This document shows positions 1-55,629 of a DNA stretch of 55,629 bases, one piece after another. The stretch is taken from positions 1 through 55,629 of IMG/VR virus record IMGVR_UViG_3300037247_000947; one strand, 5' to 3'. Source of the DNA: a virus. Its lineage: Duplodnaviria > Caudoviricetes. Positions within the stretch are counted from its first letter, which is position 1. Every line of letters starts with the position of its first letter. The notes beneath the pieces were generated by a model that worked only from the letters and a program-made list of their open reading frames with translations, searched no databases and had not been told where the DNA came from. Made by a program: the position numbers and the translations under genes.

Positions 1-1
1 C

Positions 2-499
2 ATTTGTCACGACTTTGGTATCGCAGACCTCAAGGATGCTACCGTCCGAGTCGGTGCTGACGGCTGGTTTGCAAAGGCTTGGCAGGAGCTTAGGGACGAA
101 CTGCTTTATCAAATACTAAGATTGGCTTCCTTCGGCCCTGGCGTTCTCATCCTCTCTCATGAGAGATACAAGAAGGAAATCGTCAATCGTATGGCAACCG
201 AGAAGGCATCGATGGATGTTTCCAACAGTGTTTACAATGCCATCGGAGATGCCTGTTCGATGATACTACGAATGAGACTGGTAGATGGGGATGGCAAAGG
301 TCGTCTTCGGTGCCTTGCCTCTATGCCATCAGACTACGAGAACGTCAAGGACAATCTGGGAGTTATCCTTCCTCACTACCCCGATGGAGTAATCAAGTTC
401 AGGACTGAGGAACAGGCTGTTCAATCCCTGTTGGATTGTTTCGTAACAAAGAAAGTGAAGAAAGTCAAAAAAGCAAAAAGACGAGAAAGGAGAAACTAA
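2..499 (+). CDS. C-terminal half of AAA_24/Sak4-like ATPase (5'-truncated by window start)
   Basis: Frame is open from base 2 (ICHDFGIADLKD...AWQELRDEL...VLILSHE). The hhhSHE motif fits AAA_24 and complements the Walker A/B half at 55213-55629. Confidence 0.7.
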   Translation: MCHDFGIADLKDATVRVGADGWFAKAWQELRDELLYQILRLASFGPGVLILSHERYKKEIVNRMATEKASMDVSNSVYNAIGDACSMILRMRLVDGDGKGRLRCLASMPSDYENVKDNLGVILPHYPDGVIKFRTEEQAVQSLLDCFVTKKVKKVKKAKRRERRN

Positions 500-500
500 A

Positions 501-866
501 ATGAAATGGTTGACACCAAAACAAATAGAGAGACGTGCACAAAAGTCAATGAAGGAAGCCTTGTTGGTTTCAATAGCGCATCACCAACAGATTGTCAGCT
601 CTACACTCAAGGAATTTTTTGCTGGCGTAGCCGCCGACAAGACATCAATCTCAGCAGACTTTTGTGGATTGTGCCAAAGGATGGAGAGATGTGAAGATTG
701 TCCATTGCATAGCCAGAGTGACTGCTGTGAAGAATGGAGAGCAATCCGAAGTGCAATTACTAACTTATTTGTTGGTGATGGTTCTTGGCCAAAAGTTATC
801 AGAGATGAGAGAACAATGATTAGACGACTCAAAGAAGAATTGAGGATAGTTAAGAAAGGAGGTTAA
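501..866 (+). CDS. Cys-rich hypothetical protein (paralogue family member 1)
   Basis: RBS AAAGGAG; FCGLC...CEDCPL...CC motif. Confidence 0.7.
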   Translation: MKWLTPKQIERRAQKSMKEALLVSIAHHQQIVSSTLKEFFAGVAADKTSISADFCGLCQRMERCEDCPLHSQSDCCEEWRAIRSAITNLFVGDGSWPKVIRDERTMIRRLKEELRIVKKGG

Positions 867-932
867 GCAATCCGTAAGCCTTGTATGAATCGTAACCGTA
901 AATTGCAATTTACTAACTAAGGAGAAACTAAA

Positions 933-1574
933 ATGCCACAGAAGAAAGCAAAGAAAGCAGTAAGGAGAAACACCCCACAACAGGGAGGTCATCCTCGTGC
1001 AAGTACCAAAGCCACCTTGGACGACTTCATCAAAAATGGTAAACCAGTCAGAGGTTTTAGCAATCTTGACTCCGGTACTTACGACGGCTACATCAAAGCC
1101 GGTTCTGCCCTTCTCGACCAGAAGGCAGATGGTGGTGACCGTTGCACAATGACCCTTGTAACAGAGGTACCCGACAAGGATGGAAATCTTGTTGAAAAGG
1201 AGCAAAGAAAACGTGACGACCTATCAACACAGTTTGGCTACAACCTCCTCCTCGGTGATTTGGCAAACATGGATTTTCCAGTACCAACAACGAGGGCCGA
1301 GCTTGGTCAGATGCTCTCCGAGACTGACAATCTAAAGATAAAGTTCTGGGTAGGTAAGCCACAGGATGAGTTTCCACCGAAGGTACGCATCAATGAGTTG
1401 CTCGAAGACCAGGGAAGTAGTCCTGCCTCATCTGATGAGCCTACAGTAACCAAGGCAGCAATTGACGCAATGAGTGACGATACGAAGGTAGCCTTGGCAG
1501 AGGAGTATGGTATTGACCATGCTAAACTGGATTGGGACGAGCTGGACAAAGAACTCTACAACCTTGCCGGATAG
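933..1574 (+). CDS. Probable single-stranded DNA-binding protein (DUF669-like)
   Basis: Near the Sak4-like ATPase; FxxLxxGxY N-terminal pattern, acidic C-terminus, strong RBS. Confidence 0.5.
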   Translation: MPQKKAKKAVRRNTPQQGGHPRASTKATLDDFIKNGKPVRGFSNLDSGTYDGYIKAGSALLDQKADGGDRCTMTLVTEVPDKDGNLVEKEQRKRDDLSTQFGYNLLLGDLANMDFPVPTTRAELGQMLSETDNLKIKFWVGKPQDEFPPKVRINELLEDQGSSPASSDEPTVTKAAIDAMSDDTKVALAEEYGIDHAKLDWDELDKELYNLAG

Positions 1575-1594
1575 ACACCCTCCTTTCTGTAGCC

Positions 1595-1643
1595 GGCCAG
1601 CCGTACAGCCGGACTAAAAACAGGTGAAATTCCTGTGCTGGCC
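1595..1643 (+). ncRNA. Minimal tRNA-like element (7-bp acceptor-like stem plus T-arm)
   Basis: GGCCAGC/GCTGGCC stem stacked on ACAGG-TGAAATT-CCTGT (5-bp stem, 7-nt T-loop). Confidence 0.5.
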
Positions 1644-1670
1644 TTTCAAATTTTAGTAAGGGAATTGACT

Positions 1671-1880
1671 ATGAAAAATGTGAGAGTAAAAGCATGTGAA
1701 GGTTGTAGTGGTGATTGGTGGGATTACGGGATTTTTGAAGGAAGAAGCCGGCTTATGGGCATTGTGCCGCATTCCAAACTTTGGCAAACAAAAGAAGCGG
1801 CTATCCGAAATGCCAAAGCTATGGCCAAACGTATCGGCATATCCTTCGACCCCGAAATTATAAAGCAACATGGTTGTTGA
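1671..1880 (+). CDS. Hypothetical protein
   Basis: ATG at 1671 with AAGGGA RBS. Confidence 0.55.
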   Translation: MKNVRVKACEGCSGDWWDYGIFEGRSRLMGIVPHSKLWQTKEAAIRNAKAMAKRIGISFDPEIIKQHGC

Positions 1881-1893
1881 AAATTGAATATTT

Positions 1894-2038
1894 GATGCTG
1901 GCAGTGGCATGGTCGCCAAGTAAGTCGAGCAGTTGCATAAGACTGTTTGGCTCGTTCAGATTTGAAGCTGAAGGCTGAGCAGCAGCTATGAATAATCTGC
2001 ACGGTAGCTTATTGTAGTACCAACTGCCTGCCAGCATC
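1894..2038 (+). ncRNA. Structured intergenic RNA (~145 nt)
   Basis: Perfect 11-bp closing stem GATGCTGGCAG/CTGCCAGCATC followed by TTTTT; internal hairpins; shares end motifs with 13001-13151. Confidence 0.6.
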
Positions 2039-2056
2039 TTTTTAGGAATCATAATT

Positions 2057-2350
2057 ATGGCTAAACGCAAAATACACTCGCATACCTTCAATGGCAAGAA
2101 GTATCAAGTCATCGAGACCGCTGAGATTGATGGTATTTTCGATGGAGCAGGGAAGACTATCACTATCCTCTGTGGAGCTGACAATGTCCGTACCCTTGGC
2201 TCAGCCCTCGAAGAGGGTCTTCATGCTATGAACATACCTGATAGATATCTCCACAAGCCAGAGAGAAGTACTAAAACTGGTGAAAGTATAAGCAAGGTTG
2301 ATGACTTGGCTCGTTTCATTTGGCGTCTTGGATATAGGAGAACAAAATGA
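2057..2350 (+). CDS. Hypothetical protein, degenerate zincin-like (EEGLH in place of HExxH)
   Basis: Resembles small phage metallopeptidase-like proteins, but the first His is absent. Confidence 0.5.
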   Translation: MAKRKIHSHTFNGKKYQVIETAEIDGIFDGAGKTITILCGADNVRTLGSALEEGLHAMNIPDRYLHKPERSTKTGESISKVDDLARFIWRLGYRRTK

Positions 2351-3054
2351 CCAAATCACGCATCATCCACGGAGACTGTCTTGCCGTCTTGCCAACCTTG
2401 CCCAAGGCTAAGATGATATTTGCAGACCCTCCTGACAATATCGGAGCTAAATATGAAGGGTATAATGATAGCTTTAGTAGTGGCTATCAATATCTTCTTC
2501 GGCAAACAATAAATCTTGGAGCAGTGGGAGCTAAGATTTTTTGGTTAAGCTACAATGCCCACTATCATTCAGACATATACCTTAACTCAGAGCTATATGA
2601 TTCTCGTCAATTCATCTGGCGATTCACCTTCGGTCAGCATCGTCAGCTTGACTGCGGCAATGGCTACCGCCCTCTCCTGCGCATCATGCAGAAAGGTGCT
2701 TCCATATATCCTGCCTCAATCCGTGTTCCCTCAGCCCGCCAACTAAAGTACCAGGACAAGCGCGCCAATCCCCGTGGGCGTGTCCCCGACGACGTATGGG
2801 AGTTCCCCCGCGTCTGTGGAACTTTCAAAGAGAAACGCCGCTGGGCTGTCAACCAACATCCTGAAGCTCTCATTGAGCGCATCGTCAAGTTCTCAACTCG
2901 CAAGGGAGACCTCGTGATAGACATGTTTGCCGGTTCGGGGACTGTTAATCGTGTCTGTCAAAAGTTAGGCCGTCCTTGTATTGGAATTGAAATCAGTCCA
3001 TACTATTGTCAGAAGATAGCTGAGGAAACAGGACTGAAGGTGGCTAAAGCATGA
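2347..3054 (+). CDS. DNA amino-methyltransferase, beta class (N6_N4_Mtase)
   Basis: IIHGDCL, IFADPPD, DVW, HPEALIERIV, VIDMFAGSGT, IGIEIS motifs. Confidence 0.9.
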   Translation: MTKSRIIHGDCLAVLPTLPKAKMIFADPPDNIGAKYEGYNDSFSSGYQYLLRQTINLGAVGAKIFWLSYNAHYHSDIYLNSELYDSRQFIWRFTFGQHRQLDCGNGYRPLLRIMQKGASIYPASIRVPSARQLKYQDKRANPRGRVPDDVWEFPRVCGTFKEKRRWAVNQHPEALIERIVKFSTRKGDLVIDMFAGSGTVNRVCQKLGRPCIGIEISPYYCQKIAEETGLKVAKA

Positions 3055-3353
3055 CCCAGGTAATAAACCTCAGAACCTATACCGGCAACGACTTCATCCT
3101 CATTGATCGCAGAACACCCTATGGCAATCCTTTCCCTATCAATGCCAAAACTACTCGTGCCGATAGCATCAGAAAATTCAGAGAATGGCTCGACGAGTGG
3201 GTCATCTATGGAAAGGAAGTCATCATCCGAGGACGAAGCAACAAATGGATAATCGAACACCTCGGAGACCTCAGAGAAGGCAAACTCGCCTGTTGGTGTG
3301 ATCCTCTCCCTTGCCATGGTCATATCTATGTTGAAATTCTGGAGAAGGTATGA
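3051..3353 (+). CDS. DUF4326 domain protein
   Basis: IDRRTPYGNPF ... LACWCDPLPCHG signature. Confidence 0.85.
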   Translation: MTQVINLRTYTGNDFILIDRRTPYGNPFPINAKTTRADSIRKFREWLDEWVIYGKEVIIRGRSNKWIIEHLGDLREGKLACWCDPLPCHGHIYVEILEKV

Positions 3354-4036
3354 CCCGACTCCAACAGTTCAAAAAGCGAGGCATCGTTCAATCCTACTCA
3401 CTTGGCCCGTACAACAAGTACAATGAGACTGAGCAATGGATTAGGATAAGCGAAGGCTGTCCCAATCATTGTGGATTCTGCTATGAGCCAAGAAAGGAGA
3501 AAGTCTTTCCTGTTCCGAGGATCATCCGAAACAAAGTCAAGATTATGGATATGAATCTTCTATCCAAGCCCGTAGCTCTTGACATTATTACCCAACTTGG
3601 AAACTACCGAGTAGATAAAAAAGTAATATACTATGAGCTTGTCTGTGGTATTGACTGGCGATTTCTCACCCAGAACATTGCAGAGGCTCTAAAGTATTCT
3701 CGCTTCAAGAAAATTCGCTTGGCTTGGGACTTTGGCTTCTCTCAACAGCTCAAAATCAAAGATGCGCTCACCCTCTTACTCAAGACAGGGTACCGACCAA
3801 AGGACATCACTATCTTTATGATATGCAACTGGCGCATCTCCTATGCCGTCTGCCTTAGAAAGCTCTGGCTCTGTGGAATCTGGAACGTCAAGGTCGCCGA
3901 CTGTTATTTCGATGGTCAGACCTCGCCAAATATTGACCCTATAAGTTGGACAGCAGAGCAAATCAAAAGTTTTCGTCGCCGTGTCCGTAAGCAAAATCAA
4001 CTCGTCAACTTTGGTATAGACCCAGAGGCAAAATGA
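3350..4036 (+). CDS. Radical SAM protein
   Basis: GCPNHCGFC (CxxxCxxC), MDMNLL, GIDWR, IRLAWD. Confidence 0.8.
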   Translation: MTRLQQFKKRGIVQSYSLGPYNKYNETEQWIRISEGCPNHCGFCYEPRKEKVFPVPRIIRNKVKIMDMNLLSKPVALDIITQLGNYRVDKKVIYYELVCGIDWRFLTQNIAEALKYSRFKKIRLAWDFGFSQQLKIKDALTLLLKTGYRPKDITIFMICNWRISYAVCLRKLWLCGIWNVKVADCYFDGQTSPNIDPISWTAEQIKSFRRRVRKQNQLVNFGIDPEAK

Positions 4037-5175
4037 CAAGATTAGAGCAATTTAAGAAAGTTTGCCAAAAGCACCTTGTCATAAAAGACACAACTTACAT
4101 AGACATAATCTTCGGAACCATCATGGCAAACCGTCTCGACTCAGACCCAGTATGGCTCTATCTCGTCGGCCCACCCTCATCCGGTAAAACAGTTGTCCTC
4201 CAGGCCCTTGCAGATACCGATGAAGCCATTCTCCGTGACGTCGTAACCCGTCCCTCTCTTATCTCCGGCTACATTGACAAGAAAACCAAAGTTGACAACT
4301 CCCTCATCCCTCTCCTCGATGGCAAGAATCTCATCATCAAAGACTTCACCACCATGCTCCAGATGCACTACAAAGACTTGAATGAAACCCTTGGTCTCCT
4401 CCGTGCTGCTTATGATGGTCGCTGCTGCTGGAGCTTTGGTGCCGGTCAAACAAAGGAGTATATCTCCAAATTCGGTGTCATTGCCGCAGTTACCAATGCC
4501 TTGGATGAACATCGCGGCGTCCTCGCCTCCCTCGGTGAACGCTTCGTCACCTACCGTATGCCGGACATCTCTGACTACGAAAAGTCTCGCCGTGCCCTCA
4601 AAGCAATGTCATGTCTTTCGACAAGTGGGCAGCGCCAGGAACTTGCCTCAGCCGCTATTACTATCCTTTCCTCCTCTCCCGAAATACCAGTACTTACCCA
4701 ACAGCAAATGCACTCTATCATCAAGATTGTTCAAGTTGCATCAAAAGCCTGTACCGCAGTTGTCAGAGACAAATATTCCAAATCAAAAGAACCTGAAATT
4801 CCTACTCCTCAACATCCCGCCCGAATGGCGAAAGAATTGGGAGACTTGGCGGTCGGAATTGCAATGGCCCGCAGCAAACCTCATATCACCAGGGATGAAA
4901 TCAAACTTATACAGCAGATGGCCCTCCACTCAATTACACTCAAGCGTATCAAGTTTCTCCACGTCTTACTCAATACCTATCCTGACTGGATAACTGTCAA
5001 TGATGTTTCCGAGGAGATGGGCTTTAGTGAAAACTCCGTTTCCCGCTGGTTTCAAGACCTCCTTCTCCTCAATATTGTCGAAAAACACATCGTATATTCA
5101 GGCCCAAAGTTGACAAAAACACATGAATTCCGCATACTCCAAGGCCAAATGTTGAAGCGAATCCTGTCAATCTAA
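4033..5175 (+). CDS. AAA+ (MCM-like) replicative helicase with C-terminal winged HTH
   Basis: Walker A GPPSSGKT, LIIKDFT Walker B variant, ERF Arg finger, PARM sensor II, C-terminal HTH-like segment. Confidence 0.7.
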   Translation: MTRLEQFKKVCQKHLVIKDTTYIDIIFGTIMANRLDSDPVWLYLVGPPSSGKTVVLQALADTDEAILRDVVTRPSLISGYIDKKTKVDNSLIPLLDGKNLIIKDFTTMLQMHYKDLNETLGLLRAAYDGRCCWSFGAGQTKEYISKFGVIAAVTNALDEHRGVLASLGERFVTYRMPDISDYEKSRRALKAMSCLSTSGQRQELASAAITILSSSPEIPVLTQQQMHSIIKIVQVASKACTAVVRDKYSKSKEPEIPTPQHPARMAKELGDLAVGIAMARSKPHITRDEIKLIQQMALHSITLKRIKFLHVLLNTYPDWITVNDVSEEMGFSENSVSRWFQDLLLLNIVEKHIVYSGPKLTKTHEFRILQGQMLKRILSI

Positions 5176-5222
5176 ATATAGGATTTTGACGAAACCCCCC
5201 TCAGGGCCTAAAAACGCCATAA

Positions 5223-5304
5223 TTAACCAACTAACCATTTAGGGGGAGGACACCCTTTAAAAAAAAAGTCAGTGTTAGGGGGTGCAATGTGGTTAGATGG
5301 TTAA
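5223..5304. other. Candidate replication origin
   Basis: 15-bp inverted repeat TTAACCA(A/T)CTAACCA flanking two TTAGGGGG boxes and an A-tract, just downstream of the helicase. Confidence 0.45.
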
Positions 5305-5326
5305 ATACAAGAAAGAGGGAGGCGAC

Positions 5327-5521
5327 TCAGTGTTGCACAATATCATCACTAAGCGGAACAAAACATTGGGACATACTAATAGGAAGTCCTTTCGCATTGT
5401 TCCAACCGATAGTGGTATATATCCAGCCACCAATAACTCGTCTAACTGAGATAGTGAAGGAAGCATCTTCAATTTTTCTAGATTCATGTAACTTCATCTC
5501 AACAAGTTCTCTTGCAGTCAT
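5327..5521 (-). CDS. Hypothetical protein
   Basis: GAAAGGA RBS; VRRVIGGWIY motif common in small phage proteins. Confidence 0.6.
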   Translation of the reverse strand: MTARELVEMKLHESRKIEDASFTISVRRVIGGWIYTTIGWNNAKGLPISMSQCFVPLSDDIVQH

Positions 5522-5544
5522 AATCTATTTCCTTTCAAAAGTGT

Positions 5545-5597
5545 AGGCGGCCCCACCTTTTGACGGGATCGGAGGAGGAGGGTAGATGGGGCCGCCT
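5545..5597 (-). ncRNA. Hairpin RNA with C-rich anti-SD/antisense loop
   Basis: Perfect 11-bp stem AGGCGGCCCCA/TGGGGCCGCCT; minus-strand loop CCCTCCTCCTCCGATCCCGTCAAAA. Confidence 0.55.
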
Positions 5598-5622
5598 GTT
5601 GTGAAGGAGGAGAGTGGTTCAT

Positions 5623-5883
5623 TTAACTTTGTATTATACCTACTCCTATTGCCGCAAAGATGTAAGCAGGGATTATTCCCACCTCACAGAACACAGCGCG
5701 TATAATGCCCCAGACAACAGCAGAATTATCAATACCCCAATTCTCTATTGCCGACATGATTCCACCATAGAGCATTACAAACAGGGACAGCCATATACCA
5801 AGGGCAATACTGGCCAAGATTATGACTACACCTCCAACTACTTTGAAAACATTTTGTAAATCATTCATCTCTTTTCCTTTCAC
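5623..5883 (-). CDS. Small membrane protein
   Basis: Two long hydrophobic segments. Confidence 0.6.
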   Translation of the reverse strand: MKGKEMNDLQNVFKVVGGVVIILASIALGIWLSLFVMLYGGIMSAIENWGIDNSAVVWGIIRAVFCEVGIIPAYIFAAIGVGIIQS

Positions 5884-6224
5884 TATTTAGTTTTCTGTTT
5901 TTGCTCCTTGCGTTTCTGATTCAGTGCGAGGAGTTTCTTGTAGAACCGTCTTGGCTCGTTAGTATAATCGTATGTCATATTTTCACAGCTAAACTGTTTG
6001 CCGACAAATTTGCCTGGACAGTTGCAACATCCTTCATCGTTTTGCTGCGTCGCATACTCACAGAAAAAACATAAAGCTGCTATTTCCAAGCAACGATGTT
6101 CCAGACACCACTTGTGTTTCAAGGCAGCAATGCACTGGATGGGGGATTCGTCAAGTTCTTTTATTATCCACTTCCACTGCCTAAGACACAACACCCATGC
6201 TTGATTCAATGTTAATTTCTTCAT
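5883..6224 (-). CDS. Cys-rich hypothetical protein (paralogue 2)
   Basis: CFFCEY...CCNCP...C motif. Confidence 0.7.
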   Translation of the reverse strand: MKKLTLNQAWVLCLRQWKWIIKELDESPIQCIAALKHKWCLEHRCLEIAALCFFCEYATQQNDEGCCNCPGKFVGKQFSCENMTYDYTNEPRRFYKKLLALNQKRKEQKQKTK

Positions 6225-6238
6225 CTTACTTTCCTTTC

Positions 6239-6562
6239 TCACTTACATTGTTTTATTTGTGCCAAGAACAGCTTGGCGTATTTCTTGCGGGTCTTGGGTG
6301 CTTTGGTACAACTCCATTTGCCATAGTAGCTTTTGCCACAGAGCATATCAAGTTTTTTGATAAGAGGGCAATATTGACAGGTACATCCATTGTACTTTTC
6401 TACTTGCTGTGAACCATACTCGCAAAACCAACAGTCATTGTATGTGTAATCGTATTCTACCCACTTAGGCCAATCCTCCTTCTTCTTCCCTGTCTTTGCC
6501 AGCCACGTCCAAAGCTCAATACAAAGTTCAATTGCTTTCTTTCTCGTCAACTTCATTTTCAA
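6239..6562 (-). CDS. Cys-rich hypothetical protein (paralogue 3)
   Basis: CWFCEY...CQYCPL...C motif; tandem with paralogue 2. Confidence 0.7.
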   Translation of the reverse strand: MKMKLTRKKAIELCIELWTWLAKTGKKKEDWPKWVEYDYTYNDCWFCEYGSQQVEKYNGCTCQYCPLIKKLDMLCGKSYYGKWSCTKAPKTRKKYAKLFLAQIKQCK

Positions 6563-6571
6563 TTTCTCCTT

Positions 6572-6799
6572 TCAATCAATAAAGTCCTGATTTCCAACAT
6601 AAACAATCTTCCTCCCTACCTTCTTAAATACCTCCTTGCACCACCCACAGAACCAGTCATCCCGCCACAACCTGCGAATGATATTGTGATTGCTACACAT
6701 GGGACACTGGGAGCGACAAACAAAAGCCTCCCTTTGGCTTGCCGTAAGCCCTCCTTTTAAGAAAGTACGTTTACGATCTTGTTCTTCTGTCTTTATCAT
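6572..6799 (-). CDS. Zinc-ribbon protein
   Basis: CPMC...CGWC. Confidence 0.6.
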   Translation of the reverse strand: MIKTEEQDRKRTFLKGGLTASQREAFVCRSQCPMCSNHNIIRRLWRDDWFCGWCKEVFKKVGRKIVYVGNQDFID

Positions 6800-7320
6800 T
6801 CTTCTATCCCCAATTCAATATCACTATCAATTTCGTTTCCCCATACGTCCCAACCAAGTGTTTTTTCTCTGGCAAACAACTCTACTCTATCTGCTTGAGG
6901 GAACCACTTCCTAATCCAATCGCGTACAATCGCTGGCTTTCTACTATGTTGTCCTCTCCGATGTCTTAACATCGATGAGACTCGGTATTTTGGAATCGGA
7001 GGTGAGAATTTGCCCTTTACACCAACAAGCAATATCTCATGTTGTCCTCGAAACCAGTATCCCATACCAATTATCTCTTTATCCCATACCATGCAAGTTC
7101 TATAATCAAAACCCCAAGCCATCATTACTTGCATTGCCTCTTCCATCTTTGGTGCAGTGGCCCACAGATATAGAACAGCGTTATCGGCACTCGGTACTTT
7201 GAGCGCCTTTATGTTCTCAAGTTTCATAGTAGGATATTGATTCTCAATCCTTCGACTATCAGAGGCACAGTGTCGATAGTTCCAAGGTGGATCAGCATAG
7301 ATAATCTGATACCGTTTCAT
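6796..7320 (-). CDS. MT-A70 family adenine methyltransferase
   Basis: IIYADPPW, LYLWAT, WGFDY, HSRKP, VELFAR, WGNE. Confidence 0.92.
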   Translation of the reverse strand: MKRYQIIYADPPWNYRHCASDSRRIENQYPTMKLENIKALKVPSADNAVLYLWATAPKMEEAMQVMMAWGFDYRTCMVWDKEIIGMGYWFRGQHEILLVGVKGKFSPPIPKYRVSSMLRHRRGQHSRKPAIVRDWIRKWFPQADRVELFAREKTLGWDVWGNEIDSDIELGIEE

Positions 7321-7323
7321 TTC

Positions 7324-7509
7324 TTAATCCTTCCCGAAAAAATCATCCTGGCACTTTTGGCACAGTCCAGAAATCTTAAATTCTCTCAAGCTAATGTCAT
7401 TTCTAAAGTCCGAGACAAAAATTACCTTTTTACAAAAAGGACACTTTCCTGCCTCTACTAGTTTCACGTGCTCGCCAAGTCCAGCTTGTTTCATTATTTC
7501 CTTGTTCAT
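7324..7509 (-). CDS. Small zinc-finger protein
   Basis: CPFC...SGLCQKCQD. Confidence 0.65.
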   Translation of the reverse strand: MNKEIMKQAGLGEHVKLVEAGKCPFCKKVIFVSDFRNDISLREFKISGLCQKCQDDFFGKD

Positions 7510-7769
7510 TTCGTAACCTCCAATCCCACCGTCAACATTCCTTTCGCCCGACTAACATAAAGAGCAACCTGTACCGGCATACCTTGTAATTTATCCAACT
7601 CCTTCTTGGCGTTCTCCATCGCTGACCTTGCCTTTCTTAGACTATTATCCTTGCTGTCATATCCCGCCGCCTTATCCAGACACTCCTTGCAAATCACAGG
7701 TTGTTCTAGTTCACACTCGTCAAAATAGCCTAAGCATCCCTCACATTGACCTCTGTTTTCTTCACACAT
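7506..7769 (-). CDS. Hypothetical zinc-binding protein
   Basis: CEGC...CKEC; overlapping start/stop with neighbours. Confidence 0.55.
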   Translation of the reverse strand: MCEENRGQCEGCLGYFDECELEQPVICKECLDKAAGYDSKDNSLRKARSAMENAKKELDKLQGMPVQVALYVSRAKGMLTVGLEVTK

Positions 7770-8079
7770 TCTTAGGCTCCTCTCTGGTCTTGGGCTTGGC
7801 TTTTGCAATCGCATCGTTCAAGAGCTTATCAAGCTGGTCTTTATCAATATCTTGAGGACGCATCTTACCACTTTGACAAGCATCGCGCAAAGTCTGTATA
7901 GTTTCACAGACCTGCAGCAAATCATCCCTCTGCACAATTGCTCTACCAATTCGGCTCGGCATTTCGTTCATAAATCGTATAGCCTCAGCATCAAGAGCAC
8001 TTCTGCCGAAATCAATACATTTACAAAAGTGTGCCCAACCATCGGCAAATTCTTTAGTAAGTTTTGATTCATTACTCAT
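7762..8079 (-). CDS. Hypothetical protein
   Basis: AGAAAGGA RBS before MSNESK. Confidence 0.6.
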   Translation of the reverse strand: MSNESKLTKEFADGWAHFCKCIDFGRSALDAEAIRFMNEMPSRIGRAIVQRDDLLQVCETIQTLRDACQSGKMRPQDIDKDQLDKLLNDAIAKAKPKTREEPKNV

Positions 8080-8217
8080 AATGTTTCCTTTCTCTATCCA
8101 GATTTGTCTTCGCAATATTCGCTCCAAACTCATAGTCCTTAGTCCTTTCTCTGTCCCGCCACTCCGCCAGCCAAAACCTCAGGCTCCAGAGCAATACTAT
8201 GATTGTTTCGGTTATTC

Positions 8218-8546
8218 TCATTTTAGTACCTCTTTGAAATCCAGTCTCTTAATTTTTCCTCCAAAACAATAACAATCGCTATCAAGTTTTGTTACGTGTC
8301 CCTCCCATTTATATATATACCTTTGCCATTGAGATTTTCACCAATATATTCCTGCATTTCTCCAAACAGCCAGGGCGAATCGCTTAGGCCCTTAAAGCCA
8401 GCATCCAGAAGCACAATATCTCCATATCCGCCATAAGCCCAAATCATATATCCTTTGTAGGAACGTCCTTTTTTAGGAGCAAGGTGTCCCCAGGTATCTT
8501 GTATTACATCTTGCCTTTTTCTTTCTGCATAAGCGTCAGTTATCAT
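8218..8546 (-). pseudogene. Hypothetical gene frameshifted in a (TA)5 run
   Basis: Removing one TA at 8310-8319 extends the ORF (GIYKWEGHV...EVLK) to a TGA overlapping the next ATG (ATGA). Confidence 0.55.
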
Positions 8547-8613
8547 TTTACCTCACTTTCACGCTAATCATTGTTATTTAAGGCTCCCACGTCCATCCTA
8601 AGAGCCTAAAAAA

Positions 8614-8796
8614 TTATTTAAGGGGCAAAGTACTATTATCTCTGGCTTGCTCATAAGCAGCGTCTATTTTTCGGGCTTGCTCATCAGCCAGACGTTCATC
8701 GCAAAACTCTTCATGGGCTTCAACGTCAGCGATTCTTTCGTCATCATCACTACCTTGTCCCACATATTGACACCAATTACATATTATAGTTGGCAT
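8614..8796 (-). CDS. Small zinc-binding hypothetical protein
   Basis: CNWC...H...C; AGGAG RBS. Confidence 0.55.
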   Translation of the reverse strand: MPTIICNWCQYVGQGSDDDERIADVEAHEEFCDERLADEQARKIDAAYEQARDNSTLPLK

Positions 8797-9139
8797 TTTG
8801 TCTCTCCTGTATTTTTTGATTATCTGGCAAACTGCACAATTTCACATCCCCACCGCAAATAGCCACAAAGTAACCTTTGGCGATTTTGCAGTCATATTCT
8901 GTGATTAGCTTACCGTTTCCATCTGGTTCCAGTGGTGGTTCGCCCCAAGTCCACTCTTCATAGTATTCGCATCTTTTTTCCGGCCTTTCAGTCTTTGGCC
9001 TTCTCAAATAACTATCCCGTCTCTTGTCGTGTCGATTGATAACATTATTACGACTACATTCCCTACACGCTCCGGTATGTCCTTCGATATACATTCTGCA
9101 AGTTTCCCACCAGCAACATTCACGCGGATTGACTTCCAT
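8777..9139 (-). CDS. Cys-rich hypothetical protein
   Basis: GAAAGGA RBS; multiple Cys. Confidence 0.55.
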   Translation of the reverse strand: MEVNPRECCWWETCRMYIEGHTGACRECSRNNVINRHDKRRDSYLRRPKTERPEKRCEYYEEWTWGEPPLEPDGNGKLITEYDCKIAKGYFVAICGGDVKLCSLPDNQKIQERQNANYNM

Positions 9140-9280
9140 CTTATTTCCTTTCAGCCTTGCTCTGTTCCTTCACAATCGAATAACAGGCAAAGTACCATAA
9201 CATCGTCTTTACTATGCCAACTATAAAGTTAAAATCCATAGGGCTGACCTCACTTTACACTGTGAGGCCGCCCTGCAAAT

Positions 9281-9769
9281 TTAGAATTTTGCTCGATAAC
9301 TTATTGCCTCTGCAACGTGTTCTGGCTTAATTTCTGTACTATCAAGTTTTGCTACGGCTTCTGCTATTTCAATTATTGTAACAAGTTCGCCGAGAGAAAA
9401 CTTTAGTTCTTGTTGGGCGTGCTTTAGCAGCTGTTGGCATGAGCTATCAAGGTCTTTATATTTAATATCTCTCTTACTGAATTGACCATCCACCCAGATA
9501 CAATCCTTGTGAACCTGTCGCAAATGGTTCTGATGATTCTCAATAGAAGATACCTCACAAGTGCATTTTCTAATCCGGCTGCCAAAAAAATTACAAGGAC
9601 AAGGTGAAACAAGTTGAACTACCTGGTTGCTCTTGCCAGTAAATTTCGTAAACAAAGGGTCGCTGGCTATCACAACCAGAGTCTTTTTTGCGACTTGTGC
9701 TACGTCTTGTGCGCGTTGTACCCCCGCAGGTAAGCTAATACTTATATACTTGTTTTCGAAAAGCGTCAT
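9281..9769 (-). CDS. Stand-alone C-terminal fragment of ComM/YifB (Mg-chelatase-like AAA+)
   Basis: PCPCNFFGS..KCTC zinc motif and IAEAVAKLD..IKPEHVAEAISYR lid; no Walker A/B. Confidence 0.8.
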   Translation of the reverse strand: MTLFENKYISISLPAGVQRAQDVAQVAKKTLVVIASDPLFTKFTGKSNQVVQLVSPCPCNFFGSRIRKCTCEVSSIENHQNHLRQVHKDCIWVDGQFSKRDIKYKDLDSSCQQLLKHAQQELKFSLGELVTIIEIAEAVAKLDSTEIKPEHVAEAISYRAKF

Positions 9770-9879
9770 TTTCAGTCTCCTATTCTGTTTGTCATTTTAG
9801 TTTCACAAAGGCCGTCCCGCAGTAGCTATCTCCGGCAAGAGCTATATTGACGGCCACTAATACAGATAAGACTCAAATC

Positions 9880-10242
9880 TTAACTTGCTTTCTTAAATGC
9901 GAATCCAGCATAACCGTTTTTCTCACATTCATCCTTGATCGACATAAGCCAATCTCTTAACTCTTGCGGAGCTGGTTGTATCTCTACCTGACATTCGACT
10001 AGCAACACTTGTTCGTGTTCGTCAATAGTTAATATCTTGCCATTTTTTCGGCAAATATCACATTTTGCCCCGCGCTTCTCTGCTTCTCGAATTGCGTCCC
10101 TTGTTAATATTCCGCCGTTGTGGTCAGCAGCATAGACCACATGGCGCAGCGTGATACAATAGGGATGTGGTATTCCGATTGTATCAATAATTGTGAAATT
10201 GCCATCTTTACTTACTCCATACTCGCCTTTTACATCTGACAT
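9880..10242 (-). CDS. Hypothetical phage protein
   Basis: GAAAGGA RBS; IGIPHPYCIT...CDIC motif. Confidence 0.65.
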   Translation of the reverse strand: MSDVKGEYGVSKDGNFTIIDTIGIPHPYCITLRHVVYAADHNGGILTRDAIREAEKRGAKCDICRKNGKILTIDEHEQVLLVECQVEIQPAPQELRDWLMSIKDECEKNGYAGFAFKKAS

Positions 10243-10309
10243 AATACACCTGTTTCCTTTCTGTGTCTTATCTGTATGTAATTTCAAAAGAACAATTATA
10301 TCGGCCTTA

Positions 10310-10549
10310 TCAGCCGACAAGTTTTCTAATCAATTCTACTGCATCTTTGCCAAACTTGCGATCTATTGCCTGATAGGTACTTTCATTCTTTTCTGGAGCT
10401 ATCCACTCATCAAATGCAACAACGTCAAATCCTAATGCAACATTAGGGAAAAATGTAAACAGCCGAACGCCGAACATCCTGATAAACGGCATATTGTAGG
10501 TAAGCTGTTTATTTCGTTCTTTTAGAAAATAGTCCTGCATCGTTTCCAT
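10310..10549 (-). CDS. Hypothetical early protein
   Basis: GGAG RBS; in early operon. Confidence 0.6.
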   Translation of the reverse strand: METMQDYFLKERNKQLTYNMPFIRMFGVRLFTFFPNVALGFDVVAFDEWIAPEKNESTYQAIDRKFGKDAVELIRKLVG

Positions 10550-10592
10550 TTTGCTTTACTCCAGTTTATCGGCATAAACTACGACCGACAGT

Positions 10593-10757
10593 TTAGTCTT
10601 TTATCATAATCTCGGCTGCGAACATATCGAGTAACGTCTGTTCCAGCTTGTCGACCATTATGTCCATAACCTTTTGTGCTTGTTCTTGTGTAAGCGCATC
10701 TGTTTCAACTTCTTGGATCGGCCAACCTTCAATGAGTTCTATCTTAATACTTGCCAT
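10593..10757 (-). CDS. Hypothetical early protein
   Basis: ATG 10757 preceded by leader TTTGACGGGAGTAAATCA. Confidence 0.6.
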   Translation of the reverse strand: MASIKIELIEGWPIQEVETDALTQEQAQKVMDIMVDKLEQTLLDMFAAEIMIKD

Positions 10758-10758
10758 T

Positions 10759-10943
10759 TGATTTACTCCCGTCAAATACCTCAGTCAATATATTCCCATT
10801 TTACTGTTTGCTTGAAAGCTGCCATCTCGGCTTCTTCTTCACTGTCAAAAAACTGGGACACTTCGCCCTTATTATTCCGAAGATAATACCGACCGTCCCT
10901 TACTTGTGCAATTTCATAATACATCTGATTTACTCCCGTCAAA
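10759..10943 (-). repeat. 18-bp direct repeat forming identical leaders of the first two early genes
   Basis: TGATTTACTCCCGTCAAA at 10759-10776 and 10926-10943. Confidence 0.85.
10781..10924 (-). CDS. 47-aa first early protein (not in ORF track)
   Basis: MYYEIAQVRDGRYYLRNNKGEVSQFFDSEEEAEMAAFKQTVKWEYID, with the same leader as the next gene. Confidence 0.6.
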   Translation of the reverse strand: MYYEIAQVRDGRYYLRNNKGEVSQFFDSEEEAEMAAFKQTVKWEYID

Positions 10944-10974
10944 AAACATTTGATTTACTTTATCCGTCTATAAG

Positions 10975-11002
10975 GTTATAGTCAAAAACCCTCAAAAGTC
11001 AA
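10975..11002 (-). promoter_or_regulatory. Sigma70-type early promoter
   Basis: TTGACT-16 nt-TATAAC with AT-rich upstream element. Confidence 0.65.
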
Positions 11003-11321
11003 GTGATAAAATCATTTTGTTGTGAAAATAATACCTCACGCACTTGAATTGATGAAAATAGTTTAGACCGATAGACTATGGACACTTGGTAAGTAGGACT
11101 AAAGAGAAGGATAGCCTGAAAAATGATAAGAAAAGTATCTGCCAAGCGTAGGTAGTCTGGAACTTAGATAGGATAGATAGTGGTTTTATGCGTAGAATTG
11201 CCGTTAGTCCCTTAGATTGGACGTGCGGGGCTGGAATGACCATTGTGTATGGTAGTTGATGTGGCGTTGTAAAGTGATAATAACGATGGATTGTGATATG
11301 ATTGTCAAATAGGATAGTAAA

Positions 11322-11549
11322 TCAATTAAGCCGTGATTGTTCAAGTATTGCGATCTCGCGTTTAGCATAGGCCCGTGCCTTGCTCAACTCCCTTTGATAA
11401 CCTTGTAGCTCCTCTCCTTGCTCTCGTAGTGATACATCGACGGCCTTCCAGTATGATAGACCACGACCAGGTTGGCGCTGGCGTTGTTGTTGTGCATAGT
11501 ATAACATCTGTTTAATCATGTTGTCATTGATATTGATAACGATTCTCAT
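11322..11549 (-). CDS. Hypothetical protein
   Basis: AGGAG RBS. Confidence 0.45.
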   Translation of the reverse strand: MRIVININDNMIKQMLYYAQQQRQRQPGRGLSYWKAVDVSLREQGEELQGYQRELSKARAYAKREIAILEQSRLN

Positions 11550-11722
11550 TATCTATTCTCCTATTCTGGATATAGTCTATCCATAATGTCTGGTTAGTTC
11601 CCGATATTCTGGATACAGTATGTCTGGTATTATATACGAAGGTCGGTAGGGCGCCTTCGGACGGGGGATAGCTTGCTGTGGTACCATTGTATGGCTGAGA
11701 CTATCGAAGCTGTTTTTACCTT

Positions 11723-11926
11723 TTAGTCCTCTGTACAAGGTTTCCACGTTTTAGCTGTACTGCCAAACAGGAGTTTCGTAGCTTTCCTCTCCTTGGCTGT
11801 TAGTGCATGTCTCTTGGTATAGCCACATTCCCCACAGGTAAGTTCCATTCTGTCATAGAGACAGTCAAGAAGGGCTGATTTGAATATATGGCCTTTGTCA
11901 ATACACTTGCCATAGTCTTTAGTCAT
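11723..11926 (-). CDS. Hypothetical zinc-binding protein
   Basis: C...H...CGECG; coupled to upstream gene. Confidence 0.55.
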   Translation of the reverse strand: MTKDYGKCIDKGHIFKSALLDCLYDRMELTCGECGYTKRHALTAKERKATKLLFGSTAKTWKPCTED

Positions 11927-12284
11927 CTGACTTTCCTTTCAAAACTTGTTCAATGACCCGAAGCGCATAATCCCTTGTTTCTCCACAATCATTTATTGCT
12001 TCCCCGGCTCTACATTCAGGGCACTTTTTGTGAGGCGGATTCAAGTCACAATCACCGGTGCAATTATCCTGGTCGGCAAGAACCCATAGTCGTTCATAAT
12101 CCTTATATCTTTCTTCAACGTCTGGCTGTTTTTCGAGAATGGCAATAGCTTCACCTACCAACTTAAACATATCTTGCATAATCCATTTGTAAGTTTGATT
12201 TGCATCTATTGAATCATAATGTTTAATGCGAGCATCTTTGGCTGAGTCCTCTGCTTCTTTCAATTTATCTATCGCTTCTGACAT
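11919..12284 (-). CDS. Hypothetical protein
   Basis: GAAAGGA RBS; CTGDC...CPEC. Confidence 0.6.
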   Translation of the reverse strand: MSEAIDKLKEAEDSAKDARIKHYDSIDANQTYKWIMQDMFKLVGEAIAILEKQPDVEERYKDYERLWVLADQDNCTGDCDLNPPHKKCPECRAGEAINDCGETRDYALRVIEQVLKGKSDD

Positions 12285-12483
12285 CTTTCTTTCCTTTCTG
12301 TATCTGCTCGTGAAGTTTAGGCGAAACGGCAATGTAGTACTGATTGTCCGCAAGAGATTCATCGAGTCTTACTTCAATACCGGTGAAGCGAGTAACAAAA
12401 TCCTTTTGCCAAATATCATTCATTTTAGCAAGGCTTTCGATATTAAGCTCTTCCTCATCAGCAAAGACTGTATATATTGTCAT
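12265..12483 (-). CDS. Hypothetical protein
   Basis: Coupled ORF in minus-strand array. Confidence 0.5.
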   Translation of the reverse strand: MTIYTVFADEEELNIESLAKMNDIWQKDFVTRFTGIEVRLDESLADNQYYIAVSPKLHEQIQKGKKDVRSDR

Positions 12484-12713
12484 GGATTGTCTTTCTCAGT
12501 CTTCAGTACGTGGTCGAAGACTTTCTTTCGGCAATGTTCACAGATACAATAAACACCGATACAATGCCAAACTGGTGTCTCACGGCCACAATAATCACAT
12601 GGTGGAGTGTCTTTGTGAGTTATGCTTGTCGGGGGACTGTTGAAGAGCCATTTTAGGTTTTTCCATATCTTCATACCAAATTTCCTTTCATCCAAGGTTC
12701 CATCATACTGCAC
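12480..12713 (-). CDS. Zinc-finger hypothetical protein
   Basis: CDYC...CEHC. Confidence 0.55.
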   Translation of the reverse strand: MQYDGTLDERKFGMKIWKNLKWLFNSPPTSITHKDTPPCDYCGRETPVWHCIGVYCICEHCRKKVFDHVLKTEKDNP

Positions 12714-12733
12714 GAATAAGGTGTTACGTATTT

Positions 12734-12996
12734 TGTGAACCGAAACTACTTAACTTATTCTTTCTCTTACCTGACAACGACAGTCCCTATAGTCTATACT
12801 GTTTTCATATCTAACTGGATACGGAAACCATGACTTTCTAAGTCTTAACAGCTCATCTGGCTTGAAATATAATATTGCTGTGTAGAAACCATTAGCTAAG
12901 ACAAGACATTTCCATGCTTGATATTCAGAAACGTCTTCGTCTTCCAGTCTTAGCTTGTCAATATCACCTGCTGTTATCATATGTGAACCGAAACTA
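12734..12996. repeat. 15-bp direct repeat flanking one gene
   Basis: TGTGAACCGAAACTA at 12734-12748 and 12982-12996. Confidence 0.8.
12750..12980 (-). CDS. Hypothetical protein between direct repeats
   Basis: ORF fills the repeat-bounded interval almost exactly. Confidence 0.5.
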   Translation of the reverse strand: MITAGDIDKLRLEDEDVSEYQAWKCLVLANGFYTAILYFKPDELLRLRKSWFPYPVRYENSIDYRDCRCQVRERIS

Positions 12997-13000
12997 AAAA

Positions 13001-13151
13001 AGACTGACAGGCAGGATTCCCCACCCTGCACCACTGGGACAACCTTGATAGATTGCTCTGGATATTGCTGGTAGGCTCACCACTATCTTCACCCATTAGC
13101 CATCACAGCTAACATATCCCTTACCCGACGCCACCACGCCGCTGCCAGTCT
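13001..13151 (-). ncRNA. tRNA-like structured RNA (~150 nt)
   Basis: Closing stem AGACTGGCAG/CTGTCAGTCT plus T-tract; T-arm-like GCAGG...AATCCTGC; internal helices GGATAT/ATATCC and TTAGC/GCTAA. Confidence 0.6.
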
Positions 13152-13194
13152 TAAGTTCTTAGCCTTTCAATTCTTTACCCACCCTGCCACCCGT

Positions 13195-13260
13195 TTACAC
13201 GCTTAATGGACATGTTTCGCCTGGTACATGAACTTGTCCACATTTTCCACATGCCGTCAT
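13195..13260 (-). CDS. 21-aa zinc-knuckle microprotein
   Basis: MTACGKCGQVHVPGETCPLSV behind a near-perfect SD AGAAAGGAGGTGA. Confidence 0.6.
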   Translation of the reverse strand: MTACGKCGQVHVPGETCPLSV

Positions 13261-13292
13261 AGGGCATCACCTCCTTTCTAATCTAAATAGAC

Positions 13293-13520
13293 TTAACGGT
13301 CTCGAATAGGATTGGAGCCTCTCTTGTGCTCTCCACACCAGTCATCACTAAAAACTACGGGATAGCCTTTCATCGTAGGAGCTTGACGACGGCAACGACC
13401 TTCTTCAGCACCTACTGATGTTGCAGGAGGTACGTCGGCACCGGAGGAATGTTCTATCTTAGGTACATAGAACATACATGAGGAACATCCGAAGTCTGTT
13501 TTTCTGTCCCATCTATCCAT
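13293..13520 (-). CDS. Cys-rich small phage protein
   Basis: CSSCMFY...GRCRR..P...YP....DWCGEH. Confidence 0.65.
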   Translation of the reverse strand: MDRWDRKTDFGCSSCMFYVPKIEHSSGADVPPATSVGAEEGRCRRQAPTMKGYPVVFSDDWCGEHKRGSNPIRDR

Positions 13521-13758
13521 CTTTGCTTTCCTTTCCTGAGTTTTGAAATCCTATCTTGCCATTTTCAACTGCCGGAGCAATCTCAAAGTCACTCATGTTT
13601 GTCGTATTTGACACACCGCCATCAAAATAACAGATAGTATAATAATGTCCTTGTAGTGAGTCTGTGATAGAGACTATCTGGCCAAGAAAGAGAGGATTTA
13701 TAACTGAGGTTACTTTGTCTCCAATGCTAAACTTACTCACTTTTTCTTCCCCTGACAT
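13513..13758 (-). CDS. Small SH3-like/YorP-like protein
   Basis: KFSIGDKV...G.IVSI beta pattern. Confidence 0.5.
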   Translation of the reverse strand: MSGEEKVSKFSIGDKVTSVINPLFLGQIVSITDSLQGHYYTICYFDGGVSNTTNMSDFEIAPAVENGKIGFQNSGKESKDG

Positions 13759-13809
13759 TTACGACGGCCACCTCGATGTTTGGGATAGCCACTCTTCTTT
13801 GTTTGTCCC

Positions 13810-14106
13810 TTAGCCATTCTCAGTCTTCCTTTCGGGCCACTGCTGTCCTTCCGCGTAGCGATAACTCTCCATCCATTGCTGTTGAGCGGCTACTGTTAGT
13901 CCTTCAATATCAATTGGTATGACAAGGTGAGCTATACCATTGTCATCGAAAACATAGAAGCCGTATGTTGTAGAATCAGCAGAACTAGAAGAGACAGTAT
14001 CACAGGCTATTTCTAATTCTTGTCCTGCCTTTGGCTTGGGCAGTAACAAAGCAAGGGGGGCAATCAAGAGGGACTTTAGAATATTTCTACGACTTGTCTT
14101 CATCAT
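13810..14106 (-). CDS. Protein with twin-arginine-like signal peptide
   Basis: SRRNILK followed by a hydrophobic stretch. Confidence 0.55.
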   Translation of the reverse strand: MMKTSRRNILKSLLIAPLALLLPKPKAGQELEIACDTVSSSSADSTTYGFYVFDDNGIAHLVIPIDIEGLTVAAQQQWMESYRYAEGQQWPERKTENG

Positions 14107-14125
14107 TCCAGTTTTCCTTCCAACC

Positions 14126-14338
14126 CTACTGCTGTGTTATCCAATGTCTAAGCCTGTCCTTGAGTAGTAAGTTTATCTCTTCATCTCCTCTAAGCAACTC
14201 CTCAGCCCTGTCTTTGAGAACCAGCTTGACCTCAGTCTCGATACCATGACCAAGTTGTGCAACAATAACATCCTTTGCCGCCTCCTTAATTATATTATCG
14301 AAGGCTTCCTTTGTTAGTCTTTCAATATCAATATTCAT
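14126..14338 (-). CDS. Hypothetical protein
   Basis: GAAAGGA RBS. Confidence 0.55.
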   Translation of the reverse strand: MNIDIERLTKEAFDNIIKEAAKDVIVAQLGHGIETEVKLVLKDRAEELLRGDEEINLLLKDRLRHWITQQ

Positions 14339-14408
14339 GGCAACTTTCCTTTCAATTTCCCAAACAGACTAAATTTCCTATATAGGATATTACCGATATT
14401 CAGGAAAG

Positions 14409-14591
14409 TCAAGCACTTTCTCCACTATTTTTGATAATTTCAGCAATTTTCTCCTGCAATTCCTTATTCCTCCCTCTCAGATGGTCTTTTTGCGCTTCCG
14501 AGATTGTCAGAAGTTTGTCCAATCTCGCATTCTTAGTCTCCAAGACCTCGATATACTCCCTGTCCGGCAGATCTCTTCTCAGACTATCCAT
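14409..14591 (-). CDS. Coiled-coil hypothetical protein
   Basis: Start MDSLRR overlaps stop of a 53-aa ORF at 14584-14745. Confidence 0.5.
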   Translation of the reverse strand: MDSLRRDLPDREYIEVLETKNARLDKLLTISEAQKDHLRGRNKELQEKIAEIIKNSGESA

Positions 14592-14757
14592 GATGTGGCC
14601 CAAAGTATTTCGCAACCATTGTTTCAGCCCTTTTCCTTCCCTCCTCCACCTTCTTCTTCCTCTTGCCCTTCTTATCAAGATAAACATCCTTGAGAAGGCC
14701 ATCCTTTCCATCATCATTACTCATATCCCTTATAGTAGTAGTCATAACACAGTCTCC

Positions 14758-14994
14758 TTAGTTTGTCAAGAGATAAACGATAAAAATTACAAGAAGGGAG
14801 GTGGCAAAACCAATCGCCCACTTCTTCCAGCTCTGGAGACTTTTAATCCTCTCGTCATGGCGGGCAACATGTTCTACAAGGCCCGTACCGCCGTTACCTT
14901 CAAGGATGCGAAATATCTTGGCAGTATGGTTTTCGATTCGGTCAAGCTGTGGCTGACATACCTTTGAATATTGTTCTGACTCATCCATTGGCAT
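14758..14994 (-). CDS. Holin-like (XhlA-like) membrane protein
   Basis: Coiled coil, GNGGTGL, single C-terminal TM; follows virion genes. Confidence 0.5.
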   Translation of the reverse strand: MPMDESEQYSKVCQPQLDRIENHTAKIFRILEGNGGTGLVEHVARHDERIKSLQSWKKWAIGFATSLLVIFIVYLLTN

Positions 14995-17885
14995 TACTCT
15001 TGTCTCCTTGAAGAAAAATCCTCTTGATTGGCCCGAATCTTTATGTCTCTCTGGGCGTTTTTCTTGGCTCTTCTAATGATATTCTTGATTAACGGCTGAT
15101 TAGTCTTGCCAGACGGAGACATCCTATTGATATTCTCAGCAACAAGGTTCTGATACTCCTGGTATCTATCCTTGTTAAGTCTCCAGTCACCAAGCATACG
15201 AGAAACTCCTCCGATACGGACTTTGAACGTCTCCAAATGCTGTCGCATCTGTGGATTTATCATCTTCAGGACTCTCTTCTCAGACTCAACCTGTTCACGT
15301 TCCATCTGTCCGAGACCAATTTTTTCTCTTTCAAACTTAATACTCTCCTTTGTCTTTTTCCAATCAGGATTTATATTGGACATTAGTTTTTGCGCCAGGG
15401 GTCCTGTCTCATCCCAAGCCTTGCCATACCTTCTTCTGGAGGCCTCATCCTGCTGGAGAGCAAGTTTTTGTCCCTTTGATATAGGCCATGTACCAGTTCC
15501 TATTCCAAGGATGGCTGCTGGTGTTGTAATAAGTGCTTCTCCTGCCCCTTGGTACACGGCAGCATCGAGAATATCCTGACCTGCCAGGGGAACAAGTCGC
15601 TTGAACAGAATTCCCTCTGATATTTTACCAGCTTGTTGCTCGAATACTGTCTCTGCTTGCCCTGGAACCTCACCGAAGAGACGAGCTACCTCCATCTTGT
15701 CACCAACGAAAGTAGTCCCAGTCCACATATCAACAACAAAACTTGGTGCCGGAGCAAGTTTTGACCTAAGAAATCTCTTTCCAACTTCAGTTGGAGTTGT
15801 CTCAAACATCCTCCCTGTTATGGCTTGTTTCTGCTCTCCCGTAAGAGCTTGAACAGTGTATCGAGCAAGGGGTTGGTAGCCAGCAAAAGCTTCAAAACGA
15901 CTATTGCCAATACGGACTTTTCCGAAATCAGATGAGCGAGGGTCTATTTCAACATCAACTCTTGGATCATCTCCCCAGTAGAATTTGACGGCTGCAAGGA
16001 TAGCTGTATTTGTACCAACAAAGGTGGTTATGTCGGCGGCGGCCATCTTTGAAACGGGATGGGCTGGAATCATTCCTCCAGAGACACCCCAAGGAACTGC
16101 TTTTGCTGCCTGATTTAAGAGTTGGACGCGAGAGGCCAGCCACTTTGGAGAGAAGAATAGAGCATTCATCGCCGCTCCATTTTGCTCAAGAACCTTGAAT
16201 GGGAGCTTACCCCGACCCGTGAGAGCATTGACATAGTTGGCAAGTAGTTTGTAATCTGCTGTCTTTTTTCCAGTTCCTTTCCATAGCTCCATAGTTTTAC
16301 TGAAGAGGTCAAACCGCATCTTATTGCCAAAGGTTACAAAGGCTCTCTCAGAGGCTTTAACGCCAGGAAGGATATGGGCAAAGCGACTCATAAACTCTTC
16401 CGGCCTTGCAGAAATGGCCTCGGCAAATCCAGAAATACTTGGCTGATACAACTTATACTTTACCGCTTCCGGCCAGTATTTACTTGTTCTAATTGTATTC
16501 TCAATCGTCAGTGCTCCTTCCTCACTGCCAAATGCTTTTATTTGAGATACGAATGCGTCTGACCAGAGTTTAGGATGGCGCAAACCTGCAATGTAGTTTT
16601 GTCTAAGACTTGCACTTAGGTCGTAAGAAGTAAGAAGAGTTCGAGGCATGTTTAGAATATCTAACATTGCCGCCTCAATTTTCTGTGGAGTTGTTCTAAG
16701 ATGAAGGAGTGACTTTATGATGCCGGAACCAAATTCTCGCTCCAACAACTCTAACTGATTAGGTTGTGGTTTGTACCCTGCCAATAAAGATTCCAGTCCC
16801 TTTTTGGCCTGTATCTTGTCAAAGACTAAAAGCTTTTTACTGAGTCGTAGCTGCTCGGCCAATGCGCCTTTCTCGGCAGGGGACATAGCCATTCCTGGAG
16901 GAGTAAAGTCAGGTGCAGTAATTCTACCTTTAAGTGCACCAGCAGCTCTTCGCCAAGCCTTCTCTCCCGTGTATTGCTCAAGTGCTTGACCAGCCTTACC
17001 AGCTCTTTGTTGGAGAGTAATATGTTTGATTCTCTCAAATTGAGGTTGGATACGTTTAGCTGCCCGAACTAAACGAGAGAGTTTCTGTATTGGTATTTCA
17101 GTTTCAAGAGTAGCTTCTGGAAGCGGTTCACCGGCTCTTTGAAGTCTCCCGCTGACAGTCTTCCATGCTTGTTTGAATTTTGTACGAGCAAGTCGCCCGC
17201 CACCAGGTTCAATCTCTCCGGCTTCTGCCAATTTCACCTTCTTAACTGCTTCGACTCTGGCAACTTTCTCAGCATATCCAGGGCGACCCATTCTGTATTG
17301 CCTAAGTGCTCTTGGACCAAATAACAAAATAGTATCGGCAGAGGTAGTCATAACTGGCTCATACCAAGCTGGCGGCTTCTCTCCTACCAATGGTTCATAC
17401 CAATCCTCTGCCAACATCTTGCCAAAAGTAGGGGCTTCTTTTATATCTCCAGGTTTGCGAAGGGCTGTCTTTAGACCTTTGAATACTGACTCTGGATACT
17501 TCCGAAGCTCTCCCGTTTCGATAGTTTCCAGTCTTCCTTTTCCTACAGCAGCAAACAAGGGTCTGACAAGTCCGGTGGCAGCAATATTGAGTCTTTCGAT
17601 AGCACTGCCAATACCTGAATATGTAACTCGTGGCAGGAAAGTTATCGTACGATACAATTTCTCGGCACGTCCTGGCCTTGTCCATCTTCCACCATTATAA
17701 CCTTCCTCAGTAGGAAAGAAAGCATGTTCCTTCCAAGCACCTATTTGAGATTCCCACCAGGATGGTTCTGGAGCAGCTTCAATTTCTCCGAATGGGTTTT
17801 CCACACGGAAAGCAGGTTCAGGGACAGGTTTCAGGTCAAGAGATGGTTTTAGATCGAGAACGGGTTGTAAGTCTAATTTTGCCAT
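14994..17885 (-). CDS. Large internal virion/ejection protein
   Basis: 963 aa, basic/helical, last of the ejection cluster; IDPRSSDFGK motif as in large phage internal proteins. Confidence 0.6.
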   Translation of the reverse strand: MAKLDLQPVLDLKPSLDLKPVPEPAFRVENPFGEIEAAPEPSWWESQIGAWKEHAFFPTEEGYNGGRWTRPGRAEKLYRTITFLPRVTYSGIGSAIERLNIAATGLVRPLFAAVGKGRLETIETGELRKYPESVFKGLKTALRKPGDIKEAPTFGKMLAEDWYEPLVGEKPPAWYEPVMTTSADTILLFGPRALRQYRMGRPGYAEKVARVEAVKKVKLAEAGEIEPGGGRLARTKFKQAWKTVSGRLQRAGEPLPEATLETEIPIQKLSRLVRAAKRIQPQFERIKHITLQQRAGKAGQALEQYTGEKAWRRAAGALKGRITAPDFTPPGMAMSPAEKGALAEQLRLSKKLLVFDKIQAKKGLESLLAGYKPQPNQLELLEREFGSGIIKSLLHLRTTPQKIEAAMLDILNMPRTLLTSYDLSASLRQNYIAGLRHPKLWSDAFVSQIKAFGSEEGALTIENTIRTSKYWPEAVKYKLYQPSISGFAEAISARPEEFMSRFAHILPGVKASERAFVTFGNKMRFDLFSKTMELWKGTGKKTADYKLLANYVNALTGRGKLPFKVLEQNGAAMNALFFSPKWLASRVQLLNQAAKAVPWGVSGGMIPAHPVSKMAAADITTFVGTNTAILAAVKFYWGDDPRVDVEIDPRSSDFGKVRIGNSRFEAFAGYQPLARYTVQALTGEQKQAITGRMFETTPTEVGKRFLRSKLAPAPSFVVDMWTGTTFVGDKMEVARLFGEVPGQAETVFEQQAGKISEGILFKRLVPLAGQDILDAAVYQGAGEALITTPAAILGIGTGTWPISKGQKLALQQDEASRRRYGKAWDETGPLAQKLMSNINPDWKKTKESIKFEREKIGLGQMEREQVESEKRVLKMINPQMRQHLETFKVRIGGVSRMLGDWRLNKDRYQEYQNLVAENINRMSPSGKTNQPLIKNIIRRAKKNAQRDIKIRANQEDFSSRRQE

Positions 17886-17887
17886 TA

Positions 17888-18625
17888 CTATTCTACAAGG
17901 GTGTATCCTTGGGCAAGGGCAGTATCTAATTGCTCTTTCGGTATGGTGAACTTGCGACCACGTTCATCTTGGACTTCAACTCTTTCACTATCGGCAGTAG
18001 CAGGAAATGCTGTATCTGTCTGTTTTAGTTGGTCTTCTGCCGCCTTCATACCTTGATTCATAAGAGCCTGTCCAGCTTCTTGTCCTTCAAGTGTTATTGC
18101 CTCGTTCATCATTGTTTTACCAGCGGTAATCAATGCTGCTGGTGTCATTGCTGGTGGAGCAAGGCGATTATATCTATCTGCGGCGAGCTGGGCTGTATTT
18201 TCAGAATATCCCTGTTCAGTGTAATACTCCCTTGTTCCTGTTCGAGGTCTTGTACGAAAAGCGGTGAGCGATTTAGCAGAAGCTTGTTGCCTTGCCTCTG
18301 TTATTCCAAATCGTCTCTTAGATTCTACCGCTTGCTCTCCACGAAAGGCAAGGTTTTCTGCCTGTGTTGTCTCTCTATAAGTTTGGGCAGTGTCAAAGCG
18401 TCCTTGGGTAGCTGCAAATCCTTTTCGTGTGAGTTCCTGACCAGCTTCAAATCGAGTTTGGATACCAACTTGGCCTACATTGAACCTTCTTGTGCCCTCT
18501 GTTAGTTGCCTCTCGTATCTATCTTCCTGTCTGCGCTGAAATTCAAGCTGGAGCTGTAGCCCCTTAAGCTGAAGATAACGATTTATAAGATTCTGCTGAA
18601 ATGCTAAACCTGGGTCTTGCGCCAT
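17888..18625 (-). CDS. Putative ejection protein
   Basis: Q/R/E-rich helical protein; position. Confidence 0.5.
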   Translation of the reverse strand: MAQDPGLAFQQNLINRYLQLKGLQLQLEFQRRQEDRYERQLTEGTRRFNVGQVGIQTRFEAGQELTRKGFAATQGRFDTAQTYRETTQAENLAFRGEQAVESKRRFGITEARQQASAKSLTAFRTRPRTGTREYYTEQGYSENTAQLAADRYNRLAPPAMTPAALITAGKTMMNEAITLEGQEAGQALMNQGMKAAEDQLKQTDTAFPATADSERVEVQDERGRKFTIPKEQLDTALAQGYTLVE

Positions 18626-18636
18626 TATACTATTCC

Positions 18637-19329
18637 CTAACCATATACCTTGTTCATTGCAAGTAACTGCGCGATATTTCCAAGAGTTTGTCCCTGTGTC
18701 GCTCCCCTTGCCTGTGCCAATTCCTGATTTATCAAGTCTGATTGAGCTTGCAGCACCGGAGTCTGGAGTTGCGAGTTGATAAAGTTCTGCAACTGACTCA
18801 TGCGATTCAGTGTAAATCGACGGCGGGCTTCTCCAGCTTGTCGCGGTCCTTCCTGTGCTCCTCGTATTGCCGATGCACCTTCTGCAACCATAGCCTTGGC
18901 AACCCCTCCTGAAACAACATTATCATTAGTTGTAACTCCCTGAAACATCCGGCTCGATGCCCTGCTTCTAAGTTGCTCAATCTTCCTGGCCTGTCCGATA
19001 AATCTGGAGGCAAGGTTCTCAGGAAAGAGTTTGTTCTTCTTCAATGACTCATAAAGACTTGTCTCAAGGGCCTTTCCTTTTGCAGTGAGTTCTACCTTTG
19101 CCGATGGTGCCCCTCCTGTTGATACTCCACCTCCCAAAGCCTGTCCTGCCGCAGCACCGATACCGAGTGTAAGTCCAGGGTTTGCTCCCATCCAGCCACC
19201 AATACTGGCAAGAAGACCACCACCAGCGGCAGCGGCAGTCATTGAAGACAGGGCTGCGGTAGAGCCAATAGTTGCGCTACCAGTAAGACCGGCACCTAAT
19301 GCTCCGGCTAATACGAGTGGAAGAGCCAT
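18637..19329 (-). CDS. Putative ejection (pilot) protein
   Basis: Gly/Ala-rich hydrophobic N-terminus. Confidence 0.55.
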   Translation of the reverse strand: MALPLVLAGALGAGLTGSATIGSTAALSSMTAAAAGGGLLASIGGWMGANPGLTLGIGAAAGQALGGGVSTGGAPSAKVELTAKGKALETSLYESLKKNKLFPENLASRFIGQARKIEQLRSRASSRMFQGVTTNDNVVSGGVAKAMVAEGASAIRGAQEGPRQAGEARRRFTLNRMSQLQNFINSQLQTPVLQAQSDLINQELAQARGATQGQTLGNIAQLLAMNKVYG

Positions 19330-19341
19330 TATATTCTCCTG

Positions 19342-19977
19342 TTATCCAAACTTGGTAAATTCCCGACCATAGCCAATTGGCCCTGCAATCAGCATACCGG
19401 CAGCACCTCCCAATCCTCCGGCAAGACCAGAAGCAAAGGAAGGGGCATAAGCCTGTCTTAAGGCCGACTGATTATAAAGACTTGTAATTGCAGTCCCCAT
19501 TCTTCTCTCTCCTCCGACAGCGCCAAAGGCCATCGTTTGCGCCCTCTGGACGTCCTCGAATGGCTGCATCTCAAACTCCTCCCTCACTCCCTGTTTCTGT
19601 CTTGCAAACTCAGCATTCAAGGAGTTACTGATAAACTCTCTCACCTTCAAATCAGCCTTGGGGATTGTCCTCTCCATCATACTCGTCATTCCTCGATGTG
19701 CTTCCTCAAACCCTCCCTGTGTTGCTGATAGCAACTCCCTCATACTCTGGCCGGTAATTCCAGGAGTCAGACCTTGACCTTCCAGTCCTGACTGAATCAT
19801 GGGATAAAGTTCGGATTGAAATTCCTTCCCCCTTGGGTCAAGTTCCGGAACCGGAGGGGGAGCAGGGGTACCGCCACCACCACCTCCGAAGAGACCAAAG
19901 AGAAAGTTTACAGTCCCAAGAGAGTTACCATGCCAAAGTGATGGTAGCTTTAGTTGTATGATAAAGTCATCTTCCAT
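19342..19977 (-). CDS. Putative ejection protein
   Basis: FGGGGGG..PPP N-region; Gly/Ala-rich C-terminus. Confidence 0.55.
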   Translation of the reverse strand: MEDDFIIQLKLPSLWHGNSLGTVNFLFGLFGGGGGGTPAPPPVPELDPRGKEFQSELYPMIQSGLEGQGLTPGITGQSMRELLSATQGGFEEAHRGMTSMMERTIPKADLKVREFISNSLNAEFARQKQGVREEFEMQPFEDVQRAQTMAFGAVGGERRMGTAITSLYNQSALRQAYAPSFASGLAGGLGGAAGMLIAGPIGYGREFTKFG

Positions 19978-20180
19978 TATTCAAATACCTTTAGAATACT
20001 CGTCAACCGCGTCTGGCTTGTGTCTATCTCATCTATTTGTTCTTGCAACTCTGCCAGTCTATCAGGAATGTGGTCAAGTTCCGTTTGGAGTTCAGCTTTG
20101 TCCCGTTCAACGACAGTCGGGGGAACAGTCGTGGTTATCTCTACCGTTTTGTCGTCTATCTTTTTGTAAGTCTCAGCCAT
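19977..20180 (-). CDS. Small coiled-coil protein (tail chaperone-like)
   Basis: Coupled to tail gene; heptad pattern. Confidence 0.45.
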   Translation of the reverse strand: MAETYKKIDDKTVEITTTVPPTVVERDKAELQTELDHIPDRLAELQEQIDEIDTSQTRLTSILKVFE

Positions 20181-20189
20181 TGTATCCTC

Positions 20190-21674
20190 TCAAAATAACT
20201 CAAGCCAGTTCATTGATATAACACTGTCAACATTTCCACTTGATGATTCAAGACTAACAGTAAGCGTTTCGCCCGGATTGAGTTTTTCCATTACCTTAGT
20301 GAAATCAATTATAGGGGCCGCTCCCTCAGTTATGATTTGTGTAAATACAAGAGTCCCGCCCGAAACCGCAGTGGCAGAGTTATCTGTACGGACAACAGAC
20401 GTATTAGCATCAACTGCGGAAAATGAAGCTGCTGTAAGTGTAGCATTAAGCCTTACTCTGATTGTCGATGGCTTGTTTGCACTAGCAGAATCTATTGAGG
20501 CGGTAAAGATAGTAGGCTCTACTCTTACGCGATTTATCTTGCTTTGATATACGGTATGGTTGTGGATTGAAAATAAAGGTGTTTCATCCGTTCCAGTGGC
20601 GGAGTCTTCGGCAGTGATATTATTTACTATCCCCTCTTCTAAGTCCTTCCCCTCAATTGCTCCCATCATGGAAGCTGACTCCAAGACTATATTAGTAGTA
20701 TTGCTTGTATTTGCTACCGCCATGCACACTGGCAGAGTAGGATTGTCCAATGATGGTATAGTGTTGGCATTGGCATATTCTATCCTATGGACTAAGACAA
20801 ACCTTCCTGTTGAGGGATTCTCAATATAAAACTCAATAGCTCCAAATCCGAGCCATTGATAGCGGATTTCAAAAACATTTCCATTTGTAAATGTCAGACT
20901 TGGTAAAGTCTCTGCGCCCGCCGCTTTATCTGCACTCCAAGCAGTCTGTGCTTTGATTGTTTCTGTCGGGGCCACTCCTACAACGCTTCGTGCAAATGTT
21001 CCTGCTGCTGATGTAGCGGTAGTTATTTCGTAAGTTCCTGTCTGTGACGCGGCGTTATAAGACTCAAAGACAATGTTTGGCCCCATTGAATGAGCCTTCC
21101 AGCCCTGACCAACATCAGAATAATCATGGTTGGCTATCTCATTAGCGGTTAAAGTTCTTGTACTGGTATTATCCGCAACTTGGGCTGTTACAACCACTGC
21201 GGCACCAGTTGAGTCTCCATCAAGAGTTATTTCGATACTTTCTGCATCCTGCGAAGCTGCTGATATTGTAAGTGTTCTAATCTCAGGCGAGCCACCTTGT
21301 CGTCTTAATATTCCGAAGGCAGTCCCATTGTAGCCAAAGAAGTATCCCTCTGACGAAGTCCCTATGCCGATATACTGAGTGGAATTTGCCGCTCCCGCTG
21401 TAAATACACCCGTTCCTCTCCATAGTCCTCCTTGGCCCGCATTGTACTTGACGGCTATTCTCGAAAGCAAGGAAGATGACCGATTAGTTCCAGAACCAGT
21501 TGAAACCTTGAACTTGTTATTATTTATAGACGAGGTTCCCTTGTTGTCTCGCGCCTCCATTATCCTGGTATTGATATTATAAGCAGAATGAACTTGGACT
21601 ATCGGAGTGAGTTCCGCGTTTAACATCTCTCCAAAGGCCGTCTTTTGGTTCTCAACAAAAGGATTATAACTCAT
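20190..21674 (-). CDS. Tail/virion beta-rich structural protein
   Basis: S/T/N-rich; YQWLGFG motif; TAATG coupling with the fibre gene. Confidence 0.65.
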   Translation of the reverse strand: MSYNPFVENQKTAFGEMLNAELTPIVQVHSAYNINTRIMEARDNKGTSSINNNKFKVSTGSGTNRSSSLLSRIAVKYNAGQGGLWRGTGVFTAGAANSTQYIGIGTSSEGYFFGYNGTAFGILRRQGGSPEIRTLTISAASQDAESIEITLDGDSTGAAVVVTAQVADNTSTRTLTANEIANHDYSDVGQGWKAHSMGPNIVFESYNAASQTGTYEITTATSAAGTFARSVVGVAPTETIKAQTAWSADKAAGAETLPSLTFTNGNVFEIRYQWLGFGAIEFYIENPSTGRFVLVHRIEYANANTIPSLDNPTLPVCMAVANTSNTTNIVLESASMMGAIEGKDLEEGIVNNITAEDSATGTDETPLFSIHNHTVYQSKINRVRVEPTIFTASIDSASANKPSTIRVRLNATLTAASFSAVDANTSVVRTDNSATAVSGGTLVFTQIITEGAAPIIDFTKVMEKLNPGETLTVSLESSSGNVDSVISMNWLELF

Positions 21675-24427
21675 TACTGTATCTCCCAATTACTTGTAGT
21701 GGAATTACCCACCAAAGTTACAGATGCCCCATTCGTATTGATAGTCAAACTCGCGGCATTTTCTACAGTATCACTGCCATCTGGAGAAACTGTTATATTT
21801 TTCCCCCCTGAATTTTCATCCTGGTCTTTGATATGATAAATTGTACCATCAATGATAGCAGGTAAATTCAATGTGATTGCTGTAGATGCTGTGGTAACGC
21901 TAATGTGCTCATCGGATGCTAACACAGTATATGGAGAACTCGTAACAGAAGTTCTATTTATAATTCTGCCAGCTGATGTTTTCACGGTATCAGCAAAGTC
22001 AAAGTAATTCTCATCCTCCATCCACGTTAGAACACCTGAATTAGTAGTACCAATATAGTTAGTGACTAAGTCAGTATTAGCATCGGGGGTCAAAGTAAAG
22101 ATGCCGGTAGAATCTATTTTTAATCTCTCAGTCAGAACACCTGTTGGGCCAGCAGTTGATGTGCTAATAACGATCTCACCAGCATCATCGTCAGCACCTC
22201 CATCATGTCGCACTTCAACCTGTGCAAGTTCATTTTCCTCTCCACCAGAGCGCTCACCCTTGAAAATGAGTTTTGATTCCCTGCCTCCGTCTGAGTCTTC
22301 GTGGGTAGAGTTGTGAAGTGTAATGTAAGGAGCAGTTCCGGTCCATTCGGTGAGGGTTTCGGGGGCGGTTTCACCACCAAGGCCAATGTTGCCAGAATTG
22401 TCCATTACAAAATAATCATTTGTACCTAAAACAGCAGTCCCTTCTGCTGCTGCGTAAGCAATCTTAAAAAAATCATCAGTATTATCAATTCCTATTGCAT
22501 AAGCATCGCCTGGAATACTAAACTGAATATTCGCATCGCCAGCAGAGCCAGTAACACTTGTTTGCTCTATCTCTACTAAAGGCTTTGTTGTTGTCGTACT
22601 TATCTGAAGATGAAGATATGTCTGTGGATTGGCTGTGAATATACCAACTCCAGTATTCGTCCATTTGTGGAATTTCGTACTTGTAGCAAGATTAGTTTGT
22701 ATCTGGAATGCGGCATCTGTCACAAATTTCCCTGCTCCAGCATTTTCCACTTGAAGAAACATATCTCCAGGACTTGACCCTGTTCTTGATATCTTTATTC
22801 CGTGATTTGCTGAATCTTTGGATAGATGAATTGTATTACCTGGATTTGCTATTCCAAACCCTACCCTATTATTCACGGTGTCAACATTCGCAATGACATT
22901 GCCATCTTTGTCATTGACCTGAAAGAATGTCGTGGAATCAGTGATAGGTTGAAAGACAGCCGTATTCAAATCAAGAACAGCACTTCCAGTCACCGTCAGT
23001 CCTTGAGTAAGGACAACATCACCGTCAGCTTCTATCTGCATGGCATCTGTATCACTTGCAGAACCAATATAGCCTCCATCGGCAATGATGAGATTACCAG
23101 ATGATGTAATCGTTCCAACATTCAGTGTCCCTGTTGTTGTAAGAAGAGCATCGCCAAAATCGATAGTAAACCCAGCCTTGTTGCTGTCAATCGTCAAGTC
23201 ACCATCACTCTCGGTAGCAAAGGAGACATAATTAGTCCCATCGTAGGAAATCTTAAACTGTGCTCCCCCTGCCTGGACATTGAAGACATTGTTTCTAATA
23301 TCGTCAATCTCCTGTGCACTCAAAATATCCTTAAAGACAGCCACCTCATCTATGTAGCCGTCAAAATAATAATCTGATGTCGGACAGCAATGCGCACCAA
23401 TAAGGAAAGGTGCGAGGGTTATACTCATAGTATTCGTGTAAGTACCGGTTGTCTCGTAGACAGTGTCAGCATCCTCATCATATACTCTAAGACGGAATGC
23501 CTTATCACTGCTTTGGTATGTAAAGCCAACGTGGTACCATTTATCTGTCGCAACAGTTATGGCTGTTAGCGTTTTTCCTTCTGTGTCAGTACCGTTTGTA
23601 TGGCCTATAGAGACGCGGAACTGATGTGTACCACCATTGTTATGAATATATATCAGAAGACTTCTTCTATCATTTCCCGCCGTCCACTTGGAAATCATTG
23701 TTTTCCACCTATCAGCAGTGGAGTTTAGAGCTGTTGGACGCACCCAGAAGACAACGGATATATTTGTCTCTGCGCCACCGGACTTAAGGGGAAAATCAGC
23801 ATCCATATTCGCTTCTGTGAGAGTCCAATAGTCCGGCCCTGGAGATGCACTCGTAAAAGAGGTGGCTTGGGAACCCTCCCTGAAATATGTAGTCTCCATA
23901 TTTCTTTCGACCAACCCTGTAACATCATTACTTCCCACAGAGTCGTCATTAAACTCTGAAACAGTCCCTTCAAAGCGCCAAAGAGCAACAGCGTTGGAAT
24001 CATTGGCAAAATCATTACCGCCGCCTCCTGCCGACATAATCTCAAGTGTCGTATCAGGGTCTCCAACTCCGACGCCAAACCAATCTTCTGTATCATTAAA
24101 GAATAACTTGTCATTATCCTGATAAATCCTTCCTCCAACTCCGGCAAACAGGACACTTCCTTCTGTCAATTCTGACAGCGTAAGACCGGTAAAAGTCGGA
24201 CTATCTCCAGTCCCAAGTCCAAGGGACGTCCTAGCAGTATTGCCACTTTCAGTAATCCAATTAGACCCATCACCGACAATGAAGTTACCATCATCGGGTG
24301 TAAGTCCGGCAATATCATCGAGTCCTGGGTCCCAAGCCTGAGTGACCGAGCCAGCAAGGGCAGCAATCAATATCCGTATCTCGCGGTCAACTTTGGCCTT
24401 GCGTTTTATTTCTTCAGGAGTCTTCAA
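21674..24427 (-). CDS. Tail fibre/receptor-binding protein with LamG (ConA-like) domain
   Basis: VALWRFE, WYHVGFTY, FDGYIDEVAVFKDILSAQEI; repeated GIGxxxP fibre motifs. Confidence 0.8.
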   Translation of the reverse strand: MKTPEEIKRKAKVDREIRILIAALAGSVTQAWDPGLDDIAGLTPDDGNFIVGDGSNWITESGNTARTSLGLGTGDSPTFTGLTLSELTEGSVLFAGVGGRIYQDNDKLFFNDTEDWFGVGVGDPDTTLEIMSAGGGGNDFANDSNAVALWRFEGTVSEFNDDSVGSNDVTGLVERNMETTYFREGSQATSFTSASPGPDYWTLTEANMDADFPLKSGGAETNISVVFWVRPTALNSTADRWKTMISKWTAGNDRRSLLIYIHNNGGTHQFRVSIGHTNGTDTEGKTLTAITVATDKWYHVGFTYQSSDKAFRLRVYDEDADTVYETTGTYTNTMSITLAPFLIGAHCCPTSDYYFDGYIDEVAVFKDILSAQEIDDIRNNVFNVQAGGAQFKISYDGTNYVSFATESDGDLTIDSNKAGFTIDFGDALLTTTGTLNVGTITSSGNLIIADGGYIGSASDTDAMQIEADGDVVLTQGLTVTGSAVLDLNTAVFQPITDSTTFFQVNDKDGNVIANVDTVNNRVGFGIANPGNTIHLSKDSANHGIKISRTGSSPGDMFLQVENAGAGKFVTDAAFQIQTNLATSTKFHKWTNTGVGIFTANPQTYLHLQISTTTTKPLVEIEQTSVTGSAGDANIQFSIPGDAYAIGIDNTDDFFKIAYAAAEGTAVLGTNDYFVMDNSGNIGLGGETAPETLTEWTGTAPYITLHNSTHEDSDGGRESKLIFKGERSGGEENELAQVEVRHDGGADDDAGEIVISTSTAGPTGVLTERLKIDSTGIFTLTPDANTDLVTNYIGTTNSGVLTWMEDENYFDFADTVKTSAGRIINRTSVTSSPYTVLASDEHISVTTASTAITLNLPAIIDGTIYHIKDQDENSGGKNITVSPDGSDTVENAASLTINTNGASVTLVGNSTTSNWEIQ

Positions 24428-24442
24428 CTTCTCAGTATCCTA

Positions 24443-25012
24443 TCAGTATCCTATTGCAAACCAATTGGTAGTATCGGCGCCAAAAGCGTCATCTGGATTT
24501 GTAACCTTCATAGTGGTTGTAGTAAGAGTATGTGCTTTGAGCGCATGTTGTGTAAAGGAGTTGGTCGTAGCTAGAGTTAGCCACGCACTAGTACAAGCAC
24601 TTGGAAAGGCGGTTCCAAAGGTAACTGTTGCAGTGGTATTTACACCGACACTGACCGTTCCTTGCTTCATTATCATACCGTTGGGAAATGTTATGCTTTC
24701 CTCTCCGGCATATGATGTCGGTGTGTAGTTTGCAGAACCAACATTGTTATCAACGTAAGCCTTTGTCGATTGCTGACTTGGTACAGCCGTCGACGAATCT
24801 GACGACATATCATCCTCGTCCTTGAAGAATGCCGACGACATCTGGCTGGAAGTCAAACCACTGATGCGGGATAGTGACACCGAACCTGAAGAAAGGTTAC
24901 TCGCATCAAAGGCGTTAAGTGCCGTCAGGACATCGGTAAAGTTCTGATTTACCTCGGAAGCAATGGCAGTAGTATCGGCTGAGAAAGAATTTGTAACCGT
25001 GTAAGTTGCGAT
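24443..25012 (-). CDS. Short tail-fibre protein (gp53-like C-domain), probable ATC start
   Basis: SD AAGGAGG 6 nt before ATC GCA ACT TAC; NSFSADTTAIASEVNQNF N-motif; ITFPNGMIMKQG and WFAIGY C-motifs. Confidence 0.7.
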   Translation of the reverse strand: MATYTVTNSFSADTTAIASEVNQNFTDVLTALNAFDASNLSSGSVSLSRISGLTSSQMSSAFFKDEDDMSSDSSTAVPSQQSTKAYVDNNVGSANYTPTSYAGEESITFPNGMIMKQGTVSVGVNTTATVTFGTAFPSACTSAWLTLATTNSFTQHALKAHTLTTTTMKVTNPDDAFGADTTNWFAIGY

Positions 25013-25026
25013 GATAGACCTCCTTA

Positions 25027-27087
25027 CTATGCAGGAATTGGAAGAATCTTGTGATAAAGTTTCAGAGCAATCAAGTTAGTATCCTTGGAGTCAATCGACT
25101 CAAGAGTAAGTTTTGCATTTCTCCCTTTCCCTCCTTTGGCAATCTTCTTATGACCGGACTGGAAACCAAACGAACTTGACCCCCAGTTAAAGTTCCCCCA
25201 TGTCCCCTGACCCCAAATCAACCATGTACTATCAATTGCAACCGTTCCGGAACCAAGGATAAACTGTTTAGTCCTTTCAAACTCGTTATCATTAAACGAC
25301 ACGGTCGTCTCCATTGTAATTCCTGACGACTCGGCAATCAGCGAAAGTGAATTGACCAGTTTCTCGCTCCACTCGTGACCAAAGTGAATATCTCCCGTTG
25401 CGAGTTGTGTATTGATATTATAAGATGTCGAAGCATCATATTCAGTCTTATTGATAAAGTCCGCCGACCCCGCAAAGTCATGTTCCATAATATACTTGTT
25501 AGTATTATCAGCGGAATACAACCCACCGTCAAATGACTGCAAGTCATTGGCGCTCCAGTTAAGGGAAGTCCAGCCTCCCGTTTGTCCTTGCAACAACATC
25601 CTTGTTCCGTTCTTCACATCCCAGACTATCGTAGCAGTATTAACAGTCTGGTTAGGTCCTGTTATTGAAAGGTAGTACCTGTCCTTGTGAAACTTTCCGA
25701 TAGACTTGTCTCGATAGGCCACGGGGATAGCGGCAATCTTATCTCTAATCGGGTCTCCTACAGGCCACGGCAAATCACCGGTAGTAGGATTGAAGCTATT
25801 AAAGTTGGCCCAATAGATATTCCCATCAAATTGCCACATCAAACCATTTCCGACATCGACAATAGAGGTAAAGGAATCACAACCTATCTCGCAAACCTTT
25901 ACCGGCTTGGGATACTTGTCAACATCTCCCTCCGGCGTTACATATATCTGCTCCTCGGTAAACCAGTAGACATCTTTGCGAAAGGCAACAGGGCCAACCA
26001 GAGGGTCAGGGAAGTATGCAAAGTTTTCAGCGGGGAAGAAATCAGGATTTCCCTTCCTCGAATAAACTCCTTTGTTCGTCAGTGCCCCTGACGAGTTAAT
26101 CCCTATCCCCCATAGCCTCCCATCCTGTTCCAGAGGATTCTTCAATCTCGGAGGTGTCCCTGCATCTATATCAGGTTCAGCGCCTTCCTCACCGTTAGGA
26201 CGATTATCAGTATAAGTATCGCCGGAGGTGAAGAATCCGACAAACTCAAACGGTCCAGTAGCCTGCCCCGCAGGTGAGCGATAAACATTACACTTACTAA
26301 TCCCTGATGGAAAAGCACTTCCTGAAAGGTCTATATTCAGCGAACAGGCAACAGGGTTGGCGGCAGTTGCATTGCTAAGATCGGCAGAGGTCAGTGCTGC
26401 TGATGGGCCCGACTCACCATATTTTGTTGAAGTTCCACTGTCGTCATAAAAGTAAGTAAACTTGTAAGTATAGACGCCGCCGAGAGTGATTCCTCTATCG
26501 CCAGCACCGAGAGTATTATCCTCAGTTCCCGCCTCCGCTCCTTCAAAAGACGGGACAGCCAAGCCGAGCGCCGTTGAGGCAGTATCCACAGTTCCGACCC
26601 AGCGCTGAGGAGCATCTTTACCGTTGCAAAAGAGAAGGTCTTCCGCCTCATTAACACTATATTTTACAAATCTCGATATGTATCCATCGGTAAGGTCTGC
26701 CTTGATTGAAGTCCCGCCTCCCTCACCTGCCCACCTGTTGTTAGATTCATCATAAACACTAACTTCAGTATTACCTCCGTTGTCCCAACAGGCGACGCGA
26801 TAATCACTTCCTCTTAGCTCGACTATCTTGAATGACAACGGAGGAGCTGTGTTGGGAAGGATAGTATCTTCAGAAGCAACCAGCCAAGGTCGGAAAGGCC
26901 CTCGTGTAAGGAGTGTCCTGTTTGGTTGATGGTAGTAATTCAACAGAACGGTAAACTGGTCTTTCCTCAGTGCACTGGAAGGCTCGGCAGTATTCAGACC
27001 ACCTGAGAAGTCTTCTATCGAATAGGGAAGCCACTGGGTAGCTTCTTCAGTAACAGGTTGTGGTCGAAATGGAGCTGTTGTAAACAT
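25027..27087 (-). CDS. Tail tubular protein B / DNA-stabilisation (nozzle) protein
   Basis: DFSGGLN start, NGKDAP, beta-propeller-like, WGxxxWG near the end; follows adaptors. Confidence 0.7.
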   Translation of the reverse strand: MFTTAPFRPQPVTEEATQWLPYSIEDFSGGLNTAEPSSALRKDQFTVLLNYYHQPNRTLLTRGPFRPWLVASEDTILPNTAPPLSFKIVELRGSDYRVACWDNGGNTEVSVYDESNNRWAGEGGGTSIKADLTDGYISRFVKYSVNEAEDLLFCNGKDAPQRWVGTVDTASTALGLAVPSFEGAEAGTEDNTLGAGDRGITLGGVYTYKFTYFYDDSGTSTKYGESGPSAALTSADLSNATAANPVACSLNIDLSGSAFPSGISKCNVYRSPAGQATGPFEFVGFFTSGDTYTDNRPNGEEGAEPDIDAGTPPRLKNPLEQDGRLWGIGINSSGALTNKGVYSRKGNPDFFPAENFAYFPDPLVGPVAFRKDVYWFTEEQIYVTPEGDVDKYPKPVKVCEIGCDSFTSIVDVGNGLMWQFDGNIYWANFNSFNPTTGDLPWPVGDPIRDKIAAIPVAYRDKSIGKFHKDRYYLSITGPNQTVNTATIVWDVKNGTRMLLQGQTGGWTSLNWSANDLQSFDGGLYSADNTNKYIMEHDFAGSADFINKTEYDASTSYNINTQLATGDIHFGHEWSEKLVNSLSLIAESSGITMETTVSFNDNEFERTKQFILGSGTVAIDSTWLIWGQGTWGNFNWGSSSFGFQSGHKKIAKGGKGRNAKLTLESIDSKDTNLIALKLYHKILPIPA

Positions 27088-27178
27088 AAAGTATCGTGAG
27101 AAATGTTATAGAAAATGTTAGCAATAACTCTTTGCTGATAATAGAGTTATATTGACTTATGCTGAAAAGATGTTAAAT

Positions 27179-27209
27179 AAAAAAGGCTGCCTAAGCCAAG
27201 CAGCCTTTT
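27179..27209 (-). terminator. Intrinsic terminator (possibly bidirectional)
   Basis: AAAAGGCTGC...GCAGCCTTTT with A/T tracts on both sides. Confidence 0.65.
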
Positions 27210-27242
27210 AGAAAGGATACCAATATGAGTCAGTTTATTATG

Positions 27243-27326
27243 TTACTTCTTCTTTCCCTTACTGGTACTGGGTTTCTTGTGACCTGGTTTGCTCTTGTAC
27301 GTGCTTTTTCCTGATTTATGAGCCAT
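27243..27326 (-). CDS. 27-aa lysine-rich peptide
   Basis: MAHKSGKSTYKSKPGHKKPSTSKGKKK with GGGAG RBS. Confidence 0.5.
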   Translation of the reverse strand: MAHKSGKSTYKSKPGHKKPSTSKGKKK

Positions 27327-27376
27327 TATTTGCTCCCTTCAAAAAACACATTTAGTAACTTTTATGTTGGACGACA

Positions 27377-27634
27377 CTATCTTGGATAGCAAGAAGTGCC
27401 TCCATCGCATGCTTGTACTGCCTTACCAATTCTCATGCGAGCATCTTCAAGGTGGCGGTAAGCAAGCTGAATATTTGCTTGCATTTCACCTTGCTGCCCA
27501 ACGTAATTCTCATCTTTACTAAAATCACTGTGGGCTTTAAGCGTGAGGGTACTTACTTTTACTGCTTCGATTACTTTTCTAATGCTAAAACAGTTTTCCT
27601 TGAAACCCAGTTCTTGTGCTTGTGCTTCTGCCAT
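27377..27634 (-). CDS. Acb2/Tad1-like helical-hairpin protein (candidate)
   Basis: LAYRHLEDARMRIGKAVQA resembles the LAxTxLExAxMWxxKA helix. Confidence 0.4.
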   Translation of the reverse strand: MAEAQAQELGFKENCFSIRKVIEAVKVSTLTLKAHSDFSKDENYVGQQGEMQANIQLAYRHLEDARMRIGKAVQACDGGTSCYPR

Positions 27635-27649
27635 TTTCTTTCCTTTCAA

Positions 27650-28252
27650 TTATCTTGCATTACCTTCGAGTTTCCATTTATTCAGCGCGAACGCCGACTG
27701 CCTCAACTTCTCATACTCTCCCATGCTCTTAGCTTCCAATGTAGTATCTCTCTGGGAGGCATAACACCTTGCCATTCCATACTGAACAATCGCAGGCTTC
27801 CACTCATTGGGAAAATCAAACGTATCACTAACGGAAGACATCTCAGTAGAGAGCCTGATATAGAAAGCCTTCAAGGCATCCGAACCACTTGCACTGGTTG
27901 CTTTCAAATCAATATAAAGCACTCCTCCAAATTCATACCATGTCGTTGGAGTTCCAACACTTGCACCAAACTGATACGAAACCTCATGTCTATAAGTCCT
28001 GTAAAGTGGCACTCCTGCATACTCAATGGCAAAGATTATCAGAGGATTGGTAAGAGACGAGGACAGGGTGAATGAGAATGCCGACCCGTTGGTATCAATC
28101 GTCTGGGTATCTTGCAAACAACCGGTAGTCGCACAAAACTCTGCCGCTCCCCTGTTGATATACCTTAGAAGCTCGGTGGTACCAAAACTCACATCAGTAG
28201 TATCCTGAAGCTCATCTCTAATCTCAGCAATTACAGTTGTCCCTGTTGCCAT
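27650..28252 (-). CDS. Head-tail adaptor / tail tubular protein A
   Basis: IRDELQD...ELLRYINRG; PNEWKPAIVQY. Confidence 0.7.
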   Translation of the reverse strand: MATGTTVIAEIRDELQDTTDVSFGTTELLRYINRGAAEFCATTGCLQDTQTIDTNGSAFSFTLSSSLTNPLIIFAIEYAGVPLYRTYRHEVSYQFGASVGTPTTWYEFGGVLYIDLKATSASGSDALKAFYIRLSTEMSSVSDTFDFPNEWKPAIVQYGMARCYASQRDTTLEAKSMGEYEKLRQSAFALNKWKLEGNAR

Positions 28253-28974
28253 TAGATACTCCCGCTAATCCTTAACTCCGGTGCAACATAGCTTGTCCCT
28301 CTATTCTCTCGAAGTTGCACATGAGCAGGACCACTCCTCCCTCGTTGCTTCTCTCTAATATTCTTCAGTCTCTCCTCAAACCTCCCCTGATGTACTCTTC
28401 CATCCAATCCTAGACTTTCAAGAGCAATCGCCGTAGCCAAGCTTCTCAACATCCCGTGATACCATCCTGGAAGCACATCAGTCAAATTGGTACTAACCTC
28501 GTCCGGCATACTCTCGACCTTCAAGTTGATAGTATAAACTGCATTAGGAGTACTTCTGAGCAACATCCTCATCGTACCGGAACCGTCAGTATCAATCGCA
28601 TAGTAACTCGGATAGGTAGACTCGATGTCCTCGCCAGGATCGAAACGATAGAAGTCGGTAATCCCTCCTGAGAAATAAGTCAGGATATGTTTCTCAGCGA
28701 CAATCCTTACAGTTCCATCTATGACATTAACGACTGCCGAATCCAAGTCAACATATGCTTGACCGGCAACTGTAGCAATGGTAGTATCCGACATGATAGT
28801 CTTGGGAACATCAATACTTCTTTCGAGAGAAAAGTCAATCAAAGCCTCGTTGATGGCACCAAAGATAGCAAACCTGTCCTCAGCGGATATGAGAGCTACA
28901 TTGCCTCTCATTGCTCTGACAGTTCCTTCGATACTTCGCTGAAGGTCGTTCTTTGTCCTACTCCAAACTGCCAT
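28252..28974 (-). CDS. Second adaptor / tail tubular protein A-like
   Basis: AINEAL, TVAGQAY, PSYY, TPNAVYTI, PGWYH. Confidence 0.65.
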   Translation of the reverse strand: MAVWSRTKNDLQRSIEGTVRAMRGNVALISAEDRFAIFGAINEALIDFSLERSIDVPKTIMSDTTIATVAGQAYVDLDSAVVNVIDGTVRIVAEKHILTYFSGGITDFYRFDPGEDIESTYPSYYAIDTDGSGTMRMLLRSTPNAVYTINLKVESMPDEVSTNLTDVLPGWYHGMLRSLATAIALESLGLDGRVHQGRFEERLKNIREKQRGRSGPAHVQLRENRGTSYVAPELRISGSI

Positions 28975-29001
28975 TAGTTTATCTTCTCCAGTCTTATCAT
29001 C

Positions 29002-29475
29002 TCAAAAGTCATCGTTTTTTACACTGTCAGTCATTACTCTTCCACGCGTGGCATGGTATAATTCTTCACCGAATTCAGCACCGGCATTACTAACCGCACT
29101 TTCAACTCTCCTGCCCTCTTCCTCATCCTGTTTCTTCTTCATCTGTCTCAAAGACCTTGAAGTCAAAATGCTGTTATACTTAACATACTTGAAAGCCTCT
29201 CCGAAGCCACCAATACTAAAACTCCTAATTACCTCAACTTTCCCATAATGGTCATAGACAATCAACCATTGTTTCCGAACATGACTCCATCTGAGGTGAA
29301 GGTCGGAATCAAACTCTTCCAGCTTCTCCTGCCAGTATTCCTCCTGCCCTCCTCGCGCCTCTCTCGTAAACTTCTCAAGATAGTCTCTCATTCTCATAGA
29401 GACCCTTGTGGAAGGGCTAAAGGTAATATCAGCTATGTTGTTAAATTCAACAGCCATACTCTTACCATCCGTCAT
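29002..29475 (-). CDS. Hypothetical protein
   Basis: ORF in late operon. Confidence 0.55.
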   Translation of the reverse strand: MTDGKSMAVEFNNIADITFSPSTRVSMRMRDYLEKFTREARGGQEEYWQEKLEEFDSDLHLRWSHVRKQWLIVYDHYGKVEVIRSFSIGGFGEAFKYVKYNSILTSRSLRQMKKKQDEEEGRRVESAVSNAGAEFGEELYHATRGRVMTDSVKNDDF

Positions 29476-29556
29476 TATAAGGCTCGGTCAAAATAAACCA
29501 AGTGAGAAATATAAGAAGACACCATTGCAAAACAGTGCTAATCATCAGAATGGTTA

Positions 29557-29760
29557 TCATTGTTTTATCTCTTTCCACTTTATCCCGAAGAAGACCCAAT
29601 GCCAGAGCCGCCACCAACAGTTAGGACGAGGCATTGTAAAACTATAGCACATATCCTCTACAATGTACATCTCAGACCTATAGACTGGAACGCTAAGAGT
29701 ACATTTATCAATGAGGAGAGGCTCATCGGGAACAATAAGTAGCTGGTCTTTACTCACCAA
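29557..29760 (-). CDS. Trp-rich hypothetical protein
   Basis: PNCWWRLWHWVFFGIKW. Confidence 0.5.
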   Translation of the reverse strand: MVSKDQLLIVPDEPLLIDKCTLSVPVYRSEMYIVEDMCYSFTMPRPNCWWRLWHWVFFGIKWKEIKQ

Positions 29761-30262
29761 GTAGCTCTCTCATCTGAGCAACAGCACCTCTCTTGGCCAT
29801 TATCATATCACTCAACTGGTTGATGTTCTGCTGAAATGTTTGTCTTTTCCGAAGCAAGGTATCAAGGTCCTTTTCCTGCTCTTCAATCTTCTTCTCAATG
29901 TCAACACGGTCAATAGGTTTGGTCTCAACGTCCTTTGCTTTGTTCTCACTCGCCTTGGGACGTTTCGACTTGGGATTATCAACTACCGCTACCGGTGTTT
30001 GAGGAAACTTGATAGTCTCAATCTCGTTTCTCTCAGGAGCATTCTTCGGTGTTGCTATTACTGGAGCTATTCCACCTTGCTGGTCTGCAATCAAAACTGC
30101 CTTCGGGTCTCTCTCACCACACTTGTCACACAAATTAACTCTCTTATGCGGATACCCAGGCGTCCTTGGGTCATACTCCCTCGCCATCTCCGTAGTCTCA
30201 CATCTGTCACACTTCAACGTCATTGCTGTTTTCTCTGCTTCTTTTGGGTTTTCTTCAGTCAT
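29750..30262 (-). CDS. Hypothetical protein (Zn ribbon plus coiled coil)
   Basis: CDRC...CDKC; AAGGAG RBS. Confidence 0.6.
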   Translation of the reverse strand: MTEENPKEAEKTAMTLKCDRCETTEMAREYDPRTPGYPHKRVNLCDKCGERDPKAVLIADQQGGIAPVIATPKNAPERNEIETIKFPQTPVAVVDNPKSKRPKASENKAKDVETKPIDRVDIEKKIEEQEKDLDTLLRKRQTFQQNINQLSDMIMAKRGAVAQMRELLGE

Positions 30263-30376
30263 CAGAAACTCCTTAAAAAGTTACGGTTACATTTTTATGG
30301 TTAGGGACTCTTCATTTGAACAATAAGACAAAGTTGAAGAATCACTCATTCCCATTAGTCTTCCAGAACTAATTCC

Positions 30377-30580
30377 TTATGCACTTGAATATGTAGTATA
30401 CGTTGGCCATGCCCAAGACCACTGACAAGGATAATGGTCGTGATGATAGTGCTCCTCTCGTATAACCTTTTCGCCAAACAAACCATCAAGGGCGTCTTTT
30501 AACTTCTTGGCTTGCTCCATAGTCAGGGTTATTTCCTTCTTGCCCAAATCCAGTACCAGCTTCTTGATGACATTAGCCAT
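30377..30580 (-). CDS. Hypothetical protein, possibly prematurely stopped
   Basis: Frame stays open for 29 codons past TAA to 30287. Confidence 0.5.
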   Translation of the reverse strand: MANVIKKLVLDLGKKEITLTMEQAKKLKDALDGLFGEKVIREEHYHHDHYPCQWSWAWPTYTTYSSA

Positions 30581-31895
30581 TTGTTTCCCTTTCTTTACAG
30601 TAGTTATCAATTACCTGTGTACCTGAAAACGATTTCGGAATCGCCCACGAAGGCAACCCACCTTCAAGCACTTCGTTAATATCAACATAGTGTGTTGCAA
30701 AATTCTTCTCCACAGCTCCTGACCAAGCACACATAAGTTGCAAATGTCCTATCCAGACCTCAGCAAGAGCAACTTTTATCCCTGCCTTCTTACACTTAAT
30801 CCAAAAGTGGACATCAGCATCCTTATGCCCTCGATGCCAATCTCCTGCATCACTAGTCTTACTTTCAAACCAAGGCTTCTCCAGCTTCTCCGTCTCACTC
30901 AAGCGTATCATCGTCAGTCCAAAGTGAGCCGTATCAACATCTTTAACTCCATCAACAAACCCTCCCTTGGAAACAGTAACCATATCACCTTCAGGGTCAT
31001 TAAACATTCCTGACATTGGATATTTATTCCCTCTCCTCGCCTGGAGTGGAACCAGAATACCTACCTCTGGATGTATCTCCATCAAGCTATACAAGTCAAG
31101 AATATGATACATCGTATAGAACGTATCATAGTCTATTGCAAGTCCATACTTGTATCCTTTCTCAATCGCCTTCTCCAAGAGGTTCTCCATCCCCTGCTCC
31201 CAGAAGACGCCGCTAAACCTCTCACCATAAATCCCAAGTCCCTTGACGGCATTGATGGCCGAGAACATATTGTCAGTGAAGCAAAGGCGTGGCATCGACA
31301 TGAAGAACATCACATCTTTACTGATACTACTTTTACTTTCTTCTGTCACCGGAGGATTGACAGGAGTAGTGAGTTTCTTATTATAGGCAACAACGTTTAG
31401 GCTAATAAGCTCGTTGTCAACATCAATCTCGCTGCAATCGTGAAAGATACCCAGCTTTCTGACAACCTCACATTTGGCAAATCCAGCCTGTCTAATCATC
31501 TCGATGAGAAAGTCTTTATCAAACCCTATCTGGTGGGCATCATGTTCATCGACATGGCCCCCATAAATCATTGCAATGAATTTAACTCTCTCCTGTGGCG
31601 TATACTTCTCCTTGTCTAAAAACAACCTGCTTATGACATCAAGATTAGGGACACTCAGATACAATCGTCCTTCAGAGTCCAAGACACGTCGCCACTCCTT
31701 CAGTGCAGTCGGCATGTCCTTATAGTCAAAATGCTCAAGTACATGAGAAGCATAAACCTCCTCGAAAGTACGGTCTCTGAAACGGCTCAGGTCTTTAGCA
31801 TTACCGACATGGTCAACACCTGTCCTTGAGGCAATTGAGAATAGTTCCCAACCGTCTGCAACTACCTTGCCTCCGATATGAAGTCTTCTACTCAT
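30573..31895 (-). CDS. SAM-dependent methyltransferase fused to GT-A-like glycosyltransferase
   Basis: N-term LHIGG, ASHVLEH, WRRVL..GRLYLSVP; C-term IDYD (DxD), HFGLTMI, KPWF, DVHFW, IGH. Confidence 0.8.
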   Translation of the reverse strand: MSRRLHIGGKVVADGWELFSIASRTGVDHVGNAKDLSRFRDRTFEEVYASHVLEHFDYKDMPTALKEWRRVLDSEGRLYLSVPNLDVISRLFLDKEKYTPQERVKFIAMIYGGHVDEHDAHQIGFDKDFLIEMIRQAGFAKCEVVRKLGIFHDCSEIDVDNELISLNVVAYNKKLTTPVNPPVTEESKSSISKDVMFFMSMPRLCFTDNMFSAINAVKGLGIYGERFSGVFWEQGMENLLEKAIEKGYKYGLAIDYDTFYTMYHILDLYSLMEIHPEVGILVPLQARRGNKYPMSGMFNDPEGDMVTVSKGGFVDGVKDVDTAHFGLTMIRLSETEKLEKPWFESKTSDAGDWHRGHKDADVHFWIKCKKAGIKVALAEVWIGHLQLMCAWSGAVEKNFATHYVDINEVLEGGLPSWAIPKSFSGTQVIDNYCKERETNG

Positions 31896-31911
31896 TCCTT
31901 CTCTTCCTTTC

Positions 31912-32034
31912 CTACTTCATCAGATAGTAGATAAGAGCGTCTATTAAGTCAGGTTCCCCAACCCAAGCAAGTAATAACAAGACAAGGCCGGAGACGCCTC
32001 GTTGAATTGTCACTTCAATCTTGTCACTGTTCAT
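31912..32034 (-). CDS. 40-aa membrane peptide
   Basis: LVLLLLAWVGEPDLIDALIYYL with RBS. Confidence 0.5.
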   Translation of the reverse strand: MNSDKIEVTIQRGVSGLVLLLLAWVGEPDLIDALIYYLMK

Positions 32035-32053
32035 CTTCTTCCCTTTCCTAACT

Positions 32054-32665
32054 TTAGTAGTCTCCTAATGGAAACTCCCCGTCCCATCCCATCTTCCATC
32101 TTGAAAACAACTTCCCTTCCAAACATATAAGATTGATCGGCGTAACGGCAACAACAAAGTAATCCTTCTGTCTTGCCAATCTTAACATTGGGTACAAACC
32201 GGTTTGGTTCTGTCCCAAGGCTCCATCACTTCCTCTTATTGGAATAAAATCTGTCTCGACATACGGACTCCACTCAATGATAACAACCCTTGCCCGATAC
32301 CTGACCATATCCCCCCAAACATAGTATTCCTGCCCGTCAATATCAATGTTAAGCAGGTCAAACCTCTTGGGAAAACTCATCTGTTCCAAGAGATTGTCAA
32401 TCGTATTGTCTTTGGTAACAGTCTCTCTAAGACACTTTTCCGCCGGATATAGTTTTGTTAACTCTCGATGTCTCGCCGAATGTGGTTCAATAAAAGCGCC
32501 ATCCCATCCCACCTGTTCCATGAAGAACCGCGAATTGGAATTCAACTTTCCATCATGTGCACCTATATCACAAAGTATCTTATTCGTAGTCCCGATTTGA
32601 CGAAAGAGACCATCGACAAGGGCATCTTCATAAAACTGTGAGTAGTGCTTTGCTGTCCTTATCAT
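32054..32665 (-). CDS. FkbM-like methyltransferase
   Basis: YSQ..ED, DIGAHDG..SNS, IEP, DLLNIDIDG. Confidence 0.85.
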   Translation of the reverse strand: MIRTAKHYSQFYEDALVDGLFRQIGTTNKILCDIGAHDGKLNSNSRFFMEQVGWDGAFIEPHSARHRELTKLYPAEKCLRETVTKDNTIDNLLEQMSFPKRFDLLNIDIDGQEYYVWGDMVRYRARVVIIEWSPYVETDFIPIRGSDGALGQNQTGLYPMLRLARQKDYFVVAVTPINLICLEGKLFSRWKMGWDGEFPLGDY

Positions 32666-32879
32666 CTCTTTCCTTTTTGTTTCTCTCTCTTTTAATCAGA
32701 GCTTCAAAAATCTTCTGCCCCCTGTTTGCAGTAATCGTTTCTTCATAAACAGCCCTTGCAATCATGGCAACCTCCCCAGGCAATACTCCAAGTTCCCAGA
32801 CAGTACATTCATACTTCTTAGCATATCTCAACCCCGTCTGTGTTATCAAATTGGCACAAATCTTGGGAAAGCTAGTCAT
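32628..32879 (-). CDS. Hypothetical protein
   Basis: ORF between spike and MTase genes. Confidence 0.45.
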   Translation of the reverse strand: MTSFPKICANLITQTGLRYAKKYECTVWELGVLPGEVAMIARAVYEETITANRGQKIFEALIKRERNKKERDDKDSKALLTVL

Positions 32880-32950
32880 AAGAGGCCAGACTACTATAGA
32901 GCCTGGCCCCTTGTCAAGTATAAAATTAAAAAACTTTCAAAAGTCTAAGT

Positions 32951-35900
32951 CTAACTCAAAGCAGCAGTTGAGACCCAGGTAGTACCACTTTCACAAACCC
33001 AGAGTACCGAAGCATCCTGCTCATAGTAAATCGCTCCCGTAGTCCCAGTCTTACTACCATCAGGACTTGAGGAAGCATGGGTGGGAAGCACAAGACCTGA
33101 AAAACTGGTAGTATTCAGATTACAGGTAATCGTTGCTGTCCCTGTCTGAGTCAGGACACCTGCCGAACTAATACTTACATAGTTGGTCTTGTCACCGATA
33201 TAGACATTACTCGATGGTACAATCTGAAGCTGTGTTTGGTCCCATGTGATATAACAATCGGTAGTACCTGCGTCGCCAAATTGGAGAATATCATCATCTT
33301 CAATCTGGAGGTCAAAACCATTGAACTTACAAAGCAGGGCGCTATCATCGGTGTCAAAGGTGACTGTATTGGTTGTCGTCCCGCCAGCGATTATCACATC
33401 CACATTGGTTGGGTCGCCGAAGATAATTGTGTTATTGACAGATGCCCCTGTTATCATCAACTGTGTTTGGTCCCAAGTCATTGTAATATCACTTGCATCG
33501 CCGAACTTTACAACGTCATCGTCCTTCATGTGAAGGTCAAATCCGTCAAACTCGCAAACAAGAGCACTATCATCGGTATCGAATGTCACGTTGTTCGTAG
33601 TGGTTCCACCGCAGATAATCAAATCAAGATTAGTCGGGTCGCCTATTCTTATTGGATTATTAGCTGTGGCGCCGGTTATCATCAACTGGGTCTGATCCCA
33701 GGTCATCGTGATGTCGTTAGCATCGCCAAACTGGATGATGTCATCATCTTGAAGTCCAATATCATAACCATCTAAGAGTAGTTCAGCGGCACCGGAATCG
33801 AAGGAGGCAAATTTTGCCGCATCATCGGCATAGATATTAAAGTCCATACCGGCGGTTGCACCAATCTTGATTATTCCAACACCTTGGGACGCCGGTTCGA
33901 TAAGCAGGTTCGTCTGGTCCCAGACGATGGTAACGTCACTGGTGGTTCCAAAGGCCAACTTGGCGTCATCCTGGAACTCAAGCATATCAGATGCCTGGAC
34001 CCAGAGAAGGTCACTTCCAGCAGTGTCTCCATAGAATCGAACAGCAAGACCCTTACCGGACTCGCCGAGCAGAAGATTCTTGCCTGTTGCAGAAATCTCT
34101 CGTATGTACAGGTTAGAGCCGTCGGAGTCCATCTTGAAGTCACCAGCATTGGAGCTACCTGTACCAAAGAGCAATTCAACATTGTCGTTGAGGCTAATTT
34201 GTGCCGCACCTGCAAATACAAGCTGGTCAGCAGACTCGTCCCAAAGCATCTGGGCACTGGCTGACTCACCGTAGAACAAAACATCCATACCTTCGTCATC
34301 GGCACCGATGCGAATCTGGTTGCCGGTACCGGTAATATTCAACCTCGTCTGGTCCCAGCTTATCTCGACATCGGGAGAAGCAGCGGTTCCGCCGAAACTA
34401 AGAACAGCATCATCCAGGAATCCAAGAGTATTCTCCGAGGAATCCCAGTGGGCGTCCTTACCTGCACCGCCACCATGATAAATCCAGTCGGTGTTAACTG
34501 TTAAACCAACGTCGACAGTATCATTAGCTGCCGCAGCATCAATCGCCATATTTGACGTGGCCGAATCATACTGGAAAACAAAGTCATCAGAGTTACCAAA
34601 TCGCAACTCTTCATCATCACCAAAGGAGAAGTTGCCAATATCAAAAGCACCACTGACAGTCAAAGTCCCTGTGATATTGAGGTCTCCGACCATGTCAACC
34701 TCACTGTTAGTATCATCCCATACAAAGTAAGCATCGGCATCCGAGCCAAAGTATAGTCTCGCATCGTCGTCAAGTCTCAGGTCAACATCAATCATATCCA
34801 TTCTGGAATTGTCCTCATCCCAATAGACATAATTAGTTGCATCCTCGGTGTACCAATACATATCGAAACCACCACCGGAGACTCCGAAGTCAAGTTGCTC
34901 GTCATCTCCGGTTATCCGAAGAATATTAGGACTTCCGGCAATGTTCTGGATGGTGAAGTCATTGCTCGTTCCGAAGCGAAGGAGAGCCTCGTCATCGAGG
35001 TCAATATTCACATCGAGAAAATCAACAAGCTCATTGTCCTCATCAAAGAAAACATGGTTGCCAGAGGTTTCGGTATACCAGTAAACATCCATTCCGGCAC
35101 CGGCAGCGCCAATGTCAAACTGCTGGTCGTCGCCGAGCAGCTTCAAAATGTTTGGCGAGCCGGAAGTATTGCCCAGAGTAAAGTCCTGACTATCACCAAG
35201 ACGAATGAGGTCTCCATCTCCGAGGTCAAGATCGATGTTATCGAAAATTAGTGACCCGACAGAGTCAGCGCCCCCATCGCCATCAAAGTGCATGAAGTTT
35301 GACGTAGCGGTATTACCGATAAACATAACATCCACTTCATAGGTTCCGTCCCCGAACTGGACTTGCTCTACTGCGGCAGTGCCTTGGATTAACATCCCGT
35401 TTCCGGCAGTTCCAGGGGCACCATCGTTAAAACTAATAGTCATATCCGTACTCGTACCGAGCGAGATATTATCATTATCAGTCTTCAGTGTAAGCCCCGA
35501 ACCATCGATAACACCGGCAGATGTAATTGCCCAAGTATCAGACGTCCCTTGGATGTCGTCACTTGCCTGTGCGCTGGTAATCTGGATAGAAGCCGCAGTA
35601 CCGGCATCGGTCATTTCAAGACAGTGGATATCGCTTCCGGTATCGTTATTATCAAGCAATAGAAGCTGTCCATTGGTTGAGATGATAGCATTGTCAGCCT
35701 CAATCTCAATTCCGCCTGAAAATCCGGAATCAATAGTAATCTTGGTTCCTATATTAGCAGCAGCATCGAGTGAGCCGGAACCAATTCCGCTCATCCCTGC
35801 CGGAGACCAGTTTGAACCATCATAAGTTCTCAACTGGTTGAGGGTAGTGTTATAGTAGCCATCACCCTCGGTTGCGGAAGCCTTGTTCCGCGCGGTAAGA

Positions 35901-35977
35901 TAGGCGGCGGCAGACGCGAAGACGCCATACAGTCGCCAATCTTGATTCAAATTTCGTTGTCTTATTCCACCTGGCAT
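32951..35977 (-). CDS. 1008-aa acidic beta-repeat virion protein (head fibre/spike candidate)
   Basis: Directly after MCP; ~75-aa repeats (DhxLxDDxxLxFGxxxD...WD); very Asp-rich. Confidence 0.65.
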   Translation of the reverse strand: MPGGIRQRNLNQDWRLYGVFASAAAYLTARNKASATEGDGYYNTTLNQLRTYDGSNWSPAGMSGIGSGSLDAAANIGTKITIDSGFSGGIEIEADNAIISTNGQLLLLDNNDTGSDIHCLEMTDAGTAASIQITSAQASDDIQGTSDTWAITSAGVIDGSGLTLKTDNDNISLGTSTDMTISFNDGAPGTAGNGMLIQGTAAVEQVQFGDGTYEVDVMFIGNTATSNFMHFDGDGGADSVGSLIFDNIDLDLGDGDLIRLGDSQDFTLGNTSGSPNILKLLGDDQQFDIGAAGAGMDVYWYTETSGNHVFFDEDNELVDFLDVNIDLDDEALLRFGTSNDFTIQNIAGSPNILRITGDDEQLDFGVSGGGFDMYWYTEDATNYVYWDEDNSRMDMIDVDLRLDDDARLYFGSDADAYFVWDDTNSEVDMVGDLNITGTLTVSGAFDIGNFSFGDDEELRFGNSDDFVFQYDSATSNMAIDAAAANDTVDVGLTVNTDWIYHGGGAGKDAHWDSSENTLGFLDDAVLSFGGTAASPDVEISWDQTRLNITGTGNQIRIGADDEGMDVLFYGESASAQMLWDESADQLVFAGAAQISLNDNVELLFGTGSSNAGDFKMDSDGSNLYIREISATGKNLLLGESGKGLAVRFYGDTAGSDLLWVQASDMLEFQDDAKLAFGTTSDVTIVWDQTNLLIEPASQGVGIIKIGATAGMDFNIYADDAAKFASFDSGAAELLLDGYDIGLQDDDIIQFGDANDITMTWDQTQLMITGATANNPIRIGDPTNLDLIICGGTTTNNVTFDTDDSALVCEFDGFDLHMKDDDVVKFGDASDITMTWDQTQLMITGASVNNTIIFGDPTNVDVIIAGGTTTNTVTFDTDDSALLCKFNGFDLQIEDDDILQFGDAGTTDCYITWDQTQLQIVPSSNVYIGDKTNYVSISSAGVLTQTGTATITCNLNTTSFSGLVLPTHASSSPDGSKTGTTGAIYYEQDASVLWVCESGTTWVSTAALS

Positions 35978-36059
35978 AATTTAACTCCTTTTCAAGTGTG
36001 TATATTGCTGAAGTTAATCTTTACCTTTCTGACAGGCACACACCTGAACGACCTGTACT

Positions 36060-36098
36060 AAAAAATCAGGTGAGGCACTGTAAGTACCCCACCCGATT
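36060..36098 (-). terminator. Intrinsic terminator after major capsid gene
   Basis: ATCGGGTGGGGTAC-TTACA-GTGCCTCACCTGAT followed by T-tract. Confidence 0.7.
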
Positions 36099-36145
36099 GA
36101 TGAAAGGAAAGAGAGTAAAGAAAGGAGAAACTGTTCCTTGTAATG

Positions 36146-37522
36146 TTAGCTTTCCGAGATGTCATACCCCTTTGCCTGGCGGTATGCGTCAAAGCAAACA
36201 AAATTGACATACTGAACGGCAGCAGCAAACTTATTGTCCCCAGTATGGCTCTGTACAAGGACATTGCCACCGTCGCCAAGCACCCACTCGATAGGTGAAT
36301 TCTGGCAAAAGGCAAAGTCAGTGGTATTGATAACAAACAGAGTATTCTGAGGACAGGCACCGAGCGAGGTCAATATCAATTGATACTCACCAAGCTGCAC
36401 CCCAAGTCTCGTATAACCACCGACGAAACTCATCGGCCCGACATTGTTAAACCTTCTGTCGTCTTTCTTCTCAAGGAAGTATTTGTTCTCCGCCTTGGGA
36501 GTTGTCAATAGAAGGTTAGGCTGGGCCTGCCGTGCAAACTGCAAGTCCATCATCAATGCCGTCATGTTTTCTTCGTCAAGCCTTGCACTTGCAAAGTCCT
36601 TCATTAGACTCTGGAGATACCAGAAATTTGTCCTTGTCAATCCCCATATCGAAGTATAGTTACTGGTAGTCTCGGAGTTATTTGAACCATCCGAGACAAG
36701 ATTGGCAAGTCCGTTAATCTCCTGGATATTTGCATACGTCACTGCTGAAGTTCCGGCACTACCATACGCCCCTTCTCGGAAGAAGAAGTCACCGACAGCT
36801 ACGTTGGTACTTCCGGCTTCATTGTAAGTTGCACCGGCAGAGTCATTTATAACCATCACGGAAGTTCCGTTGTCCAAGTCCTGTGAAGTTCTGCTATCGA
36901 CAATAAAGGTCGTCAGTGCTGAACCGGAGTTGTTATGCCCAGTACTGTCAAGACCACTGGAGTCAAATGTTCCGCTCTCCAGCCTTGCCCCGATAGGCAT
37001 GAACATATCGGCAAAGTAGGGTGCCTGTGGGAAGCTGGCATTAGTCACGGTAATACTGGTATTGGGACTAATTGCCGAGACTCTTCCAACATAGCCACTG
37101 GCATCACCCATTAACATTCGGTCAAAGTTACTCTTAAACGCCCTGATGTTGGTCCTGAAACTTTCAGTAACAACATTGACGGCACTCTTCATACCAGAAT
37201 TAGCCGCCTTGATAACCGGTCCTGTCAAAGCAATATACGAGTTTAGATACTTGACATTCTCAGTCATCTGCTTGCCCTTGATAGGCACGTTAGTGACCCA
37301 GTTACCGCCCTCGGCAATCGTACCAACGCCCTCAGCCCTCTGTGTACTCGCCCAATGGACGATGTGGTTTCCACCACCAGGGATAAGGTCGGTACGGGCC
37401 TGGATTAAGTCGGTAAAACTGGGGTCATCATAGGCAACGTGCTGCATCGTAGGCAAGTAGACCTTCTTCAACAGACCATCTAAATTGGTCGAGTTGGTAA
37501 GGTTACTTATAGTTGTAGCCAT
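36146..37522 (-). CDS. Major capsid protein
   Basis: LLKKVYLP N-motif, MGDASG, INGLANLV; order portal-scaffold-MCP with terminator. Confidence 0.8.
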   Translation of the reverse strand: MATTISNLTNSTNLDGLLKKVYLPTMQHVAYDDPSFTDLIQARTDLIPGGGNHIVHWASTQRAEGVGTIAEGGNWVTNVPIKGKQMTENVKYLNSYIALTGPVIKAANSGMKSAVNVVTESFRTNIRAFKSNFDRMLMGDASGYVGRVSAISPNTSITVTNASFPQAPYFADMFMPIGARLESGTFDSSGLDSTGHNNSGSALTTFIVDSRTSQDLDNGTSVMVINDSAGATYNEAGSTNVAVGDFFFREGAYGSAGTSAVTYANIQEINGLANLVSDGSNNSETTSNYTSIWGLTRTNFWYLQSLMKDFASARLDEENMTALMMDLQFARQAQPNLLLTTPKAENKYFLEKKDDRRFNNVGPMSFVGGYTRLGVQLGEYQLILTSLGACPQNTLFVINTTDFAFCQNSPIEWVLGDGGNVLVQSHTGDNKFAAAVQYVNFVCFDAYRQAKGYDISES

Positions 37523-37533
37523 AAGATGTACTC

Positions 37534-38577
37534 CTAAACTTGTGCCTCTGTAGAAGCCATATAAGCATCCACATTGGCATTAAGTCTATTTATATCAAAG
37601 TGTTCCTTGTCGGCAGGAGGGGCCGGAGGAGCACCGCCGCCACCTGGGGTCAAGGGATTAACCACCATCTGATTGGGTGGGGCACTCCCCTTGTTAATCG
37701 CCTCGGTAGCGGCCTGCACACCTGCTTTGTAGATCGACTGAACAAACTGGTCGAACTTAGGCGCTAACTTGGTCGCCTCATGCCTGTATCCTTCCGGCGT
37801 AAAGGCACGATTGCGACCTACTTCTTTGGCAAGGTTCCCAACTGAAATATCAGTAGCACCGATGAAAAAACTTTCACCAATTTCTCTGACATCATCGGGA
37901 ACTTTTACAGTCACGGCAGTACCAAAGACATCCTTGGTTGCTGTCTGGACGTCATTTAGAAGCGTCTTTAGCGCAGTATCCTCCTGCAATTGGTTAATAT
38001 TCTGGTTAGCTTGAACCAATCCTGTTATCACCTCAAGCATTTTTCCCTCTCTCTCACGATATTCCGGCTCTGTCATGCCGGTAGTATTTATCGGTTTGGA
38101 TAGGGTATTTGTAAGATTGATAAGTTTTTGGTCAAGGGAAACTACTGGTGCGGCAGCATCAGGTACCGTCGTTTCTGTCTTTGGCTGAACAGTCTGTCTC
38201 GACCTATTCAAATCCTCAATGGTAATAAGTCCGCTTCGCAGTTGTTCAGCGGTATTACCATCTGGGTCAACACCTAACTTAGTCAACGTTGCTCTAAGGT
38301 CGGCATTGTCCTGACTGAGACGAGTTGCTTTTGCTGCTACTTCGGCATCACTTTCCTTAACTTCCGGTTCCGTTGCCGCTGGCGTCTCCGGTGGCACAAC
38401 AGTCGAGACTCCCGCCTCGCTGGTACTCTCGTTTGTCGGAGGAGGAACAATTGTTTCCACACCCGTATTAAGTGCGGCGTCAATATTCGCTCCAAGGTTT
38501 TCCAGTGTGCTTGTTTGTGAACCATCCGCAATTGGTGCTGGATTGGTTACTGTTGCTACATTGGTTACAGGTTCCAT
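37534..38577 (-). CDS. Capsid scaffolding protein
   Basis: Acidic P/T/E-rich N-terminus, helical core; between portal and MCP. Confidence 0.65.
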   Translation of the reverse strand: MEPVTNVATVTNPAPIADGSQTSTLENLGANIDAALNTGVETIVPPPTNESTSEAGVSTVVPPETPAATEPEVKESDAEVAAKATRLSQDNADLRATLTKLGVDPDGNTAEQLRSGLITIEDLNRSRQTVQPKTETTVPDAAAPVVSLDQKLINLTNTLSKPINTTGMTEPEYREREGKMLEVITGLVQANQNINQLQEDTALKTLLNDVQTATKDVFGTAVTVKVPDDVREIGESFFIGATDISVGNLAKEVGRNRAFTPEGYRHEATKLAPKFDQFVQSIYKAGVQAATEAINKGSAPPNQMVVNPLTPGGGGAPPAPPADKEHFDINRLNANVDAYMASTEAQV

Positions 38578-38597
38578 GTTACTATCCTCTTATAAGG

Positions 38598-40724
38598 TTA
38601 GGAGCCAGTTGCTCTCGACGGAGCAGGCTTGGCATCCTCTTTTTCTTCTGATGATTCCAAATCCTCCCTCTTAATCACTCCCGTAGCAATTGCCTGTCTT
38701 ATTTGCTGCTCGGCAAGTATCGTTGAATGCTGCATCCAGTGCACCTGCATCGCATTGGCAATTACAATCATCCCTGGGTCGCCAGTCCCAAGGTATTCAA
38801 AAAACTTATCTAACAAATCATTCTTATGCTCTATGACATGAACTTCGTGGTTGTCAAAAGGATTGACTGCCGGAAGGTAAATTCCCTTTACAGCTTCCTC
38901 GGCAGGAACTCCTTGTTTAATCATCTGGTGATACTGTTTAACAGGGATTTGGAATTCCTTTTTGGCAAAGTTCACATCCTTGTTATTATCTTTCAGTATC
39001 CTGTCCAGCCCACCAATATCAATCGTCTCAAGAACTCTCTTTCTTACTGTCGGGTCGGATGGGTTCCCCAAGACCCCCTGTTGCAACAGTACCAATGCAA
39101 GGTCTCTTTCCAGTGCCCGACTAATCGGCATTGAAGACCCAGTCCTGATATTGACATTGAACTTTCCATGAAAGGACTCTGGGGAGAATTCAAACATCAC
39201 CCATTCATTGTCCTTACCGATAATATTCAATGTCCTCTCACGGTAGTTGGCAAAAGCAATTGACAGAAGTTGTCTTATCGCTCGTTCATCTTTCCTCTCC
39301 ATCTCTGTGATAATCGGGGAATGTTGTGTCTGACTTGCTTCCTGTAGCAATGCAATCCCAACTCCTGACTTCGGCCCTCCCACCGGTCTCTTGCCTTGAG
39401 CCACCATCGGAAAACTAAATATATCATTTATGTCCGAGACAATCTCCTGCTGATAAACAAAGAGCTGTCCAGATACCGGAACCCCTGCCTCTCGATGCGG
39501 CCTATACGACCCATCATATTCAACGATAAGCCCAGGCCCGTTATCAAGTCGTGATATATTTATCTTTCCTTCCCTCGGAACTGTCCAAAGCCCACTTCCT
39601 AAGGTACAGGTGTTCTCACGAATCAAAGTCCTGATATCATTAAGCTCATCCTGTAGTGGCCTTGCCTGTGATATTCGACTTGCAGTTCCGGCAACTGCCT
39701 TGTCCGGTAACATCATGTCATAAGCAGTAAAGGGAACCTCGCCATGGGGATACTGCTCGATAGGATATGGCACGTTCTGCATTACCACGCCATTTTCAAG
39801 ACCGGCCATTACCCAGTATCCCCCCAGAGGATAATTACTGTCTCTCACCTGCCAAGCTTCATATATCATTATAAGCTTGTCATCGGTACTCATCTCCCCT
39901 GTATCAATCCTAATAGTTGTCCCCGCCAAGCCGGTCGTAAACTGCTCAAATTCGTTAAACAGTTTTATCTCAAACTCACTCTGGCCGGAACTTGGGTCGA
40001 TAAACTCCGATTCAGGTATCAAGTCTGCCTTTTCTTCCCATCTAATCCTTGCCTCCGCCTTTGTCATCGGAGAGGCATGGATTATCCAAGGCAACCTATC
40101 AGTGTTCTGTCGCCAGTCGTAAATCAACTCATTGGTCGGGACAAACTCTGATATTGCCTCCCCCTGATATATCGGTGCCCCTGGCTCCATCTCAGGATTA
40201 TGCCCATCCTGTTCCGGCTCAGGATTATGACCAATCAATTTATAGAATGGGTCCCACCACTGTTTCCTCCAGCCAATAGCAGAGATGTCATACCACAGTA
40301 TTATCTTTCCCCTCTGAGTATCAAAGTCATTCAACCGCCTTAGATATGACAACATCTTCTCGGCAGCAACCGCCGTTGCCTTGTCGTTCTCATCGGTACT
40401 GTCAGGCGTGACGTCAAACTTCGGAGGTACCTTGGTTGCAAGAGCAACGTCGTTTCTCACGGCAGGGGCCAACTTATTCACTGTAGAAGTAAAAGGACTC
40501 AAGTTAGTCCTTCTTACAATATGGCCGCCACGAAGTCCGAGGTGCTGATGTCCACATAGGTATGCAATATTAGCGTTCCACTCGACAATCCTACTCCGTC
40601 TAAAGGGATTAAAAGTCTTGACACGGGACTTTATAATCGTCCTTACTGCCTCATCCTTCGGAGATGTCGTCGGACTTGCCGATGTCTGTAGAACCACTTT
40701 CTTTGGCTTGAACTCTTGAGTCAT
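38598..40724 (-). CDS. Portal protein
   Basis: 708 aa; NIAYLCGHQ, VNKL, PLQDELN, SGVGIALL, DNHEVHVIEH. Confidence 0.85.
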   Translation of the reverse strand: MTQEFKPKKVVLQTSASPTTSPKDEAVRTIIKSRVKTFNPFRRSRIVEWNANIAYLCGHQHLGLRGGHIVRRTNLSPFTSTVNKLAPAVRNDVALATKVPPKFDVTPDSTDENDKATAVAAEKMLSYLRRLNDFDTQRGKIILWYDISAIGWRKQWWDPFYKLIGHNPEPEQDGHNPEMEPGAPIYQGEAISEFVPTNELIYDWRQNTDRLPWIIHASPMTKAEARIRWEEKADLIPESEFIDPSSGQSEFEIKLFNEFEQFTTGLAGTTIRIDTGEMSTDDKLIMIYEAWQVRDSNYPLGGYWVMAGLENGVVMQNVPYPIEQYPHGEVPFTAYDMMLPDKAVAGTASRISQARPLQDELNDIRTLIRENTCTLGSGLWTVPREGKINISRLDNGPGLIVEYDGSYRPHREAGVPVSGQLFVYQQEIVSDINDIFSFPMVAQGKRPVGGPKSGVGIALLQEASQTQHSPIITEMERKDERAIRQLLSIAFANYRERTLNIIGKDNEWVMFEFSPESFHGKFNVNIRTGSSMPISRALERDLALVLLQQGVLGNPSDPTVRKRVLETIDIGGLDRILKDNNKDVNFAKKEFQIPVKQYHQMIKQGVPAEEAVKGIYLPAVNPFDNHEVHVIEHKNDLLDKFFEYLGTGDPGMIVIANAMQVHWMQHSTILAEQQIRQAIATGVIKREDLESSEEKEDAKPAPSRATGS

Positions 40725-40983
40725 AATTATTATCTATATAAGAATGTCTTACAGATTCCACTATCCCTTCCTCTCTATCGACACGATGGGTCGTATTACA
40801 CGAAGCACAGGTTATGACCATCCAAGGAGCATGGAGACTTGTCCTTGCTTTCTTAAAGTGAAGTATCCATCCCTTGTCCATCAAGACCCTGTCACACAAT
40901 CTCGCGTGACATTGCTTACACCGTATCTTTATCCTCTCAGATTGGAATAGTTTTCTGCTCTTCTGTCTTTCCTGGTTCGGCAT
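40651..40983 (-). CDS. Zinc-ribbon (Com-like) protein
   Basis: IRCKQCHARL...ITCASCNT. Confidence 0.5.
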   Translation of the reverse strand: MPNQERQKSRKLFQSERIKIRCKQCHARLCDRVLMDKGWILHFKKARTSLHAPWMVITCASCNTTHRVDREEGIVESVRHSYIDNNYDSRVQAKESGSTDIGKSDDISEG

Positions 40984-41128
40984 TTTTCTTCTCACTCTTT
41001 TTTGGTAAGATTTGCTCTCGTACTCGTATCCCCTCAATCCCACATTCAATTTCAGTCATTCTCTTTCTCAACCTTGGATTGGTCGCCTTCAACGTAAGCC
41101 AACATCTGCGAAAAAATTCATCATTCAT
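40937..41128 (-). CDS. Hypothetical protein
   Basis: ATGA coupling to terminase nuclease gene. Confidence 0.5.
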   Translation of the reverse strand: MNDEFFRRCWLTLKATNPRLRKRMTEIECGIEGIRVREQILPKKSEKKNAEPGKTEEQKTIPI

Positions 41129-41871
41129 ATCGTTACAACCATCCTTTCACCATTTTTAATACGGCCAAAATGTCTTTCAAGAAGATATTGTGCAAAGGCA
41201 GCATCCTCTTCTTTCGGATTGAAAACCTCCTCTTTCTCCACCGCTGCCTGTGGCCTCAGAAGACAGCCATGGAGGGCAAACATTGCAGCCATTACGGTAT
41301 CATCAAAAGCCCCTGACATTGCCCCAGTCTTTCTCTTGTCTTCGATAAAAACATAGTTGCAAAACTCGTTAAGAGTCACCTCATCGTGGAAAATTACCTG
41401 TGGCCCATCAGGATTCTCCATCAAACTCTTGGTCTGGTTTATCAGGAGATGTTTATCAGCTTCGGTAGTACATATCCCATACTTGCTCGACACCGACGGG
41501 TCTTCATCCAATACCTGCTTTCGTCTAAAGATATGTCCGTATCCGTAAACCTCGATAGCATTATCTACATAGGCGTTACCAGGATGGCGGGTTTCAGGAA
41601 CAATAAAAGCATTGTTGTAGTATTTAGCCAAGGCTATCATTACCTTTGACCCCTGGACAGTTGTCACCCTCTTGTTCCGAAGCCAGGCCACCTGCTCAAA
41701 CGGCATCCGGTTCGACCAAATCTGGATAGAAGTATAGTCGGCACCAAATCCCGTTGCAGCATCCAGACCTAATGTATATCTACAATCCTTCTTGGGGTGT
41801 TCGTAGATACTAACAAGGTCGGCACGGCGACTATCTTCCCCCCTTGCAAGATGAAATTTCCACTTCTCCAT
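41125..41871 (-). CDS. terL: Terminase large subunit, nuclease (RNase H-like) half
   Basis: YTLGLDAATG.GADYT, YNNAFIVPE, FDDTVMA. Confidence 0.85.
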   Translation of the reverse strand: MEKWKFHLARGEDSRRADLVSIYEHPKKDCRYTLGLDAATGFGADYTSIQIWSNRMPFEQVAWLRNKRVTTVQGSKVMIALAKYYNNAFIVPETRHPGNAYVDNAIEVYGYGHIFRRKQVLDEDPSVSSKYGICTTEADKHLLINQTKSLMENPDGPQVIFHDEVTLNEFCNYVFIEDKRKTGAMSGAFDDTVMAAMFALHGCLLRPQAAVEKEEVFNPKEEDAAFAQYLLERHFGRIKNGERMVVTI

Positions 41872-41873
41872 CA

Positions 41874-42806
41874 CTACGCTGCATGAGACTCAATAAATCC
41901 TTGCGAAATTGGTATATCATCCTTAAGCCTGTTTATCATTCTTGTCAGGAGCCTGATATTAAAAACAGGACTTCCCCCGAACACAACATACTGTCCTTCA
42001 ATTCTGACAAGTGCCTCCTCTTCACTCAAATCCGCAGCCTGTTTCTCAATCTCTTTTATCGGAAGATATGGATTGTCCCACATTGCTCCGGTAGTAACAA
42101 AAACTCCCTCCTGCTCGGACAAGGCTTTGAGCCACGCTGTTCCAAGAACCGGAGTGGCTGTCATCCACCAGATACCCATCTTGTCAATCAAGGCCCTCAT
42201 ACACTCTGTCCAGATGTCACTCTTCAGAGGTTCCTCATCGAACCAAATCCAGTCTACCGAGTCTCCCTGGAACTTGGCCCGACCGGAGTCAGTAGACTTG
42301 AACTGTACTTTACATTCCCTTCCATCTCCTCTTATATGCCAAATCTTGTCAGCTTTGTTGAAGTCGGAATCAATGGTAAAGTTACGAGGAAGAAATTTGT
42401 CAAACTTCGGCAGGTTAACATCTCTAACCATATTGTAGTCAAGACCGACAACCCAACCGCTACTATTCTTGGGAAACTTTCGGCAAGGATGTCTACCGGT
42501 TACTGCAAGAACACATTCGTAAGCTCCTTGGTCTGACTTACCAATTCTATTCCCACCGAGTGCCAACCTTCCCTTATAATCCCCTGCTGCCATGAGGAAT
42601 TTCCACTGCCAGCTTGGTTTCTTATCTCTCCGATTATAGTAAGGCTCATACCGATAGAACAATTCCCGCGACCGTTCAAGCGTCTGTTGCGCTAACTGCC
42701 TGTTCTCCGGTACTGCAAGCCATTGCGGATTCCTGCTGAGGAACTGTATTCGTTTTAACAACTTCCGCATTTGGACTACCGGTAAGTTGATTTTTGAGAC
42801 GTCCAT
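41874..42806 (-). CDS. terL: Terminase large subunit, ATPase half
   Basis: GGNRIGKS Walker A, WIWFDEEP Walker B, MTATP, DNPYL. Confidence 0.9.
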   Translation of the reverse strand: MDVSKINLPVVQMRKLLKRIQFLSRNPQWLAVPENRQLAQQTLERSRELFYRYEPYYNRRDKKPSWQWKFLMAAGDYKGRLALGGNRIGKSDQGAYECVLAVTGRHPCRKFPKNSSGWVVGLDYNMVRDVNLPKFDKFLPRNFTIDSDFNKADKIWHIRGDGRECKVQFKSTDSGRAKFQGDSVDWIWFDEEPLKSDIWTECMRALIDKMGIWWMTATPVLGTAWLKALSEQEGVFVTTGAMWDNPYLPIKEIEKQAADLSEEEALVRIEGQYVVFGGSPVFNIRLLTRMINRLKDDIPISQGFIESHAA

Positions 42807-43266
42807 TTGTTTCTATCTCCTTAAGCGACCCATCAACCGCGTTAATCAATTCATCATCACTCATCGAAGCCATTGAATGTTTCAAGTCAACTTTCTTCGG
42901 TGACTTCACTCCGAAAACCTCCGCGATATGATTGACCGCCAGAAACCTTACAGAATTCTGTGGCTCATCCTTAATTGTTGCCTTGGTCAATGCAATCATA
43001 TCATCGGCAATACTTCCTAACTCGTAATCTCTCTCCTCATACCTCGCAATCTGAAGTGCGTTATACTCAGGTTTCTGTTTAGTCCTTGCAATCGTCTTGC
43101 CGCTAACACCAAGGTCCCTTGCTGTCTCATCGTAAGTCTTTCCAAGACGCCCTTCACATTCTTCAGACATATCAACTTCCTGCGAATAGAATATCGCCAG
43201 CTCCTTCTCTGTCATTGGAGCATCCAAACTTTCAGAATATTGTGACCTGTTCTTTGGCGTATGCAC
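42676..43266 (-). CDS. terS: Terminase small subunit
   Basis: HTH (TARDLGVSGKTI), MSDDEL tail; directly upstream of TerL. Confidence 0.65.
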   Translation of the reverse strand: MHTPKNRSQYSESLDAPMTEKELAIFYSQEVDMSEECEGRLGKTYDETARDLGVSGKTIARTKQKPEYNALQIARYEERDYELGSIADDMIALTKATIKDEPQNSVRFLAVNHIAEVFGVKSPKKVDLKHSMASMSDDELINAVDGSLKEIETNGRLKNQLTGSPNAEVVKTNTVPQQESAMACSTGEQAVSATDA

Positions 43267-43805
43267 TACGGTGTCCCTGTGAAGAATGCCCTGACATCAT
43301 CACTACTGGAAATTGCAGTAAAGAGACAGAGGATAAACTTGTAGTCATAGGTATCAAAATCCAACTTGGCAACACCGTTACTACCACTCGAATCGGTCTC
43401 AATCACACCAGTAACACCGGTAGGATTGGGATAAGCAATAAATCTCTGTGTTATAGACCCAATAGTATCACAGAAGTATCTCGTAGCTGCTGGATTACCA
43501 AGATCGCTTTGCTGTTCCCCTGCTGTTATCGTATCAATACTACAGACAAACTCAGCCGGACCTCCCTGTTTATAAACATAGATAGACACCGCAGCAGTAT
43601 CAGTATCAGCATTTTTATGGTCGAAGCAAATCGAGATATGTTTAATCCCAGCCGGTATCAGTTTTGCCACACCACTTGTAGGCTGACTTGGATGATATGT
43701 CGAAACAAAGGTAGCCCATGTCTTTGTCGATGCAGTAAGGTCACTATCAGCAGTCGAGATGATTCCACGCAAGGGCATCCAAGGTAATTGTAATACTTGT
43801 CCCAT
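43266..43805 (-). CDS. Hypothetical beta-rich (possibly virion) protein
   Basis: AAGGA RBS before MGQVLQ. Confidence 0.55.
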   Translation of the reverse strand: MGQVLQLPWMPLRGIISTADSDLTASTKTWATFVSTYHPSQPTSGVAKLIPAGIKHISICFDHKNADTDTAAVSIYVYKQGGPAEFVCSIDTITAGEQQSDLGNPAATRYFCDTIGSITQRFIAYPNPTGVTGVIETDSSGSNGVAKLDFDTYDYKFILCLFTAISSSDDVRAFFTGTP

Positions 43806-43815
43806 AATATATTCC

Positions 43816-44064
43816 TTATTTGAAAGGTTTGAGAGTTTGAGAGTAAGAGAAGGCGCAATTCCAGCACAACGCCGCAATTTGGGATTTGGTCATAGTGATG
43901 TCAAAAGCATTCCTCCCGACAACTGAAAGTGGATTGCCGTCAGGAGCAATACCAAAATCCTTTCCATAACTCCCCCTCCTTGCTCCACATCTACCACAGT
44001 GGAGACCATCTTTACTATCTGCCACCTGTGCTGGCATTCCCCAGGTTATAGTTCCTCTTGGCAC
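43816..44064 (-). CDS. Zinc-finger hypothetical protein
   Basis: CGRC...CWNC. Confidence 0.55.
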   Translation of the reverse strand: MPRGTITWGMPAQVADSKDGLHCGRCGARRGSYGKDFGIAPDGNPLSVVGRNAFDITMTKSQIAALCWNCAFSYSQTLKPFK

Positions 44065-44165
44065 CTTGTTTACTCTCTTTCTAATATTTTCTTATATTAG
44101 ATATTTACATAACATCTATACTACATTCCTTCTACTATTATTCCTTATATGACCATCAATCTTTG

Positions 44166-44420
44166 TTAAAAACGCATTTGCGGTTCTGAATGTATGTTTT
44201 CGTTAAAGGGAACTACTCTGCTGCGAGGTTCAAACTTTGGAGCGAGAGATGGCCAAACTTCTCTAAATCCTCGGAGATGTCGCATTACGCTTCGCTTGTC
44301 AATCTTCATCCTTTTGGCAACATCACGTAGAGATAGCTCTTTGATATAGCGATAATACCAGGCTAAGAACTGTTTTTGGGTTGGACACTCGATAAATTGA
44401 CGACAGTGTGGACACTTCAT
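44166..44420 (-). CDS. Sigma-70 region-4-like HTH regulator (late activator candidate)
   Basis: TQKQ...LSLRDVAKRMKIDKRSVMRHL; first gene of late block. Confidence 0.6.
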   Translation of the reverse strand: MKCPHCRQFIECPTQKQFLAWYYRYIKELSLRDVAKRMKIDKRSVMRHLRGFREVWPSLAPKFEPRSRVVPFNENIHSEPQMRF

Positions 44421-44471
44421 ATAATATACCTTAAAAATAGTTAAACAACAAACAGATTTTAATTTGAGGTT

Positions 44472-44500
44472 AAGTTACTACCTAACTTTTTGAATGTCAA
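44472..44500 (-). promoter_or_regulatory. Leftward sigma70-type promoter
   Basis: TTGACA-17 nt-TAACTT. Confidence 0.55.
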
Positions 44501-44530
44501 GATAATTTTTAATTATTTTGGATTTTATGT

Positions 44531-44558
44531 TTGACTTTCTTCTTATCCTTGTTACATT
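44531..44558 (+). promoter_or_regulatory. Rightward sigma70-type promoter
   Basis: TTGACT-16 nt-TACATT with TG extension. Confidence 0.6.
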
Positions 44559-44566
44559 GGTTCGCT

Positions 44567-45136
44567 ATGAGTAATATAATAAAATGGATACTGGTTATCG
44601 CAGGGCTTCTCTTCTTCATCCTTCTCTTCCTCAATGGTTGTCATCTGTTCTCACAGGGAAAGCTGGAACCACTAGAAGAGAGATTGCCAAAACTCGAAAT
44701 TAAAGAAGTCATCATTGAGAAAATCAAGACCGAGTATATGTATAAGAACCTCGGCCTTATCCAAGGAATGTTGATTATCGGAGCTACCGGTGGTCTGATA
44801 GTCTGTTTTCTCAAACTCCCTGCTATAGGTATCCCAATCTTCCTTGGTTGTACTGGCGGCCTCGGACTTGTCGCTGCAAGACTCTATTATGGAGCACTAA
44901 TGGGAATCGTTGCCTTAGTTGCTGCCGTCCTTGCCGTAGTCTATGCTATTTGGATCAATCGAAAGGCTTTTACTCAAGTCATTGCTGGTGGTGAGCATTT
45001 CAAAGAAGCAAATCCTGAAAGCAAGGTTGCTTTTGTAAATTGTCAAAGCGTTGAACAAATAGATAAATCAACAAGAAAGTTAGTTGCAAAGACACGAAAA
45101 AAGTTAAATGGAAAGGAAACAAATGAACGCACTTGA
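44567..45136 (+). CDS. Lipoprotein-signal multi-pass membrane protein
   Basis: Lipobox LNGC followed by about three TM segments. Confidence 0.65.
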   Translation: MSNIIKWILVIAGLLFFILLFLNGCHLFSQGKLEPLEERLPKLEIKEVIIEKIKTEYMYKNLGLIQGMLIIGATGGLIVCFLKLPAIGIPIFLGCTGGLGLVAARLYYGALMGIVALVAAVLAVVYAIWINRKAFTQVIAGGEHFKEANPESKVAFVNCQSVEQIDKSTRKLVAKTRKKLNGKETNERT

Positions 45137-45383
45137 CATCGTTATCCTCCTCGCCATGATAATCATCGGTGGCTATGACCTGTTTCTCTGGCGAGAAGAC
45201 AGACCAACATTATCCGAGCAGTACCAGAAACTTTTCCCCACCTTGGTTGACCTGATTATCTTTCTGGTTATCTTTGTCGCACTATGTTACCTTAGCTTCG
45301 TCGCCGTTCCGGTCAGAATTGGTATCGCTGGAATTTGTGGCCATATCTGTCTGCCAAATCGAGAGCGTTATGGAGAAAAGTAA
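45123..45383 (+). CDS. Small multi-TM membrane protein (holin-like)
   Basis: 2-3 TM segments; GAAAGGA RBS. Confidence 0.6.
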   Translation: MNALDIVILLAMIIIGGYDLFLWREDRPTLSEQYQKLFPTLVDLIIFLVIFVALCYLSFVAVPVRIGIAGICGHICLPNRERYGEK

Positions 45384-45410
45384 AAATTTCTATTGCAACC
45401 TCCTCCTCCT

Positions 45411-45444
45411 AAAACCCCATTCCAAGACGTGAGTGGGGTTTTTT
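45411..45444 (+). terminator. Intrinsic terminator
   Basis: AAAACCCCATTC...GAGTGGGGTTTTTT. Confidence 0.75.
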
Positions 45445-45486
45445 ACTATAAGTCCTAATTAACTAAATGTCCAAACGAGAATGTGT

Positions 45487-45514
45487 TTGACATCAGCCAA
45501 AGATATGTTAGTTT
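45487..45514 (+). promoter_or_regulatory. Promoter of replication block
   Basis: TTGACA-16 nt-TAGTTT with TG extension. Confidence 0.6.
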
Positions 45515-45544
45515 GTTATTTGGTTAAACAGAAAGGAACCAAGG

Positions 45545-45718
45545 ATGAACATCCAAACTTGTCACCACGACCTCTGTGTTGTCGTCTATGATTTCTACAT
45601 CAATCCAAAGGGATGTCCTGTCTGCCAGGTAGAGAGGAACATGAAAGAGCTTGAAGTAATTCTCGATAAGATAGAAGAAGCAAAACCAAAAACAGAAAAG
45701 GAGAAACAAGATGCCTAA
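45545..45718 (+). CDS. 57-aa Cys/His protein (not in ORF track)
   Basis: MNIQTCHHDLC...GCPVCQ; GAAAGGA RBS. Confidence 0.55.
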   Translation: MNIQTCHHDLCVVVYDFYINPKGCPVCQVERNMKELEVILDKIEEAKPKTEKEKQDA

Positions 45719-45989
45719 GACAATCACAGTAAGCGATGAGACGTATGAGAAAATCAGAGAGCAAATTGAGAAGGAAGAAAAGGGGAAGAAGCATTATCCT
45801 CTAGTAACAGGAACAGAAGACGAACATAGGATAATACTAAATCTTCCTGATAGGTTTCTCGCCAAACAGTACCAAGGCAAAGTAATTGTATTAGACCGTT
45901 CTGGTGATTATTGTAATGAACGCCAAAAACCAGCCGAATTTGGTAGCCTTTACAGAGATGAAGTCCAAATATTCCCAGTACCAGACTAA
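45711..45989 (+). CDS. Protein with RHH/VapB-antitoxin-like N-terminus
   Basis: MPKTITVSDETYEKI. Confidence 0.5.
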   Translation: MPKTITVSDETYEKIREQIEKEEKGKKHYPLVTGTEDEHRIILNLPDRFLAKQYQGKVIVLDRSGDYCNERQKPAEFGSLYRDEVQIFPVPD

Positions 45990-45995
45990 ACAATC

Positions 45996-46147
45996 GCTAG
46001 TAGAGTCTTAGCCACAAATGGGCTTCGAGAGGTTATTGCCCGATGATGCGAGAAAGAAGAAGTAGTTGTAGGAAAATCGAACAGTACGATTGGAACATGA
46101 GATGATTTAACCCAAGTGGCTTGATAAGACCAACCTCGTCTACTGGC
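45996..46147 (+). ncRNA. Structured intergenic RNA (~152 nt)
   Basis: Nested helices GCTAGTAGA/TCTACTGGC, GTCTTA/TAAGAC, GCCAC/GTGGC, then TTTT. Confidence 0.55.
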
Positions 46148-46173
46148 TTTTAATTACAGAAAGGAGTTTAGGA

Positions 46174-46833
46174 GTGACCAACAGGAAGGAAAAGCTTGTT
46201 CTTCTAAAGACAATGCTTGACCTTGAAACAGGCAAGGTTGACACCGACGCTTTCGAGTGGGAAAACCAACTTTACGAAAAGTCCGTCCAGATGAAAGCCC
46301 TCAATGCTCGTATCCGATCCTGTACCTCATGCCCTGGTCTAAACATCAAACGCTTCACCGAAGGCTGTCCAGGATGGGGAGACTTGAACGCAAAGGTATT
46401 CTTCATTGGTCAGTCCCTCCACTCGCCAGGAGTATCATCAGACCTTCCTTTTATCCTCGGCTGTGGTTATATCCTCGATGCTGCCTTACGATTGAGTGGC
46501 CTGCTGCGAAAGGATGTCTTCTTATCAAATTGCTGTCATTGCCATCCTCCGAAGAACCGAGCTACAACTGATGAAGAAAAGAAAAACTGTCTACAATACG
46601 TACTCAAGGAAATCTGTATTGTTCGGCCTCAATTGATTGTTGCTCTGGGCAATGATGCAAAGGCAGTGATGGAGTACTTTGAATCCAGGACAAGTTACTC
46701 GAAGAAAGAGAAGCAGTATAAACCAAAGATATTGAAAGTGAAACATCCGGCCTCATTTATGTATTCCAGTCCAGAGGAGCGAGTCAGTTGGATTGTCAAA
46801 TTGTCGAAAGAAATTGACAGGGTTTACAAATGA
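46174..46833 (+). CDS. Uracil-DNA glycosylase, family 4 (Fe-S)
   Basis: CxxC, GxGDxNAKVFFIGQS, CHPPKNR, VALG, HPA. Confidence 0.85.
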   Translation: MTNRKEKLVLLKTMLDLETGKVDTDAFEWENQLYEKSVQMKALNARIRSCTSCPGLNIKRFTEGCPGWGDLNAKVFFIGQSLHSPGVSSDLPFILGCGYILDAALRLSGLLRKDVFLSNCCHCHPPKNRATTDEEKKNCLQYVLKEICIVRPQLIVALGNDAKAVMEYFESRTSYSKKEKQYKPKILKVKHPASFMYSSPEERVSWIVKLSKEIDRVYK

Positions 46834-47381
46834 TAAGTAAGAATGCCTACATAGTAACCTACACCGGCAAGAAGGTCTATCCTCTCAACCCAGACCCAGA
46901 GACAATCTGTATAGAGGATATTGCCCACTCCCTTGCGCAGAAGTGTCGCTTCTCCGGCCATACAAAAGTCTTCTACTCTGTTGCCCAACACTCTATCATT
47001 GTTGCAAATCTCTGTAGCCTTCCACTATGGGGACTTCTCCATGACGCTGCTGAAGCCTATCTACCTGATGTTGCTGCAACTATTAAGCCATATCTACCAA
47101 CACTCAAATATGCTGAGGATATATGCTTTGAGGCAATCAAAAAGAGATTCAATTTACCTGACTTGAGTGAGGATGAGGAGAGGGAAATAAAGACAATTGA
47201 CCGCGCTATTGCCTGTACCGAATGGGATATATTGATTAACAATCCCAATGAATACTCTATTGTAATAGATATGCCTGATGTACCACAGCTTCACTGGAAG
47301 CCTACTGGCTTCTTTGGCTATATTGAGGCTGAAAGAGTTTTTCTCAAAACGTTTGAGCAACTCTGGGAGGACAAGAAATGA
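46830..47381 (+). CDS. HD-domain phosphohydrolase (YfbR/YfdR-like)
   Basis: EDIAHSL, RFSGH, YSVAQHS, LLHDAAEAY. Confidence 0.85.
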   Translation: MISKNAYIVTYTGKKVYPLNPDPETICIEDIAHSLAQKCRFSGHTKVFYSVAQHSIIVANLCSLPLWGLLHDAAEAYLPDVAATIKPYLPTLKYAEDICFEAIKKRFNLPDLSEDEEREIKTIDRAIACTEWDILINNPNEYSIVIDMPDVPQLHWKPTGFFGYIEAERVFLKTFEQLWEDKK

Positions 47382-48046
47382 GTCAAGCTGAAATTAAAGA
47401 AGCGATAGGGTTATTGGAAAAAGTTGTTAGAAAATATATGTGTCCTGTGTGTGGTAAATATTCCGGCGAATCTAACTCCTCATCAGAACATTGGTCTGAT
47501 TGTTATGTAGACAAAGCCCTCGCCCTGCTCCGAGGCAAAGAGCCATGCAAGACTTGTGGTGGAAGTGGTAAAGTGCAAAAAGAATGTGAAGCATGTGCAT
47601 TGGATATGCCACATCTTGCAAGCGAATGCGGTGGCAGTAAACCTTGCCCTGACTGCCAAGAGCCAAAGCGCCCAAAGAACCCCGACCGCTTTCTTCTCGT
47701 CGATGGGGCTGAAGAGCCAGAGGCAAGTGGTTTTACGAAAGAATGTCGAACATATATCAAAGGCTCTCCTATCATGTCAAATAATCCGTGTAAGGGATAT
47801 GCAATAAGGTTATCTAAAACCTGCGACATCATCGACAGCCAAGCCGGAGAGCTGAAGAAAAAGGACGAATTGTTATTTGCTTACGAGTCAGTTCGTGCTC
47901 CGAAGTCGAAAGATAATAAACAACTAAGACAGGACTTAATCGACTTTGGCAGACATAGCAGAAGTTGTAACTATCCATATAATCCCAATTACGGTTGCAA
48001 ATGTGGCTGGCTCGAAGTCGAGAAGACCCTCAAGGAGACATCGTGA
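47378..48046 (+). CDS. Cys-rich mosaic hypothetical protein
   Basis: CPVC, CKTCGGSG, CPDC, H...C.CG. Confidence 0.55.
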   Translation: MSQAEIKEAIGLLEKVVRKYMCPVCGKYSGESNSSSEHWSDCYVDKALALLRGKEPCKTCGGSGKVQKECEACALDMPHLASECGGSKPCPDCQEPKRPKNPDRFLLVDGAEEPEASGFTKECRTYIKGSPIMSNNPCKGYAIRLSKTCDIIDSQAGELKKKDELLFAYESVRAPKSKDNKQLRQDLIDFGRHSRSCNYPYNPNYGCKCGWLEVEKTLKETS

Positions 48047-48717
48047 CAATCCTCGAACAATATCGCCGTACTCTAAAGTTCACAACCTTGACTCCTATGG
48101 CCCGTAAAGTCCTGTCCTTGTGGGACGGCAAAACTACTATTGCCTTCGATACCGAGACTACAGGGGTTGTATTTCACCAACCTTCCTATTTGCACCTACA
48201 TACTACAAATGATGACATCGAGGTTAACAATCCTGTCATTTTTGGCATATCTCTTGCAATACCATATAGGAGTAGAATCGCTTTATTCTGGGCAAGAAAT
48301 TCACAACTAGATTTGCACTGTGCAGTTAGTAGTCTGCTCGAAAAAAAAGGCCCAAAGGTAGCCCACAATGCTCGTTACGACCTCCGCGTCTGTAAGGAGA
48401 ATGGCATCATCGTAGCTCCCGAAGTCGAATGTACTATGACGATGGCGAGAATCTTCTGGGACAGGAGGAAGAAACATGGACTGGAAGCCATCACCGAGTT
48501 CCTCTGTCCTGAACTTTGTGATTTGAAGGACGCCACCAAGAAGGAACTGACGAGGTTGAAAGGTAAATATACCAGAGATGGATTTGAAAAAGACTATGTC
48601 AACTTCTCCTTTCTGCCGGACGAGATGATGGCTGAGAGGTCAATGTTGGACAGTTTTATGTGTTTGATGATTTATCGTACTTTACAGGAGAGAGCACAAT
48701 GGAATTCGAGTGCATAA
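48043..48717 (+). CDS. 3'-5' exonuclease domain of DNA polymerase A (separate gene)
   Basis: FDTETTG (ExoI), HNARYDL (ExoII), HGLE. Confidence 0.85.
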   Translation: MTILEQYRRTLKFTTLTPMARKVLSLWDGKTTIAFDTETTGVVFHQPSYLHLHTTNDDIEVNNPVIFGISLAIPYRSRIALFWARNSQLDLHCAVSSLLEKKGPKVAHNARYDLRVCKENGIIVAPEVECTMTMARIFWDRRKKHGLEAITEFLCPELCDLKDATKKELTRLKGKYTRDGFEKDYVNFSFLPDEMMAERSMLDSFMCLMIYRTLQERAQWNSSA

Positions 48718-48878
48718 AATGTAGAGAGCTGTTTCGACCTCATCCGTTTATTGGAATGAGGCATCCAAGTAACGCAAAATGTCCCAAGTGCGGAGCAAAA
48801 GGTAAGCTAACTAAAAAAGGTAGAAAGGCACGCAAGAGCCGATTTGGCGCAATGAACCAAAGACGGAGGAAATCTTGA
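48699..48878 (+). CDS. FmdB-like zinc-ribbon protein
   Basis: FECIKC...F...CPKCG. Confidence 0.6.
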   Translation: MEFECIKCRELFRPHPFIGMRHPSNAKCPKCGAKGKLTKKGRKARKSRFGAMNQRRRKS

Positions 48879-50140
48879 AACCAGACTTCAGACAACTCTA
48901 TGCTCGTGAAAAGGCCGTCTTTCACATCATCTCCAAGGTGGAAGAGCGAGGTCTGGCATTCGACTCAAAAAAGGCACGTCGTGAGGCTGGCAAGTTGCAG
49001 AAGAAAATTCAAACGGAAATGAAGAAAATACAGCAAGTTGCCGGTCTCGATTTTAACCCCAACTCTCCGGCACAAGTCCTTAAGGCTCTTAGGCAACTGG
49101 GACTGACAGACAAACAACTTACCCTCAAAGGCAAGGTAACAACCGGTGCTGACGTTCTCCACCGTGTTCAGGCTGAGGGATGTAAGAAACGAGTTGACAA
49201 CTTCATCTCCTCACTTCTGCTCAATCGTGCTTATATCAAAACGTGCAATACCTATCTTCTTCCTCTGGCCAAGAGAGCTGAGATGAATGATGGTATTGTC
49301 TACACCAAGATAAATCCAACCGACACCAGAACTGGTCGTATGGCTTCCCGCGAACCTAACCTTCAGAACATTCCCACTCTCACTCCTCGTCGTGGTCGCA
49401 CCGCAGGAGGTGAAAACCCTGTCCGTAGTTGCTTTATCTGTCGCAAAGGATTTGCCAACTACTACTTTGATTATAGCCAGATGGAGATAGTTCTCTACGG
49501 CCTTTACGCTGGAGAGCCTCTCATTACTGATACTTATAAAGCTGGTGGAGACATACATGGTGTCATGTGTGAAAGACTATACAGTAAGGACTATACTGTA
49601 ATAGAAAGAGACCGAACCAAGGACACCAACTATGGAATCATCTATGGGATGGGCGTTAATGGAATGGCTCAATATCGTGGAGTATCAAAAGAAGAGGCAC
49701 GAGAATTTCTCAAATTCTACCATCAATCGTTTCCCTCCATCACAGAGTTCTTAGAAGTGTTAAAGTATGAACTAAAGACGAAGGGCTATGTCGAGGATTG
49801 GTTCGGACGACATTATTCGATTCCTTATGGTAATGCTTACTTGGCTATCAGTGCTCTCATCCAAGGTGCTTGTGCCCAAATTTTCAAAATTGCTCTCATT
49901 GCTATTGATGAATATTTAGATAAAGGATATGAACACATCCTTCTTCCCGTACATGACGAGTTTCAAATAGAAGTTAAAAAAGCTAACTATTGGAGAAAGA
50001 GAGAAGAACGATATTTTATGACTTCGATAATAGACAGAATGGTAAATATTACAGAACTTATAGATAGAGATTTGATATTACGCGTGGACGTATCCAAGTC
50101 GACGACGAATTGGGCTGAGAAACAGAAATTGGAGATTTGA
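48875..50140 (+). CDS. polA: DNA polymerase A, polymerase domain
   Basis: TRTGRMASREPNLQNIP, DYSQME, RTKDTNYGIIYG, VHDE. Confidence 0.93.
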   Translation: MKPDFRQLYAREKAVFHIISKVEERGLAFDSKKARREAGKLQKKIQTEMKKIQQVAGLDFNPNSPAQVLKALRQLGLTDKQLTLKGKVTTGADVLHRVQAEGCKKRVDNFISSLLLNRAYIKTCNTYLLPLAKRAEMNDGIVYTKINPTDTRTGRMASREPNLQNIPTLTPRRGRTAGGENPVRSCFICRKGFANYYFDYSQMEIVLYGLYAGEPLITDTYKAGGDIHGVMCERLYSKDYTVIERDRTKDTNYGIIYGMGVNGMAQYRGVSKEEAREFLKFYHQSFPSITEFLEVLKYELKTKGYVEDWFGRHYSIPYGNAYLAISALIQGACAQIFKIALIAIDEYLDKGYEHILLPVHDEFQIEVKKANYWRKREERYFMTSIIDRMVNITELIDRDLILRVDVSKSTTNWAEKQKLEI

Positions 50141-50141
50141 A

Positions 50142-50405
50142 ATGCCACACATGGGACTACCAATTTGTTATCACACTGAGGAAATCCACAAGAGGGTATT
50201 GCCAGATTACCCAGAAGGATTTCGTGTTGAGAAATCTCGATGTCCTGACCAGTTTTGGCTTATAAAAACTAAGTCTAAGCCTTGGACTCCTCCTAAGAGA
50301 TTGATTGAATGTAAATATTGTGGTAAACAAAGGTGGACGTCAACACAACGGATTTATGGGATATTGAAACCTAAACCGAAAGCAAGAAAAGGAGAAACAA
50401 AATGA
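50142..50405 (+). CDS. Hypothetical protein
   Basis: CYH...CKYCG. Confidence 0.5.
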   Translation: MPHMGLPICYHTEEIHKRVLPDYPEGFRVEKSRCPDQFWLIKTKSKPWTPPKRLIECKYCGKQRWTSTQRIYGILKPKPKARKGETK

Positions 50406-50986
50406 CAAAAGTACAGACACAAATTATTCCAGCAAATGAAGTACAAACAATCAAAGGGAAGAGTTCGGTCATTATTGCAAGAGCTGAGGCTCTCGTAGTA
50501 GACTCAGCAGAAGATGAGAATAGGTCTTATGACATCTTGGGAAATATCAAGGATAGGCTCAAAGAAATTGAGGTTCGTCGTACTTCTATCACCAAGCCTC
50601 TCAATGAGTCCCTGAAGGAGACAAACAAGCTCTTCAAGACTCTTAGCAGTCCATTGAAGAAAGCTGATAGAATCATCCGAGGCAAGATTCTCGACTTTCA
50701 CAGGATACAGGAAGAGAAAGCAGCCAAGGAGCAAGAACGTCGTGAGAAGATTCAAGCCTCACACGAAGAGCGAGGCCATGAGACACACGAGCTTGCCGAA
50801 GTCGTGCCTGAAGTCTCACAAGAAACGGTGACGACTAAGCGATGGACATTCGAGCTGATTGCCTTCAAGAAAATTCCGATTGATTATCTTATGCTGGATG
50901 TCGTAGGAATTAGAGAGGCTATTCGCAACGGAGCAAGAGAGATAGCGGGTCTAAGGATATACCAAGAGGAAGGTCTCCGAGTATGA
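50402..50986 (+). CDS. Coiled-coil phage protein of recombination modules
   Basis: RTSITKPL ... IPxxY ... REIAGLRIYQE. Confidence 0.6.
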   Translation: MTKVQTQIIPANEVQTIKGKSSVIIARAEALVVDSAEDENRSYDILGNIKDRLKEIEVRRTSITKPLNESLKETNKLFKTLSSPLKKADRIIRGKILDFHRIQEEKAAKEQERREKIQASHEERGHETHELAEVVPEVSQETVTTKRWTFELIAFKKIPIDYLMLDVVGIREAIRNGAREIAGLRIYQEEGLRV

Positions 50987-51483
50987 GATACTTGAAACGA
51001 CCAAAACTCAATATGGACTTTGACATCCTCTATGACAAACAAGAGAAGCAACCATGGTTGTTCCTCAATGCAAAGTACGGGGCAATGGAAAGAGTACATC
51101 TAAAGACCGGCGATTACACGATAAAAGGATTTGAGGATGTAATCGCCATCGAGAAGAAGTCCGGCATCATGGAGCTGTTGAATGACCTGTCTGGCAACTA
51201 CCGCCCTACGTTCCAACGCTTCCTCATGCAACTGTCGAAGTATCCCGTCAAAGCAATTGTAGTCGAATCTCCATTGCGAGTCGGAGAAGTAAGTAAGGCA
51301 ATTGCAACGAGAAAGAGAAAGAGCAATGGCAAAGCTCAACTTACTGCTGAGACAATCTGGTACTGGACTGCTGAGATTACAATGAAGTATCGCATTCCAC
51401 TATTGTTCGTTGACAGCAGTTGTCTCGTCAATGTCGTTTGTCAATTATTCGAGAGTGCTTATAGAAATGCACAGGAGATATGA
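50983..51483 (+). CDS. ERCC4 (XPF/Mus81-like) nuclease, probable resolvase
   Basis: DKQEKQPW, LKTGDY, IEKKS. Confidence 0.85.
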   Translation: MRYLKRPKLNMDFDILYDKQEKQPWLFLNAKYGAMERVHLKTGDYTIKGFEDVIAIEKKSGIMELLNDLSGNYRPTFQRFLMQLSKYPVKAIVVESPLRVGEVSKAIATRKRKSNGKAQLTAETIWYWTAEITMKYRIPLLFVDSSCLVNVVCQLFESAYRNAQEI

Positions 51484-52523
51484 TGAAAAAAGTATCAAAA
51501 GAAGTAGAAACAGAAGTCGAAGAAATGTTAGACAGTGGTAGTACCGAGCGTGAGGTTGCCCTTGCCCTTGGTATTGGTCACTCTGTTGTCACTCGTGTCA
51601 GAAAGAAGATACGAGAACGACCAGAGATAAAATTAGAGGATTCTCCCAAACCCCAGTTTGACAGACCTCCCAAGAAGTCAGTTGACCCTCTTGCATTTCT
51701 TCAACAGGCGATAGAAAGAACAGACCGCCATCCTATTGACCCTGACTATTGTAAAATTAAGATAGATACCCAGAAGCCAATCGCAGTCATCAAGGCCGCT
51801 GACCTTCACTTCGGAGGTCTGGACATTGATTATCCGGCACTACAATCGCACGTAGAGTTTCTCTTCAATACTCCTAACTTCTACCTCCAACTCTTCGGTG
51901 ACGACCTAAATCTTATGATTATGCACCGAACAGCTTGTGCTCGTCACGACGGCTGGACACCGGAAGAGCAAGTCTATTGGCTTGAGAGTTTTGTCAATGA
52001 GTGTCTTAAACGAGGAAAACTCCTCTCGATGTGTTGGGGCAACCATACCGACGAGTTCACCGAAAGAAATGCTGGCTTTGGCCTCGTCCGAATGCTCATG
52101 CGGGACAAGATTCCTTACTTCCGAGGTCTCGGTTATATTGACTTGGTGGTTGGGAAACAAACTTACCCAATAGGCTTTACTCACAAGACCCGATTCCATT
52201 CCTTTATGAACCAACTACACGGCAACAAGAGACTTCAACAGATGCACACGGAGTTCTTCGGTGTCAATCGCAAACCCTGTCGAGAGTACATCACCGCCCA
52301 CACTCACTATCCTGCTGTCTCATGGGAAGGGTGTCTTCCCTCTGACAGAGTCTTCTTCATCAAGTGTGGAACATTCAAGACCAAGTGTCTTTATTCCCAG
52401 AGATACTTCGGTCAAGGACATATTGGTTGCCCAACTGTCGTCTATCATCCCGACCGACTTGAACATTTGTGCTTCCCTACCCCGTGGGAGGCTGCAATTT
52501 ATATGAAAGGCTGCGAAAAATGA
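51480..52523 (+). CDS. Calcineurin-like metallophosphoesterase with N-terminal HTH
   Basis: DLHFG, GDD, GNH, H, AHTH. Confidence 0.85.
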   Translation: MMKKVSKEVETEVEEMLDSGSTEREVALALGIGHSVVTRVRKKIRERPEIKLEDSPKPQFDRPPKKSVDPLAFLQQAIERTDRHPIDPDYCKIKIDTQKPIAVIKAADLHFGGLDIDYPALQSHVEFLFNTPNFYLQLFGDDLNLMIMHRTACARHDGWTPEEQVYWLESFVNECLKRGKLLSMCWGNHTDEFTERNAGFGLVRMLMRDKIPYFRGLGYIDLVVGKQTYPIGFTHKTRFHSFMNQLHGNKRLQQMHTEFFGVNRKPCREYITAHTHYPAVSWEGCLPSDRVFFIKCGTFKTKCLYSQRYFGQGHIGCPTVVYHPDRLEHLCFPTPWEAAIYMKGCEK

Positions 52524-53029
52524 AAAGACTTGATTTACATTGGTTAGCTGGCTATCTTGAAGGTGAAGGGTACTTCGGTTTCATGTGTACATCAAAAACT
52601 AATAAGGCTTCCGGTACTCCTCGAATTGAAGTAACTACAACAGACTATGATATAGCTAAAAAATGTAACAATCTTCTCAATGGAGGCAAAATTACAACAA
52701 GAGTAGCAACTGAAAGAAGAAAGAAGTGCTATTCTTGTCGTATTGCTGGAGATAAAGCAATCGTGCTGATGGACAAACTTGCACCTCTTATGGGTAAGAG
52801 ACGCCAAGAGGCAATTATATATGTTTTAGAAAAAGCAAAGAACAGGCCCAAAAGAGCCATTGGCTCAAAATGTTATAATGCTATCCTCAAAGAATCTGAC
52901 ATACCAGTAATTCGAGCTTTGAAAGCTATAGGAGCGTCTGTAAAAGATATTGCTTATCAAATTGGCGCTCCCACAACAACTATTAACCATGTTATCTCCG
53001 GAGATAGTTGGAGACACATAAATATATGA
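52520..53029 (+). CDS. LAGLIDADG-like homing endonuclease with C-terminal HTH
   Basis: WLAGYLEGEGYF; NAILKESDIPVIR...IA...TTINHV tail. Confidence 0.75.
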   Translation: MKRLDLHWLAGYLEGEGYFGFMCTSKTNKASGTPRIEVTTTDYDIAKKCNNLLNGGKITTRVATERRKKCYSCRIAGDKAIVLMDKLAPLMGKRRQEAIIYVLEKAKNRPKRAIGSKCYNAILKESDIPVIRALKAIGASVKDIAYQIGAPTTTINHVISGDSWRHINI

Positions 53030-53062
53030 ATGGTACTGATAAAGTTTGAAAGGAGAATCAAA

Positions 53063-53893
53063 ATGGAAGATGTAGCAATTCGAGAAGTAGAAGTCGCGGC
53101 AAAGAAGTCAACACTAGCGGCGGTACGATGTTCAATGAGGCATCACCTGTACAATGTACAAGTAACAGTTCTTGCTCAGGCATCAACTGGCCCGGCAAGA
53201 TGTGCCCTTTGTGCACGGTTTAATTCTGGCGATGGTAAATGCACAATAAAAGGCAAGACTTGTCCTCTTCATGGCGACAACGAGAAACATCGAGCTTGTT
53301 GCCGAGAATATTACGAGGCTTCGAATGCAAAGAACAATAGAAACTTGGAAGGATTCCGCACTGGAGCAGTAAAACTCATTGCTCGTCTTGCCAAGATTGA
53401 ATACGACCTGATGCACAAGGACGAAAAGAAGGAGGAGAAAGAGGAAGAGACTTACACCGGTGGCCAACTGTTCAGAGTTGGCAAGAGCAAATACCTCGAT
53501 GTTTTGGTATCTGTAGACTATAACAAAATTGCATTGGTTTCTCCTGAGGATGGAAATCATTGGGGGGCGTTCTTGGAAGTAAAGGATACCAAAATAATAA
53601 CAGAAAAAGATTTGAACAATCTTTGTGGCACTGGAAATTGGGAAGCTCTCCCAAGGACAGCCAAGCTGGTCGTGCAGTATGAGGAAAAGATAGAAGAAGA
53701 TTTGGACTACTTTGGTGTCAAACTTACAGAGGGAGATTGGTATGCTCAGACAGAAGATAGGGATAGCAGCAACAGAATAGCCATACATTTAGAGAGGCAT
53801 CGCTGGTTCTATCCAACATTAGAACAGGCCGAAGAAATCTGGAACAAGTTTGGACGACTGATAGCAACCGTGAAAAGGAGGCAAAATGCCTAG
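53063..53893 (+). CDS. Cys-rich paralogue (member 4) fused to extra domains
   Basis: CALCARF...C...CPL...CCREY. Confidence 0.6.
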   Translation: MEDVAIREVEVAAKKSTLAAVRCSMRHHLYNVQVTVLAQASTGPARCALCARFNSGDGKCTIKGKTCPLHGDNEKHRACCREYYEASNAKNNRNLEGFRTGAVKLIARLAKIEYDLMHKDEKKEEKEEETYTGGQLFRVGKSKYLDVLVSVDYNKIALVSPEDGNHWGAFLEVKDTKIITEKDLNNLCGTGNWEALPRTAKLVVQYEEKIEEDLDYFGVKLTEGDWYAQTEDRDSSNRIAIHLERHRWFYPTLEQAEEIWNKFGRLIATVKRRQNA

Positions 53894-54842
53894 CATAGTT
53901 CCGTCAACAAAACTCCTATGCGTTACAGTACACAAACTCGCATCCATGACTTGTCTGCGAAAGTATTTCTGGCGGCGCATCCTCAATCTCGAATCAAACA
54001 AGTTGAACAATGCCTTTTGGTACGGCGGTGTCCTCGGTGCCGGCTTTGAGGCCTACCTCCTTGGCAAGAATCCTGAGAAGGCAATGGACAAGGAGGATCG
54101 TCGCCGTCGTCGTGGTAAAATCATCAATCCTGACGACGAGCCTGAGATGGCAGTCCAGCGACGACTTATCTCTCATATTATCAATGAGGCTAAGAAACAA
54201 CCGGATGTGAAGAAAATGAGAATGACTCGTTCTCAGGCTCAATTCAAAGTAAGGTTAAAGGATTCTGGTCTATGGCTCTGTGGGACTGATGACGGCGAAG
54301 GGACTTATGCCGGTTCTCCTTGTGCTTTTGAAGAAAAGACAGCTATACAAGTCAATGCTGCTTATATTACCTCTCTTTCCTTTGACCCACAGATTCACAG
54401 CTATGCGTATGCTCGTCGCCTTGAGAAGAAACCTCCTCTTGCCATGTGTTGCTACTGTATCTTCCAGAAGGTAAAGAAATATGTCAAGAAGAAACAGACT
54501 GTGGATGACTTCTGTGATAGAGAGATACCAGAGGACTTGGCTACTCGTCCTGAGTTCTATTACCATTGGATAAGACTACGCCTCGGACGTCTTACTGTCT
54601 CGGCAGTTGGTCACGATATAGAGAGAGAGGCCACTATCCTCAAGAGTCTTTATGACAGTATGAGTGAGAAGGAAATCCTTGACCCACACAATTGGCCGAG
54701 ACGAAGAGGACTGTGTAGTGATTGGAAGGGCTGTGAGTTTCTTTCCTTATGCAGACGTCCGGCCAAGTGGAAATTGTATCTAAGGTTCTTCAAACAGAGA
54801 GAAATGATGTATGAGATTGAGAAACAGGAGTTGCAAAAATGA
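53886..54842 (+). CDS. PD-(D/E)XK nuclease (RecB/Cas4-like)
   Basis: CLRKY, GTDDG, EEKT, QIHSY, C...CEF..LC. Confidence 0.8.
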   Translation: MPSIVPSTKLLCVTVHKLASMTCLRKYFWRRILNLESNKLNNAFWYGGVLGAGFEAYLLGKNPEKAMDKEDRRRRRGKIINPDDEPEMAVQRRLISHIINEAKKQPDVKKMRMTRSQAQFKVRLKDSGLWLCGTDDGEGTYAGSPCAFEEKTAIQVNAAYITSLSFDPQIHSYAYARRLEKKPPLAMCCYCIFQKVKKYVKKKQTVDDFCDREIPEDLATRPEFYYHWIRLRLGRLTVSAVGHDIEREATILKSLYDSMSEKEILDPHNWPRRRGLCSDWKGCEFLSLCRRPAKWKLYLRFFKQREMMYEIEKQELQK

Positions 54843-55192
54843 AAATTGCCATTGTTGGCTCAAGAAACTTTAGAAACTATGCTCTTTTAGTTGAAATACT
54901 AAGTCCCTATTACGTTGCTCTTCCACTTGATAATTTGATAATCGTCTCAGGAGGCGCACGCGGAGCGGACACTCTCGGCAAGAATTATGCTGAGAATCAT
55001 GGCTTGGACTGTAATATCTTCAAACCAGATTGGGAAAGATATGGAAAGTCAGCAGGGTTTAGGCGCAATCAAACTATCGTTGATGCCTCTGATATAGTAA
55101 TAGCCTTCTGGGATAGCGAGTCAAGAGGGACAGCAGATACGATTGAGAAGGCTAAGAAAGCAAAGAAACCTACTTTAATTGTTTATTATTAA
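54839..55192 (+). CDS. SLOG family protein (DUF2493/YspA-like)
   Basis: IVGSRNF, SGGARGAD, RRN, FWD..SRGT. Confidence 0.85.
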   Translation: MKIAIVGSRNFRNYALLVEILSPYYVALPLDNLIIVSGGARGADTLGKNYAENHGLDCNIFKPDWERYGKSAGFRRNQTIVDASDIVIAFWDSESRGTADTIEKAKKAKKPTLIVYY

Positions 55193-55212
55193 AGACAGAA
55201 AGGAGAACTAAA

Positions 55213-55629
55213 ATGGCACATCTAAGACAGCCAAACAGAACAACCAGAGTACCAAACAGTCCAAGGCGCAAGTCCGAAAAGACCCTTGACTCTCGCCTCA
55301 AGCGCATCTCGGAAGAGCAAGTTATTCACTCCATCCAGTTCGAGATGGAAGCTTCCTCAAGCTGCAAAACCTTCGAGGACACCATCAGTTGCCTCTACGG
55401 TGTTCCAGGAATCGGAAAGTCCCACCTTGCAGAACTTCTTGGCCTTGCGCTACAGAAGAAATACTCCCTCAAGACCTCCGGCGTTTACTTCCTCCAGTGT
55501 GAGCCAATTAACCACTCTTGGCAAATTCGCAAGTCCCGTCTTGACAACTGGGTCACGTTTCGCCAGTTCATAGATAACGCTGAAGCTGACCCATCCTTTG
55601 TCTCGTCGGTCAAGATGTGGGTCATCGAC
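55213..55629 (+). CDS. N-terminal half of AAA_24/Sak4-like ATPase (runs off window end)
   Basis: AGGAG RBS; LYGVPGIGKS Walker A; ends at Walker B MWVID. Confidence 0.75.
   Translation, partial: MAHLRQPNRTTRVPNSPRRKSEKTLDSRLKRISEEQVIHSIQFEMEASSSCKTFEDTISCLYGVPGIGKSHLAELLGLALQKKYSLKTSGVYFLQCEPINHSWQIRKSRLDNWVTFRQFIDNAEADPSFVSSVKMWVID

Follow-up and report, generated by a model that had tools for sequence, protein, structure and literature searches.

An intercistronic hairpin with an anti-Shine-Dalgarno-like loop in the small-gene block of an uncultured phage

Known anti-Shine-Dalgarno loops and the phage locus

In phage P1 the regulator lies upstream of its target, and the C4 RNA, in work of 1990 credited to Citron and Schuster, reportedly pairs through loop sequences with a ribosome-binding site (RBS) in the same transcript. 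C4 has been characterized as a phage antisense RNA that is needed for full repression of ant and is directed at genes of its own operon (PMC8198154). Loops of another kind define the cuckoo family, whose members are described as two to four adjacent hairpins with an anti-Shine-Dalgarno (anti-SD)-like motif in their loops, the loop motif being CCUCCUCCC, the hairpins 24-50 nt and the loops 9-27 nt long (PMC4615179). The CcsR genes have been linked to a DUF1127 gene context in a further report (PMC8034643). Anti-SD-like sequences have also been placed in B. subtilis reporters, and according to that study they are depleted from genes and can pair with an RBS that lies hundreds of nucleotides off, the effect having a measured range of ~0.5-0.8 kb, declining with distance and being lost when the sequence is enclosed between two pairing segments (PMC12697547).

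The locus described here lies in a virus genome that is complete on one contig of 55,629 bp, and this whole stretch is the window of our analysis. The genome holds phage genes, namely a P22-type portal (38598-40724) and a family A DNA polymerase (48875-50140), and its sequence has been found in one marine-sediment DNA sequencing run, the probable source of this uncultured phage; no RNA run with the phage sequence has turned up among the sequencing runs searched. The genes form two arms. The plus-strand arm extends from 44531 past the end of the sequence to 5175 and includes the replication genes, while the minus-strand arm runs from 44420 down to 5327 and comprises the structural genes followed by ~9 kb of small genes. 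The hairpin sits in the 101-nt spacer between the penultimate and the last gene of the minus-strand arm. The penultimate gene (5623-5883, minus strand) encodes a hydrophobic product of 86 aa (81 aa from ATG 5868) that has no Pfam or PHROG match. The last gene (5327-5521, minus strand) lacks its own promoter in the 23 nt that follow the stem, and its 64-aa product is an orphan, which among 5.8 billion proteins has no homologue and matches itself only.

Several features of the same arm have been observed in passing. Two adjoining minus-strand genes (5883-6242 and 6239-6562) encode small Cys-rich proteins that look like paralogues by eye, and the 162-aa protein of 9281-9769 (minus strand) matches the C-terminal domain of Mg-chelatase/ChlI-like ATPases (E 2.7e-07). 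Where the arms converge, the minus-strand region 5170-5335 folds well (z = -2.61) and is without a canonical terminator; the CU tract that follows the last gene pairs there with a G run ~115 nt downstream, and a second copy of CGUCAAAA is present in the minus RNA of this convergence spacer at 5191-5184.

A stable hairpin and its exposed loop

The RNA hairpin (5545-5597, minus strand) corresponds to the inverted repeat I6, the arms of which (5545-5558 and 5584-5597) are 14 nt long, 93% complementary and 25 nt apart. In the minus-strand RNA, AGGCGGCCCCAUCU (5597-5584) pairs with AGGUGGGGCCGCCU (5558-5545). The initial annotation had claimed a GC-rich stem of 11 bp, and these 11 perfect pairs, ten of them G-C, have been confirmed; U.G, C-G and U-A pairs follow, extending the stem to 14 bp with 11 G-C pairs in all. 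The fold of the minus RNA over 5625-5522 has been calculated at -32.3 kcal/mol (z = -3.63), with 1 of 200 shuffled sequences as stable, and in a scan of both strands the hairpin is the most stable of the genome, with -27.4 kcal/mol as minus RNA and -31.9 kcal/mol as plus RNA.

The 25-nt loop, ACCCUCCUCCUCCGAUCCCGUCAAA, carries two segments of note. The first, UCCCGUCAAAA (5558-5568, minus strand), is complementary to the leaders of two distant genes and has a predicted unpaired probability of 0.76-0.85; its eleventh base, A5558, also forms the top pair of the extended 14-bp stem. The second, CCCUCCUCCUCC (5571-5582, minus strand), is an anti-SD-like pyrimidine tract with a predicted unpaired probability of 0.89-0.94, and the motif CCUCCUCCUCC, which had likewise been claimed for the loop, is found within it at 5581-5571. 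Across three context sizes, the two segments are predicted to be 0.76-0.94 unpaired. A second anti-SD-like tract, CUCUCCUCCUUC (5603-5614, minus strand), precedes the hairpin, beginning 8 nt past the stop codon of gene 5623-5883 and ending 5 nt before the stem. On the other side, the 3' flank ACACUUUUGAAAGGAAAUAGAUU (5522-5544, minus strand) holds a short run of four U, which begins 5 nt past the stem, together with an RBS of the TTTGAAAGGA type that belongs to the last gene. According to both the MFE structure and the partition function, UCCUUCA of the 5' tract pairs with the SD of gene 5327-5521, which is predicted to be 0.32-0.38 unpaired in the three context sizes. An H-type pseudoknot between UCAAAAG of the loop and CUUUUGA of the 3' flank, picked out by eye, has been rejected on geometry, because 3 nt would need to span the 14-bp helix.

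The spacer might alternatively be coding. A 34-aa ORF (5518-5622, minus strand) would place the hairpin inside a translationally coupled mini-cistron or a read-through extension, and its frame is indeed open with exact junctions, the ATG coming right after the in-frame TAA of the upstream gene and the end forming an ATGA overlap with the last gene. We regard this as very improbable, as the ATG is without an SD, the predicted peptide is of low complexity, not protein-like and without homologues, and an open frame of 34 codons is, by our estimate, not rare in a C-rich stretch.

The hairpin could also owe its presence to the opposite strand or to the DNA itself. Read in the plus direction, the loop is an RBS-like cassette, TTTGACGGGA, followed by GGAGGAGGAGGG, the ATG at 5586 and a 39-aa ORF (5586-5705); variants of this idea would see in it a GGA-rich protein-binding loop or the inverted, functionless remnant of an RBS cassette. 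The plus-strand RNA equals or exceeds the minus RNA in predicted stability, with the -31.9 kcal/mol given above and a 13-bp stem, TTTGACGGGA lies within a recurrent RBS cassette, and the ATG has a strong SD-like run 3-4 nt upstream. The 7-mer TTGACGG, too, is in excess on both strands (15 copies vs 5.4 ± 2.1 in shuffled sequences, 0 of 100 reaching 15). Many of the TTGACGG copies lie inside genes, and an effect of codon usage may contribute to their number. Opposed to a plus-strand role are the lack of an upstream promoter-like site on that strand within 5400-5560, the minus-strand coding skew of the region, the burial of the ATG in the stem and the nature of the 39-aa and 81-aa ORFs, which lie opposite a gene whose RBS is typical and do not look like proteins. 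Altogether, we hold such a role to be improbable.

The duplicated leader and the weight of its match to the loop

The loop 11-mer UCCCGUCAAAA (5568-5558) is perfectly complementary over its whole length to 10944-10934 and over its first ten bases to 10776-10767, which bears out the earlier claim of exact 11-nt and 10-nt matches, both overlapping an SD. Both targets include the GGGA of a GGGAG SD that stands 8 nt before the start codon (ATG 10924 and ATG 10757). The first is part of the leader/RBS (10922-10944, minus strand) of the 47-aa gene 10781-10924, with the 11-nt target UUUUGACGGGA at 10944-10934, the SD at 10937-10933 and the ATG at 10924-10922. The second is part of the duplicate leader/RBS (10755-10776, minus strand) of the 54-aa gene 10593-10757, with the 10-nt target UUUGACGGGA at 10776-10767, and the two leaders have 22 nt in common with one mismatch. 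Promoter-like hexamers lie upstream at 10957-11003 (minus strand), read as TTGACT-17-TAAAGT in the scan and as TTGACT-17-TATAAC by eye, and a gene-poor gap of 150-400 nt is found at 10925-11321. Because of this promoter-like site and the gap, it is reasonable to take 10781-10924 and 10593-10757 as the genes with which a putative early operon opens.

Among the RBSs of this phage an architecture recurs, TTTGANNGGA, to which the duplicated leader belongs and of which the genome holds 13 copies vs 3.84 ± 1.88 in shuffled sequences, with 0 of 100 shuffles reaching 13. At least 7 of these 13 copies are placed at RBSs, including that of the last gene itself and that of a 27-aa ORF (27243-27326); the sites include 5530-5539, 10767-10776, 10934-10943, 11934-11943, 20185-20194 and 27334-27343 on the minus strand and 53045-53054 on the plus strand. 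The cassette has the form of a U run, GA, two variable bases and GGA, and it may represent a U-rich enhancer joined to the SD. The 5 copies of the motif TTTTGACG (2.0 expected) are no significant excess, 9 of 100 shuffles having at least as many. As a separate observation, an unlisted, very basic 27-aa ORF (27243-27326, minus strand; MAHKSGKSTYKSKPGHKKPSTSKGKKK) has a leader-like RBS, UUUUUUGAAGGGAGCAAAUA, before its ATG and a terminator of its own.

Pairing between loop and leaders is thermodynamically feasible in the model. The duplex energies have been calculated as -15.8 and -14.9 kcal/mol, and the opening costs as 1.9 kcal/mol for the loop, 1.7-3.3 kcal/mol for the first leader and 5.3 kcal/mol for the second, leaving net energies of about -11 and about -8 kcal/mol for leaders 1 and 2, respectively. 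This complementarity is the basis of an antisense feedback, in which, after transcription of a unit of ~5.4 kb, the loop segment UCCCGUCAAAA would shut the RBSs of 10781-10924 and 10593-10757, either on the RNA of which it is part or, after processing, as a stable fragment. Exact complementarity of 11 and 10 nt over the SD, a loop predicted to be accessible, favourable net energies and the position of leader 1 near a probable 5' end all speak in favour of such a switch, and P1 C4 RNA offers a precedent for a phage antisense RNA acting in its own operon (PMC8198154).

The weight of the match depends on how often loops of this kind would reach it by chance. For a loop taken as 31 nt and shuffled with its composition preserved, an uninterrupted complement of 11 nt or more to any of 94 RBS windows (-30 to +6) arises in 58 of 5000 shuffles, a scarcity that counts for the feedback. 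A complement of 10 nt or more arises in 235 of 5000, and when all sense RNA is taken as the target, 206 of 1000 reach 11 nt or more. Real hairpins provide a second background: among 466 sense-strand hairpins with a stem of at least 8 and a loop of 12-40, the loops of 20 match an RBS window over at least 10 nt and those of 3 over at least 11 nt, the present hairpin scoring 10 in this comparison because its eleventh base sits in the extended 14-bp stem. When the 94 RBS windows are ranked by duplex energy, the leaders come 7th (-18.1) and 9th (-17.6). The best target of the loop is the RBS of gene 7324-7509, with an energy of -25.3 and 16 loop bases paired around a 3-nt bulge; this gene belongs to the same block and in that respect adds to the case for feedback, and an energy as good is reached on some RBS by 31 of 200 shuffled loops. 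Since the two leader matches represent one duplicated sequence, they count once and are not independent. The leader match is thus a 1-5% event for the loop, it has been identified post hoc, and its ends, the U run and GGGA, are generic RBS architecture. Its statistical weight is modest.

These points, namely the post hoc choice of the match, the 20 of 466 real loops with at least 10 nt, the rank of the leaders as 7th and 9th of 94, the single duplicated origin of both targets and the generic ends, stand against a feedback switch. So does the span of 5.3 kb, over which pairing in cis would be costly, and in the B. subtilis work the anti-RBS effect declines with distance and vanishes between pairing segments (PMC12697547). 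We therefore judge the dedicated feedback to be unlikely.

Regarding conservation, blastn of 5200-6200 and 10500-11300 has given no match among 50,697 phage records, and single-protein scans of IMG/VR with the helicase and with the portal have found no relative; the portal protein has just 13 distant matches, with an identity of 23% or less. The helicase-like gene 4033-5175, which neighbours the spacer, has 92 homologues (best identity 73%). A profile built from 34 helicase homologues has led to 160 loci, 80 from metagenomes and 80 from IMG/VR, where tblastn with the 17 minus-strand ORFs that lie between 5327 and 10924 has found no match at E <= 1e-4. A search with the MT-A70-like methylase 6796-7320 has led to a further 80 loci, which belong to unrelated phages and in which, of 21 proteins of the window, only p2347 and one weak m7324 match have been found. 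Locus L081 is the closest relative, its helicase being 73% identical to the neighbouring one of the phage; the 17 small minus-strand ORFs, the leader motif and an equivalent hairpin are all absent from it, its small-gene set and spacer differ from those of the phage, and its intergenic region gives no alignment with the window and no Rfam match. L081 has a strongly structured spacer of its own, 285 nt long and placed before its last minus-strand gene (11630-11930, minus strand; z = -3.38), which is closed by a long stem using CCUCCUAAC and then U6.

The leader 11-mer is present in 0 of the 240 loci, and the leader 18-mer has 0 matches in IMG/VR. Hairpin, leader and flanking genes are kept by no relative found, so that the relatives searched offer neither conservation nor covariation of leader and hairpin, a further point against the feedback. 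Two candidates have been set aside. The loop 21-mer has 2 exact matches in bacterial MAG contigs (L241 7852-7872; L242 7560-7580, where identity to the loop region extends to 28 of 29 bases with one indel), and these have been rejected as chance. Both lie inside coding sequence of unrelated MAGs, one in the gene of a PP2C phosphatase and the other in that of an endonuclease/exonuclease/phosphatase protein, and both specify the peptide FDGIGGG. In L121 and L122, a hairpin whose loop holds CCUCCUCC has been rejected as well, being antisense to plus-strand genes.

Gene-end layout and comparison with known systems

Three terminators of the genome pass the strict test, and they have a layout in common with the hairpin spacer, in which a stop codon, a CU tract, a GC hairpin and a U run come in this order. 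A CU-rich tract within 5 nt before the hairpin is present in 3 of 3 (45399-45410, 36102-36130 and 27210-27217). On the plus strand, CCUCCUCCUCCU, predicted to be unpaired, stands directly 5' of a canonical intrinsic terminator (45399-45444; arms 45411-45422 and 45431-45442, then a U run). On the minus strand, two 14-nt CU tracts (36130-36117 and 36115-36102) precede the terminator that follows gene 36146-37522 (whole feature 36064-36130), which itself has a 16-bp stem, a 3-nt loop and U6 (36098-36064). The third, after the 27-aa basic ORF (27179-27217, minus strand), consists of UCCUUUCU, AAAA, a 9-bp terminator hairpin (27205-27185) and U6. Further CU-rich tracts have been observed at 1578-1588 (plus strand) and 5309-5322 (minus strand), 3-4 nt after the stops of genes 933-1574 and 5327-5521.

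Sense-strand CCUCC is concentrated in gene-end spacers, since 9 of its 11 intergenic copies fall in 5176-5326, 5522-5622 and 45384-45544. CCTCCTCCTCC has two exact copies, one in the hairpin spacer and one at 45399; each is intergenic, sense-oriented and next to a hairpin. Tolerating one mismatch raises the count to 5, vs 1.07 ± 1.05 in shuffled sequences, 0 of 100 reaching 5. Pyrimidine runs are otherwise three times rarer in sense than in antisense orientation across the genome (42 vs 121). Two related loci, L102 (5221-5262) and L098 (12189-12237), likewise have sense CCUCCUC(C) just 5' of a terminator. By a rough count, 7 of 81 terminators in relatives have CCTCC in the 30 nt before them (2.4 expected), as do 6 of 74 from phage loci that are unrelated (1.4 expected); in at least one case, in L096, the CCTCC is an RBS of the opposite strand read in antisense. 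The association of CU tracts with terminators has n = 3 in the genome, is weakly general and is in part accounted for by antisense RBSs. In L098, a separate plus-strand unit (12091-12260) has been noticed, with a consensus promoter (TTGACA-17-TATAAT), a leader of ~100 nt with CAUCCUCCUC and a terminator hairpin with U6, followed by an RBS and a small gene; it is attenuator-like or sRNA-like in a related phage.

The reading that we prefer, tentatively and with somewhat less than even confidence, is that of a cis-acting, terminator-like or stabilizing intercistronic module which also masks the SD of the last gene, the leader match being a by-product of anti-SD/RBS composition. It is founded on the top genome-wide rank of the hairpin, its z of -3.63 and the layout of the three terminators, on the gene-end clustering of CCUCC, the CCTCCTCCTCC copies and the relatives L102 and L098, and on the predicted SD pairing and the generic nature of the target motif TTTGANNGGA. 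Two defining features of terminators speak against it, as the loop is 25 nt long and the run of four U comes late. On the polycistronic minus-strand mRNA that we infer for the small-gene block, the module would lie between 5623-5883 and 5327-5521, where it may attenuate transcription and/or block 3'-to-5' decay and would thereby govern the balance between upstream operon RNA and that of the last gene. The hairpin would in addition clamp the 5' CU tract (UCCUUCA) onto the downstream SD (AAGGA), so that initiation on the last gene would be reduced; the predicted masking is weak, the model giving 7 pairs with a bulge across an internal loop. The pyrimidine tracts of the loop would be of the same anti-SD-like kind as the CU tract, and the 11-nt leader match most likely reflects anti-SD/RBS composition meeting a recurrent RBS cassette and no dedicated feedback switch. 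Taking into account that an 11-nt match to an RBS is a ~1% event for the loop, a dedicated function of the segment is nevertheless conceivable. The probability that is left after all readings discussed here falls to the hairpin having no function at all.

A broader role has been considered for the same tracts. The hairpin might be a general anti-SD riboregulator or sponge of the cuckoo/CcsR or C-rich-loop kind, whose exposed CCUCC would pair with many phage or host SDs without a dedicated target, and together with the CU tracts such 3'-end RNAs would damp initiation broadly. Both exact copies of CCUCCUCCUCC are in sense orientation and predicted to be unpaired, in a genome with the low count of sense pyrimidine runs given above (42 vs 121). 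The cuckoo family is itself defined by anti-SD-like loops (PMC4615179), and anti-SD-like sequences repress SD-led mRNAs at long range in the B. subtilis study, which also reports their depletion from genes, so that their retention here suggests a use (PMC12697547). The hairpin has a weak full-length match to the Rfam family CcsR1 (RF02791), with 18.4 bits against a gathering threshold of 65.3 (E 0.02-0.08 for the region only); the score is far under the threshold and not significant genome-wide. There is, moreover, a single hairpin, and the RBSs of the phage hold at most a short GGAG(G) core, which leaves the long anti-SD motif without a matching target in the genome. A sponge of this kind is therefore unlikely in our estimation.

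Returning to the preferred terminator-like or stabilizing module, the hairpin resembles intrinsic terminators and intercistronic stabilizer or attenuator hairpins in having a GC stem at a gene end followed by U residues, and its 14-bp stem with 11 G-C pairs (-27.4 kcal/mol) is as GC-rich as a terminator demands. It differs from intrinsic terminators in that these have loops of 3-10 nt and an immediate U tract, whereas here the loop has 25 nt, the tail is ACACUUUUG and four U start 5 nt after the stem; in addition, a gene without its own promoter follows 23 nt after the hairpin. The hairpin is absent from both the consensus and the strict terminator scan. The genome-wide Rfam search has given no family at or above its gathering score, and a tRNA/tmRNA search has found none.

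With cuckoo/CcsR (RSs0680), the hairpin has in common that its loop shows the anti-SD-like CCUCCUCC and is of a size within the family range. In the CcsR1 alignment, the GC stem and the CCUCCUCC loop fall on the second hairpin and the 5' CU tract on the first loop motif. Compared with the family definition, CCCUCCUCCUCC in the loop has 8 consecutive letters of the cuckoo motif and not the 9-mer, the loop measures 25 nt and the hairpin 53 nt, slightly above the upper bound of 50 nt, and one hairpin is present in place of two to four, the upstream CU tract not being in a hairpin of its own. The setting is a phage operon, not the alphaproteobacterial context after a DUF1127 gene. Because of the single hairpin and the score below threshold, we liken the locus to cuckoo/CcsR without assigning it to the family.

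The long-range anti-SD systems of S. aureus icaR and B. subtilis, with pairing of the 3'-UTR-to-5'-UTR kind inside one mRNA, are similar in that a far-downstream, pyrimidine-rich sequence of the transcript is complementary to the SD region (PMC3868564 and PMC12697547). These have been tested up to ~0.8 kb, whereas here ~5.3 kb (5568 to 10934) with ~19 genes lie between, so that anti-SD and SD are not within the measured range. The anti-SD sequence is further enclosed in a hairpin loop, and such enclosure abolished the effect in one reporter (PMC12697547). The B. subtilis results make a role of the tracts plausible and at the same time speak against a closed loop acting in cis over 5.3 kb. What is of wider interest is that anti-SD-like tracts, repressive and depleted in bacterial genes, are here kept beside every terminator hairpin of the phage.

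A further comparison is the P1/P7 c4 RNA (RF01695). Its model gives no match, neither genome-wide at the gathering score nor, for the region, at E <= 10. The locus does have, as c4 has, an exposed sequence complementary to an RBS of what would be the same operon (11 and 10 nt; 76-85% unpaired), provided that both lie on one transcript. In P1 the regulator is upstream of its target, and here it is 5.3 kb downstream. If the loop silences the leaders, the regulator would stand at the far end of its own unit, and transcription time would set the delay, a layout that is not described for phage antisense RNAs in the literature searched. Extending this thought, 3' ends may carry translational brakes that report operon completion, with a bipartite loop made of the generic CCUCCUCCUCC and a specific 11-nt anti-leader segment; once the ~5.4-kb unit is finished, the loop would pair with the duplicated cassette and with the RBS of 7324-7509 (16 pairs). 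We consider this unlikely, and it would amount to a c4-like antisense logic in which the regulator is placed at the end of the operon instead of at its start.

Follow-up and report, generated by a model that had tools for sequence, protein, structure and literature searches.

The closest described relative of the protein considered here is ComM/YifB, a helicase represented by Legionella pneumophila ComM (PDB 8rxd and 8rxt), by the model TIGR00368 and by the domain pair Mg_chelatase and Mg_chelatase_C. In PMC6158740, ComM is described as a monomer which assembles into hexamers only in the presence of both nucleotide and DNA. Oligomerisation is reported to require the Lon domain, and the C-terminal Mg-chelatase domains are placed on the outside of the ring, where they make no contacts with one another (PMC11612176). 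The loops that bind DNA are the helix-2 insert and the pre-sensor-1 hairpin according to the legend to Fig. EV1 of the same paper, with the helix-2 insert also covered in PMC7159879, where the mention of YifB concerns classification only. Legionella R463, the arginine of the motif LSxR, is named in PMC11612176 as the arginine finger.

It has been shown that the C-terminal winged helix of DprA binds the Mg-chelatase domain of ComM, and that this leads to recruitment of ComM to the D-loop (PMC12012524). In two-hybrid experiments with DprA and Vibrio ComM, the substitution L455E abolished the interaction and R497E weakened it; the same paper describes the DprA-ComM interface as species-specific and not conserved in sequence. 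YraN is reported as a further ComM binder in a preprint (10.1101/2024.02.06.579203).

The gene described here is carried by a phage. It lies in an IMG/VR virus record which is 55,629 bp long and complete (CheckV completeness 100%), and the whole of which is referred to below as the window; it encodes a protein, P0001, belonging to a family which we term mini-ComM. Like ComM, mini-ComM has a Cys4 ribbon of the form PCPCG...CxC, a pre-Walker-A helix KRAL..A and a set of C-terminal helices, which in ComM end in HIAEA(I/L)xYR. Unlike ComM, it is phage-encoded, it is about 160 rather than about 500 residues long, and it is without the Lon domain, Walker A and B, the sensor-1 asparagine, the trans-acting arginines and the pore-loop region. 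No description of a phage-encoded truncated ComM was found in open-access papers or in bioRxiv. Mini-ComM is a conserved, phage-borne, ATPase-dead family descended from the ComM/YifB helicase. The features of the gene and its product are collected in Table 1.

Table 1. Features of the mini-ComM gene in the window
Feature	Position	Strand	Remark
Coding sequence of mini-ComM P0001, 162 aa, ATG start, stop codon included	9281..9769	-	
AGGAG ribosome-binding site, ATG 7 nt further on	9777..9781	-	read straight off the sequence
Terminator-like GC-rich hairpin beginning at the mini-ComM stop codon, then a U-rich stretch	9232..9282	-	
Hairpin within the 110-nt spacer upstream of mini-ComM, downstream of the ORF 9880-10320	9810..9855	-	z -2.58
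aa 15-35, helix alpha0 and strand beta1, as in ComM 'KRALEIAAAGGH-LLL' preceding Walker A; Walker A missing	9665..9727	-	
aa 56-71, Cys4 zinc ribbon PCPC(N)...CTC	9557..9604	-	
aa 106-159, three-helix Mg_chelatase_C (AAA+ lid) module, ending HVAEAISYR	9293..9454	-	

The original prediction, made from the letters alone, was that of an intact open reading frame with its own AGGAG ribosome-binding site, and this holds. The hairpin that begins at the stop codon has a minimum free energy of -43.4 kcal/mol (146-nt stretch; z -3.26). Scans with promoter and terminator consensus sequences, together with a repeat search, found no clear transcription unit.

Recognition of the protein by domain models is uneven. 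P0001 passes the gathering threshold of the Pfam model Mg_chelatase_C (PF13335) over residues 93-159, with 31.5 bits against a cut-off of 26 (32.4 bits in a six-frame search). Residues 48-90 match the last part of the Pfam model Mg_chelatase, from position 150 to 192 out of 207, with 16.3 bits, which is under the cut-off. The scores against the full-length NCBIfam models are below their thresholds: 28.6 bits for YifB TIGR00368 (cut-off 362.4) and 15 bits for NF007365 (cut-off 530). PHROGs v4 contains no family for P0001, and none that is convincing for eight related viral proteins.

The anatomy of the protein relative to ComM was established from alignments of mini-ComM family members with, initially, six and then 28 full-length ComM proteins. 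The alignment with ComM starts at the pre-Walker-A helix, so that the N-terminal Lon-like domain is missing. P0001 opens with a short beta-hairpin, which leads into the ComM pre-Walker-A helix and strand (KRAL..A...LLI); DSSP applied to the structural model assigns a helix to residues 15-26 and a strand to 30-34. About 120 ComM residues are then skipped, a stretch which takes in Walker A and Walker B and extends as far as the sensor-1 strand. G229, P230 and P231 of ComM, at the entry to the P-loop, are replaced in P0001, and the rest of the Walker A/B segment is gapped. The protein resumes at the sensor-1 strand and continues through the Cys4 ribbon (PCPCx...CxC) to the next helix and strand. 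A further 50 or so residues of the lid are skipped before P0001 ends in three C-terminal helices and HVAEAISYR.

The positions conserved in both mini-ComM and ComM are R19, A20, A24, P56-C57-P58-C59-G60, C69, C71, L115, A136, I139, A140, I147, H151, E154, A155, Y158 and R159 (numbering of P0001). The four cysteines C57, C59, C69 and C71 are invariant in 32/32 mini-ComM and 28/28 ComM sequences, and the motif PCPCG...CxC is predicted to be a zinc ribbon inherited from ComM. Conserved in ComM only are GG.H and GPP of the P-loop entry. Three catalytic positions, each conserved in 89% of the 28 ComM proteins, are substituted: the sensor-1 asparagine is S55 in P0001, the arginine of SGPLLDRID is C90 and that of LSxR is G127. 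The lid motif ARTIADL (R in 79%, T in 93% and D in 86% of ComM) is not conserved in the mini family. It had been claimed that the zinc motif and the HVAEAISYR lid of ComM are retained, and that Walker A and B have been lost along with the arginine-finger and sensor II arginines. The Mg_chelatase_C match and the alignment against 28 ComM proteins support the former, and the deleted segment and the residues C90 and G127 bear out the latter; in each detail the description of the sequence was correct.

In AAA+ domains the strands of the central sheet are ordered 5-1-4-3-2. The retained strands beta5, beta1 and beta4 are therefore neighbours, and what has been excised is a single continuous edge of the sheet plus the P-loop. 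As judged from the alignment, both DNA-binding pore loops of ComM are predicted to fall inside this excised block. Mini-ComM is thus excluded as an ATPase or DNA translocase of the ComM type.

An AlphaFold2 model built from the family alignment described below (A1) is compact, with a pLDDT of 94.9 and a pTM of 0.85. What remains of ComM is predicted to fold as a compact shell composed of helix alpha0, strands beta1, beta4 and beta5, the Cys4 ribbon and the three-helix Mg_chelatase_C module. With Foldseek, neither the PDB nor BFVD yielded a match at E<=1e-3. With VIA-align the top match was Legionella ComM (Z 8.1 in the wide search, 8.8-8.9 on a second look); residues 106-159 superpose onto ComM 433-499, with 66 residues aligned over that segment at an rmsd of 2.2-2.3 A. 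The matches that follow are MCM lids and then whole AAA+ modules (RuvBL, MuB, Lon and PAN; Z of about 7, 130-145 residues). As Z scores below 8 are middling by VIA-align's own note, the case for homology is carried by the sequence evidence, in which a profile of the A1 family searched against the PDB has ComM 8rxd as its sole match (E 4.8e-19).

P0001 is one of many such proteins. An exhaustive phmmer search of 1.84 billion representatives returned 409 matches at E<=1e-3. About 26 proteins of 150-195 residues head the list, with E values from 3e-47 to 3e-10, and cover residues 1-160 of P0001; full-length ComM, at about 500 residues, enters from E 8e-10. A word-index search with P0001 matched P0001 itself and nothing else. 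The mini-ComM family was represented by alignment A1, in which 31 homologues and the query, of 148-195 residues, are aligned end to end. It is defined by the order of its elements, namely the KRAL helix, a beta strand, the zinc ribbon and the lid, and by the lack of a P-loop. P0001 has a length in this range, aligns end to end, carries the elements in this order and is without a P-loop. P56, C57, C59, C69, C71, E154 and Y158 are invariant across the 32 sequences, and the homologues that align end to end span at least 31 clusters at 50% identity.

A quick tree of 147 shared columns, with a midpoint root for drawing only, places P0001 in a clade of 22 representatives (SH-aLRT 98). Ten more short proteins ('group 2') are closer to ComM in sequence, and the tree leaves their position open between this clade and ComM. 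All of the short forms may have one single origin, which the tree neither excludes nor shows. An N-terminal beta-hairpin absent from ComM has been gained in group 1. In one 195-residue family member, P0002, some 30 residues of the lid helix pair are repeated in tandem within the protein; the duplication is either real or an assembly artefact. In the ESM Atlas, used as a source of leads only, there are virus-dominated clusters of 198-215-residue Mg_chelatase/Mg_chelatase_C proteins with 133 and 94 members.

Estimates of dN/dS (Nei-Gojobori) for the three closest gene pairs (L004, L005 and L006; 75-87% amino-acid identity) are 0.18-0.29; more distant pairs are saturated. According to the original prediction, the lack of conserved stand-alone homologues would mark the gene as a relic; instead, a conserved family was found. 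This family, together with purifying selection, indicates that P0001 is a working protein and not a relic, and it is almost certainly a real, selected, ComM-derived pseudo-ATPase. Selection thus acts on mini-ComM as a folded whole. Family members range in net charge from -7 to +11, with a median of 0. There is thus no consistent signature of DNA binding or of DNA mimicry, which favours the binding of protein.

Mini-ComM is scattered among phages that otherwise have little in common. A scan of IMG/VR found 19 loci, nine of which form, with the window, one blastp family with P0001. Eight of the nine are complete mini-ComM-type open reading frames of 161-208 residues; the ninth (L020, 139 residues) looks like a C-terminal fragment of ComM. 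A 199-residue viral variant (L018, 5964-6563) has a Walker-A-like GPRGSSKT and one helix joined directly to a CPCG zinc ribbon, and its sequence suggests an intermediate between ComM and mini-ComM. Small open reading frames (median 62-132 residues), mostly on the same strand, are found within 3 kb of the gene in 11/11 loci (10 distinct, L121 being the same as L003). Conserved neighbours are limited to the three related phages L004, L005 and L006.

The window was compared as a whole with four other records (G001, G003, G004 and G005); the five have a GC content of 29-44% and lengths of 50-84 kb, and 4/5 are complete. After clustering by blastp, the sole family common to these five otherwise unrelated records is mini-ComM, ahead of a DNA methylase (4/5) and PolA (3/5). 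It follows that no phage partner is conserved, and mini-ComM needs no conserved one. In a second set of five (the window and G001-G004), the only match to the Mg_chelatase model is the zinc segment of mini-ComM in each case, so that full-length ComM is encoded by none of these phages. No tyrosine integrase was found in this set (0/5), and no member of the DprA winged-helix family in five phage records. A candidate DprA encoded in the window at 54839-55192 (plus strand) was rejected: it is a 117-residue SLOG protein related to YAcAr/cpYpsA (PF10686, 57.6 bits), which scores above the threshold for the DprA family on account of the SLOG fold that they have in common. Its product is 57% identical to that of a gene in the nearest mini-ComM phage (L002, 2572-2955). 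In the nearest relative (G001), whose mini-ComM is 50% identical, the gene is preceded on its own strand, some 3 kb upstream, by the YAcAr gene and PolA.

Among cultured phages, tblastn returned one weak record for P0001 and 12 for P0047, a member of group 2; mini-ComM was not found, one record having been inspected. The window itself is remote from cultured phages, its portal having at most 23% identity to that of any of them, and its 963-residue protein has no match in genomes. The record inspected among the 12 for P0047, labelled 'UNVERIFIED: Bacteriophage sp.' (L119, MT835528.1 17187-23747), carries a full-length comM (510 residues) followed directly by a dprA-like gene (387 residues), and looks like bacterial DNA. 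Plasmids gave 12 records, in which mini-ComM was not found; of the two that were inspected, one has a full-length yifB and the other a comM remnant with integrases next to it. In a scan of one genome per prokaryote species with profile A3, no stand-alone mini-ComM was seen among the best 80 loci listed, in which matches start at query residue 29 or later with the exception of L083. Two of these prokaryote loci were inspected: L083 is a full-length ComM and L056 (3292-3921) is an ordinary 209-residue 3' remnant of comM in a Pirellulales MAG. The remnant with integrases next to it (L117, 5001-5498) is an unannotated 3' fragment of comM, flanked by two integrases in a Pseudomonas aeruginosa record; both L056 and L117 are examples of comM disruption by insertions. 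Two of the best 80 loci in a metagenome scan are mini-ComM, both identical to family proteins already known. Collectively, the database and literature searches suggest that the family is new to the literature, to PHROGs v4 and to PADLOC, and that it is specific to uncultured phages.

The window is organised into two opposed blocks of genes. On the minus strand, from 43.9 kb downward, lie the terminase, portal, and major head and tail genes, followed from 14.3 to 5.6 kb by a run of about 24 small open reading frames with a median length of 84 residues. This run includes both mini-ComM and an MT-A70 methylase; it shares the strand of the structural genes and follows on their downstream side. That it is an early operon, as the original prediction had it, is an assumption, which neither the gene order nor the hairpins bear out. 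On the plus strand, from 44.5 kb across the end of the record to 5.2 kb, are genes for replication and modification: a UDG-like gene, a 3'-5' exonuclease, PolA, a repair exonuclease, the YAcAr/SLOG protein, an AAA_24-like ATPase that the ends of the record cut in two, an N6/N4 methylase, a radical-SAM protein and a 380-residue P-loop protein (4033-5175). The last of these also has the motif AAVTN and appears to be an orphan phage ATPase which is not specifically related to ComM.

A number of other features of the window were observed. The AAA_24-like (RecA-type) ATPase gene occupies 55213-55629 and 2-499 on the plus strand; its 3'-open part consists of 139 whole codons up to base 55629, and its 5'-open part is in frame from base 2. 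The record is thus a circularly permuted genome with a mismatch of about 1 base at the junction. Many of the small open reading frames near mini-ComM (7324-7814, 8614-9139 and 11723-12713, all on the minus strand) contain paired CxxC motifs, such as CPFC...CQKC, CEGC...CKEC, CGEC and CPEC, so that putative small zinc-ribbon proteins abound in the array. Because of a direct repeat of 22 nt, whose copies (10755-10776 and 10922-10943) are 95% identical, the adjacent small open reading frames 10593-10775 and 10781-10942 both begin with MTGVNQM. The repeat is probably a translation-initiation region present twice, in which the internal methionine marks the true start. Where the plus- and minus-strand blocks converge there is a 14-nt inverted repeat (5545-5597; 93% complementary, 25-nt loop), which could be a bidirectional terminator. 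Inside the replication module, 52469-53029 (plus strand) has a weak match to LAGLIDADG_3 (21.3 bits, slightly below the cut-off) and is possibly a homing endonuclease.

How mini-ComM acts can be answered only tentatively. The reading that we prefer is that it serves as a non-enzymatic, stoichiometric decoy for a conserved partner of ComM, namely DprA and possibly YraN. Three losses from ComM yielded it: those of the Lon domain, of the segment that starts with the P-loop and stops just short of the sensor-1 strand, and of the initial portion of the lid. The product would neither bind nor hydrolyse ATP, would be unable to thread DNA, and is without the ring-forming domain. It retains the peripheral module by which the DprA winged helix recruits ComM. 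This anatomy suits a competitor that has no catalytic activity, and to that extent the decoy of the original prediction is upheld. Acting alone, it would occupy the host partner, and the branch-migration helicase would in this way be uncoupled from recombination intermediates in the infected cell. It is because the Lon domain is absent and the DprA-binding C-terminal domain kept that a decoy for ComM partners is preferred over a poison of the ring. There are points against it. As the DprA-ComM interface is described in PMC12012524 as species-specific, its retention is not judgeable from sequence. Vibrio L455 and R497 are placed in the retained helices by numbering like that of Legionella 433-499 and not by alignment, and ARTIADL is not among the motifs that the family has kept. 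For mobile elements, the usual reason to block transformation is to avoid being cured. Such a rationale is not obviously applicable to these apparently virulent phages, in which tyrosine integrases are lacking (0/5). A more specific claim, that mini-ComM is the first phage inhibitor family of the DprA-ComM-YraN module and that it titrates the DprA winged helix (or YraN) off ComM to stop D-loop extension, is for now doubtful.

Behind the partner decoy comes the possibility, somewhat less probable, that mini-ComM works outside the host ComM pathway altogether, the zinc ribbon and lid having been reused as a small adaptor or regulator which binds, for example, a different conserved host protein, or else nucleic acid, in the course of takeover or of phage DNA metabolism. 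The location of the gene in arrays of small accessory open reading frames in all 11 loci examined, its movement as a single gene between unrelated phages and its position downstream of PolA in G001 would all suit such a role, as would the divergence of several lid residues conserved in ComM and the hairpin gained in group 1. However, the most conserved segments of the family are those of ComM (the zinc ribbon, R19/A20/A24 and H151-R159), which suggests an inherited constraint, perhaps a purely structural one, and the inconsistent charge speaks against general DNA binding. It is unlikely that mini-ComM caps or poisons the ring, which was the main idea of the original prediction, as it would if its arginine-less trans-acting face docked on the ATP site of a ComM protomer and so blocked hexamer closure and ATP hydrolysis. 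The retained beta4-alpha4-beta5 region and the lid do carry the trans-acting arginines in ComM, both of which are replaced here, and VIA-align indicates that the overall AAA+-like arrangement is preserved. Nevertheless, the domain reported as needed for oligomerisation is missing, the C-terminal domains that remain are peripheral in the ring and do not touch one another (both from PMC11612176), and ComM assembles only with nucleotide and DNA (PMC6158740), for neither of which mini-ComM has a site. The complex of mini-ComM with a ComM AAA+/lid segment, predicted from A1 without controls and with a stand-in (P0028, residues 195-512) that is not the host's protein, had a score of 0.00 (mark 0.32), which speaks neither for binding nor against it.

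More improbable again is a decoy directed against a host immune protein which has or recognises a ComM/MCM-type AAA+ module. The setting resembles that of counter-defence genes, in that single-gene mobility across unrelated, apparently virulent phages is combined with arrays of small genes, but PADLOC models searched with seven mini-ComM-type proteins gave nothing convincing (best E 0.0042 and 0.039), full-length ComM gave generic P-loop matches only, and no paper was found that ties YifB/ComM to defence. It had also been proposed that mini-ComM is a cofactor of the phage's own related AAA+ helicase; it might equally be the missing lid of that protein. In the product of 4033-5175 (P0151) there is a Walker A sequence, GPPSSGKT, as well as LIIKDF, which resembles Walker B; against this, it belongs to no Pfam or PHROG family and its PDB matches are to generic AAA P-loops (best E 0.0018). 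Furthermore, its gene is neither adjacent to mini-ComM nor on the same strand, and a search run without a positive control found a homologue in 0/5 other mini-ComM phage records, three of them complete. The proposal is therefore not supported and must be considered highly improbable. Least probable of all, and scarcely credible, is a relic in decay, left over from a phage or host comM that had been full-length. Genuine remnants such as those of the Pirellulales MAG and P. aeruginosa show that relics do arise, but they have no N-terminal KRAL helix fused to the zinc ribbon; the intact frame with its ribosome-binding site, the breadth of the end-to-end homologues, the low dN/dS and the compact, confidently predicted fold all argue in the same direction. 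The possibility that the gene is an att-site duplicate of the 3' end of comM was likewise rejected, given the fusion of the pre-Walker-A helix to the zinc ribbon and the absence of an integrase.

The C-terminal 'Mg-chelatase' domain and the zinc finger are the least understood parts of the ComM helicase. The zinc finger is unresolved in cryo-EM maps, and it was only in 2025 that the C-terminal domain was proposed to act in recruitment by DprA. Selection has isolated these parts as an independent, well-folding protein of 160 residues and spread it through unrelated phages. Were mini-ComM to bind DprA, YraN or ComM, it would be a ready tool for dissecting helicase recruitment and the first sign of phages targeting the ComM pathway; if it does titrate DprA or YraN, a 'transformation' helicase pathway would matter in lytic infection. 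Should it bind something else, it would point to an unknown function of the ComM periphery. Either way, mini-ComM cleanly illustrates how a pseudo-ATPase arises when one edge of an AAA+ sheet is cut away.

Three known systems invite comparison, in addition to ComM itself. The three-helix lid of mini-ComM matches the lids of MCM and the C-terminal domains of the proteasomal Rpt proteins (Z 6-7.6); these are without the ComM zinc ribbon, and the relation is one of fold only. A precedent for a small phage protein acting on competence is Paratox (Prx), which, according to PMC8383118, blocks streptococcal competence by binding ComR. Unlike mini-ComM, Prx is prophage-encoded, targets a regulator, is unrelated in sequence and is not a fragment of the pathway's own enzyme. 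Closest in appearance are the remnants of comM left by the insertion of mobile elements such as AbaR-type islands (PMC11441513), which are also short open reading frames containing the ComM C-terminus. These, however, are simple 3' truncations lying beside integrases or other inserts in bacterial chromosomes, whereas mini-ComM is internally deleted, capped at its N-terminus, conserved, and carried in the genomes of phages.
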